A stretch of DNA of 64,000 nt, taken from contig NC_092670.1 in assembly GCF_964355755.1 (NCBI RefSeq), positions 24,538,795 through 24,602,794 on the forward strand. The letters are read 5' to 3'. Source of the DNA: Antedon mediterranea. Its lineage: Eukaryota; Animalia; Echinodermata. Made by a program: the position numbers and the translations under genes. The notes under the pieces were generated by a model, which was not told the origin of the DNA, searched no databases, and worked only from the letters and a program-made list of their open reading frames with translations. This document shows, piece by piece, positions 1 through 64,000 of this stretch. Every line of letters begins with the position of its first letter. Position 1 is the first letter of the stretch.

Positions 1-1849
1 TCAGGTAAGATGACATTATTTAGGATTAAATTCTAAAGTGCTCTGAATGATTAACAATTTGAAGTGATTTTAAAATTCGGCTTAGTATAATGCATAATTA
101 TAAATACTAAATAGATATATAAATAATAAATATAAACTAAATATTATTAATTTTCCATACAACCATAATCCCAATGTTTTGGTAAATTTATAATTGATTA
201 CTAACTTAATCGTCATCGACCATACGTTTCTTCTCCCCTTAGACAATCTATTATTATTTAGTATGATATTAGATACTACAGATTGTTTTGCGTTACATAT
301 AACATCTGTTCTAGACCATACTGATCACATTTTAACTAAATTATTATTATATTACAACAATAATTTTAAAAAACAAAATTATTTAGCATAAAATGGTCCA
401 GAAAAAGTCAAGTGTAACATAATACGAATGAAAAAGGCAATTAATTAAAAATATATTGTCCCCTTAAAAAGCATTATTATTATTATTGTTTTAATATTCC
501 ATTTTAATGTCACATAATAATAGTTATTCACTTATTGTACGCCAAATCGCCAAAACAAAACATTCACCTGAAAACTGTAGGCCCTACCTAATCTAACAAA
601 ACAGTCAAATTGTCAGACAATGCTAACTCAATCGTCATCGATCAGCCAATCTACTCAGTGGTGTGGACGACATAGCGTACCACACTCCCTTAGTTCATGG
701 GATTTAGCTAAAAAAATGACACTTTTTGAAAGCAAATTGCAAGAAAGAAAGGTTTTTATATGAAATAGGTTCTTTGGACCCTACAGAATACATCTATAAA
801 CGTTAGGACGTTATTCGTATCCGGACAACTACCCCTATTGGACAACTAACAACAGGGGCTGTGAGATGGACAAGTACAACAATTAAAAAAATACAGCGAT
901 ATAAAGATATTATCTTTATAATTATTCATTAGATAGCCATTGCATCTGTTGTCGAAATTATCAATACTCAAATACAGATAATAAACTGTATTTACTTCAT
1001 CCTAATAACAATTATTGTGTTTACACAAACAACTGTTGAATTCACAAGTTTCGCTTATCATGGCTGTGTACCAAATGGCATAAACACTTCTCGTTATACA
1101 TTGTTATATTTAATTTCTGTAGGACATTGGTATTTTGTATCCCTGATGTAAATTTAAATGTCTGAATTTATATGAAATAGGTTCTTTGGACCCTACAGAA
1201 TACACGTATCCGGACAACCACCACCCGGACGCTTTTTTTTTCCTATCCAATTAAGCCAGAAATCATGAATAATTAATTACCTTCTATTTTCTATTATTAA
1301 GAATTGCAAGATAGTTGATCTACTTCCTAAATATACTGAACCTAACCCTCTAAATAATCTCTCAAATATTACAAACAACCCTCCAGAGGATAAACAACGT
1401 TTCACACTTTTGGTTCAGGTAAGATGACATTATTTAGGATTAAATGCTAAAGCGCTCTGAATGATTAACAAACTATAATTTTCAATAATTATTATCGTGG
1501 AAAGAATTCAAAATTGATTTTAAAATTCATATTAGAACGTTTGTCGGTTTAGTATAATGCATTATGAATACTAAATAGATATATAGATAACAAATATAAA
1601 CTAAATATTATTAATTTTCCTTACAACCATAATCGCAATGTTTTGGTAAATTTATAATTGATTACTAACTTAATCATCATCGATCTGCCAAGTCTACTCA
1701 GTGGTGTGGACGACATACCGTACCATACGTTTCTTCTCTCCTTAGTTCATGTGATAGCTAAAAAAAATACCTTTTTAAAAACAAATTGCAAGAAGAAAGG
1801 TTTTTATATGAAATAGGTTCTTTGGACCCTACAGAATACATCTATAAAT

Positions 1850-3605
1850 GCGTATCCGGATATTCACCCCCTGGACATTTACCCCCCGGAAAACTACCCC
1901 CCGGACAACCACCACCTGGACAACTACCCCCTTAGGACAACTACCCCTTTAGGACAACTACCCCCCGGACAAATACCACCCCCCGGACAACAAACCCCTT
2001 AAAACAACAACCCCCTTAGGACAACTACCCACTGGACCTGGACAATACTCCGAGGGCAAATAATCTTTTAGGACAACTACCTCTGTAGGACAACTAACCC
2101 CTGGACAACTACCACCCAGACAACTATCCCTTTAGAACAACTACCCCCGGACGGACAACTACCACCCAGACCATTCAACAACCTGACTCTGCAACAGTGT
2201 ATAATAGGAATTAATAACTATATTTTAATTCGTTACTTTGACGAATTACTATTCATTATTGTAAACAAAAGTAAAAGATTGAACATAAATATAGTCCTAA
2301 GGGAGGGGGTAGTTGTCCGGGGTAAGGTTGTCCGGGGGTAGTTGACCGGAGGGTAGTTGTCGAAGGGGTAGGTGTCCTAGAACCAGTTGTCCTAGTGGGT
2401 AGTTGTCCTGGGGGTAATTGCTCGGGTGGTAGTTATCCTAGGTTAACCACCCGGACAACTAACCCCCTAGAGCAACTACCACCCGGACAATTACCCTAGG
2501 ATAACTACCACCCGGGCAATTACCCCCAGGACAACTACCCACTAGGACAACTAGCACCATCCAGACAACTACCACCCGGACAACTACCCCCCTAGGGCAA
2601 ATACCACCCGGACAACTACCCCCCCCCCCCCTTAGGGCAACTACCACCCGGACAATTACCATAGGTTAACTACCACCCGGACAATTACCCCTAGGACAAC
2701 TACCCACTAGGACAACTACCACCCGGACAACTACCCCCTAGGACAACTACCACCCGGACAACTACCCGCCTAGGGCAACTACCACCCGGACAACTACCCC
2801 CCTAGGGCAACTACCACCCGGACAATTATCCCTAGGACAACTACCCACTAGGACAACTACTACACAGACAACTACCACCCGGACAACTACCCCGCTAAGG
2901 CAACTACCACCCGGACAATTACCATAGAATAACTACCACCCGGACAATTACTCCCCGGACAACTACCCACTAGGACAACTACCACCCGGACAACTACCCC
3001 CCTAGGGCAACTACCACCCGGACAACTACCCGCCTAGGGCAACTACCACCCGGACAACTACCCCCCTAGGGCAACTACCACCCGGACAATTATCCCTAGG
3101 ACAACTACCCACTAGGACAACTACTACCCAGACAACTACCACCCGGACAACTACCCGCCTAAGGCAACTACCACCCAGACAACTACCCCCCTAGGGCAAC
3201 TACCACCCGGACAATTATCCCTAGGACAACTACTACCCAGACAACTACCACCCGGACAACTACCCCCCTAGAGCAACTACCACCCGGACAATTACCATAG
3301 AATAACTACCACTCGGACAATTACCCCTAGGACAACTACCCACTAGGACAACTACCACCCGGACAACTACCAACCGGACAACTACCCTCCTAGGGCAACT
3401 ACCACCCGGACAACTACCCTAGGATAACTACCCACTAAGATAACTACCCCCTAGGACAACTACTACTCAGACAACTACTCCAAGGATAACTACCCACTAG
3501 GACAACTACCCCCTAGGACAACTACAGTAGGCCTTCCACCAGGACAATTACCACCTAGGATAACTACACCCCTAGGACAACTACCACCTGGACCACTAGC
3601 ACTAC
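1850..3605. repeat. GGACAACTACC(ACCC/CCCTA) satellite array with an inverted block at 2300-2440
   Basis: 15-17-bp degenerate unit repeated many times; shorter arrays at 51375-51605, 54670-55007 and 59810-59960. Confidence 0.93.
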
Positions 3606-4727
3606 CCTATCCACAACAACAACAGGGGCTGTGAGATGGACAAGTACAACAAGTAAAACAAATACACCGATATAAAGGTGTCATTTTCCGATAAAGATTA
3701 TTATATTATTGATTGATTGATTATTTGATACCTTTATTTTAGAATAAACATTCCATATATAATACATCTACAAAAACAACAATAATACAAAACGAAAATC
3801 ACACTAAAATATGATTTTCTTCCATTAGTGAAGAGATTTGAAGATCGTTCGTATTAGTTCGTATTACACTAACAAGATTATTTTCGATATTCAAAACTCT
3901 TATTCTAAAGCCACAGACGCACTGTGCGTCGTACATGCTCGTAAAAAAAGAAGGTATTCTCCTCGTAGAAAAGATGTTACTAGCACTACAGTGCTTAGGT
4001 AAGCCTATCAACATTCTCAATGAGTTGTAAAAGAACAGTGTGTTACACCCGAACCTAATATAACGGCAGTACAGATCAATACAAAAAGACCTGAAAAAAT
4101 TTATTTAACTGTCTCATTACATCTACTGAAACGAGTGTTACCTCGAATGCAAAGAGCTCAGCGATACTGGCGATTAATGTCATCAGAATCATCTAAATTG
4201 TTACGTAAATATAGGTAAGTGAGTCATTGACGTAAGATAATATATTATTATTTAGTATGATATGAGATACCACAAAAAAAAGTCAAAGGTGTAACATAGT
4301 ACGAATGAAAAACGCAATTAATTAAAAATATATTGTCGGTCCCCCTGAAAAAAATTATTATTATTGTTTTAATATGCCATTTTAATGTCACATAATAGTT
4401 ATTCAATTATTTCACGAAAGTTGGATCGCCAAAAAAAAAACATTTACCCGGAAAACTGTAGACCCTACCTAATCTAACAAAATAGTCAAATTGCCATAAA
4501 TTGTTTTTGTCTTGAAATTAAATCAATAATTGTGTTCGGTTTTTTTCCATGAAAGAAAACTGCAAAATGGCCATTTCAAAGTCTGGTTTTATATAAATCT
4601 TTATTTTTCATGGCTTTTGGGGGACAAAACATCTCATGTACTCTAGTAGCTGAAATATTTGACTCATTAGTAGGCGCATCATAGAGATGCGGCCGGTCGG
4701 AGTGAATTGCGGCCGGAGTTATTATGA

Positions 4728-5300
4728 ACGGTCGCTAATTGAAAGTGTTTGAACTAAAGTGATCTATAATTAAGAGGACCAGTACAATTACTTGTTTTTT
4801 ATCACATGATTAAAAACTATTTTATGCTTTTCTTGTCTTTACTCATACAAAATAATATAACGGTCGCTAATTGGAAGTGTCGTAAAGTGATCTATAATTG
4901 GAAGAAGACCAGTACAATTACTTGTTTTTTATCACATGATTAAAAACTATTTATGCTTCTTGTCTTTACTCATACAAAATAATATAACGGTCGCTAATTG
5001 GAAGTGTCGTAAAGTGATCTATAATTGGAAGTGTCTTATTAAACTAAAGTGATCTATAATTAGAAGAGGACCAGTACAATTACTTGTTTTTATCACATGA
5101 TTATAAACTATTTATTCTCCTCATTGTCTTTATTCATGCAAAATAATAAAATGGTCGCTAATTGGAAGTGATCTTTAATTGGAAGAGAACCAGTATAATT
5201 GCTTGTTTTTATCACATGATTAATATTATATTATTATTTATTCTTCTTAATTGTCTTTATTCATACCAAAAAAAATGATGGTCGCTAATTGGATGTGTTT
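4728..5300. repeat. ~130-bp tandem repeat (4-5 degenerate copies)
   Basis: GGTCGCTAATTGGAAGTG...CCAGTACAATTACTTGTTTTTATCACATGATT recurs. Confidence 0.85.
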
Positions 5301-7525
5301 TAAACAAAGCGATCTTTGACAAATAAAAACTAAACTTGACATTATTAACAACTAGCAATTATACCCGCCCCAGGGCGGATTTTAAAATTAGTTTAAAGCC
5401 TTCTCAGTACATAACACCCGACGCCAGTGAGCGGGGTTGGTGAAATCTGTCCGTAATAGGTTACTTTTCTGTCCATAATAGGTTACTTTCTGTCCATAAT
5501 AGGGACTAGAGGGCGCTGTTGTTTGTCCATAATAGGTGACTTTCATAATTGGCTGTCCAAAATAGGTGACTTTTTGTCCACAATAGGCGAGTTTATTGGA
5601 GTAGTGCGCCATCCATTGTGTTGTAACTGATTTCTCCATGGTTGTCCATAATAGGTGATTTTTTTGGCGTACTCGTACATACGTAGTTTATTTCGCGAGT
5701 AGAAGTAGGCCTAATACTAATTTGCTTTCTGTTCAGACTTCGAGGCTACCTAGGAGGCCTAATTAGTATATAAATATTTAAGGCTTTCTAGCCTACTAGG
5801 CCTAGCTAGGCTAGTCCTGTTAGTTAGGCTACCTCTATAGGCCTACTAGTACTACTAGCCTAGGCCTAGTCCAATTGTTATTGTCCACTAATAATAATGA
5901 AATGTTAAATTTATTCAGCAACAAATAATTTAATTTGAACTTCATTTTAGGTTTGACAGTACGGACAGACATTACGCAACTTACCATACTATTGCAAGTT
6001 TAAATAAATCACCAAACCCACACGTTCTTTTACAAAAATAAAAAATACCCCATAATACTCTAATAATAATATTGATAAAGTTTTATTTTTTTAAGATAAT
6101 GAAAATGTAAACTGTTATTTTTATAAAGGCATTGGTGTTTCAATGTAATTGTTGTATTTTTTTTTCTTTGGACTTATTTTGTTTTGTTAACAGTAATAAT
6201 AAAAATCAATTTAATATTGAAAAAGACATCACAGTTCAGCACTTCATTTCGTCATTTTAGGTCCTCCCCTATTTCAAAATTCTGGATCCACATAGCTCAA
6301 TGACAAACGATCCCAGTCAAAAGTGTATCAACAGCAGCACATCTCATCCATTTATTATATTGTTTAATTAAATGAATCAATTTTAATGTTTAATAATAAG
6401 AAATACGACAACACCTTTGTTCTGTATTCAGAACAGTTTATTCAAAATCTAAATCACATTTAAAAAATACTGAATTATATTAATTTTAAAAGTGTAAAAA
6501 CATGGTTAAACTACAATTTAAAAAATAGCAAGGATAAATAAAATGCACCATAATTATTATGTTTATTACTATAATTATTGATCGATGATTATGATCAAAA
6601 ATAATATGTTGAAGTGATGTACTTTTTCATTTCAGCAGCATACTGTATATGAGCAGAATATCAAACATCTGTATGCCTATAATAAAAAAAAAAGGAAGCA
6701 TTTAAATACTATAATAATGTTTAAGTATTTTATAATGCAAGTAACTTCAATCTTAGTAATGCTGAGACAAATTTTCATGTTGTATGGTGGGAAACAGTAT
6801 GGTGGGAAACAGTTATGTTTAAATATTTTATTGCATTTAAAAAAAGATATGTAGGATTGTTTTACTAAATTTAAGTTTATACCAGTTGTTAGAGTCAATT
6901 ATTACCATACTCACTATATGAAAACTGATATTAAATGTTTTAAAGACAAATGCTTTATTGAATGAATGCTTTAATAATATAACATTCAATTAAATTTTGA
7001 AATATTTTCTGCATGAATTTGTTAGTGGATTTATCTATTCTTTTTACTGTGATTGTAATGTTTATAATGAATGGAAAAAAAAATATCTACTTTTAATTTC
7101 TTAGCAATTCAAATGAATAGAATATTTCAAATCAGAATGTTAAAAATTAATTTTCATGTATTGTCAGTTTTTCTACTACGGTACTGATAAAATTCAGTTT
7201 GTCTCTCTGAAAATGTTTGACTAAATTGTATCCTTCTTTTCCGAAGATTACTTTTGCAAACAAATACTTTTTCTAAATAGGCTTCTTCTTGGGATTTTAC
7301 AGTATCTTGGTCATATTGAAAAATGTCCTAAAAGATGTAGGCCTAGTGGGTTGTATGTAAAGTATTATTCTTCAATTGTAAGTTGGGCCTATCTGTTACT
7401 TACCCTAGTTAATGTCCATGCTACTGTACTATAACATTGATCAGAAGATACACTGTACACAATCTTTGATACATGCAAAAAATATGGAAAAATTGAGATT
7501 TAAATAGATGACATAATTAATAACA

Positions 7526-8967
7526 CTAGATGGTACGCTCGCTTCGCTCGCGTACCATCTAGGTCGTGCCCACAGATGGTTCTCGAATACATAATAATTT
7601 CAGCGTTAAAAAACTGGCGATTTCAAATGTACGTACCGCAGGAAAATAATACATGTCGTTTACAGGAACGAATAAATAGACACTGTGATTTATGTACTCA
7701 ACTAAAATTAGCACCCTATTACTTCCGAAAGAGAAACTTGTCACAAAATAAGACCAATTGTTTAAGTCAAATTTAAACAAACTTAATTTGTGTTTTGTAT
7801 GTAACATTAGGGTTGAGGGATGGGGAAGAGGATGGGTGCAAAGAGGAACAATGTTAAAATATATTCTTTATCTATTTAGTAACGAAATATTAATTGCTTT
7901 CATGTTTTACAAATAATATACCACTAAACACAGTAAAACATTGCGATGTAATACTTTGTTGAAACTATCACCGTCCTAGTCGATTGAAATAGTACAGCAC
8001 ATGTAACGATACATCACTACGACGTGTATATGTTTATAATATAATGTAAAACAATTTGTGAAAACCACCTCTATTCGGGGAAAATCATAAATTCGATTTA
8101 ATCGTCAATAAATATTAAATTATCTAACTCAACTTAATTAGTAGGCCTAATGGTTTTCAATTGTTTCTTAGAGCCAATTCATACTTAAGTTGGTTCCTAC
8201 CCTACCCACCAAAGTTGTTCTGCGTTTAAGGCATGTGATGTACCGTAGGCCTATTCTCTACTGGTTTTACAACGCTACTTATGCCAGTGAGGGAAAGGTG
8301 ATGATGTGGGTGGTTTAACTGCAATAATAAAGATTTGTACATAATATACGGCGAGTGAAAACGCTAGCTCATTATCCGTTTAAAAAAAAATTATATCCAA
8401 CCTCTGCAGCACAGATTAAAAACAAAAATGGATCGAATTTCGAGTATACAGTACTGTACTTGCCTTTACGACGCCTGAGGGAATAGACACTTGTGAAACA
8501 GAGATTGGAATGTTCCATTCATCGCAAATCAATACATTTGTATAATCGTATATTAAATCTATCAAAATAGTATTTTTTAAGAAAATCGGCCTGTCTTCAA
8601 CATTATGATGATGTACTCTAACTGTTTAACCAGTTTTCAGCTGTTAAAAACAATGATCGTAGGAGGAGATAGGAAAATGCGAAGCCTCCTCGTATTTTTG
8701 TGGCGGGTATTTTTCAAGATGGACATCCATTAGACAGTGTATACCACGATCGGAAAACACCCCTATTTGGGGCAAATCGTTGAACCTAAATTCGTTTTAA
8801 TCGTCAATAACTAATTACCTAACTCAATTTAATTAGTAAACAGGGTTACATCAGATGGTTAAAATCAGTACCGAAAGTATGAACCAACTTTATATACCAT
8901 CGAGTAAAAATTCTAGAAATAAACCGAGATTTACCGAATTTTGCCCTTACGTAAATTTATATATAGA
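7526..8967 (-). mobile_element. Non-autonomous Helitron
   Basis: A|TC 5' end at 8967; 3' hairpin and CTAG|T at 7526; same family as 42005-44415. Confidence 0.82.
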
Positions 8968-9595
8968 TACAGTAACAATAGCTCTGGCTCTACTATACTG
9001 CCAACCTACTAACTGTCCGAACTGTCTGGATAAGACTCATTTATTCAAAAAATAATAAAAAAAAAACAAAAATTTAAATAGGTCAATCTAGCAATCTAGA
9101 TGTCTGTGATTTGAAGACAAACTACCAATAGGTCTAGTAGACTAGGCTAGTAGTAGCTGATTTCGGTCTTCAAAGTATAGTAGTGGGCGGTGGTGGCAGT
9201 GGTATTAGTAAAAGACTGTATAGTGACTAGTCCGTCAGACCTGACCTGCAGTTAGGCAGTATAGTTACGAGTAGGCCTAGGCCCTCGTCTGTAAAATATT
9301 CATATTAAAAAAATAAAATAATAAAAAAACAGATGAAGATAGGCCTAGTTGTTTGTAGTAGGAAACCTATCTACCTAATATGAGCCCATGTCATTTGTAT
9401 TCCTCCCCTGCTGTAAGGTAGGCCTAGAAAAAAAAAAGCTCACATTTCATTAGTGGACAATAACAAATGGACTCCAGCTAAGCTAGTAGGCCTAGTACTA
9501 GTAGTACTAGGCCTGACTGAGGTAGCCTAACTAAAACAGGACTAGCCTAGGCTAGGCCTAGAGGCTAGAGAGACTTAAATAATTATACTAATTAG

Positions 9596-10606
9596 TACGG
9601 TGGCCTATAAGTGTCACGGCAACTTTCAAAAAATATCACGGCAATTTTTTCAAAAAAAGCCACGGCAATTTGAAAAAAGCCACGGCAATTTGAAAAAAGC
9701 CACGGCAATTTGAAAAAAGCCACGGCAAATTAAAAATAAAACATCACGGCAAATTAAAAATAAAACATCGCGGCAATTTAACAAAAATACCAGGGCAACT
9801 TAAAGATGAAACACCACGGCAAATTAGTATTGAAACACCACGGCAAATTAATAGTGAAACACCACGGCAAATTACAGAATGCCACGGCGGAAGTGAGTTA
9901 CCACGGCGGAAGTGAAACCTTTGGAATCTTCGATTTTTTCTGAGGTAAGTAATTATTTGTGCATTGATGTAAATATTATATTAATTTATTTAACTGCAGC
10001 AGTTTACGTGTTTATTGCACTCTTCTTGAACTTTCTAGGCCGGGCTAGACCATAGGCCTTATTACAAGGTAGGCCTAGGCCCTATAACATTCTACAATGT
10101 TTTAATATATTTACAGTAATCTGTTTTATATAACAAGTTGTTTTTACAGTAGACCTAGCTACTACTGTAGGCCTAAGGCCTAGGGCTAGTAGTAGGCATA
10201 GCTAGGCCTAGTGCAATAAACACATAAATGCTGCAGTTAAATATAATAAATTAATATAATAATATTTACTTCAATGCACAAATAATTACTTAAACTACCT
10301 CAGAAAAAAATCGAAGATTCCAAAGGTTTCACTTCCGCCGTGGTAACTCACTTCCGCCGTGGCATTCTGTAATTTGCCGTGGTGTTTCATTACTAATTTG
10401 CCGTGGTGTTTCAATACTAATTTGCCGTGGTGTTTCATTTTTAAGTTGCCGTGGTATTTTTGTTAAATTGCCGCGATGTTTTATTTTTAATTTGCCGTGA
10501 TGTTTTATTTTTAATTTGCCGTGGCTTTTTTCAAATTGCCGTGGCTTTTTTTGAAAGTTGCCGTGATATTTTTTGAAAGTTGCCGTGACACTTATAGGCC
10601 ACCGTA
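9596..10606. mobile_element. IS3EU-like foldback MITE with CACGGCAA subrepeats
   Basis: Termini TACGGTGGCC...GGCCACCGTA; 6-bp TSD AATTAG, which is single in the host's other arm at about 5760; nearly fully palindromic. Confidence 0.85.
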
Positions 10607-12566
10607 AATTAGGCCTAGGCCTCCTACTATCTAGGCCTAGGTAGCCTCGAAGTCTGAAGAGAAAGCAAATTAGTATTAACTAATAATACTATTACTTCTA
10701 CTCGCGAAATAAACTACGTATGTATGTACGATCGAGTACGCCAACAAAATCACCTATTATGGACAACACAATGGATGGCGCACTACTCCAATAAACTCGC
10801 CTATTGTGGACAAAAAGTCGCCTATTTTGGACAGCCAATTATGAAAGTTACCTATTATGGACAAACAACAGCGCCCTCTAGTCCCTATTATGGACAGAAA
10901 ATCCCCTATTATGGACAGAAAAGTAACCTATTATGGACAGATTTCACCAACCCTATTGTACAAATCTGCTGCAATTTCCACCATCCGGGTTAAATTATAT
11001 CTTTCTATATTTGGAAATTGTTACTCCTAATATGGAAGATTATTCCCGCCACAAAATTTTGGTATAAATAGCCCAGGAAATGAAGACAGAGCTTATCGAA
11101 GAAAAAAGTGCAGATGGAGGTGTTTGTTGAGGTAGGCTACATGATTTATTTGTTTGGTTTCGTAGGGAATCCGGCACTTTTCTCATCAGCACGGAACCTT
11201 TATAAAAACTTAGTGGTTGGTTATTAGGTTATTAATCTATCTTTTCTGAAAGTTTAAGCTTGGTTCAGCTTGTGGGACGGATTCAATATCCGTTCAAAGC
11301 TGGGGATATATTCTAAGCAGACTCCATCTTGGATTCGTATGTTTAGTACAGGCCGTGTGGTTGAGTAATTTCAATCCTTCAAAATCACTATGTGCAATCC
11401 GTTTTTAAATCAGTTAATATACCAAAATATGTTATTAGTAGCTTTATTATTTTGAATTTGATGCTAGTTTGGTAAATATTGCAATATAATTGTAGATTAT
11501 TTGGTTGTAAAAAAATGTACCCAACTTGTATTATCTAGGCCTAGACTAGGCCTAGCCCATTTGACGGAAACCCAGTGCTATTTGTAGAGGGATAGAGAGG
11601 GCCGCAGGCTAGTTTTTAGTGGCATATCGCCGACTTATTATAATCAATGTGAAGCCATATTATGTTTAAAATGTTGAATCTATATCCACTGAATTATGGA
11701 TATATATCGTCGGATATTTAAAGAAAGTCCTAGGCCTAGGCCTAGACCTTTTAATTTATTTAATTAATTTAGGACTATATTACGGGAAATTCTTTTGCCA
11801 AAGAAAAGAAAATATGTTGTGGCTGTTGGAGGTTTGTAAATATATAATGACAATAATGTAGCCTAGGCTAGGAAGGACTGTAGGTAGGATTAGGTAATTT
11901 GGATGGTCGTACATAGGATGATATTTAGGTTGAAATTTTCAGACCGTTTATATATACAGTATAGTAGTGATCATGGCGACAACATTTAGGATGACTAAAG
12001 TTGACATTAAAATTATTTAACTATGAATAGCTCATTATTGGTGTTTTTTTTCTTTCAGGTTTCTAAGAATAAACTATCCGACTTGTGATTCATCTTGTGC
12101 TACAAAAACAATCCTATTTTGATATTTGTAAATTGATGTACGTAACAGATGTCTTTAAAAATAAAAAAAAAATAAAAATGTTTATTATCGTGATGATTTA
12201 ACTCAAATATTGACATATATAACTTGATATTTTAGCCTGAGCAAGATAGTTTGATAGGCATATTTTACTTCGATGTAAACAAGATATTACATGTTATACT
12301 GTATGTAAAATACTTTTGTGTAAATAAAATTATTTAATGGTGGTTAATTTATTAACTTGTTAATTTGTTTGTTAGTTATGATGGTATATTATTAATTATT
12401 TAGTTAGTAACCAAAGTGGAGTGGATTCGTGGCAGTTGCAACTTGACTGTAATATGCATATATATAATATGTACTTCTTCTTGGATAAAGTTATAAGGAA
12501 AATAAGCAATAATAAAAATTAAATATTTATTTTGCCATAAAGAAAGCAAAAACTAAACATACAGTA

Positions 12567-13700
12567 CTATATGTACAGTAATACCATGGACCTATAGGTA
12601 GGAATTTGTTGGAAAACAAGTTTTTCCAACATCTTGCACATCACCGACGTAAGAGACACTGGACGATAATTAAGTAAGTTACTTTTGTCACCCTTTTTGA
12701 ATACAGGAACAACATTTGCACGCTTCCACAAAGTAAGAATTTTACCACATAACAGCGAATGATTAAAAAAATGTGTGATAGCCGGAATAATTACCGGACA
12801 AGCGAGTTTAAGCATCCGAACACTCACACCATTAGGACCAGAAGCTTTATTAGCTGCGAAGTTTTTGATAACAGATTCCACCTGACAACGTGAAACATGA
12901 AAACCGGCAAGAGATGGAATGTCCAAAGTTGGTGAAGCGAGACTCACATAATTAGGGGAGTCACTAAAAGAACTCACAAACAACTTGTTAAACTCGTTGG
13001 CGATTTGAGTAGGGTGTCTTATGGTATTGCCTTTAACCACAAAGGAGTCAATGAGTTGAGATGACTTTCGCTTGCTTTTTATAAAAGACCAAAATGACTT
13101 CCAGTTATCTTTCTTTCTAAACAGATTGGTAATGAAGTCACTGTATGCTTTCTTAGACGCGTTGCGTACTTTATTTCGTATACATTTGTATTTATTCCAA
13201 GCCAAAGTACTGCTTAATCTACGAGCTTTTTTAAACAGAGCCCGTTTCTCAAGAATAAGTCTATAAACCACAGGCAATATCCAGGGTTTGGCTTTTTTAC
13301 GGGAGCGACGAACTGGAATACTATCATTGACACAAGCTAGAAGGAAATCCGAAAACTGATCCCATGCCACATTGATGTCAGTGAAATCAATTAACTCCCA
13401 TGGAGTCAACGAAATTAGGCTCTGATAATGTTCAACGTCTGCTTTATGATACTGATAATTTCACGGACCACGTTGGGAAGTTTTCCAGGAGATCCGCGAA
13501 TTCTAAACGTTACCATGTGATGGTCAGAATTGGCAAGACCTGCATCAATTTTTACTTCACACAATCGATCCGGACGGGAAGTAAATATAAGATCAATTAT
13601 TGTATTAGAACTAAAATCATTCGATGATCGAGTTACGTCAAAAACTAGCTGATCAATACACATAGCATCTGCTAAAGACTTTAGGTTAGTTTTTAAGTTC
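12567..13700 (-). mobile_element. CR1-like LINE ORF2 fragment (end of endonuclease to start of RT)
   Basis: IDLIFT...SDHHMV, KASGPNG, WKRANVVPVFKKG, NYRPVSLTS. Confidence 0.87.
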
Positions 13701-14332
13701 TGTAATAGGATTTAGGTTTGTCTAAATGATCTAAAACAGGATGTTAGAAAGAAATCAGAGCGTCGTCAACACCTAGCTACTCCTGACCTTTTTTAAAAAT
13801 CAGATAATACTAATACGTACATTACATATAGTTACCAATCTGAGAGATTTGAAGACGGATTGTATTTTGCGTTTAATGCGAACGTCAACTGTTTTATACT
13901 TTTAAAATATACCGATTAATTCGAATGCATTTTTCTCTCAAATAGTGATAAAAACTGATCACGCATATACTTCTGCTAAATGTGTGACAAATACATACAT
14001 GTGTTCAAAATGCGTGTTTCATTAAAAATCACTTTAAATTGCGAGACCGTCCCGCACGATGCGAGACGCTTGGTAACTGCATTAATTTGTTTTTAAAAAA
14101 TACTTTTTATTTCAACTTCATTTTACATTGAATATACCACTTTTCGTCATTGTTAAACATTACTATTAAAAATGTTCTACATGAAGTATACTCTCCGTGA
14201 CAAACACATGCATCTGTATGCATAATTTAATTATCCCATAGCGTTGGTTTTGGGTAAATTGAATCACCAGATGGTTATCAATGTATATTGTTTACTTCAC
14301 TAACAAGTTCAATGTATTCTATTCCTTTAAAG

Positions 14333-15065
14333 TTTATTAGTCGCGTGGAAGCGACTCTATAGTTCACTATGTCGGTCGGTCGGTCTGTCGGTCTGTCGGT
14401 CTGTCTGTCGGTCCGGTATCACTATGCGTTTTATCGCTTTCTGACCTTATCTTGATATCAGTTTAATCTAGCTAAGTCAATTTTTTACAGTATATTCCTT
14501 ATGGCCAGGAATCGATGTGGTTATGTTTTCAAGGTGCGCAATAAAAAATTACGCGGTCTACGCACGATTTAACGAAATCACGTTTGTAATCATATCTTCA
14601 CAACCATGAATCACAATTAAATAAAATTTGGTACTCATAAATTTCAGGTCATAAATCATCATATGGTAATACAATTACGTGCGTAGTGCATGTAACGCAT
14701 GCGTACGCGTGCTTAAAATTTTCAAATTTTATTTTCGATGAAATAAGAGTACGTTTCAGTCAATTTTAAGCGTTTACAAAATTTCCATGAGTGCGCAGAT
14801 TTTTGCGCGCGCACTGCATGTTAAAATGTTATTGCGCACTCTTTTTGCCCGATTTCTGTTTTCTTGACTTACTTTTCAACTCGAAATTACGTTATACGAG
14901 CACGTCAAAAGTGACAGGCTACGCACGTGTAAATTAAAAAAATATAACTGTTTTTAAACATTTCAACATTTTTAAACATGTTCAGTAATTTCGGTCAGTT
15001 GGTAGGTTGGTCGGTCGGTCGGTAAACACTAAGCACGCGACTGCAGCCATCTATATGGCCTTGTT
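14333..15065 (+). mobile_element. Helentron-associated element (HINE/DINE-1-like)
   Basis: subTIR AGTCGCGTG / CACGCGACT, partial internal IR, (GTCG/GTCT)n microsatellite, 3' stem-loop GCCAT-ctat-ATGGC followed by CTTGTT. Confidence 0.8.
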
Positions 15066-15123
15066 AATTGCCCATTGAGATATTTCAGCGCGTCTGATTG
15101 GCTACATCCTTCAACACATGCTA

Positions 15124-15425
15124 TCTATATATACATTTACGTGAGTGAAGAATTCGGTAAATCGTTGGTTGGTTCGTACTTTCGGTACTGATTTTAACCA
15201 CCTGATGTAACCCTGTTTACTAATTAAATTGAGTTAGATAATTAGTTATTGACGTAAAACGAATTTAGGTTCAATGAGTTGCCCCAAATAGTGGTGTTTC
15301 CCTATCGTGGTATACACTGTCTAATGGATGTCCATCTTGAAAAATACCCGCACACTATAATACGAGGATGCTTCGCATTTACCTATCCTTCTACGATAAT
15401 TATTTTAATAGCTGAAAACCGGCGA
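15124..15425 (+). mobile_element. 5' fragment of the same Helitron family
   Basis: Matches 42005-42340. Confidence 0.7.
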
Positions 15426-15979
15426 CCTAGATGGTTATAGTTATATAAAATAATAGTAGCTTCGAAAGTCACTTTGTTTTGTTTACTTCTGACATAAATT
15501 GTATATTACGCGTCGACAACCAGTCAGTACATTTCAAATTTACTTTATTATGTTTTAATTCAACATTTTCCTTGCTAAATTTCATGTAGAATTGCATTTT
15601 GTGTTTTGTTTATTTTGCATACCGTAACGTAGCTGGATTGAAAGGAGTTGCATGGGACGGAGGACAAAGTTTGTGTGTCATGGCAAGGCGAGGTCAGGGT
15701 CCTGTTAGATTGCCTTGGTCGTATACAACTCCTCTTTGATTCTTTCTTACGTCTCTATCACGATGCATCAATTTCAGAGAAATATGCAAAAGAAGAGTTT
15801 GAATATACCTTTCATTAACATGAATGATGAATGATTATAATAACAACCTTTGCTCACCGTAATATTTATTTCATATATTCTTGAAAATTATATTAAATTT
15901 TCTATCAGACAAAAGCATTCAACTTATCAAACAACAGCAACATTGTTGGTAATTATGCCTTAAAATTCATATTTCCATT

Positions 15980-16848
15980 TTAGGAACAACCTGGAACGTT
16001 GTATGCATGATCACACACACCAATGTTAGGATTGAACACAGTACCCGGTGCACAAGATCTGTGCCACATCCTACCACCATTACATTCATAATAGTATGAA
16101 CAATCGTGTGAATCGGCGAATAAACCGTCTTGTTCACATTTGAAAGAATCACCATCTCCTCCACCATCTAGAAAACGAAATCAACATTAACCAATCAATA
16201 TTAGGAAACTGAGACATCAGCTGGTTTCAGGGTGTTTAATCGTTGTGAGTGGCCTCATCACCCAATATTCCAAGGCCAATACAATGTAAGATTAATCTAT
16301 TGCCTTTAATATGTTTTCATTCATTTTTAAATGAATTTAATAATTTGTTTTCTCTGATTTTTTGTTATGTTTATGCGGCACTTTTTCGTCCATTTTTCTA
16401 AATTATCTCTTGCCATTATTGTTTTTGTTACTTTTTGTCTTTTGGACGTAAATACATGTTTTTTTAACTGAATTGAATACATCATGGACGAAAAAAATAA
16501 ATAAATCATTTCCTCCATGGCATAAGATACGATAAGATAATAAGATTTATAGAGCGCACATATATCCACAAAGTGCTCATAAACTTACTTTGCTGATCAT
16601 CTTGCAACCTGATTTTATACATTTGTTTATAGGAAAGTAAAATTTCATTTTTTCCTGATTTTTTAAAATGTTAACATCATTCGATTCACTCGTCGACGCA
16701 TGGAATTTCGATTTCTACCACTCCATATTTCCGAAACTGGAAGTCAAAATGTGTCTTCCCTCTCATATTTAATTTACTTTGATTGCTTTAAACTTAACTT
16801 ACCCGCAAAGGTGAAGCAGAGAACTGCAACAAAAATGAACGCCCTCAT
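15980..16848 (-). CDS. Predicted 77-aa secreted stand-alone CBM14 protein (chitinase-derived mini-gene); coding exons 16803-16848 and 15980-16167
   Basis: Signal exon [15 protein letters not shown] with intact phase-1 donor; CBM14 exon with intact phase-1 acceptor, six Cys and TAA. Expression is unknown, so it could be a pseudogene. Confidence 0.6.
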
Positions 16849-18225
16849 CTCGGTAAATATACCTATAAAAAAGAAAACATCCACATGCATCGTTTACAGT
16901 AAATGAAATATAGGTTTAGAAATACAGTTTAACGAATTGTATAACGGCAGGAGATACAAATAATGACACTAAAACATAGGACATCACGTTGACGCGCTTG
17001 TGTGTTTTCCTAGGCGGTGTAAAAGAGTTACAAAACTAAAAACCTACACACAATCATAAAGAAAGTTATACCAGGGAAGAGTTAAATTACAATGTAATTT
17101 AACTCTTCCCTGATTATACTTTATTTTTATTTTATTTTATTTTATTCAATTTCCAGGTAACATACAAAAATCATAAACAAGGTACGGCATCATTCAACAA
17201 AACAGAACAAAAGTACTATCAGCACCTGCGGGTAACCAAAAGTGGATCAGTTCAAAAGAACTGCACTGTCGAGTGGCTTTCCCAACTAATAGTACGAAAA
17301 ACGCAATAGACATAAAAATACAGTGATAGTCTAGATGAATTCGATATCAGTACCTGGTGATCGATTCTCAAAGTTAATATTGTTGTTCGAATGTTGTTTT
17401 TAATGCCCTTTTTATATACTTTGATAAGTATGCGTTTACATAATCATATCGAGGCATCGCGCAACATATGTTGTTATTGGTTTTTTGTGGGAAAACCACC
17501 ACACCACCCAAAATTGTGTCTTCACGCAGAGATGTGTATTTTCTGTGGATTAATGTTAAGCTTCAATACTAATGGATCGTGGGATGCAAACCTGAACAAA
17601 GATTTTCTTTTTATAAACTTGTATTCAAGTATGTAATCTTCATATTGTTCCATTGTAAAAGTTGTGATTTTTTTTTTAAGATCTTAATTTAAGATTAGGA
17701 TCTTAAGGCTACAAGAAATAAACTTTTCTCTGTAAGATCGCTGCAAACTATTATAAGTAAGAGAGTTTGTACGTTTGTTTGTGTGTTTGTTTGTTTGTGT
17801 GTTTGTGTGCTTGTTTGTTTGCTTCTTTGTTCGTTGTTACATAACCTTACATATGGGGTATCAAAATGACCGCAATTGTACCGGGAAACTACATTTGAAC
17901 ATCATCCGCCATTTAGGATCCAAATTAGAGGGGCCAAAATATGGTCAAAATGACCCACTTTTCCCCACTATCGATGTTTGTTCGTTATAAAAATGTCTGT
18001 TTATGCACGTAACCATATAACATATGACCGCAATTGTACCGGGAAGTTTTTTAACTACATTTAAAAAATTCCATGAATCCGGGTTTTTTTTTTAAGGGGG
18101 AGGGGGGTGGGTGGGGAGCTGACTGGGAGATGGAGATACTGGAATTAGGAGGTGATAGAAGTACAACATAGGCCTAATTAGAATTGTAGGTTTGGTAATT
18201 GTGGCGGGATAGGGAGAGGAGAAAG
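16391..18225 (-). repeat. Recent duplicate of the chitinase 5' region with an internal deletion
   Basis: 16391-16594 matches 44699-44901, and 16593-18225 matches about 47195-48628, both nearly identical. They are joined at a CT microhomology. Confidence 0.92.
17122..17350 (-). mobile_element. Short retroposon 3' fragment with (AAAAT)n tail, inserted next to the duplicated exon-1 donor
   Basis: Absent from the parental site at 47711-47723; tail reads (TTTTA)n on the plus strand. Confidence 0.6.
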
Positions 18226-18519
18226 TTCATCATCTCTATCTATAAAAACGAAAAGACTAATCCACAACATTATATAGCAGGGAAAATGCTGTAATCTCAC
18301 TATTCCTTGATTAATTCATTCACATTTATTCAGTAATATATTTACATTATATAAAATATTGCAGAACAAAGTTTATTTCCTGTAGTCGTAAGATCCTTTG
18401 AAAAAAAGAAATATCACTAAGAAAATCATAAAATAGGCCTAAAGTTGAGGAAGAAAACAAAAAGTATAAAAGTAAATAATATATCGAGATAGCAAAAACA
18501 TATGGTGACGATACAATCT

Positions 18520-20230
18520 ACCCACAGTTAGAAACTATTTGCTAATGGCAATATGGAATATAGGAATTCGTGGTAGATTATAATATTATGAGTAGCTTGT
18601 ACGACAATGCCAAGGTGCAAGTAAGATTTGGTGACATTGAAAGACAGTCTTTTGATATAAGAAGGTGTTAAGCAAGGGTGTGTCCTTTCCCCAACCCTGT
18701 TTTGCATAATAATGAATGAACTCACTAAATTATTACGAGAACACGCGTTAGGTGTGCGCATACACGATATCTGCATGGGTAGTCTTTTTTGGGCCGACGA
18801 TATCGTATTTTTAGCAGATAGCGAAAAAGAACTCAATAAAATGTTAGATTTAGTATCCTTATTTGCTAAAAAATGAAAATTTAATTTTAATAGTGAAAAG
18901 TCAAATGTTTTGATAATAGGCCAGAATTTGAATAGTGAAAAACTTTGGAAATTGGGGGATACTTTTATATCTGAAGTTGAAACATATAAGTATCTTATAC
19001 ATTTCTAGAAATCTAAGACAATTTCTACATCAATCAAGTTATCAAAAAGGGTAATAGGATCATTGCGTACATTAAATCTATTATAGATAGACTCAATAAT
19101 TTTGATCGTGTTGTATATGGAGATATCCTTTGGAGAAGTATCGGCCTTCTGACTATTAACTATGCTTGTGCTGTATGTGTTAATACAAATACTAAAGACA
19201 TACAAAGGATTGAGTCTCTTCAATTACAAATGGCGCGAACAATTCTTAAAGCGAGTAGAAGCACTGCAAAAGAGGCACTTTATGGCGATCTAGGTTGGCA
19301 ACCAATTAAAGTAACTCAGGATATTTTTAAATCAAAATATATGAAAGAAGAAATGTTATGTGTATGGAAATGAATCGTTGGCCAAAACTTATATTGTACA
19401 GGTACTGATATTGATATAAACTGGGTCAAGACATTTGAAAATACAATTAAACAACCGTATTCTACTATTTGGAAACAAGAAGTAGTAAGAAAATCATCTT
19501 TGCTTTATTACTCTTTGATAAAAGAGTCACCTGGCCTAGAACCTTACCTATTGGATAAAACAAATTTTTATGGCTCAAGTTTAAAATTTAAACTTCGTTC
19601 AAACACTTTACCACTTGGAAAAATTACAAATAAGTGGAACATTGATAATCTAAATGATAAGTGTAAGGTTTGTGGGTCAGGTGAAGAAGATGTTATTTGT
19701 AGTAAGTTACATTGTATTAGAATTGAAGAATTGCAAACACTTCAACGTAATCGTATTGCAATAAATTGTGTAGATACTTGAGTTAATTTTATTTCTGGTG
19801 ACCTATCTATTAAGGTTCAATATGTCCTAGGAAGCACGTTATTTCATAAAAATAACTCTCACGACATTTATACTGTGTTTGACAGTTATTGTAAAATGTA
19901 CACAAGCCGTGCTTGGAAACTAAGAAATGCAATTTGTATTACAACTTTGAACTATTTTATTTTTTAAAAAGTGTTTTCTTTTCCATTGCTGTTGCAAAAT
20001 TAGTAGTTGTATTAGTCTAGTTTTAGTTTGAAAATAAGTTTTGTAATAGCGTCGAGTCAAATTTTATGTCGTTATCTCAAATATGTTTTATTTTAGTTTC
20101 AGTTTGTATTTTCCTTTGTTATATTAAATTTTGTAATTGGTATGATTGGTATTGGTATTGGTATTGGTATCTACGTATGTGTGCCACTGTTAAAAAAATG
20201 TTGTTTCAAGTAAATATTATTACTATTATT
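18520..20230 (+). mobile_element. Decayed 3' LINE fragment related to 26029-30848
   Basis: GVKQGCVLSP, FWADD and [10 protein letters not shown] motifs; 3' GTGTGCCACTGTT and TTA tail. Confidence 0.82.
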
Positions 20231-20252
20231 AGTTAAAAAAATAGAGACTTAC

Positions 20253-20405
20253 CTTGATGATAGATTATATTTAATATCAAAGTTGAAATTGATTGCTCTA
20301 GTTGTTCTTGAATCTTTATATAGTCTCTGGATACTGTTATCTCCACGAGACATCGACATCAATGTTGGCTATCCCTTCCTGATTTTGTGGAAAACCAACA
20401 CACCT
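20253..20405 (-). promoter_or_regulatory. Diverged paralogous chitinase promoter and exon 1
   Basis: AAG|gtaagt donor at 20253/20252 and TATATAAAG at 20314-20322. The motifs tcaaagtt...att and ttttgtgg(g)aaaacca.cacacc are shared with 47723-47880. Confidence 0.6.
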
Positions 20406-20469
20406 TCTAAAGGATAGTCAGTTCAATTATGATGCGTTCACATTTCGAGAATGGTCGATATTGTTCGTT

Positions 20470-20665
20470 TTTATTTCACAATGCATCAAACTTAATATTT
20501 TTACAGAATAATTCAAAGTATTAAATAAAAAAAATGCAAAGCCTGGAAAAGACCAAATAAGCTCAATATTAGAGCTTTAAGCCTGGTTTCACCAGTACAA
20601 AATACACTAATAAATGTATCAAATACAATAAACAATAATTAAATATTAAATAAAGTAGTAGAAAT

Positions 20666-20696
<31 letters not shown>

Positions 20697-21000
20697 GATT
20701 TAATACACAATTACGAATTACGCTAAAGGACAACACAAACACAACAAAAGGAAAAACGTAAAGGGTATATGTACTATCATATATATTTGCAGGAGGTTAG
20801 AAAAAATAACTTTAATGAAAAAGTTTTATTAATGCGATCTGTATTGTGATAAAAGGAATTGTTTATAGTTGGATTTGAATATATTATTATTATTTAGTAA
20901 GGATTGACTTAAATTATTCCATACTAGAGGACCATGATATGTTATAGCACCATGACCTGCCTTATTTTCTGTGGTAAAATGAATCTTGGAATTGGGCGTA
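20470..21000 (-). mobile_element. 3' end of the same LINE family as 60905-64000
   Basis: Near identity to 60905-61100 and 61885-61960. Confidence 0.8.
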
Positions 21001-21966
21001 TAAACATTGGGTGCGGAATGTCTTTTTAACCTCTACAATATCGTTACTTTATGCAAGGACGACGTACGCACAATGCAAATAATTTGACCAATACAAATCT
21101 AAAATTCGAGTGATCCTTCCCTTAAGATTGGTCAACTTGTCTCGTCATTTTATCCTTGCTTCCAATTAACTGGAAACCACGCTTCAACGTAATAACAATG
21201 TCTAGTGAAAACCACTGATTTACTATGGCTCGGATCGTTTCAAAATAAACAAATTAATAAGAAATGAGTCAAGATTTTCATTATAATATTATTCATTATT
21301 ATATTATTATTTATTGTTAAATCATCATTAATAGTAAAACGTATTAAGTGATAACATTATTGTATTTTCTTTGTTTGTTGTTTAAGTGAACGCACCTTTA
21401 TTTATAGGTGTGCCGCTGTTATAAAAGCGTATGTTTAATAAAATAATATATATTTATATACAATTTAAATTCACCTCGTTCAACGATCTTCACGCTCAGT
21501 AGAGGCACATACTTTAATTGTTTAAAATGTATATCGTTATATATTTTTATACAGTTTTGTCTTAACATGATGCAATGTGTTTGTAGTTAGTTACTTTCTC
21601 GTACCGGTACAATATTGATGTTTTATCGTAATGTTCTGGTCAACTACCATCGTACAGTGATCGGCGTCTCTTTGTTTTCCTTTATCCTGCCATCCTTCAG
21701 ATAAATCATTTAATATCCAGACATTTTGCTTCCTCTCGGTTTCCAGAAATCTCCAGATGAAAGTTTTTGCAATAATTTAATTAACCAGTATTGGAATTAA
21801 ATGAACTAAAAATATACAATAATACATTTATTGTTCAAATAAGGTTTATTTTTTATCATATTGAAATCAGACAAAACTCTCAAATAATTTTAAAAGTAAC
21901 AATTGGAAAAATGATAATCTTTTATTCATTCTTGATTGTGGTTAAGCCATTATATGTGTTCCCATT

Positions 21967-22154
21967 TTAGGAACAACCTGGAACATTGGCGGGCCAATCA
22001 CATGCACTATTGGCTGGGTTGAAAACAGTGCCACTTCCGCAAGGTTTGTGCCACATGTTACCGCCCGAACATTGATAATAGTATGCGCAATCGTCTGGAT
22101 CGGCAAATACACCGTCTTGTTGGCATGTGAACGAACCACCACCTCCTCCACCAT
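21967..22154 (-). CDS. Chitinase exon 10, CBM14 chitin-binding domain to stop
   Basis: Spliced frame reads [61 protein letters not shown]. The ORF-track entry here is in a different frame. Confidence 0.93.
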
Positions 22155-25100
22155 CTAGAATACAATATAAACTGTCATTAACTAACCATTTAAATTTAGT
22201 AGAGTTATTTAAAATCCGTTTGCTGCTTTATGTCGTAGGGCTATCTGCATATTTAACTATACTCAGACGCGTAACGCAGAGACATGAAGCCCCTGGTTTT
22301 GGAACCCTAAGTGGCCCTCCAACGCTGGAGGCCTCGGACGTATTTAGCCATTTTCGACATATTTTAATGTCTTCCTCTGGGCACTGCTCAGAGGCCGACA
22401 TTAGCTCCGGGTTTAGCCAGAGAACTGATTATACTGAAGTTATTTTTTCCGACTCCAATTATTCATCAGTCACATATAGTTCGTAAATAATAATATTCTT
22501 TATTCATTTCTAAAATAAAGACATTAAATTATTTCTTTTTTCTTTCATTCATCATTGATTTTATCTATTTTTATACTACATCATAGGCCTATATTTTTTC
22601 ACATATTTTGTACTACTTTGTAATTTCATTTTAATTGATATGTTTCAGTGTAGTTTTCTAATTTACAAATTCGTCACTTACTACTTTTGGTGGTTTGTGG
22701 AGCTGGTTTCTGTGTCACTATTGGTTTTGGTGTTACTACTGGTTTCGGTGTCACTACTGGTTTATTTGTGGTAGGTTTTGGTGGTGGGTCTGTAGGCACT
22801 GGTCCTGGACCTGATCCACCACCATCTAAAGCATTTTTTATCTGGTTGATAAGAGGATATTTGCCAGAATTACATTGTGAACCACTGAAGTCATCGAGAT
22901 CTAATGCCCATACGATCACACCTCCGTATCCATTTTCCTTCAGCCAGTCCAGCTAACGATGGTAAATAAGAAAAATCAAATCATAAGCAACCATTGATAC
23001 GTTTATTTATAATAATATAATATTATTATTGAAGAGAGAGTTTGCTGATGCTCATTTCAGAAAGGAAATTATATTGGTAATTAAAACCTAACCAATATTT
23101 TCTAGGTCGAAATGAAAAAATGAAATATGCAACTGTGGCTATACCTTTTACTGATATACTATTCTTACTGATTAGCGAAGTGTGTGTACCTTAATCTTAT
23201 AGCTGGTGAAGTCATCATAACCAACCCATTGGTTACCCTTGTACATATATGGAGCTTGTATATCACTGTCGAAAACTCTAGTCCCGCCAGTATCTTTCAT
23301 ACTGCAAGCCTAAAAATGTAAAATAGTCGAGTAGTCCTACTTTCAAATGTTGTTAACTAGTTAGTAAAAGAAACAGGTGGCGAATCATGGACTTTATTCG
23401 AAATAGCCCATTGAAATAATATGACTGAAATTATAATTAACAAAGAACATTAAATACACAGAGAATCACAGGATCCAATCAAACTAGAATTAGAATGTTT
23501 TTTTTTATCAAAAGGTTCAGAAGCATTTTTTAATGTTGTTGTTTTTACAGTTTGTCGTTTGTTTTTAAAGTCGAAATTGTTGTACATCAAAAATGTCATT
23601 AATTTTATTTTAAAATGCGGTTTTAATGTCTTCTATTAGTACGTCATTCCACTTTCGGAGTATAAACGTCATTTTGAAGGAATGACATAGGGGCAAGATT
23701 GATACACGTTATTTTTTTCCGATCGATATCGTAAGTAAGTTTAGAATTTAGTTGACTTTAATTAAGCACTAATCAGAAAATCGGGGTGGTGTCATTAGAT
23801 TGGTCTGAAAGCACAACTGTTATGTGTAATTTAATTTAGATAAATCCTTCGTTTAAAAAACTTTTTTTAATATAAATTTCTATCTGTGTGGGTGATAATT
23901 GAGCTTGTTGCGTATTACTGCTTAGGCTACCTCATAGTAGGAGATGAAACCCTTCTCCTTGGTGTAAATCCCGGCATTGCCTGCACCACTAGCTGAAGCA
24001 CCAATTCCATTATTTGCAGATGAGCTTAGTGTGAATGACCGGCCGTACGTTCCAAATCCAATCATGAGTTTATCCTTTGGGCATCCTCCATTCACCCATT
24101 TGTCAGCTGCCCAAGTCTAAGAATTAATTTGAAAATTTTTAATAATCTACACAAAATTAATTACAAGCTTAAATTGTTTTTGATGAATATGACGTAAACC
24201 AATGAGTTAATGAGTGAGGGTAGATCGTTACTAGTAATAACTAGAAAGCCACTCCGAGAGTGCATACCTCCGCCTACTGTAAAATTCTTCTACATAAGAT
24301 TTCTCCGGGAAAAAAAATGTATATTTATATATCTGTGTGTGTCTTAATGCTGTTTGTGATTTAGGCTAATTTCACTACAAGAATGTGTATGCGAGTTTGG
24401 AGTAATGGTTATGTAACAAAAGCCTTTCAATTAACAATAGCTTCAGTTGACTAACAATAGAAAAGCAACGCGAAAATCAAACGAGTGAAATTGAAAAGAA
24501 ATAGGTTTTTTAAACTACTCTCATCAGAAAAGGTGCAACATTAAATCAAATTATAAAATTACAAATCACCAATTATAACTCTTGCCTCTTGTACAAAAAT
24601 AAAGTTTTTTGGACAATAGAGAGAAATGGCGAACCGCGATGACGTCACTCAAATTTCACCGAGTGGGTATAGATTGTAAACAAACCATTTCGCCACATGT
24701 TTTTGTATTGGAAATTCCGGTGGGTTGAGTTAAAAAGGAAGGTAGAAAAGAACGTTTAAAACACACATAATAGCAGTATCTTTTTTTTGCAACACCCTTA
24801 ACAATTTTAATGTTATATGGGCAAATCTTAATATATTTTATTTTAATTTGGATTGAATTAAGACCCCTTTTTGTTATATACTGTACCCAGCTCTAGGCCC
24901 TAGAGATAGTTGGCCTGTATGCTGTAGTACCTCGAGCCTAGCTTGCATACTGTACTACTACTACTACTACTTTAGCTAGGGTGCTGCTAGGCCTCTCCTA
25001 GCTAGGTAGTAAGACTAAATAGAGCATCTCTAGTAGATGTAGGCCTAGCATTAGTTTCAGCTTGACAACTGCCATTTTGTTATGTGGCTAGTGATGCTTC

Positions 25101-28100
25101 CTGCATGGGGAGGGGAGGGGAGGGGGGTGGGGCTACCGCCAGTAATGAATACTTGATAACACCATTCTACTATAATACTATAGGCCTAGTCTAATGTAGA
25201 CCTACAGATATGAGATATTTTTAGGAATATGATTGTGAATGATGGATGACTTTTATACATATTTCATTGTTTTATTGTGTAAATACACAAATACAACAAG
25301 AATTATGATGAGTGTTACAGCAACAACGTTGGTTAGACGACGCCATGATTCACGTGTATAAACATAGGAAATGTGTCGCCCTCAACGGTTTGTTATGATT
25401 TTATACCCACTCGGATTTTAGACGTCGGTTCGCCATTTCTCTCTATTAGTTCTCGAAAAATGCAGTTTTCAGTACAGTATTTTAAGACTGCTCGCCGGTT
25501 TTTGAAAATTGTCTCCTATCTTTTAACACTAGCCGGTCAGAAAATAATATCATTTTTGTTATTTGTGAAGTTATTAATAAACCAATTTTGTTGATTTTCA
25601 ATAGACATGATCAGAAAGTATATACCTATCTACACCCAAAAAAATTCAGAAAGATAACTTGAAAACTGTAGGCGCTATCGTGCTAACAAACAAACATACA
25701 TACATACAAACAAAGTGAATACTATACTTGGCAAAATTCTTTTTGCCAAGTAACAAACAAACAAACATAGGCCTACATACATACAAACATACAAACATAC
25801 ATACATACATACAAACATACAAACAAAGTAAATACTATACTTGGCAAAATTCTTTTTTTTTTCAAGTAACAAACACACAAACAAAGTAAATACTATACCT
25901 GGCAAAATTCGTTTTTGCCAAGTAACAAACATACAAACATATATACAAACATACAAACAAAGTAAATACTATACTTGGCAAAATTCGTTTTTGCCAAGTA
26001 ACAAACAAACATATAAACATACATACATTATGGTAAAATCTCTGTTAGATTTATTTAATAGAATCATCTTTTTTGAACACCCACCAGAAGACTGGAATTT
26101 AAGTTTAATTATTCCAATCTTTAAACATGGTGATAAGAGAGATTTGAACAATTATCGTGGAATCTCTCTTACATCTTGTGTATCAAAATTATTTAATAGA
26201 GTAATTGCTATGATGAATCAAACTATTTGGAATATGATAATGCACTGACGGAAGTACAGGGTGGTTTCAGGAAAGATCATAGGTGTGAGGACCATATTTT
26301 TGAAATGAAAAGTATAACTGCTTTAAGAAAAAAAAATGGAAAAAACACCTATCTAGCTTTCCTGGACTTCCGAAAGGCATTTGATTCCGTTTGGAGAGAT
26401 GGGCTCCTGAAAGCCATATGGAATATAGGAATAAGAGCACGTTTGTGGAGAATTATTGATAACATGTATGCAAATGTCAAAGGGAAAGTAAAATTTGGGG
26501 TTACTGTAACTAATGAATTTTCAATTGAACAAGGAGTTAGACAGGGATGTGTGCTATCTCCTATTCTGTTTTGTATATTTATCAATGAGCTCACAAAAAT
26601 TCTAAAATTAATTGATATAGGAGTTCATATTAATAACATATGGCAAGGAGCCCTTTTCTGGGCAGATGAAAATGAGCAACAAGACTCACATGTTACAGCA
26701 AATTTGCCATTGATTGGAAAATGCAATTTAACCCAACTAAATCAAATGTACTTGTTGTAGGTAAGAAAATAGATAAACAAAAGTTATGGAAATTAGGAGA
26801 CCAGTCGATAACTGAGTGTGAAGCGTATAAATATCTAGGTGTAATGATATCAAGAGGTGCAAATGACCATAGCCATGTAGAATATATTATACAAAAATGT
26901 AACCGACTCATAGGCTATATAAAAGCCGTAATTGGTAATTTAAAAAATTTTAATAGAGTATATTATGGTGATATCCTCTGGCGAACAATTGCACTCCCAT
27001 CAATAAATTATGGTAGTACTATTTGGGTTGGTAGCAAAAGTGATTGTGAAAGAATTGAAAGACTACAATTACAAACGGCAAGGTTTATCCTTAAGGCCTC
27101 TCGGAATACCCCTTGTGCTACTCTTTATGGGGAACAGGAATGATGAGCTCGTAACAGACACACACATCGGCTATCTGATCCGTCAATAATGATACTTAAA
27201 ATACAGCCATCTATTAAAAAACCAACTCACATTTGAATATATATATATAAACGGTGAATACAACTGCACGTCAACATGAGCCGAGAAAGAAGAAATAACA
27301 AAAAAGATAAAGAAAAAGATCGAGTTCTACTAGCCCCAGAATCATCAACTCTTGACTCTGAATGCGGGGACCCTGACGGAACCGAAGCAACAGAAGTGGG
27401 TATGCTGAGGCGGGAACTTCGAACATTTCAAACCATCATCAAGGGTAAGCTAAACTCGATCATTTTAAATCAAGAGGCCTTACTTAAACGAATTGACAAG
27501 ATCGAACATAAACAAACGGAACTAGAAAAATCGATCGCATTTACCAGTGATTCAATCGTAGAGATAGAGAAGAAAATCGTATCATTTTGTACGGACATTG
27601 AAGCGGTTAAGACATCAATGGACGCCGACCGGAACAACGTAACATTACTTCAAAATCAAATCCTTAAACTTGAGAGATACTCTAGAAGTTTTAATTTGAG
27701 ATTCGGTGGAATTAAAGAAAGTATAGATGAAATTCCAATTGAGAAAATTAATGAAATTATAAAGAACGATCTGAAACTACCGAACATTACAGTCGAAAAT
27801 GCCCACCGTACAGGCAAACCCCGTACTTCACCGACCGGAGCACCTAGACATATTATCGCTAAATTCCTGTTTCGACCGCAACGCTACCAAGTACTGATGC
27901 AAGCCAAAACAGGTCATGTGTTGAAAAATAAGGGGATCTTCGTACTAGAGGACTTACCAGAAACTGACCTTAAAAAGAAACGTAATCTCAGAGAAATAAT
28001 GGCAAAAGCATACGGAGAAAGGAAACGACCAGTGTTTAGAAACGGGAACCTCTATATTAACGGAAAACTCCACTCATAAGCCGTTCATACGACTTTTGTT

Positions 28101-31100
28101 TTTGTCAACAAAGTCTTCGTAAAAACTACGATGTATGTAAACAATCAATTACATTTGCATATGAAAGGGTGTCTCCTGTCAAACGTGTTATTGTTCTCAC
28201 CTACTATTACGCCACAATTAAGTAACAATCATTTGCATACAGATGAGAGAATGTCCCATGTCAAACACATATTGCTGCCATACTACCACTGTATGTAACA
28301 AACCAGCTAATCAATTACTAAAGTAACCTAATCCAAGACACATTGGGATACAGGTGAGAGGATGTTCCAGTCTATAACGAACATGTGATTGTCTAGTTAA
28401 TTGTACGTACTATCTAGAAAATGGCTGAAATAGTACCGGTATGTTTATATTGCTGCTTCTTTTTTTTTATATTTTATATAATACATCTGTATTATAACTA
28501 TATAATGTACCGACGTACTGTGTATTATTATTTATGTTATGTCTTTGAGTTTCTCATTGACGTAAACATGACGGATACACTAGACAGGCCTAGATAGTTA
28601 TCTTATTACTCTACTGTATAAACATCTGTTACAGTATATAGTAATATTTTTTAATTAAACTTATTTATTTTATTTATTTATTTTTTTTAAACTATATATA
28701 TATATTTATTTATTTTTTTTTTTTATTTTTCTTTTTATTAATGTTACCTTTTTTAAGCAATACTACTGATGATGATGATAAAGATCTCAATCCCTATCTT
28801 AAGTATAATGAATCTAAATACTACCATGTTGAAGAATTTAGACAAATTTCAAACATATCGGATGATGTTTCTTTTCTGTCACTTAACTGTCGTAGTATCG
28901 TCAACAAGTTTGACCAGTTCTCACAATTTATTGACTCACTTAATTATAAGTTCTCTGTCATTGCCCTTCAAGAGACATGGTTGAGCGATAATGATGAAGT
29001 TTCATTTCTTAACTTGCCGAACTATGTGCTTGTAAATCGTAATCGTACGGGTAGACGGGGCGGAGGCGTAGCTCTATATATTTCTGACAATTTGTGTTAC
29101 AAACCACGAGATGATTTATCTAAATTAATTACTGAAGCTGAATCCTTATTCATAGATATGATAATTGACGGGAAATATATTTCAGCTGGGGTCATTTATA
29201 GACCACCTGAATCTAAAATCAGTATATTTAATAATCAATTTACAGAAGTTATGAATATAATTAACAAAGAAAAGACGCACTCATACCTTATGGGTGACTT
29301 TAATCTCGACCTTAACCTATACCATTCAAACTGTAATGTTCAATGTCATGTGGACGCCACTGTTTCCAATTCTTTCTTGCCCCTGATTAATAAACCGACT
29401 CGTGTAACAGAAAATACATCTTCTATTATTGATAATATATATAGTAATTCTACAAATAATCACAATATCAATACTGGAATTATTTACACAGATATATCAG
29501 ATCATTATCCTATATTTGCAATCACAAAATCTGAGAATCGTAAAAAAAAATACAAAACAGTCATTTATTTTAAAACGCACTTATTTCCACCAGCAAGTCG
29601 AATCCTTTAAGGAAGACTTGGCAATTGAAAACTGGCAACCTGTCCTAAGAACAGAAGATGCAAACACTGCATATTCAACATTTGCTCACAACTTCAAACA
29701 TTTAATTGATAAAAACTTTCCTTTGAAAAAAATTAAGGCAAAAGCAAATAAAGATCGATCGATCGAAATGTAAATAGAATTAATTATATGGAAAGAATTT
29801 TAAAGATGGAAGATGAACGTTGGCCTAGGATATTACTGAAAACACTAGTTAAATTGACCGAGAACTTTAATGATCTATCATTTAAAATTCCATTATGTGT
29901 TCGAAATATCATTGATAATTGTGGCACACATATTTTTTCGAAATGGTAATGATAACTTTGATGCCAACTGGGCTTCCAGTAAAAAAATAATTATGACAAA
30001 TCTAGCTCTCTCGCATTGGGTTGAAGACGGTAAATGTAAAACGTCAATTGAACATTATATGTATATAAAAAATGAACCAAAACTTGAACAGTATCTACTT
30101 GATAAAATTGACTTTGAAGGAGCATCGTTAAAATTTAAGCTGCGATCAAACACCCTTCGCATTGAAAGAAAAACATCTAAATGGTCAATGAGCCTAATGC
30201 TAATGGTTGTAAATTGTGCAACAGAAATGAAGAAGAAACCATTATGCACTTTCTCCTAGCATGTACCACTCTAGAAGAAGAGAGAAAAAACCAAATTGTT
30301 AAATTCCAACAAGCACTTTTGGAATGTAATCTTTTTTATCTCTTTGACTATTTTCAAAATTTAGATTTATTCAACAAAACCCTTCTTATTCTAGGCAATG
30401 ACCCTGATTTATTTGATAAATATTATTATTAAGTCTTTAATCGACAATTTCTGTAAATCTTTGGCTAAATCTTTATGGAAGAAACGTTGTGCTCTTTTAA
30501 ACTTGTAATGTCAATGCTGTAGTGTTTTGAATTGCTTTTCAACTTTTGTGTGTCATTTTGATTTCTGTTTAGTAATCTTTGTCTTTTTATTTTAATTATT
30601 TTGTGTGTATCTAAGCATTTTTATTTATTTTGATTCCTCTTAAGTTTGTTTTATTTATTTTGATTTAAAGTATTTATTTATTTTTTTGTTTTTGTAAGAG
30701 TTAGGTTTTGTATTTCATTCATTCATTTGATTTATTTTTAAGTTAATAATTTTATTTATTCTTGTATGTTATTATTTGGACGCACCTTTATCATCAAAGT
30801 GTGCCACTGTTGTAAAAGTGAAGTTTCCAATAAATTATTATTATTATTACATACAAACAAATTAAATACTATACTTGGCAAAATTCTTTTTGCCAAGTAA
30901 CAAACATACAAACATGCAAATTAACAAACATACATTAAGGTAAAACAAACAAACAAAGTAAATACTATACTTGGCAAAATTGTATTTTTCCACACGCGAT
31001 CTATTACATATACCTCCTTGGCGGAGGTAACAATAATAACTTACTATTGTAAGTTTTTCGTCATCACTGTTCGCGCCTTCAGGTGCTTTGAGGGCGCTGT

Positions 31101-34100
31101 GGTGACCAGTTACGTTTTCCCAAGAGCCATGAAGATCGTAAGACATCAAACCAATCCAATCCAACTCCCTAAAGTAATTCAAAGTGCAATGACATCAGCA
31201 TTTCTATTGTATGTTGATGGCAACTTGTATTTCGAACTCAATTCCAAATAACCCGTTTACCTTGACAATAATTTTCAAATGAAAACGGAACACCAAAAGC
31301 CTCCACTAGGCTAGTCAATCTAGCATTTTGAGTGAAACAAATTGCAAACAGAGATTTTTTTTTTTTTAATGGTTACATATGATAAGGTGATTATTTTTTG
31401 AGCATCACACCTCTGACACTCATCCCGAAGGTATGCAAATTAGCTTAAATATGCAAATTAGGGTGAAATTACAGGGTTACCATATCTTAAAAACTACTAA
31501 TCGTAGAGAGTTCATTTTTGCACAGTCTGGTTCAGAATATATATATTTATATTTGCTCTAATGAGACATTTTACATAAAAATGTTCGGAAGTACCAAATT
31601 TTGACCCTTGACCCCATTTCTCAATATTTACATAAATATATGATTAAAATGTCTGTAGAGACTTTATTTTGGACTCAATGACTAGGATATTGTTTTTCAA
31701 TACCCACCATAGAACTGTATTATAATTCCTAAAATCACAACTTCGTCACGCACCTCGAAAGTATGCAAATTAGTAGTACAAGTAATATTAAATATGCAAA
31801 TTAGGGAGTGAAATTACAGCGTTGCCATATCTCGAAAACCGCTAATGCTAGAGTGTTGATTTTTTCACTAAAATATTTAAAATGTATATATTTATATTTG
31901 CTGTAATGAGACATTTTACAAAAAAATTCCCGGAACTATGACATTTGACCCTCGACCCCATTTCTCAATATTGCATATATAATGAAAACTAAAATGTCTG
32001 TAGAGACTTTGTTTTGCCCTCAAATGACTCGGATACAGGTTTCTAATAGCCAACATAGGAATGTTTAGTAAATCTCAAAATCACACTTGTATCACTCACC
32101 TTCAAAGTATGCAAATTATTAGTACAAGTTACATGAAATATGCAAATTAGGGGGTGAAATTACAGGTTCCTATATGTATCGAAAACCGCTAAGGTAGAGA
32201 GTTGATTTTTTCAAAAACTTGTTCAGAATGTACATATTTATATTTGCTCTAATGAAACATTTTACGAAAAAATGACCGGAAATACAACAATTGACCCTTG
32301 ACCCTATTTATCAATGTTTGCATACATAATGCGACTAAAATGTCTGTAGATAATTTTTTTGGACTCAAATGATTCGGATACAGTTTTCCTATTGTCAGCA
32401 TAGGACCTCTTTGTAATTCCCAAAATCACATCTTTGTCACATACCTTGAAAGTATGCAAATTATTAGTACAAGTTACATGAAATATGCAAATTAGGGGTG
32501 AAATTACAGTCTTCCCATATCTCGAAAACCATTAATGCTAGAGAGTTGATTTGAATTCAGAGTTGATTCAGAATGTACATATTTATATTAGCTGTAATGA
32601 AAAATTTTATGCAAAAATTGTCTTGATTGAATTATGACATCTGACCCTTGACCCTATTTCTCAATATTTTCATATAATTCAACTAAAATATCTGTACAGA
32701 CTGTTTTGGCCTCAAATGACTCAGATACAGGTTTTCTATAGCCAGCATAGAACTGTAGTAATTCTCAAAATCACACCTTTGTTACTTCCCTAGAAAATAT
32801 GCAAATTAGTAGTACAAGAGGTGAAAGTTGCCATATCTCTATCGGTCATTAGCGTTTTTCGAGATACATAAGGCTGTAATTTGCATATTTCATATAACTT
32901 GTACTAATAATTTGCATATTTTCGAGTTGCTTGACTTTTGAAATTACTAAACGATCCTATACTGGCTATATAAAACCTGTATCCAAGTCATTTGAGGCCA
33001 AAACAAAGTATGTACATACATTTTAGTTGCATTATATGCAAATATTGAGAAATAGGTTCGAGGGTCAAATGTCATACTTTCGATAATTTTTTTTTTCAAT
33101 AATGACCCAGATACAGGTTTTCTATAGCCAGCATAGAACTGTTTAATAATTCTCAAAATCACACCTCTGTTACTTCGCTTGAAAGTATGTGTTCTGAAGA
33201 ACAACAAAAGAATAATGAGGGCGCTATTGTATAGGGTGTAAAAGGCCGTTTTGGCGTGTCATAGAAAAATAAAAATAATACCGACAGCGTGGTTGGTAAG
33301 AAGTGTGAAAATAAAAGATAATAAAAATAAGAAAGTTCTTGCGTATATGTATATATTATTTATGGGCCTTTCTTCAGTACAAGAAAATGGTAGCAGAGCG
33401 AGGTTAGATAGACCAATTTAAACAAATTAAACTTTAAAGAACCAACATTTGTAGGCTGAAAGTTGTGAGCCTATAGTTAGTTGCAACGGAGCACGTGAGT
33501 AAAGTGCATGCTTCTAGCTAGGGAGCGAACGTCACACATACACGTGAGTACAGTGCATGTGTTATGCGCGATTTGAACGATTTGCGCAATTTGAAATTGC
33601 GCAAAAAAATCCTTGCGCAATTTGAAATTGCGCAAAGAATTCTTGCGCAATTTATAATTGCGCAAGGATTTTTTTGCGCAATTTCAAATTGCGCAATCAA
33701 CTTGCGCAATTTCAAATTGCGCAAGAAAATCTTTGCGCAATTTTAAATTGCGCTGCACAATTTGTAAATTGCGCAAGATAGTTCTTGCGCAATATGACAC
33801 CTTTGCGCAATTTGAAAACGAACTGTAAATTTTCCCATACATGGCTAGGCTAGGCCTAGGCAGAGGAGTTTAAAATTTAGTATTTTATTATATAAATAAG
33901 ACCATTTCAATGAAGATAATGTTTAAAACTCACTTTTTAAGTTTTTAATATTAGTTTAAGCTAGGCCATGTAACCTAGTCAGTATCAGTAGTCCAGACCC
34001 TAGCTAGGCTAGAGAAGTATAGACGGCCGCCCGCGCCGCGCCCGCCTGGTGGAACACCACCGCTTCGTTTCCCTTCGTCGGTTCTTCGACGGTATGCTAA

Positions 34101-37100
34101 CTTATAACAATATTTGCAGTACTAAAATAAGGAAATGCGATATTTATCTTTAAGTTTGAATCATTCTTAGAAATTACTATAAAAATATGGGTGTGCATGA
34201 TTTCACAATCTGTCGAAAAACCTTGCGCAATTTGCAGATTACTTGCGCAATTTAATACGTTGCTTGCGCAATTTGAAACACATGTTTCAATTCAAATTGC
34301 GCAAGGATTTTTTTTGCGCAATTTCAAATTGCGCAAATCGTTCAAATCGCGCATAACACATGCTTCTAAGCGAAAAGTCAAACAAAATGGAAGACATGGA
34401 GAAACAAAAAAAAGATATAAAAATACTACGAAGAAATAGAAAAGGACAGTTAACAAGGATTACAAACACAATAAATGTTTTGTGTCAGAAGGAGGAACTA
34501 GAGAGGGACATTGAGTTAATACAGAACTTATTAAAGAAAGCAAACGAGGTATTTGAAACAGTAGAGAGGGCTCACGAGCAGATTGTGGAAATGATAAATT
34601 TGGAAGATGAAGAACAATTTGAGGAAGCGGAGAAGTGGATGCAAGATTGCCAAAGGGATTTTCTAGAGGTGATACATGAGACTAAGAGGGTGCTGGAGCC
34701 GCCAGTCAGGGGAACAGTGACAGAAGAGACTGACAGAGTTATGGTAGAAGAGGACAGTGAAAACGTTGATCAGGGAGAGAAAGATGGTAATAATAAGGTT
34801 AACAGTAATGATATGGATGCTATGGCCGCATTCAAATTAGCCCTAGAACTTCCAAAAGCGGAAGTGATAGAATTCCATGGGGATCCGGGAAACGATTGGG
34901 CTTTTGTACCAAATTTTGAGATAAATGTAGCAAGTAAGTTAACATCAGATAATGCAAAATTACAATACCTTCTACAGTTATGTAAAAATAAGGCAAAGGA
35001 AAGTATAGTAAGTTGTCCTCTATTAGGAGAAGAAGGTTATAAGCAGGCTTTAGAGATTCTTAAAAGGCAGTTTGGGCAGCCCCATCTAGTTTTAAACTCA
35101 TTGATGCTTAAGTTAACCAACAGAAAAGAGATTAATGCAGGAAACCATGAAGAGTTATGGGGACTAGTCAGTGACATGAAAAAAATGTCAACTAACACTA
35201 ACAAAAATGGGGTACACAAATGATTTAAACAGTACCTCCAACCTATTAAAAATTCAAGGGCTATTACCTAGATTTATGCAAGCTAAATGGGCTAATGCTG
35301 CACAATCAATACTTAGTGAAAGGGAACCAAGTTTCTTGGATATGTTAAAATTTGTAGAGAGTCAAGCTGCAGTAAACAGCAATATGTTTGGAAGAAATAT
35401 TGGCACTACAGCTAATGAAAATAAGAGTAAATTTTGAGTAGTAAACACAGATTTTAGAGGAAAAAAGGCTTACAGTCATAGTTGTACACCCACAGGGGAA
35501 AAGCCTAGTGAATCACCTTTGTTCACATGTGTATGTTGTAAGAAAAACCATAGGTTATGGGAATGTGTAAAATTCAGACAACTATCCATCAATGAGAGAT
35601 GGAATTGCTAGCCAAGAAAAATTGTGCTTTAAGTGTCTATGTAAACATAGGGCAGTTGATTGTAAACGGGTTATGTCCTGTGGTATAAATGGATGTAAGA
35701 ATGACCATAATAGGTTGTTACATAGAGAAAAAGTAAAAAAGGAAAGTAATTTTGAAACTGTAGAGGTAGGAGTTGCCAGGGAAGGGGAGCGTAAAGTAAC
35801 TAAAACAGAAACAGGGACAAACACTACATTGTTAAGTAAAAACCAATCTATTGCTTTGCGAACCATACCAATCATAGTTAGTAATGGAAAGAAAAGAATA
35901 GAGGTGAATGCATTATTAGATGATGGTAGTACTCAGACATATGTTAATGAAGAGTTATGTGGAGAGTTGGGTCTCAGTGGAGTAACAGAAGAGATGGTTG
36001 TGAGTTTGTTAAGTGGTAAGGAGGAAAGATTTGTGACTAAGCCAGTTGAGATATTTGTATTACCGTTGGATGGATCTAAAAAATTTAAAGTGAATGCAGT
36101 GACTATAAGTGATGTTACTGGTAGACTAGAAGCGTCAGATTGGAGTAGTGTTAGTAAGGATTGGGATCATTTGAGAGACATAGAATTTCCTGTAATAAGT
36201 AGTCAGAGAAAACAGATAGATTTACTGATTGGAGTGGATTGTCCAGAGTTGCATACAGCATTAGAAGAGAAATGTGGGGGTCCCGGAGAACCTGTTGCGA
36301 GAAGAACACCGTTAGGTTGGACGTGTGTTGGTCCTTTGAGTAGAAGTTGGCGAACAACATCACTACATGTGAATACTTACAAAACCAGTAGTGAACGAAG
36401 TAATGATGTGGACGAGTTGATGAGGAAGTTTTGGGAAGTAGATAGTTATGGAGTAAGTGATTTGAAAATATATAAAGCTGAAGATGAAAGAGTGATTCAA
36501 AAAGTGTCAAAGTCATTGACAGCTGTTGATGGGCGATACAGTGTGAATATTCCGTGGCGGGAAGAAGGATTAAATATGGATAACAATTATGAGATGGCCT
36601 TTAAGAGATTAGAGTGTCTAGAAAGAAAATTAACTAGAGACAAGATGTTAGGCGATAATTATCAAAACGTTTTAGATAATTACAGATCCAATGGCTATGT
36701 CAGAAAAATAGACCAATCCCTAACAGAACTAAATCAATGGTTTCTACCACATTTCCCAGTAGTTAAACCCGATAGGGAAACAACGAAAGTTAGGTTAGTG
36801 TTTGACGCCGCAGCGCGTTATGGGGGAAGATGTTTGAATGACATGATCTATCCCGGGCCTAAATTGCAGAACGATTTATTCGATGTGTTATTAAGATTTA
36901 GAAAGGAAAAGGTAGCGATTATTTGCGATATTGCAGAAATGTATCTCCAGATTGGAGTGCAACCAGAAGATAGGAAAATGCTTAGGTTTTTGTGGCGAGA
37001 TTTAGACACAGAGCGGAGGCCAGAAATTTATGAGTTCAATCGACTAGTGTTTGGTCTTAATGTTGCACCATTCTTAGCTCAATTTGTAACTCAGGAACAT

Positions 37101-40100
37101 GCACGAAAGAATTCTGAAGAGTATCATCTAGCAGCACGGGCTGTTTTAGACTCTACCTACATGGATGATACCATGACCTCGGTTAAAAATGAGCAAGAGG
37201 CAGTAGAGTTATATAGAGAGCTTAAAGAATTATGGGGAAGCGCGGGTATGAGTGCTAGAAAATGGGTTTCAAATTCAAAAGCGGTACTGGAAAAAATACC
37301 AGAAGTAGATAGAGCTAAAGAAATCAAATTAAGTGGGAACGAGTTACCTTCTGCAAAAACCTTAGGTTTAATATGGAAAGCCGAGGAAGATACATTTAAG
37401 TTTCAAGGAGGTTCTGGTCCTTCTAATGTCTGTAAGTTAACCAAAAGATTAGCTTTGAGTAGAATCGCTTCTATATTTGATCCACTAGGGATTTTGGCTC
37501 CTGTAGTAGTCGCAGGCAAGATAATTAGGCAAGAGATTTGGGCAAATGGATTAGACTGGGATGAAGAGTTGTCCCCTGATGTAGGTCATAAATTAGAACG
37601 ATGGATAGCAAATTTGGGCGAATTAAAAGATATAGAAATAGAAAGGTGTATAAACCCAGGTGAGCGCGAGAATCAAGAGTTGCATACATTTGTTGACGCG
37701 TCAAATGATGCTTATGCGGCGGTTGTGTATTCAGTGTCACAGAATGATAACGATGTTAAAAAAAGAAATGTAAGATTAGTCGCATCCAAAACGAAAGTAG
37801 CTCCTCTTAAATCCATGAGTATCCCGAGACTTGAGTTGATGGCAGCTATGTTAGGTTTAAAGCTTGCGAAATCTGTTGTAAATCCGTTACAATGTCAACT
37901 AAAGGAAGTGAAATTTTGGGGTGACAGTATGAATGCATTGTGGTGGATTCGAGGTCATAGTAGAGATTTTAAGCCGTTCGTTGCGAATCGAATTGGTGAA
38001 ATATAAGGTCAAACAAACCCTAGTCAATGGAGATATATACCCACTAAATTAAACCCTGCGGATGTGGCTTCGCGAGGATGTACTGTTATAGAGTGGCAGC
38101 AGAATGAACTTTGGTGGCGAGGTCCTGAATTCTTGAGTGATTGTGAGATGCAATGGCCAGAAAATAAGATTGAGAAAGCGATAGATGAAATAGAGATTAA
38201 GAAAAGTACGAAAACGTTATTGAGTAAAGTGGTACCAAGAGTGAAAAGTGATAACTGGAGATTAAACCCAATAAGGTACTCTAGCTGGAATAAGTTAGTG
38301 TGTGTATTTGCGTATGTAATGCGTTTTATAAATAACTGTAGGTTAAAAGACAAAGTCAGAGGACCATTAAATGTAGATGAGGTTAAGGACTCGGAAATTG
38401 TCATAATTCAAAAGGCACAGGGTGATGAGTTCTCAGACGAAATTAAGAGATTAAGTAAGGGTGAAATACTAAGTACAAAGAGTAATATAAGTGGATTGAA
38501 TCCTCGAATGGATGCCGATTATTTGCTTAGAGCAAATGGACGTTTAAGTCTAAATGAGGCGATATCATATGATGTAAGATATCCCATTATATTACAAAGG
38601 AAACATAACGTCACTAAATTAATTGTAAAAATGTATCATGAGTTAGGAAATCATGTCATAGGTACAAATCATACACTGTCATTATTATCTGAGAAGTACT
38701 GGGTACAAGCGGCTAGAGAAGAAATAAGAGAATGTGAAAAAAATTGTATGGGATGTAGGCGTAGATTAGCTAAACAAGGGGAGCAAATAATGGCTCCATA
38801 CCTAAGAATAGAACTAGAAATGAAAGTTTAAAGGCGTTTACTAGAGTCGCAGTAGACTATGCAGGTCCCTTCCTTACTAAACAGGGTAGAGGAAAGGTAC
38901 AAACAAAACGTTATTTGTGTTTGTTCACATGTTTATCCTCTAGAGCCGTGCACTTGGAAATGGCGTACGGTTTAGACACAGACACGTTTCTAAATGCTTT
39001 TCATAGATTTGTCAGTAGAAGGGGTAAACCCGAGGAAATGATGTCTGATAACGGGACAAATTTTGTAGGAGCTGATAGAGAATTAAAGGGAGTGTTAAAA
39101 TCCTTAGATAAAGATAAAATTCAAAGTGTGACAGTGGTCACTGGTATAAAGTGGAGTTTTATTCCACCTATGACCCCACATTTTGGTGGAGTACATGAAA
39201 TTCTTATAAAATCTGCTAAAAGGGCTATATATGGAGTATTAAGAAATGCCGATATAACGGATGAAGAGTTACATTCTGCATTTGTAGGAGCAGAGGGTAT
39301 ATTAAACTCACGTCCATTAACATATCAATCTGCCTCAGTAAAGGATGTAATTCCATTAACTCCAAACCATTTTTTACATGGTCAAATGGGAGGTAATCTA
39401 GCTCCAGAGAGCATATTAGACACAACAGTTTTTAATCCTAGAAAACGATGGAGACGTGTCCAAGAATTAATGCGACACTTTTGGAATAGGTGGTTAAGGG
39501 AGTGGTTACCAGCATTGAACCAACGAAAAAAGTGGAGGGAACTCAAGAGGGATCTTAGGGTTGATGAAGTGGTATTAGTAGTTCAGAAAGGTACGGTACG
39601 TGGTCAATGGCCATTGGGTAGGATAAGAGAAATATATAAAGGACCAGACGGTCATGTAAGGGTAGTTAAGGTGAAAACTAACAATGGAGATGTAATTCGA
39701 GGTATTACAAAAATGTGTCCACTAGAGATACTTGATTAAAAGAATGTTAAATATCAAGATATAGAAAGGTGTTATATTAAGAAGCACAAATGTTTAGGTT
39801 TTAGTGTTAATAAGTTTAGAGTTGAATTATGTTAAAGTGAACAGTGTAGAAATTGATCATATAATTGTTATACATTGTTGGATAATGTTCAAATAAGGAC
39901 AGTGATGTTAAATGAGTTATCAACAAGTTCAATGTGAATTAATATCAGTAAAAATAGTTTTTAATTTAGAAATGATGTTATATAATTTAGTGAATATGAG
40001 TGATAGGGTTTTTGTTGATAATGATGTTTCATGATATTTATTAAAAAGTTAGTTGAGATTGTAATAAAGGGATCGACAAACAACTGTATGTCGAGGAAGG

Positions 40101-43100
40101 GGAGAATGTTCTGAAGAACAACAAAAGAATAATGAGGGCGCTATTGTATAGGGTGTAAAAGGCCGTTTTGGCGTGTCATAGAAAAATAAAAATAATACCG
40201 ACAGCGTGGTTGGTAAGAAGTGTGAAAATAAAAGATAATAAAAATAAGAAAGTTCTTGCGTATATGTATATATTATTTATGGGCCTTTCTTCAGTACAGT
40301 ATGCAAATCAGTAGTACAAGAAAGTTGCCATATCTCTCTCTCTCGGTCATTAGCGTTTTCGAGATACATAAGGCAATTCACTGTAACTTGCATATTTCAT
40401 ATAGCTTGTACTACTAATTTGCATACTTTCGAGGTGCTTGACTTATACTGGCTATATAAAACCTGTATCCGAGTCATTTGAGGCCAAAACAAAGTCTGTA
40501 CATACATTTTAGTTGCATTATATGCAAATATTGAGAAATAACAATAATAATATCCTGGATTTATATAGCGCCTAATGTTGTGTAACCTCTAAGCGCTGTA
40601 CATAAACTAATACGAAAAAAGGGAATTCCAACCATGCCAAAAAACGAAGGCGTGATTTTGGGAATTACAAAGCGGTCCTATGCTGACTATAGGAAACATG
40701 TATCCGAGTTATTTGAGTCCAGAACAAAGTCTCTACAGACATTTTAGTGGCATTATGTATGCAAACATTAATAAATGGGGTCGAGGGTCAATTGTTGTAT
40801 TTCCGGTCATTTTTTCGTAAAATGTTTCATTAGAGTAAATATAAATATGTACATTCTGAACAAGTTATTGAAAAAATCAACTCTCTAGCCTTAGTGGTTT
40901 TCGATATATAGGAACCTTTAATTTCACCCTCTAATTTGCATATTTCATGTAACTTGTACTAATAATTTGCATACTTTGGAGGTGAGTGATACAGGTGTGA
41001 TTTTGAGATCTACTAAACAGTCCTATGTTGGCTATTAGAAACCTGTATCGGAGTCATTTGAGGGCAAAACAAAGTCTCTACAGACATTTTAGTTTCATTT
41101 ATATATGCAATATTGAGAAATGGGGTCGAGGGTCAAATGTCATACTTCCGGTCATTTTTTTGTAAAATGTTTTATTGGAGCAAATAGAAATATGTACATT
41201 TTGAATACGGCTGTGAAAAAATCAGCTTTCTAGCATTAGTGGTTTTCGAGATATAGGAAAACTGTAATTTTTTCCCCTTATTTGCATATTTTATTTAAAT
41301 TGTACTACTAATTTGCATACTTTCGAGATGTGTGACAAAGGTGTGATTTTGGGAATTACAAAGTGATCCTATGCTGGATATTAGGAACCTATGTCTGGGT
41401 CATTTGAGGGCAAAATAAAGTCTCTACAGACATTTTAGTCACATTGTATAGGCAAACATTGAGAAATGGGGTCGAAGGTCAAATGTTGTACTTCCGGTCT
41501 TTTTTTCGTAAAATGTTTCATTAGAGTAAATATAAATATATACATTTTGAATAGATCAGTGAAAAAATCAACTCTCTCGGACTAGTAGTTTTTGAGATAT
41601 GGTAACCTTGAAATTTCACCCTAATTTGCATATTTAAGCTAATTTGCATATCATCGGGATGTGTGACAGAGGTGTGATGCTCAAATTTTGATCTCCTCAT
41701 CATATATGACCATTTAAAAAAGAAAAATCTCTGTTTGCAATTTGTTTCACTTTGGGCTGTTTTTTTTTTTGCTAGATTGACTAGCCTACACTGATTATTC
41801 ACAAACAGAAAAAAAATATATTTTCAGTAAAAAGAAAACATTCTAATGTTTTAATAAAGAATGAAACGTAATCCATTATGGCATCACGTTGTCAAAAAGT
41901 GATACAATGTAACACTTAAATATCATAAGAAAAACATATTTAAAGACTCCCGTATGCTATGCTACCGTACTACAGTATCACTGCGCACCATTCAATCCTC
42001 ACAATCTATATATAAATTTACGTAAGGGCAAAATTCGGTAAATCGCGCCTTACTTCTAGAATTTTCACTCGATGGTATGTAAAGTTGGTTCGTACTTTCG
42101 GTACTGATTTTAACCGCCTGATGTAACCCTGTTTACTAATTAAATTGAGTTAGATAATTAGTTATTGACGATTAAAACGAATTTAGGTTCAACGATTTGC
42201 CCCAAATAGGGGTGTTTTCCGATCGTGGTATACACTGTCTAATGGATGTCCATCTTGAAAAATACCCGCCAAAAAAATGCGAGGAGGCTTCGCATTTTTC
42301 TATCTCCTCCTACGATAATTGTTTTTAATAGCTGAAAACCGGTTGAACAGCTAGAGTACACCATCATAATGTTGAAGACAGGCCGATTTTCTTTAAAAAA
42401 TACTATTTTGATAGATTTAATATACGATTATACAAATGTATTGATTTGCGATGAATGGAACATCCCAATCTCTCAGTCTGCCAGAGTTTGGTTTAACACA
42501 AGTACTGTAGGTAAATTTATGAGCCCTTGGTTTAACACATACGGTAGGTAAATATATGGGCCCTTTGAGAATAAACTTGCAATACTTTGACAATACTGTA
42601 AATACCTATTAACTATTTTTCATTTGAATCGAACATTTCTTACTGTGAATGTTCGTACTGTTAGATGTAATATAAAAATATATACAAATAAACTTTATTA
42701 CTGAGACTGTGGATAGGCTCTACTGTTAGATATACAAATAAACTTTATACTGACAGTTCCTTCTCAACGTTTGTATTAATTAATAATTACCAAAAATATA
42801 AACGTCGTAGTGGTGTATCGTGACATGTACTTTAATATTTCAATCGATTATGACAGTGACAGTTTTAACAAAGTATTAAATCGCAAATGTTTTAGGCCTA
42901 CTGTATTTAGAGGTATATTATTTATAGGCCTATAAAACATGAACAAAATATTTCGTTACTCAGTGGATAAAGAATATATTTAAAAATTGTTCCTCTTTGT
43001 ACCTATCCGCTTTCCCATCCCTCAACCCTAATGTTACATAGCGAGGAGGCTTCGCATTTTCCTATCTCCTCCTACGATAATTGTTTTTAATAGCTGAAAA

Positions 43101-45308
43101 CCGGTTGAACAGCTAGAGTACACCATCATAATGTTGAAGACAGGCCGATTTTCTTTAAAAAATACTATTTTGATAGATTGCTAGAGTACACCATCATAAT
43201 GTTGAAGACAGGCCGATTTTCTTTAAAAAATACTATTTTGATAGATTTAATATACGATTATACAAATGTATTGATTTGCGATGAATGGAACATCCCAATC
43301 TCTCAGTCTGCCAGAGTTTGGTTTAACACAAGTACTGTACTGTAGGTAAATTTATGAGCCCTTGGTTTAACACATACGGTAGGTAAATATATGGGCCCTT
43401 TGAGAATAAACTTGCAATAGGTTCGGAAAATGTTAAAAACCAATTTCTATTATTTGAATCGGTAAACAGTTTCCATTTATTATACATTGATAATGAAAAA
43501 TGAAATATTCCTATTTATGTCCCTCGAGGTTCATTACAATTTATATTTAGTAGTCCCACGGACTTCATCTTAGCCACTCCCCCGAGTGCTAAGGCCAAAT
43601 TTATGATACCCTACTTTCTATGTAAGTTTATGTGCTTATAAATTAAGACTCATGTAAACAGCTTGATTACATCATTTTACAGACAAACGAAACTTTTTTA
43701 AACCTACTGTTTCAATAACTGAGTATAATACTGTATACGTTTTCATAAGTAAGCGCATATACATTTTCGTGCTTTCATTGACGAGATTGTAATAGTAACT
43801 TCAGTAACTATTACAGTACTTATTTATTATACGACACAAGACAATTGTATCTGACAGGTACGTACATTATTCTAAAAAATAAGTCTAGATAGATCCCTTA
43901 GGCGTCATAAATCACAGGCCAACAAATCAGTACTCATGACAGAAATTCGACCCAGTTTGGTTCACACAAATGTTTACAGGAATTTCAACACCACAACCGA
44001 TGATTTGCCCTAAATATTTAGGTAGACTACAGTTTAATTTTTCACTGAATAGGAGCTTGCATTTCCGATTTCCATTTCGCAGAATGTCTAGGTCTATTTA
44101 TTTAGTTTGGTTCTTATAATATATAAATACAATCAACTTTATTACTGCGGTTCCATCACCACCACCACGTGCCGCCCAATTCCCGTACATACATTTCCAT
44201 TTCTCCCTAATTTTTTTAATCCACATAAATTAATTGTCCTTTATGAAATCCAGTATTGGTTTTGTTGTCTCTATTTCTGAATACCCCAATTAGGGGGACA
44301 CTTCCGTTTTTGTTTAGTGTCCCAAAAAAGTCCCCGTCCGTGGATTCTACTGTATTCGAGAACCATCTGTGAGCACCCCTAGATGGTACGCGAGCGAAGC
44401 GAGCGTGCCATCTAGTCATACTAAATTTCAAACAGATTAATCCTAAATTCACCCATTAATTAATACTAAATCAAATGAGATTATTAGTAGACCAACTAAT
44501 TATAAGTGAATAGTTGTTATACAATTTTTCCAACGGTGGTTGTTACATTATATTTTATTATATTATTATCATATTATTTTTTCAAATTTTGTCTAGGCCT
44601 ACAGTGGTATTAGTTTTATTTTATTTATTATTTTTAATTATTTGTTTATTAATTTATTAATTTTGGGGGGGGGGGGGAGGAGGGATCCTGCCTTCATACA
44701 TTTTTCTAAATTATCTCTTGCCATTATTGTTTTTGTTACTTTTTGTCTTTTGGACGTAAATACATGTTTTTTTAACTGAATTGAATACATCATGGACGAA
44801 AAAATAAATAAATCATTTCCTCCATGGCATAAGATACGATAAGATAATAAGATTTATAGAGCGCACATATATCCACAAAGTGCTCATAAACTTACTTTGC
44901 TATTTTGGCGATTTCATATCCACCATCAATATTTAATTCTCCAGCAGCTACAGCAGCTGACAGTAGCAGTGTGGTATTGCCAGTGTCTGCAGCCTCCTTG
45001 TCATACGCAGCACGGAGTTCCTATCAAAATAGTACAATCGATTGATTCATTTACTGTATTCATAATTCATATTTAATATACCGATCAATCATGAACCGGT
45101 AGATTGGCAGATCGATGACGATAAAGTTAGTAATCAATTATAAGTTTACCAATACATTGAGATTATGGTTGTTGGAAAATTAATAATATTTAGTTTATAT
45201 TTATTTATTAATGTATTTATAATTATACATTATACTAACCCAACAAACGTTCTAATATGAATTTTAAAATCACTTTGAATTCTTTCCATAATAATTATTG
45301 ATAATAAT

Positions 45309-45346
<38 letters not shown>

Positions 45347-47449
45347 GTCATCTTACCTGAACCAAAAGTGTGAAACGTTGTTTATCCTCTGGAGGGCTCC
45401 CTCTAGCACCTGGATATTCCCAATCCAAATCCAATCCATCGAAGTCACGAGCTCTTAAGAATGTAATCGAGTGAGAGATAAACTTCGCTCGATTAGCCTC
45501 CGTTGCCACCATCTTCGTGAACTCAGCAGATCCCATGTTCCAGCCGCCGACAGCGAGTGCAACTTTCAGGTTCTTATTCGTATTTTTCCAGTTAATTACC
45601 TGTCAATCGAATAATAGGAAAAACCCGAAATAATAATAACAATGTTAATATAATAAAATAGAAGATTGATCAGATATCATATCATATATCAGATATAAGT
45701 CCTATCTGAAGAGGTTTTTTAGCCGGATGAAGGCGACTAAATTTCGATAAAGCCGTTAACATTACCGTATAGATTTACAGGTTTTAATTTATTATACCAG
45801 GTGTACACTAAAAGACGGAAAACGCAGTGGTGCCAACCCATTAATTCACTTTATTTATTACCTTACGGACGGTATAATTAGTAATTTTCTAATCTCTTAT
45901 CTCTAATCTCTACCTAGATCCCAGTACCAGTAGTAGAAATTGAAATGCATGTACATCTGGATATTATGATCATTGTTTATCAAAAAACGAGGGAAATTGC
46001 ATCTAAACTTTCATGATTATTAGAAGAGTATGTCTTATACAGGCTTACCTGTTGATACATACCATCTGACCAGTCCGTAGATTCATCATTCCATTCAAAT
46101 GGTGCTAATTTTCCATTTACTATTTTAGCAAAGGAGTAAACTATATGGGTGCAAAGGTAGGGGTCAATATTGTCGGGTGTGTACTTGGCAAAACCCGATC
46201 GATACTGAGCCCAATTTGTGTAGTAACAGATACGTTTGTATCCCTCGATACATTCTGTACAAAAAAAAGGAAATTAATATTATTCTTATTAACAGAGAAG
46301 AGTTATAATTAGTAATGCAACATCTGCTCCTAATTGCGTTAGTGTCAACTCAGACAGCATCGTACGACGAGCAGGGGCGGACGCAGGGTTGTTGCTCCAG
46401 TTGCCCGGGCAACACCCTCAATTTTATACAAAATATTTTTCATCACTATTAAAGATCCCATTTCATATGTCATATCTATAATATCTAGGCCCTATATATA
46501 ACGGCTGTCAGAGAATATTGTATTGACCACAGCGGCGAACGTTTTAACCAACATTCAATTATACCGTGCACACATGTATTTGGCCCGGCCGACCAGTGTT
46601 TTAAAGTCTTAACACGCGTGGATTTGTGTCTCTAGCAGAGCAGCATAGATCTTATGACTGGTGTAACGTCATTTCTTCCTGCTTTTTTTCCTCACCTGTA
46701 AGTGTTTAAGATCAACACCGAGCAATTGTTTAAAACTGTTTCTCTCACCCTCATTTCCCATCCCTTTAATTTCTGGTGTGGTGGATCGAGGATTTCAAGA
46801 TACGAATTAAGGCCAACTCAGACAGCGTCGTATGACGAGGCCCGTAAACATATTTATGGTTCTTGCAAAGACCTAAAACTACGCCCGACGCTATCGCAAG
46901 GCGACTCGTTTCATTGGGATTCAACTCAGATAGCACCGACGTCGAGTCAAGACGTTTTCGTCGGGCCTCGTCGTACAACACTGTCTGAGTTGGCCTTTAG
47001 AGACCAAGGATAGAGTAGAATATTGAGTCCACGGCCTTATATTGTTAGAATAATTGAAAACATAAGAAATGTTTTGTCAAGTTTAAATTCAGAGTAGAAC
47101 TAGAAGGCGAGAATGTTAAATTTTAATTTTCATAACTTATATGGTCAACACATTTTAGTCTAAATGTAACTATGACTGACTATGAAAAATAAGCCTGATC
47201 ATCTTGCAACCTTATTTTATACATTTGTTTATAGGGAAGTAAAATTTCATTTTTTCCTGATTTGTTAAAATGTTAACATCATTTGATTCACTCGTCGACG
47301 CATGGAATTTCGATTTCTACCACTTCATATTTCTAAACTGGAAGTCAAGATGTGTCTTCCCTCTCATGTTTAATTTACTTTGATTGCTTTAAACTTAACT
47401 TACCCGCAAAGCTGAAGCAGAGAACTGCAACAAAAATGAACGCCCTCAT
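21967..47449 (-). CDS. Secreted GH18 chitinase (chitotriosidase/AMCase-like) with C-terminal CBM14; 9 coding exons, 1509 nt, 502 aa
   Basis: Coding exons 47404-47449, 46049-46254, 45357-45599, 44896-45020, 31045-31168, 23931-24116, 23190-23309, 22682-22952 and 21967-22154 have GT-AG boundaries and join in frame without stops. Motifs: [40 protein letters not shown], six-Cys CBM14. Confidence 0.95.
22682..22952 (-). CDS. Chitinase exon 9 ([15 protein letters not shown] plus Pro/Thr linker)
   Basis: End of the GH18 domain and KPVVT linker repeats; 271 nt; phase-1 donor. Confidence 0.95.
23190..23309 (-). CDS. Chitinase exon 8 ([15 protein letters not shown])
   Basis: Conserved PY...NQWVGYDD motif; 120 nt. 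Confidence 0.94.
23931..24116 (-). CDS. Chitinase exon 7 ([24 protein letters not shown]...GFISYYE)
   Basis: KLxxG-YGRSFTL motif of the chitinase insertion domain; 186 nt. Confidence 0.95.
24615..25447. mobile_element. MITE
   Basis: TIR AATAGAGAGAAATGGCGAACCG plus inner IR CCGAGTGGGTATA. Confidence 0.7.
27138..29755 (+). mobile_element. 5' half of a nested LINE (L2/Crack-like): ORF1 and AP endonuclease
   Basis: ORF1 27276-28079 (coiled coil plus L1-type [16 protein letters not shown]); APE 28741-29610 (LQETWL, GDFN, SDHYPI). Confidence 0.85.
27276..28079 (+). CDS. LINE ORF1p (L1 transposase-22-like RNA-binding protein), intact 267 aa
   Basis: [23 protein letters not shown] and GNLYINGK motifs. 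Confidence 0.8.
   Translation: MSRERRNNKKDKEKDRVLLAPESSTLDSECGDPDGTEATEVGMLRRELRTFQTIIKGKLNSIILNQEALLKRIDKIEHKQTELEKSIAFTSDSIVEIEKKIVSFCTDIEAVKTSMDADRNNVTLLQNQILKLERYSRSFNLRFGGIKESIDEIPIEKINEIIKNDLKLPNITVENAHRTGKPRTSPTGAPRHIIAKFLFRPQRYQVLMQAKTGHVLKNKGIFVLEDLPETDLKKKRNLREIMAKAYGERKRPVFRNGNLYINGKLHS
31045..31168 (-). CDS. Chitinase exon 6 ([15 protein letters not shown]...GHHSAL)
   Basis: MSYDLHG motif; 124 nt; phases match the neighbouring exons. Confidence 0.95.
33190..33381 (+). repeat. 5' LTR
   Basis: Identical by eye to 40107-40298. Confidence 0.95.
33388..33405 (+). other. Primer-binding site complementary to tRNA-iMet
   Basis: TGGTAGCAGAGCGAGGTT, starting 6 nt after the 5' LTR. Confidence 0.75.
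33560..34358. mobile_element. MITE with TTGCGCAA-rich TIRs inserted in the LTR element leader
   Basis: TGTTATGCGCGATTTGAACG...CGTTCAAATCGCGCATAACA, flanked by CATG on both sides. The ends could alternatively be read with an AT TSD. Confidence 0.88.
34360..39739 (+). pseudogene. BEL/Pao gag-pol polyprotein, split by frameshifts and stops
   Basis: ORFs 34360-35223 (DUF1759-like Gag), 35207-35437, 35592-38006 (Zn knuckles, LLDDGS protease, YMDD RT, FVDAS RNase H), 38064-38831 and 38915-39739 (SDNGTNF integrase). Confidence 0.93.
40107..40298 (+). repeat. 3' LTR
   Basis: Follows the polypurine tract and is followed by the TSD GTATG. Confidence 0.95.
42005..44415 (+). mobile_element. Non-autonomous Helitron in chitinase intron 5
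   Basis: A|TCTATATATAAA start; hairpin CTAGATGGTACGC...GCGTGCCATCTAG|T end; internal duplications at 42280-42580 and 43040-43420. Confidence 0.85.
44896..45020 (-). CDS. Chitinase exon 5 ([10 protein letters not shown]...LLSAAVAAG...GYEIAKIA)
   Basis: GH18 LSAAV motif; AG/GT boundaries; 125 nt. Confidence 0.93.
45357..45599 (-). CDS. Chitinase exon 4, catalytic exon (VGGWN...[12 protein letters not shown])
   Basis: Intact DxxDxDxE motif; 243 nt; overlaps ORF 45348-45536. Confidence 0.97.
46049..46254 (-). CDS. Chitinase exon 3 ([15 protein letters not shown]...[13 protein letters not shown]...GMYQQ)
   Basis: Canonical GH18 N-terminal motif; acceptor ttttgtacag, donor gtaagc; 206 nt. Confidence 0.95.
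46810..46996. mobile_element. PIF/Harbinger-like MITE
   Basis: TIR AGGCCAACTCAGACAG; TTA TSD. Confidence 0.78.
47404..47449 (-). CDS. Chitinase exon 2 coding part: signal peptide [15 protein letters not shown]
   Basis: ATG at 47449, hydrophobic 15-mer, phase-1 donor G|gtaagt, acceptor ttttatag at 47464-47471. Confidence 0.88.
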
Positions 47450-47722
47450 CTCGGTAAATATACCTATAAAAAAGAAAACATCCACATGCATCGTTTACAG
47501 TAAATGAAATATAGGTTTAGAAATACAGTTTAACGAATGGTATAACGGCAGGAGATAAAAATAATGACACCAAAACATAGGACATCACGTTGACGCGCTG
47601 GTGTGTTTTCCTAGGCGGTGTAAAAGAGTTAAAAGACTATACCTACACACAATCATAAAGAAAGTTATACCAGGGAAGAGTTAAATTACAATGTAATTTA
47701 ACTCTTCCCTGGTTATACTTAC

Positions 47723-47880
47723 CTGGTGATCGATTCTCAAAGTTAATATTAATTGTTCGAATTTTGTTTTTAATGCCCTTTTTATATACTTTGATAAGTA
47801 TGCGTTTACATAATCATATCGAGGCATCGCGCAACATATGTTGTTATTGGCTTTTTGTGGGAAAACCACCACACCACCCA
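47723..47880 (-). promoter_or_regulatory. Chitinase core promoter and short non-coding exon 1
   Basis: TATATAAAA at 47780-47788 (minus), CAG|gtaagt donor at 47723/47722, GATA site at about 47792. The same layout recurs in the paralogous segment at 20253-20405. Confidence 0.6.
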
Positions 47881-48114
47881 AAATTGTGTCACGCAGAGAT
47901 GTGTATTTTCTGTGGATTAATGTTAAGCTTCAATACTAATGGATCGTGGGATGCAAACCTGAACAAAGATTTTCTTTTTATAAACTTGTATTCAAGTATG
48001 TAATCTTCATATTGTTCCATTGTAAAAGTTGTGATTTTTTTTTTTAAGATTTTAATTTAAGATTAGGATCTTAAGTCAATAAATAAATAAATTTGTCTCT
48101 GTATGATCGCTGCA

Positions 48115-50346
48115 AACTATTATAAGTAAGAGAGTTTGTACGTTTGTTTGTGTGTTTGTTTGTTTGTTTGTGTGCTTGTTTGTTTGTTTCTTTGTTCGTT
48201 GTTACATAACCTTACATATGGGGTATCAAAATGACCGCAATTGTACCGGGAAAGTTCTAAACTACATGTGAACATCATCCGCCATTTAGGATCCAAATTA
48301 GAGGGGCCAAAATGTGGTCAAAATGACCCACTTTTCCCCACTATCGATGTTTGTTCGTTATAAAAATGTCTGTTTATGCACGTAGCCATATAACATATGA
48401 CCGCAATTGTACCGGGAAGTTTTTTAACTACATTTAAAAAATTCCCCGAATCCGGGTTTTTTTTAAGGGGGAGTGGGGTGGGTGGGGAGCTGGCTGGGAG
48501 ATGGAGATACTGGAATTGGGAGGTGATAGAAGTACAACATAGGCCTAATTAGAATTGTACTGGAAAATGTTACTACATTTGAACTGTTTAAGGTTTGGTA
48601 ATTGTGGCGGGATGGGGAGAGGAGAAAGAATATAGGCTGGAGAAGGGGTAATTCAGTGGTATCCAAATTAGATATTTTAGCCTATCAGCTGTATCGTCCT
48701 CTTTAAGACGCTAACGTTGTTAAATTGTGTCCACAATTGGAAACTATATTTCACCATCCTCCGCCATCGTGGATTCAAGTTTGGTGGGATAGAGTGTAGA
48801 AGTTGGGATTGAGGGGAAAGTGGGGTTTTTGCTTAGGTTAGGGGTGGTAGGCTATCAAATTTACCAGATTTGTGTGGTAGGAAATTGTTAAAGTATTTTA
48901 ATTATCCCTGGGAATGGGCTGAGAGTTTGGGGTGGGTATGTAGGCCTATCACCATGACCGAAACTGTACTGGTAATGTTTTAAACTGCCACTGAGGGATT
49001 ATGGGTTGGGAGTTATGGCTAACATAATTTGAACTGGAAACGTCTTAAACACATCACCCAGTACCTGGGGTGTTGGAAAAGTTACCACATTTGAACTGTC
49101 CAGGGGAGGAGTTAGGTTTGTTGATTGTGGTTGGGATGGTGAGAGGAGAAAGAAGGCTGGGGGCCGCAGTATCAAAAGTAGGTATTTTAATTATAAGCCA
49201 ATATGACACCTATTCATTTACACAGTTTACAACGTACTGAAAGCATAGACCTATCATAGCTGTGTATACCCCTCTCATTTTGAAGCTAAAGTTGAATTGA
49301 AATTTGTCCTGGGAAGAACTTGTTCTTACAAAGGAGTGTGAGGTGTTATTGAATAGGGGTGGAGGTTGGTGAGTATAGGGAGATACTGGCGTTGGGTGTT
49401 ATGTAATGAGACGGCTTTAAACTAATTTAGAAACCCGCCCAACTTCTTCCAGTTGGGCTGATGTAATTAGTGGAGTTCCACAAGGCTCTGTGTTGGGCCC
49501 TACATTGTTTGCATTATATATAAATGTATGTGTCTAGTCATATAAAGCTATTTGCTGATGATACAAAGATCTACTCAGTAGTTAACAACAGAAATGATGG
49601 ACAATTATTACAAGAATCTTTAAACAATGCACTGCAGTGGAGTAAAGAATGGATGTTAGCTTTTAATAAAAGCAAATGTAGGGTGATGCACTTCGGACAT
49701 TCAAATGTTCATTTTAAATACCAAATAGATGAAGTTGAACTGGAAACAATTGAGAAAATAAAGGACCTATGAGTACTAATTACTAATTACTGTAAACCAA
49801 GCCAACACTGCGCCAAAGTATCTCAGCGGGCCATGAACTGTTTAAGAAGCATCAGAAGGACTTTCGTATATATGGATAAGGATTGTTTTAACGTCATCTA
49901 CAAGCATTATGTACGCCCACATCTCGAATTTTGTGTTCAAGTATGGAATCCGTATCTTCAAAAGGACATAAATGTAATTGAAAGCCATCGACTAAGAATT
50001 CGAGGTGATCTGATTGAAGCATATAAAATTGTTAAAGATTTCGAGGGTGTAGCCAAGGATGACTTTTTCCAAATGAGAAGTAACATTAGCCGAATTACTC
50101 GAGGACATCACCTGAGATTTTTCAAGCCTATTTTTCATAAAGGATTGAACTGTAGAAGACATACCTTCTCGCAACGAGTAATAAACCATTGGAACAGTTT
50201 ACCAGCTGACATTGTTAATTCTGAGACCACTAACACCGTCAAGAATCGCATCGACACAATGTAGTTGATATGGGGTTAAAAAGGCATTCGCCTAAACTTT
50301 CCCATTATAACTAAACTAAACTAAACCTGTGCGGGTATAATTGCTA
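48115..50346 (+). mobile_element. Helitron-like element just upstream of the chitinase promoter
   Basis: (TTTG)n near the 5' end; 3' GCGGGTATAATTGCTAG|T; an uninterrupted 3' end of the family lies at 5351-5428 (minus). The 5' boundary is approximate. Confidence 0.65.
49441..50326 (+). mobile_element. CR1 LINE 3' fragment with (AACTA)n tail
   Basis: GVPQGSVLGP, LFADD, VRPHLE, RGDLIE, FSQRVINHWNSLP. Confidence 0.9.
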
Positions 50347-50439
50347 GTGTTGTATATAACAATGTAACTATAAACACAACAGACAAAGAAAATTAATTCT
50401 AAGATATATACTGACATTTGATTAATTAATTTGAAACGA

Positions 50440-50505
50440 TAAAGATTCTAACCCGGAACCTTCTGCTTCACATGCAGTTGTCCTAACCATTAGACCACTG
50501 GGGCT
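50440..50505 (-). other. tRNA-derived (SINE-like) head
   Basis: GCCCCAGTGGTCTAATGGTTAGGACAACTGCATGTGAAGCAGAAGGTTCCGGGTTAGAATC: A box, anticodon-like arm, mutated B box, no acceptor stem. Confidence 0.45.
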
Positions 50506-52221
50506 TTCATGGTATTGTTCAAACTCGATTGGATAACGACTCTTTAACACTCTCGGCGTGGTACGGCGGAACAGCACAAGTCCTCAGTTGTACGCACGCG
50601 CAACAGAGATCAAATTGATACGCCCTCATTGGATAACGACTCTTTAACACTCTCGGCGTGATTATTGTTGACCATTATGACACAATTACAATGCTCGGTT
50701 TTTCTTTTTCGAGAATCAGTTTAAATTACTCCAGTTTTGGGAGGAGGGGTTCGGTGGGAAAGGCTTGATATAGTTTTCAATATCGCCAGAAGCTTCTTCA
50801 GTTCTTTGATCACATCCATGGTTTGCTGTTCCAATAAAGAAACGTTTAACGTAAAGATTATACGCATAATAAAATAAAAAGTTTTTGCTTACTTTCGGTA
50901 ATCAATTGTTTATTATAGTTATTATCTTTATAATTATTCATTAGATAGCCATTGCAGCTGTTTTCGAAATTATCAATACTCAAATACAGATAATAAATAA
51001 TAAGTAACTGTATTTACTTCGTCCTAATAACAATTATTGTGTTTACACAAACAACTGTTGAATTCACAAGTTTCTACAGACGTTTATCATGGCTGTGTAA
51101 CAACAATTTAGCATAAAACAATTCCCGTTATACATTGTTATATTGTTGTAGGACATGTATTTTGTATCCTTGATATTTATATGTCTGAGAGTGCAACTCA
51201 CAGTCTACTGGGGTAAATGCGCACGGTGGTGTAGGCGAACTACCGTACCGTACCACGTTTCTTCTCCTCTTAGTTCATGTGATATCTAAAAAATGACCCT
51301 TGTTGAAAACAAATTGCAAGAAAGAAAGGTTTTTATATGAAATAGGTTCTTTGGACCCTTAGGACGTTATTCCTATCCGGAAAACTATACCCTCTGGACA
51401 ACTACCCCTAGAGCAACTACCACCCGGACAATTACCACCCAGACAACTACCACCCGGACAACTACCCCCTAGGGCAACTACCACCCAGACAATTACCACC
51501 TAGACAACTAACACCCGGACAATTACCCTCCATGGCAATCACCCCTAGGATAACTACCAACTAGGACAACTGCCCCCTAGGACAACTACCCCCTAGGACA
51601 ACTAGGAGGATAGAGGGAGCCCTCCAGAGGATAAACAACGTTTCACACTTTTGGTTCAGGTAAGATGATATTATTTAGGATTAAATTCTAAAGTGCTCTG
51701 AATGATTGAACTATCATTTTCAATAATCATTATGGAAAGAATTCAAAATGATTTTAAAATTCATTTGAACGTTTTTCGGGTTAGTATAATGCATAATTGT
51801 AAATACTAAATAGATATATAAACTAAATATGATTTTAATTTTCTTTACAACCATAATCGCAATGTTGGTAAATTTATAATTGATTACTAACTAAATCGTC
51901 ATCAATCAGCCAATCTACTCAGTGATGTGGACGATATACCGCACCACACGTTTCTTCTCCCCTTAGTTCATGTGATAGCTAAAAAAATACCCTTTTTGAA
52001 AGAAAATTGCAAGAAAGAAAGGTTTTTATATGAAATAGGTTCTGAACCCCCAGAACACACAAACTTAAGAGGTTATTCGTATCCGGACAACTACCTCTTG
52101 GATAATTTCCACCAGACAACTACCACCCGGACAACTAGCACTACCCTTGAGATGAACCAGTACAACAATTTTTTTTTAATACACCGATATAAAGGTGTCG
52201 TTTGCAATAAAGATTATTCTA

Positions 52222-52261
<40 letters not shown>

Positions 52262-52464
52262 CACTTTATTTTAGAATAAAAATTCCATATATAGCACTAA
52301 CAATACAAAACGAAAAATCACATTAAACTATAATTCCATTGGTGAAGAGATTTGAAGATTGTAACAGATAGATCGTATTACACCTAACAAAATCATTTTC
52401 ACTATTCACAACTCTCATTCTAAAACCATAGACGCACTGTGCGTCCGTAGCTCGTAAATATTAA

Positions 52465-53301
52465 CAAAGAATATATATCACAAGAATGAGTATTCCGCGA
52501 TTTTTGCATGAGAAATTTGTAACAGAGAGCGCCAGTGAGTGATGCCCGCCCTCATAAGGGCGGATGTATACATACTAAATAAGACTTGATTTAATAGATA
52601 TTATACATGTCACATTAAATAGAATTGTGATAATAGTTTTTGCAATTGTAAACTATTTTATAATACATATTTATTAACAAACTAGTGTACATTCACTTTT
52701 ACAGACAATTATTTACTAACATGCTAAGTTAGTTCACAAAAAAGGCCTAACACAGCAACACCAAAAATCAACGAATCGTTTATTCAGCACGGCCTATTCT
52801 TTACCATTGCCGTGTACTACTCTACGCCCGGTAAATTAAGTATTGTTTTTATGATATAAATTAGTATAAAATACATGTTATTAATAGGACAAAATGTTAA
52901 ATGTCATTACATTTATTTGTTTTACCAGAAACAAGTTAAATATAGGATGATTATTAAACTATCCTTCGTGAAAACGCGTAAACACCAACACGCCCGGTCA
53001 CGCTATCGTAGCGCCCGGTTGATAAAGCAAACTGTTTATACGAAGTTTTTACTAAATAAATTGCATAAAACGAACAATTAAATATCCAAATATTATTTAA
53101 CATGATGTTGGCATGTAGTTGATAACATTTTTTATCATGAAAATACTACCGGTGGTCCAGCCTTTGATTAGTGAAACAGTCACAAAAAGTTGTATACATC
53201 CCAGATACATCCACACTTATGGCGGCGCCCTACCACATGGACAATTATTACTGTTACAGGGAAAATCGCGGAATACTCATTCTTGTGATATATATTCTTT
53301 G
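52465..53301. mobile_element. P-element-like MITE
   Basis: TIR CAAAGAATATATATCACAAGAATGAGTATTCCGCGATTTT; 7-bp TSD ATATTAA; an empty-site homologue lies near 3940. Confidence 0.82.
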
Positions 53302-53717
53302 ATATTAAGGTATTCTCCTCGTGGAAAAGACGTTACTAGCACTACAGATTCTTGTTTTCAAAGTTTTTCCTTTGGGTAATCAATTGTTTATTCTAGTTAT
53401 TATCTTTATAATTATTCATTAGATAGCCATTGCATCTGTTGTCGAAATTATCAATACTCAAATACAGATAATACAAATAATAAGTAACTGTATTTACTTC
53501 GTCCTAATAACAATTATTGTGTTTACACAAACAACTGTTGAATTCACAAGTTGCTACAGACGCTTATCATGGCTGTGTACCAATTGGCATAAACACTTCT
53601 CGTCGTTATACATTGTTATATTTAATTGTATCCGTGATGTAAATGTAAATGTCTGAATTTATATGATAGGTTCTTTGGACCCTACAGAATACACCTATAA
53701 GCAACTACCACCCGGAC

Positions 53718-54088
53718 GCATTATTTTTTTTACTATCCAATTAAGCCAGAAATCATGAATAATTCATTACCTTAAATTTTCTATTATAAAGAATTGCAAG
53801 ATAGATGATCTACTTCCTAAATATACTAAAGCTAACCCTCTAAATAATCTCTCAACTATTACAAAAAAAACATGTTCTTGAAAGACCTCGATCCGAGGGC
53901 TCCAGAGTAATATGTTAAAGCCTTTACCACTAGAACAAAAACTTCGATTGGCAAACGCTGTTTACACAAATTATTTAATCTCTCCGCATGCTTATATAGC
54001 GCCATCTATAATGTTCCATATTATTTCATAATTATTCTAATGAATTATTCATGATTTCTGGCTTAATTGGATAGGAAATAAATAATGC
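53718..54088. mobile_element. MULE-like MITE
   Basis: TIR GCATTATT...TATCCAATTAAGCCAGAAATCATGAATAATTCATTA; 9-bp TSD CACCCGGAC/CACCGGGAC; truncated copy at 1231-1378. Confidence 0.8.
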
Positions 54089-55838
54089 CACCGGGACAAT
54101 TACCCCCCTAGAGCAATTACCCCTAGGATAACTACCAACTATGAACTACTATCCCCTAGGACAACCAGGAGGATAGAGGGAGCCCTCCAGAGGATAAACA
54201 ACGTTTCACACTTTTGGTTCAGGTAAGATGACATTATTTAGGATTAAATTCTAAAGCGCTCTGAATGATTGAACTATCATTTCAATAAATATTATGGAAA
54301 GAATTCAAAGTGATTTTAAAAGTCATGTTAGATCGTTTGTCGGGTTAGTATAATGCATATTATGAATACTAAGTAGATATATAGATAACAAATATAAACT
54401 AAATATTATTAATTTTCTTTACAACCATAATCGCAATGTTGGTAAATTTATTGATTACTAACTTAATCGTCATCAATCAGCCAATCTACTCAGTGGTGTG
54501 GGCGACCTACCGTACCGTACCACGTTTCTTCTTCCCTTAGTTCATGTGATAGCTAAAAAAAATTACCATTTTTGAAAACAAATTGCAAGAAGAAAGATTT
54601 TTATATGAAATAGGTTCTTTGGACCCTACAGAAATGAATACATCTATAAATGTCAGGACGTTATTCGTATCCAGACAACTCTGGACAACTACCCCCTAGG
54701 GCAACTACCACCCGGACAATTACCCTAGGGTAACTACCACCCGGGCAATTACCCCCAGGACAACTACCAACTAGGACAACTACACCCAGACAACTACCAC
54801 CCGGACAACTACCCGCCTAGGGCAATTACCACCTGGACAATTACCCCCTAGGGCAACTACCACCCGGACAATTACCATAGGTTAACTACCACCCGGACAA
54901 TTACCCCTAGGACAACTACCCACTAGGACAACTACCACCCAGAAAACTACCACCCGGAAAACTACCCCCCCCCCCCCCCCCACCCTAGGGCAACTACCAC
55001 CCCGGACGCGATTTTTTTTTTCGTACATAAGTTGGGGACCCCATCATGAAACGTCACAAAATAAACATGAATAATTCATCAGTTAAATTTTCTTGTTCCG
55101 TGTGCACCCAAGCGTATAGCAACAAGAAGTGATTACACAAGTGCGGTACGATTCTAGGCCTATCTTCGCTGATTTCATAATAGAATAGCGGAGTTTTGTG
55201 TGGATTGTCGAAATAATCAGCCTTTAGTTTATGGTGTTTTTAATATAGTTTATTACTAAAGAATTACGTGTTAAAATTATAGTTTCTATTGATACTATTA
55301 GGCCTAATTAATTCTAGTAGTAGCTGTGTGGGTGTGTGTGACTTGTGTCTTGACTTTGGGCTATGTCCAATTACTACTTAGTTTAATGTTTTGCCTAGCT
55401 GTCGATTAGCCTCGAAACATTTTGCATAGTGGACGTGTGTGTGAAGAAGAAGAGTGCGCGAAGGCAATCACGTGAATTTACCTAGAATCCTAGGCCTATT
55501 ATTGTAGAAAGAATCGTATCGCAGTTGTTGTTCCGTGTGCACCCAAGCGTTCTTGGACATAGCCCAAAGAAAGCTTAGACCCACAAGAATAAAGAATGTG
55601 TATAATTTGTGTACTGTATTTTTTTAATTCTGCTATCAATTATCAAACAATATGCAATGTACTCAAAGGAACTTTAAAAATGCGCGTATATGAACACATG
55701 AGATGGGAAGATTTGACCCACGAGAATAAAAAATGTATTTTTGTGTAATGTTTATTATTTAATTTTGCTGACTTATTACTCGGATTGTGTCATACCAAAG
55801 ATAGTGTAACTATCTTTGGTCATACCTAACACACACAC

Positions 55839-58800
55839 TAGTAGAGCAGTTAGTGCCATAAAAATAGCCAAGTTGTGCACTTTATTACCAAAGCATGAAA
55901 CTTGCCACAAAGTTTCTTTGATGTATATAGATTAAAAATATCGGGGGGTGCCAAGTGTCCAACGTCCGGTATGGCGGCCATCTTGATTTCAAAATGGCCA
56001 CCATAAAAACAAAAAGTCTTCATATCTTGGCAACTATAACCAGTAGAGACTTGATTCTGGTGTTAAATTGTTCACAAACCACATATTTCTATTTGCTCTA
56101 ATGAAGAGTTTCGTCAAAAAATGACCGGAAATGACGTTTCTCCCAGTTTGACCTTTGATCTCTTATCTGTATATCTCAGTAACTACTGATCATTTTCAAT
56201 CGATTTTGGTGTCATTTTGTTCAGAATAGAGACATTTATATTTGTAGTAATGAAACATTTTCACATAAAATGACTGGAAATACAATTTATAACCTTTGAC
56301 ATATATAATATGTGAACATACTGTATGTGGTTTACATTGGTATAAATGCACCTAATTTTTTTAACGAAATAAATGATACTGCAAAAATGAGCAGGAATTA
56401 TTATTCTGAATTTTTGACTTTTGATGTGATAGGATAGGCGTAAAGTATGACAGATCACTGAGAAACAGCAATCACTGAGCTCATCTATGCCGACTTGTTT
56501 GCTAAACTGTGATGTGTCAATCGTTAGATAAAAGTTTTGGTCCTCTCTCCATCATCTTTTTTTTTGCAATGTATTATACCATATGGACAATTGTCTGAAA
56601 TAAAAGTTGAATTGAATTGTTAGATGCCATTTGGAAATATTTTTGATGTAAAGTAGCATTCTTTCGTTGGCCTCTTTGGTGTTGCATATGAGACAAGTTC
56701 GGAAAGTTTTCATTTTCATGAGTTAAGAGAATACCGTCTTTCAAATTTACTACAAACTTATCCTGCATTTGTGCAGTAGACCTACTTTCATTAGTCAGAA
56801 ACTCAATTAATTCTTGTTCATTTTCGTTGCATCTAAAAAAATGTACTCCATTTTTATGGTAATGAGCCTTTGCTGTAAACCATCTGTATCCTTTTACTCG
56901 ATTTTCTCTACTCATTGATTTTTTAGCAAAATCCGAACCAAATCCATTCGTAAAAGACATCTCAATATAATTATTCAAGTAATTCTCAAATTAGTGACAT
57001 GGACCTACAATATACTGTTCTGTACAAGACCTTTTTAGGCATCCACTTGTGGACTTTCACTTTGAAGGTCTTGGTCTCCTAATCATACAAGAAACAATGT
57101 CTGATTTAATCAATCAAAGTAGTGGGTCCAGACAAAGAAGGGGATGTAAGACCATCCACAGACAAAGAAGGGGGTATAAGACCATCACAGACAAAGAAGG
57201 GGGTATAAGACCATCCACAGACAAAGAAGGGGGTATAAGACTATCCACAGACAAAGAAGGGGTGTAAGACCATCCACAGACAAAGAAGGGGGTGTAAGAC
57301 CATCCACAGACAAAGAAGGGGGTATAAGACCATCCATACACAAAGAAAGGGGTGTAAGGCCATCTACAGACAAAGAAGGGGGTGTAGGACCATCCACAGA
57401 CAAAGAAGGGGGTGTAAGACCATCCACAGACAAAGAAGAAAGGGGTGTAGGACCGTCCACAGACAAAGAAAGGGGTGTAAGGCCATCCACAGAGAAAGAA
57501 GGGGTGTAAGACCATCCACAGACAAAGAAGGGGTGTAAGACCATCCACAGACAAAGAAGGGGTGTAAGACCATCCACACACAAAAAAAGGGATGTAATAC
57601 CATCAACAGACAAAGAAAGGGGTGTAATACCATCAACAGACAAGGAAGGGGATATAAGACCGTCCACAGGCACAGAAGGGGTGTAAGACCGTCCACAGAC
57701 AAAGAAAGCGGTGTAAGACCGTCCACAGACAAAGAAGGGGGTGTAGGACCGTCCACAGACAAAGAAGGGGGTGTAAGACCACCCACTGACAAAGAAAGGG
57801 TATAGGACCACTTACAGACAAAGAAGGGGGTATAAGACCATCCACACACAAAAAAGGGATTATAAGACCATCTACAGACAAAGAAGGGGGTATAAGACCA
57901 TCCACAGACAAAGAAGGGGGTATAAGACCATCCACAGAGAAAGAAGGAGGTGTACAGTGTAAGACCATCCACAGACAAAGAAGGGGTGTAAGACCATCCA
58001 CAAACAAAGAAAGGGGTGTAATACCATCAACAGACAAAGAAAGGGGTTTAATACCATCAACAGACAAAAAAAGGGGGTATAAGACCGTCCACAGACAAAG
58101 AAAGGGGTTCACGACCATCCACAGACAAAGAAGGGGGTATAAGACCATCCATAGACAACGAAGGGGGTGTAGGACTATCCACAGACAAAGAAGGGGGTGT
58201 AGGACCATCCACATACAAAGAAGGGAGTGTAGGACCATCCACAGACAAAGAAGGGGTGTAAGACCATCTACATACAAAGAAAGGGGTGTAAGATCATCCA
58301 CAGACAAAGAAGCGGGTATAAGACCATCCACAGACAAAGAAGTGGGGTATAAGACCATCCACAGACAAAGAAGCGGGTATAAGACCATCCACAGACAAAG
58401 AAGCGGGTATAAGACTATTCACAGACAAGGAAGGGGGTATAAGACCATCCACAGACAAAGAATGGGGTATAAGACCATCTACAGACAAAGAAGGAGGGGT
58501 AGGACCATATTACCGAGGAAGCATAGGCCTACAAAAAGAAGATGCAATCAAAATAGGCCTACCAGCCACTTGGAAAACGATAAATTGTAGAATAACTGAG
58601 GCTTGATTGTTGAAATATAAAGAGTTCTTTGTAAGGTCATTAATAATATATTGATATAAACACAATCATCATACTATTCATTTGACATTCAAATACAGTC
58701 TATCTCGAAAAGAAGCTCATACTATCACCTTTTCGAGGTTTGACGGTATTCCATAACATGTATGTTATTTCCTCTGTCAAACTATTAAAACTTTTAGCGA

Positions 58801-59454
58801 ATCAGAAGGTGCCAACATCGTTGAACTACTAATGGTACCACCAAGCACAATATTTACCAATTTTATGTACAATATACAATTTAAGTACATTAATCATTTA
58901 ATATAATGACGCCTATCAGGTCAAAGTTCAAAATTAGGTGCATTTAAGACCACCAAAAACCACATACAGTATATTCACATAATTAAAAATCAATAATTAA
59001 ATGTCAAAGGTCATAAATTGTATTTCCGGTTATTTTATGTGAAAATGTTTCATTACTACAAATATAAATGTATTTATTCTGAACAAAATGACACCAAAAT
59101 CGATTGAAAATGACCAGTAGTTACAGAGATATACAAATACGAGGTCAAAGGTAAAACTGAAAGAAACGTCATTTCCGGTCATTTTTGGACGAAAATTTTC
59201 ATTAGAGTAAATAGAAATATATAGTTTGTGAACAATTTGAGACCAGAATTAAGTCTCTAATGTGTATAGTTGCCAAGATATGAACATTTTTTGTTTTTAT
59301 GGTGGCCATTTTGAAATCAAGATGGCCGCCATACCGGACGTTGGACACTTGGCACCCCCCGATATTTTGAATCTATATACATTATAGAAACTTTGTGCCA
59401 AGTTTCATGCTTTGGTAATAAAATGCACAGCTCATGTCATTAACTGCTCTACTA
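55839..59454. mobile_element. Academ-like element with ~500-bp TIRs and internal minisatellite
   Basis: Termini TAGTAGAGCAGTTA / TAACTGCTCTACTA, CAC TSD; arm motifs resemble those of 31307-41788; possible decayed coding remnant at 56574-56978. Confidence 0.8.
57128..58508. repeat. 30-31-bp minisatellite (CCATCCACAGACAAAGAAGGGGGTGTAAGA)n
   Basis: About 45 tandem copies. Confidence 0.96.
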
Positions 59455-61093
59455 CACACGTCACACACATCCACACAGCTACTACTAGAATAGACATGGG
59501 TTTAGAGACTAATAATTAGGCCTAATAGTATTAATAGAAACTATAATTTTAACACGTAATTCTTTAGTAATAAATTATATTAAAAACACCATAAACTAAA
59601 GGCCGATTATTTCGACAATCCACACAAAACGCCGCTATTCTTCAACAGCGGAGATAGGCCTAGAATCGTACCGCACTTGTGTAATCACTTCTTGTTGCTA
59701 TACGCTTGGGTGCACACGGAACAAGAAAATTTAACCGATGAATTATTCATGTTTATTTTGTGACGTTTCATGAGGGGGTCCCCAACTTATGTACGAAAAA
59801 AAAAATCGCACCCCGGACAACTACCCGCCCCGACAACTACCCCTAGGATAACTACCCACTAGGACAACTACTCCATGGGACAACTAGGCCTTCCACCAGG
59901 ACAATTACCACCTAGGATAACCACACCCCTAAGACAACTACCACCCGAACCCCTAGCACTACCCTATCCACAACGACAGGGGCTGTGAGATGGACAAGTA
60001 CAACAAAAGTAAACAAAATTCACCGATATAAAGGTGTAGTTTCCAATAAAGATTATTATATTATTGATTGATTAATTAATTGATCACTTTATTTTAGAAT
60101 AAACATTCCATATATAATACATCTACAAAAACAACAATAATACAAAACGAAAATCACACAAAAATATGATTTTCTTCCATTAGAGATTTGAAGATCGTTC
60201 GTATTAGTTCGTATTACACTAACAAGATCATTTTTGATATTCAAAACTCTTGTTCTAAAACCACATTAAATTACTTTGTTTAGGTCTTTCTGTATTATCT
60301 GTACTGTGTTCGTGTGTAACACACTGTGCTATAACAACTCATTGAGAAAATGTTGCTAGTCTTACCTAAGCACTGTAGTGCTAGTAACATCTTTTCCACG
60401 AGGAGAATACTCTTTTTTACGAACATGTACGACGGTACATGCAGTACAGATAATACAGAAAGACCTGAACAAATTAATTTAGCTGTCTCATTAGCCTACA
60501 TCTACTGAAACTAGTGTTATCTCGAATGCAAAGAGCTCAGCGATATTGGCGATGTCATCATAATCATCTTAATTGTTAGGTAAAATATGTCATAGGTAAG
60601 TGATTCATTTACGTAAAATAATATATTATTATTTAGTATGATATTAGATACCACAGAAAAAGTCAACGGTGTAACACAATACGAATAAAAAAGGCAATTA
60701 ATTAAATTTATATTGTCACCCATAACAGATTTATTATTATTGTTTTAATATGCCATTTTAATGTCACATTTATATTCACTTATTTCACGAAAATTGGATC
60801 GCCAAAAAAAATCATTTACATGAAAACAGTAGTAGACCCTACCTAATCTAACAAAATAGTCAAATTGCCATACAATGGTTTTTGTTCGTTCGTTCGTTCG
60901 TTCGTTTTTATTTCACAATGCATCAAACTTAATATTTTTACATAATAAGTATTAAATAAAAAAATGCAAAGCCTGGAAAAGACCAAATAAGCTCAATATA
61001 GAGCTTTAAGCCTGGTTTCACCAGTACAAAATACACTAATAATTGTATCAATTACAATAGACAATAATTAAATATTAATTAAAGTAGTAGAAA

Positions 61094-61878
<785 letters not shown>

Positions 61879-64000
61879 CAGTAATTTGGATTTGAATGTA
61901 TTTAAGTTATTAGTATTTAGTAAGGATTGACTTAAATTATTCCATACTAGAGGACCATGGTATTTGATAGAATTCCGGATTGTGTTATGGGTTAAATTTA
62001 TTGTGGCGTAATTGTTGGCGTTTCTTGTATTGTAGTTGTGAAATTCATTATTTTTGATGAAGAAATGTTTGAAAATATTTGGAAGTTGATTGTTTGAATA
62101 TCTGTGCATGAATGTGGCGATTTGTAATTTGTTAATATCGAAGATGTTTAGGGTATTAAGTTTAAAGAAAAGGGACTTTGTGTGGGCTATATAGTGAGAA
62201 TTGGTACAAATGCGAATAGCCCGTTTTTGGAGTTTAAAGAGTTTGTCTAATTTAGAAATATGTGTGGAAGCCCATGGACAGAGAGTTTTATTTTTAGTAT
62301 CTGTAATTCCCCAAGCAATGTTACAATAGGATAGATAAGGTAAAATTAATGTGTTATATAAAGAAAAGAGGATATTAGAGGGTAGAATATATTTAAGTTT
62401 TTTTAAGACACCGATGTTTTTTGAAATTTTATTAGCTATATTTGTTATATGGGTTTTCCAGTTTAAGTTATCATCTATAGTTACACCAAGGAACTGAGAA
62501 TAAGTAACCCTTTTGATAGGAGTGTTTTCTATATGGATTGTGTTTTGATTGTCATTGTGTGTTCTATTTGGAGAAAAGTGTATATATTCAGTTTTGTTTA
62601 TATTTAGTGAGAGTCTATTAAGTTTAAGCCAGTGAGATATATGTTTTATTTCCGTATTAAAAATTCTAGTTAAGGTGTTGTAGTCAGGATGGGAGGAAAA
62701 AATGTTCGTGTCGTCGACAAACAGGACGTATTCAAAAGAGTTGGAAGCGTTGATGATGTCGTTGACATAGATGAGAAAAAGTAGAGGACCAAGAATTGAT
62801 CCTTGGGGCACACCGCATGTTATGGGAAGAACTTCTGAGGAGTAGGAGCCGAAAGAGGTGATTTGTTGTCTGTTTTGAAGATAGTTAGAAAGTAGAGATA
62901 GAGGAGTTCCACGGATTCCATAGTGACTAAGTTTAGTTAAAAGAATTGTGTGGTTAATAGTGTCAAATGCTTTAGACAAGTCCAAAAATAAGCCAATAGT
63001 ATGGTGGTTTTTAGATAAGGCGTTAGAGATTTTACTTTGAATGTCCAGGATTGCAAGATCAGTAGAATGTTTTGGTCTGAAGCCATATTGGTTATCATGA
63101 AAAGATGTATGTGAAGAAAGAAAGTTGTAAAGTCTATTGTATATAAGGCGTTCGAGTATTTTAGAAAAGCAAGGCAAAATTGAGATTGGACGGTAGTTTT
63201 CAAAGGAATGGGAATCATTTTTTTTATGAATAGGAATTACTTTGGCGATTTTTAAAGATGATGGAAATACACCATTAGTTAGTGATAGATTAAAAATGTG
63301 GGTAAGGGGTCTGGTAATAAAAGGTCCAATTTTTTTAATAATCGTGGGTTCAATATCATCAAGGCCAGCACTTTTACTGTTTTTTAGATTAGAAATTATT
63401 TCAAGAATCTCTTTACCAGATGTAGGTTGGAAGAAAATTGAATTTTGAGTGGGATTCCTTAGATAATCAGTAAAGTTGCCATGAGTAGCCGAAATTTTAG
63501 AAGAAAGTTTAGGTCCAATATCAGTAAAATAGCGATTGAATTTATTGGCAATTTGAGATGGGTCAGTAATTTTTGTACCATTATCTGTAAAATAACTAGG
63601 TAGCGTCTTTGTGGTGTTTTTACAGAGAATGTTATTAATTATATTCCAGGTTTTTTTAATGTTATTTTTATAGTCGTTAAACTTATTTGTATAGTGTTGC
63701 TTACATGATGTTCTTATTAGTCGTGTGAGTTTATTTCTGTAAGTAATGTAATTGGTTTTATTAATCATATTTGGTGTTTTTATATATTTTTTATATAATT
63801 TATTTCTAGTGTTTATAGATTTGATTATACCTTTTGTTATCCATGGTTTACAAAGTTTACGTTTGTTAATTTTAGTTCTTGTCTTTGGGAGGTGAGTATC
63901 GTATAGTGAAGAAAATCTGTCGAGAAAAATATTGTAGGATTCATTTGCAGAGTTATTTTGGTAGACATCGTCCCAGTTCGTGTTCATTAAGTTAATCCCT

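What the first reader, a model, noticed from the sequence alone, without database searches (positions are those of the whole stretch)
15980..17420. Birth of a catalytic-domain-free secreted CBM14 mini-gene from a chitinase
Seen: a near-identical copy of the chitinase TATA/exon 1/signal-peptide exon (16803-16848, phase-1 donor intact) lies 635 bp upstream of a second CBM14 exon (15980-16167, phase-1 acceptor intact), and all GH18 exons are missing. Splicing gives [77 protein letters not shown] (77 aa, six Cys, no stops). Known: stand-alone secreted CBM14 peptides exist, such as horseshoe crab tachycitin (antimicrobial) and the fungal effector Avr4. Inference: this could be a young chitin-binding lectin or defence peptide co-regulated with the parent enzyme. 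The ORF track misses it.
Basis: partly seen in the sequence, partly recalled or inferred. Interest (0 to 1): 0.85.

Follow-up and report, generated by a model that had tools for sequence, protein, structure and literature searches.

The report
Gutted chitinase allele, not new gene
In a feather star, the signal-peptide start of a chitinase is joined to the last, chitin-binding exon of a neighbouring sister chitinase with the enzyme exons gone; this is likely a recent deletion allele on one chromosome copy that would make a 77-residue by-product, not an established defence gene.

Summary
The anatomy is real. A ~97%-identical copy of chitinase A's promoter, exon 1 and signal-peptide exon lies 635 bp before a CBM14 exon, and the in-silico splice gives the stated 77 aa. 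RefSeq already predicts that exact protein (XP_071965977.1, Antedon mediterranea). The two halves differ in origin: the CBM14 exon is only 76% identical to A's. In both RNA runs laid, that exon is spliced at this acceptor to a linker-type exon, not to the signal-peptide exon. In a close relative's DNA it follows a paralogous linker exon. It is therefore the last exon of a sister chitinase, B. DNA from the one sample with the rearrangement holds both the window's junction and an intact-B-like path, most simply a heterozygous, recent deletion allele. The frame is kept because both splice sites are phase 1. The domain has His where human CHIT1 needs Trp465, and it is acidic. No RNA from a carrier was available, so expression is untested. 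Verdict: an ordinary structural variant in a dynamic tandem chitinase cluster, with a small chance of being a lectin at birth.

The parts
17351..18225 (-). Copy of chitinase A promoter and non-coding exon 1 (TATA-like box 17418-17409; exon 1 ends 17354)
   Evidence: 19 mismatches in 865 aligned bases to 48628-47720; motif read; the start site is not measured
17120..17350 (.). 231-bp repeat inserted at +4 of the exon-1 donor, changing GTAAGT to GTACTG
   Evidence: Absent from A; high contig depth in this bin in 3 of 4 runs
16803..16862 (-). Signal-peptide exon (ATG at 16848; 15 codons plus one base; phase-1 donor)
   Evidence: 45 of 46 coding bases identical to A; hydrophobic core; matches A, not paralog C
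16594..16802 (-). Start of intron 2 copied from A, ending at junction J1 (2-bp AG microhomology)
   Evidence: J1 itself was not seen bridged in the laid runs (tables were cut)
16385..16593 (-). Piece of A's exon-5 end and intron 5, with a leftover donor at 16588; partly a dispersed repeat
   Evidence: 0 mismatches in 201 aligned bases, 3 indels, to 44900-44699; one other copy in the window; high depth from about 16390
16168..16389 (-). End of the last intron of chitinase B; junction J2 at 16385-16389
   Evidence: X1 and X3 each hold one contig that bridges J2 exactly (16334-16414) and one that leaves at 16389 into other DNA; X5 record 14
15980..16167 (-). Last exon of chitinase B: Gly-rich spacer, CBM14 domain with six Cys, stop codon
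   Evidence: Pfam PF01607; spliced to a linker-type exon in X8 and X13; model pLDDT 87.5, best fold match CHIT1 CBM14
15865..15870 (-). AATAAA polyadenylation-signal candidate
   Evidence: Only AATAAA/ATTAAA in 15980-15700; use not shown
21967..47449 (-). Intact GH18 chitinase A, 502 aa, nine coding exons (47449-47404, 46254-46049, 45599-45357, 45020-44896, 31168-31045, 24116-23931, 23309-23190, 22952-22682, 22154-21967)
   Evidence: Open model with GT-AG introns; 74% identical to Anneissia XP_033108717.1; spliced contigs over its last exons in X8 and X13

Best explanation
The locus joins an A-type promoter and signal-peptide exon to the last exon of a sister chitinase B, and is likely a recent deletion allele of B on one chromosome copy that would yield a 77-aa secreted by-product if transcribed. 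Shown: the parts and junction J2 exist in DNA; the CBM14 exon is normally spliced to a linker exon; the carrier sample also holds a path that leaves J2 into other DNA. Inferred: that other path is intact B on the homologous chromosome. Inferred mechanism: a replication template switch or microhomology-mediated repair removed the catalytic exons and left a 209-bp patch copied from A's exon 5/intron 5 between two microhomologies. The A-like 5' end came earlier, either by gene conversion or unequal crossover onto B, or as a tandem copy of A; the data do not separate these. Splicing stays in frame because the signal-peptide donor and the CBM14 acceptor are both phase 1. Most likely effect: loss of chitinase B activity from that chromosome, plus a neutral acidic peptide with likely weakened chitin binding.
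For: X8 (same organism label, another sample): its 1 contig at acceptor 16167 continues into letters that match A's linker-exon end at 27 of 30 positions and the signal-peptide exon at 11 of 30. X13 (close relative): its 1 contig there continues with 12 letters, 11 the same as in X8. X5 DNA record 14 joins 15870-16362 over 130 letters to a linker exon with 59 differences in about 290 bases. X1 and X3 branch at 16363 into the window's junction (depth 8.8 and 153) and another path (13.6 and 293); the sums, 22.4 and 446, are near the shared contig's 19.8 and 399. Three divergence levels fit a recent event on an older 5' copy: 36 of 1388, 0 of 201 (Fisher p 0.011) and 5 of 1004 (p 4e-5). The cluster is mosaic: paralog C is 87% identical to A overall but 61 of 62 aa identical over the last exon. 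Chance of an intact frame without selection is 0.34-0.79.
Against: Depth shares of 0.39 and 0.34 fall below the 0.5 of a simple heterozygote, and contig depth is a crude measure. The 5' end of intact B was never seen. J1 was not seen bridged. No RNA from a carrier was laid, so neither silence nor expression is shown. Only 5 of 18 listed runs (4 samples) were laid, so allele frequency is unknown. Promoter, both splice sites, all six Cys and a polyadenylation signal are intact, and RefSeq models the product; what supports that model could not be seen.
Confidence: 0.72

Rival explanations
1. The rearranged locus is an extra copy; intact chitinase B sits at a separate locus, so no enzyme dose is lost and the short gene is a free, probably neutral, duplicate.
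For: Depth ratios of about 1:1.5 and 1:2 between the junction path and the other path fit one rearranged copy against two intact ones.
Against: The shared CBM14-B contig (19.8) has the depth of A-specific contigs (16.4-18.8) in X1. A search for longer proteins with this domain found no near-identical full-length B (1 hit among 6 candidates; the tool calls such a blank weak), although other chitinases of this genome are in the database.
Confidence: 0.14
2. A young but functional gene: the 77-aa precursor is expressed under A's promoter, and the 62-aa peptide acts as a secreted chitin-binding lectin or defence peptide favoured by selection.
For: All signals are intact and the frame is open; confident CBM14 model with stand-alone CBM14 proteins among the fold matches; RefSeq prediction; precedent in wheat WAMP genes (PMC4695807, passage); chimeric duplicates often change expression (PMC5460883, passages).
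Against: Seen in 1 of 4 samples laid and not fixed there. No stand-alone relative among 33-107 aa proteins except itself (1 candidate). His at the Trp465 position. Net charge about -6.6, pI 4.45. Exon-1 donor altered by an insertion. dN/dS of 0.43 against A accrued while the exon served full-length B.
Confidence: 0.08
3. The second CBM14 exon is an alternative last exon of chitinase A.
For: A's linker donor and this acceptor are both phase 1 and on the same strand, 6.5 kb apart.
Against: The exon upstream in X8 differs from A's linker end (27 of 30 letters with a codon missing), while X8's own A contig has 1 difference over that exon. X5 has a distinct linker exon directly upstream.
Confidence: 0.03
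4. The structure is a mis-assembly of similar paralogs or haplotypes.
For: Repeat-rich cluster; J2 abuts a dispersed repeat; J1 not seen bridged; the carrier sample may be the source of the assembly and so is not independent.
Against: An 81-base contig bridges J2 with no difference in two separate runs; window-specific letters at 16767 and 16811 are present in X1 at depth 12.8.
Confidence: 0.03

Closest known systems
RefSeq XP_071965977.1, 'chitotriosidase-1-like' [Antedon mediterranea], 77 aa
   Same: Identical sequence.
   Different: A computed model; the name implies an enzyme though there is no GH18 domain. The record as shown says nothing of the chimeric, non-fixed origin.
Animal GH18 + CBM14 chitinases (human CHIT1; Anneissia XP_033108717.1; Antedon XP_071951851.1)
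   Same: Signal peptide and six-Cys CBM14 come from this family; the domain groups with A and C at SH-aLRT 98 in a quick tree; best fold match is CHIT1.
   Different: No catalytic domain and no linker; His instead of Trp at the CHIT1 Trp465 position.
Segregating chimeric and partially deleted tandem duplicates (Drosophila yakuba survey, PMC5460883; passages read)
   Same: Promoter and 5' exons of one copy joined to the 3' exon of another; modified by secondary deletion; apparently not fixed.
   Different: Here the join is between paralogs of one family and removes a whole catalytic domain in frame; expression is not measured.
Wheat WAMP hevein-like peptides (review PMC4695807; passage read)
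   Same: Proposed origin of a stand-alone chitin-binding peptide from a chitinase by loss of the catalytic region.
   Different: WAMPs are established plant hevein-like peptides said to arise by a frame-shift deletion; this is a CBM14 exon join seen in one sample with no function shown.
Stand-alone CBM14 proteins: tachycitin, Avr4, mite Der p 23 and Blo t 12
   Same: Same fold (Foldseek TM 0.52-0.72 by query length, E 0.003-0.04); small and predicted secreted.
   Different: 21-30% identity only; tachycitin has 73 residues and five disulfides (PMC2866484, passage) against three possible here; no activity tested.

Membership tests
CBM14 (Pfam PF01607) | Profile match above the curated cut-off | tested here: met
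   51.8 bits against 22.1, profile positions 1-53 of 53
CBM14 (Pfam PF01607) | Six Cys and an all-beta CBM14 fold | tested here: met
   Six Cys; model pLDDT 87.5 from a 28-row alignment; top fold matches all CBM14, none at E<=0.001
CBM14 (Pfam PF01607) | Aromatic chitin-binding residue at the CHIT1 Trp465 position | tested here: not met
   His here, Trp in A; W/Y/F in 65 of 84 motif-matched domains (of 108 found), His in 5; position set by Cys spacing from the residue numbers in PMC5459812. A Tyr two residues on might compensate.
CBM14 (Pfam PF01607) | Binds chitin | not testable with these tools
   Needs a binding assay
GH18 chitinase | GH18 catalytic domain with DxxDxDxE | tested here: not met
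   No GH18 match in the 77-aa protein; present in A
Established stand-alone CBM14 defence peptide (tachycitin-like) | Own spliced transcript without a catalytic domain | tested here: inconclusive
   0 of 2 RNA runs show the join; both splice the exon to a linker exon, and neither shows carrier letters
Established stand-alone CBM14 defence peptide (tachycitin-like) | Fixed in the species and conserved in relatives | tested here: not met
   Carrier sample holds both paths; the relative has a linker exon upstream; no short relative found (a search limited to shared words)
Established stand-alone CBM14 defence peptide (tachycitin-like) | Antimicrobial activity | not testable with these tools
   Needs an assay; the peptide is acidic
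Segregating chimeric deletion allele of a tandem gene cluster | 5' and 3' parts from different paralogs | tested here: met
   5' part about 97% to A; 3' exon 76% to A and spliced to another linker exon. Whether intact B already had the A-like 5' end is unknown.
Segregating chimeric deletion allele of a tandem gene cluster | Rearranged and intact forms coexist as alleles | tested here: inconclusive
   Both paths are present in X1 and X3 with additive depth; allelism is inferred, not phased

The most novel reading that the evidence does not exclude
A stand-alone secreted CBM14 lectin caught at birth in an animal: one deletion turns chitinase B into a non-catalytic 62-aa peptide under chitinase A's promoter, carrying B's fast-evolved binding face (Trp to His). 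It is still segregating, so intact and new alleles can be compared within one species. This would be an animal parallel of the proposed chitinase origin of wheat WAMP peptides.
Probability: 0.08. Interest if true: 0.65.

Novelty: new member of a known kind. Interest (0 to 1): 0.27.

Why it matters
As read here it is a tidy example of how phase-1 signal-peptide and CBM14 exons let one deletion make a complete-looking small secreted gene without selection. It also warns that a RefSeq 'chitotriosidase-1-like' entry can be a broken allele of a gene whose intact form appears to be missing from the annotated protein set. If carriers express an active peptide, it would give a directly testable starting point for how stand-alone chitin-binding peptides arise from chitinases in animals.

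Tried and rejected
No whole genome is held for this window, so the cluster outside the window could not be read. The run search listed no holder on record as RNA; this says nothing on expression, and X8 and X13 were judged RNA from their spliced contigs. The first lay was swamped by repeats and its tables were cut, so junction J1 and low-depth joints could not be read. A single-sequence structure prediction was uninformative (pLDDT 49). The careful tree did not finish; the quick tree has 60 columns and many open forks. The window-private Pro-to-Ser change at 16057 was considered as decay and rejected: Ser is the commonest residue there (17 of 84). dN/dS of 0.43 was rejected as evidence for the short gene because the exon was part of full-length B. 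Earlier scan notes: nothing near this place or by words; one unrelated chitinase-kinase note elsewhere in the genome. Paper searches for crinoid or Antedon chitinases, Antedon genome papers and catalytic-less chitinase forms showed no description of this locus in their listings; the library is limited to open-licence papers and no supplements were read.

Full report
Setting. The window is AT-rich, repeat-rich eukaryotic DNA. It holds one intact GH18 chitinase on the minus strand, here called A: nine coding exons from 47449 to 21967, GT-AG introns, 502 aa, with signal peptide, GH18 domain, Pro/Thr linker and CBM14. A is 74% identical to a chitinase of the feather star Anneissia japonica. The window is therefore very likely from that feather star, and the product is already a public gene prediction.

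Observation. Confirmed as to coordinates, phases, intron length and translation. The domain passes the Pfam CBM_14 cut-off, gives a confident model with an alignment (pLDDT 87.5), and its best fold matches are CHIT1, Der p 23, Avr4 and tachycitin, at E 0.001-0.04.

Anatomy. Read in gene direction, the locus is a patchwork. Bases 18225-16594 copy A's promoter, exon 1, intron 1, signal-peptide exon and start of intron 2, with 36 mismatches in 1388 aligned bases and a 231-bp repeat inserted at +4 of the exon-1 donor. At J1 (16594/16593, AG microhomology) the sequence jumps to the last bases of A's exon 5 and follows intron 5 for 209 bp with 0 mismatches in 201 aligned bases. At J2 (16385-16389) it leaves A. 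The CBM14 exon that follows is only 76% identical to A's (39 of 61 aa; dS 0.54, dN/dS 0.43). A young 5' end on an old last exon cannot be a simple truncated copy of A.

Where the last exon belongs. Of 18 listed runs I laid five, from four samples. X8 (same organism label, other sample) and X13 (close relative) contain spliced contigs of A and so are RNA. Each has one contig reaching acceptor 16167, and each stops matching exactly there. In X8 the continuing 30 letters match the end of A's linker exon at 27 positions and the signal-peptide exon at 11, and read in frame as a Pro/Thr linker. X13's 12 letters agree with X8's at 11. In DNA of the relative (X5) one 1594-base contig runs from this exon through 130 other letters to a linker exon about 80% like A's. 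The exon is thus the expressed last exon of a sister chitinase, B, which predates the split from the relative. That B also has an intact GH18 domain is inferred; only its last exons were seen.

State of the rearranged form. In X1 and X3, one sample that may be the assembly's source, the contig graph branches at 16363. One 81-base contig matches the window across J2 with no difference (depth 8.8 and 153). Another leaves at 16389 into other DNA (13.6 and 293). The shared contig has depth 19.8 and 399. So J2 is real in that sample and coexists with a second form, most simply intact B on the other chromosome copy. The shares of 0.39 and 0.34 are below one half, which leaves room for a separate intact locus. 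Against that, the shared depth equals that of A-specific contigs and no near-identical full-length B protein was found (a weak blank). X5, X8 and X13 showed no carrier letters where they covered diagnostic sites, but contigs drop rare variants and two of these runs are RNA.

Mechanism (inferred). The patch from A's intron 5 (0 of 201) and the B side (5 differences in 1004 bases to the collapsed X1 contig) are both closer to their sources than the 5' copy is to A (Fisher p 0.011 and 4e-5). This fits an older A-like 5' end and a recent deletion of the catalytic exons with a templated patch. By eye, the other path's letters at J2 match the window at 11 of 14 positions with a one-base offset, an imperfect microhomology. 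Template switching or microhomology-mediated repair are the usual causes of such joins (own knowledge). The cluster exchanges sequence: a third paralog C (XP_071951851.1) is 87% identical to A overall but nearly identical over the linker end and CBM14. The short gene's signal peptide follows A, not C.

Would it work? Of A's eight coding donors only the signal-peptide and linker donors are phase 1, so joining the signal-peptide exon to a CBM14 exon is in frame by the family's architecture. The chance of no inactivating lesion without selection is 0.34 to 0.79, depending on the age assumed. Promoter, ATG, both splice sites and an AATAAA are present and the stop lies in the last exon, so a transcript in carriers is plausible; I put it near one in two. 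Against activity: mutation of Trp465 had the strongest effect on chitin binding in human CHIT1 (PMC5459812, passages), and by Cys spacing this domain has His there, where A has Trp and 65 of 84 homologous domains have an aromatic W/Y/F. The runs laid show no difference at that codon, so the His belongs to B, not to the rearrangement. The mature peptide is acidic (pI 4.45).

Comparison with what is known. It works like a segregating chimeric duplicate modified by deletion, a common class whose prevailing fate is loss (PMC5460883, passages). Loss of a catalytic region to leave a chitin-binding peptide has been proposed for wheat WAMP genes (PMC4695807, passage of a review). It shares the fold of tachycitin but not its size or five disulfides (PMC2866484, passage), and it fails the 'fixed and conserved' test for an established peptide gene. 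Five searches (listings only) showed no paper on this locus.

Verdict. A real feature, already predicted in RefSeq, best read as a recent chimeric deletion allele of chitinase B (0.72). An extra neutral copy is 0.14, a functional new lectin 0.08, an alternative exon of A 0.03 and mis-assembly 0.03. Interest 0.27.

Noticed in passing
window 33190-40298: BEL/Pao LTR retrotransposon inside intron 5 of chitinase A; its two 192-bp terminal repeats are 100% identical, so the insertion is very recent.
   Followed up: partly
window 1374-1697, 51611-51918, 54174-54489: A repeat family on the opposite strand carries 41-50 bp of the end of chitinase exon 4 (100% identical) plus about 260 bp of intron 4 (whole match about 83%), next to 15-bp tandem arrays; looks like gene-fragment capture by a transposon.
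   Followed up: partly
P0003 (XP_071951851.1), outside the window: Third paralog C on a contig of the same length, flagged LOW QUALITY PROTEIN; mosaic similarity to A suggests gene conversion. Low-depth contigs in X1 about 10% unlike A may be C.
   Followed up: partly
window 15983-16165: Chitinase B's CBM14 sits on a long branch (0.53 against 0 for A and C) and has lost the conserved Trp; the relative's allele differs further at 5 amino acids. B's binding domain may have changed specificity or be decaying.
   Followed up: partly
window 17058-17126 and 47657-47713: A palindrome of about 60-70 bp in intron 1 is shared by A and the copy but skipped in X5 and in a low-depth X1 contig; it dates the 5' copy after this insertion.
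   Followed up: partly
window 21967-47449: No protein matching the full 502-aa model of A was recognised among the 99 hits, though C was; A may be split or mis-modelled in the public annotation.
   Followed up: no
window 61873-63999, 26200-26757, 28645-29607: LINE-type reverse transcriptase and endonuclease ORFs; the first is 709 codons long.
   Followed up: no
window 57129-58508 and 31447-32818, 40647-41635: Tandem arrays with 30-bp and about 345-bp units; the 345-bp arrays flank the LTR element in opposite orientations.
   Followed up: no
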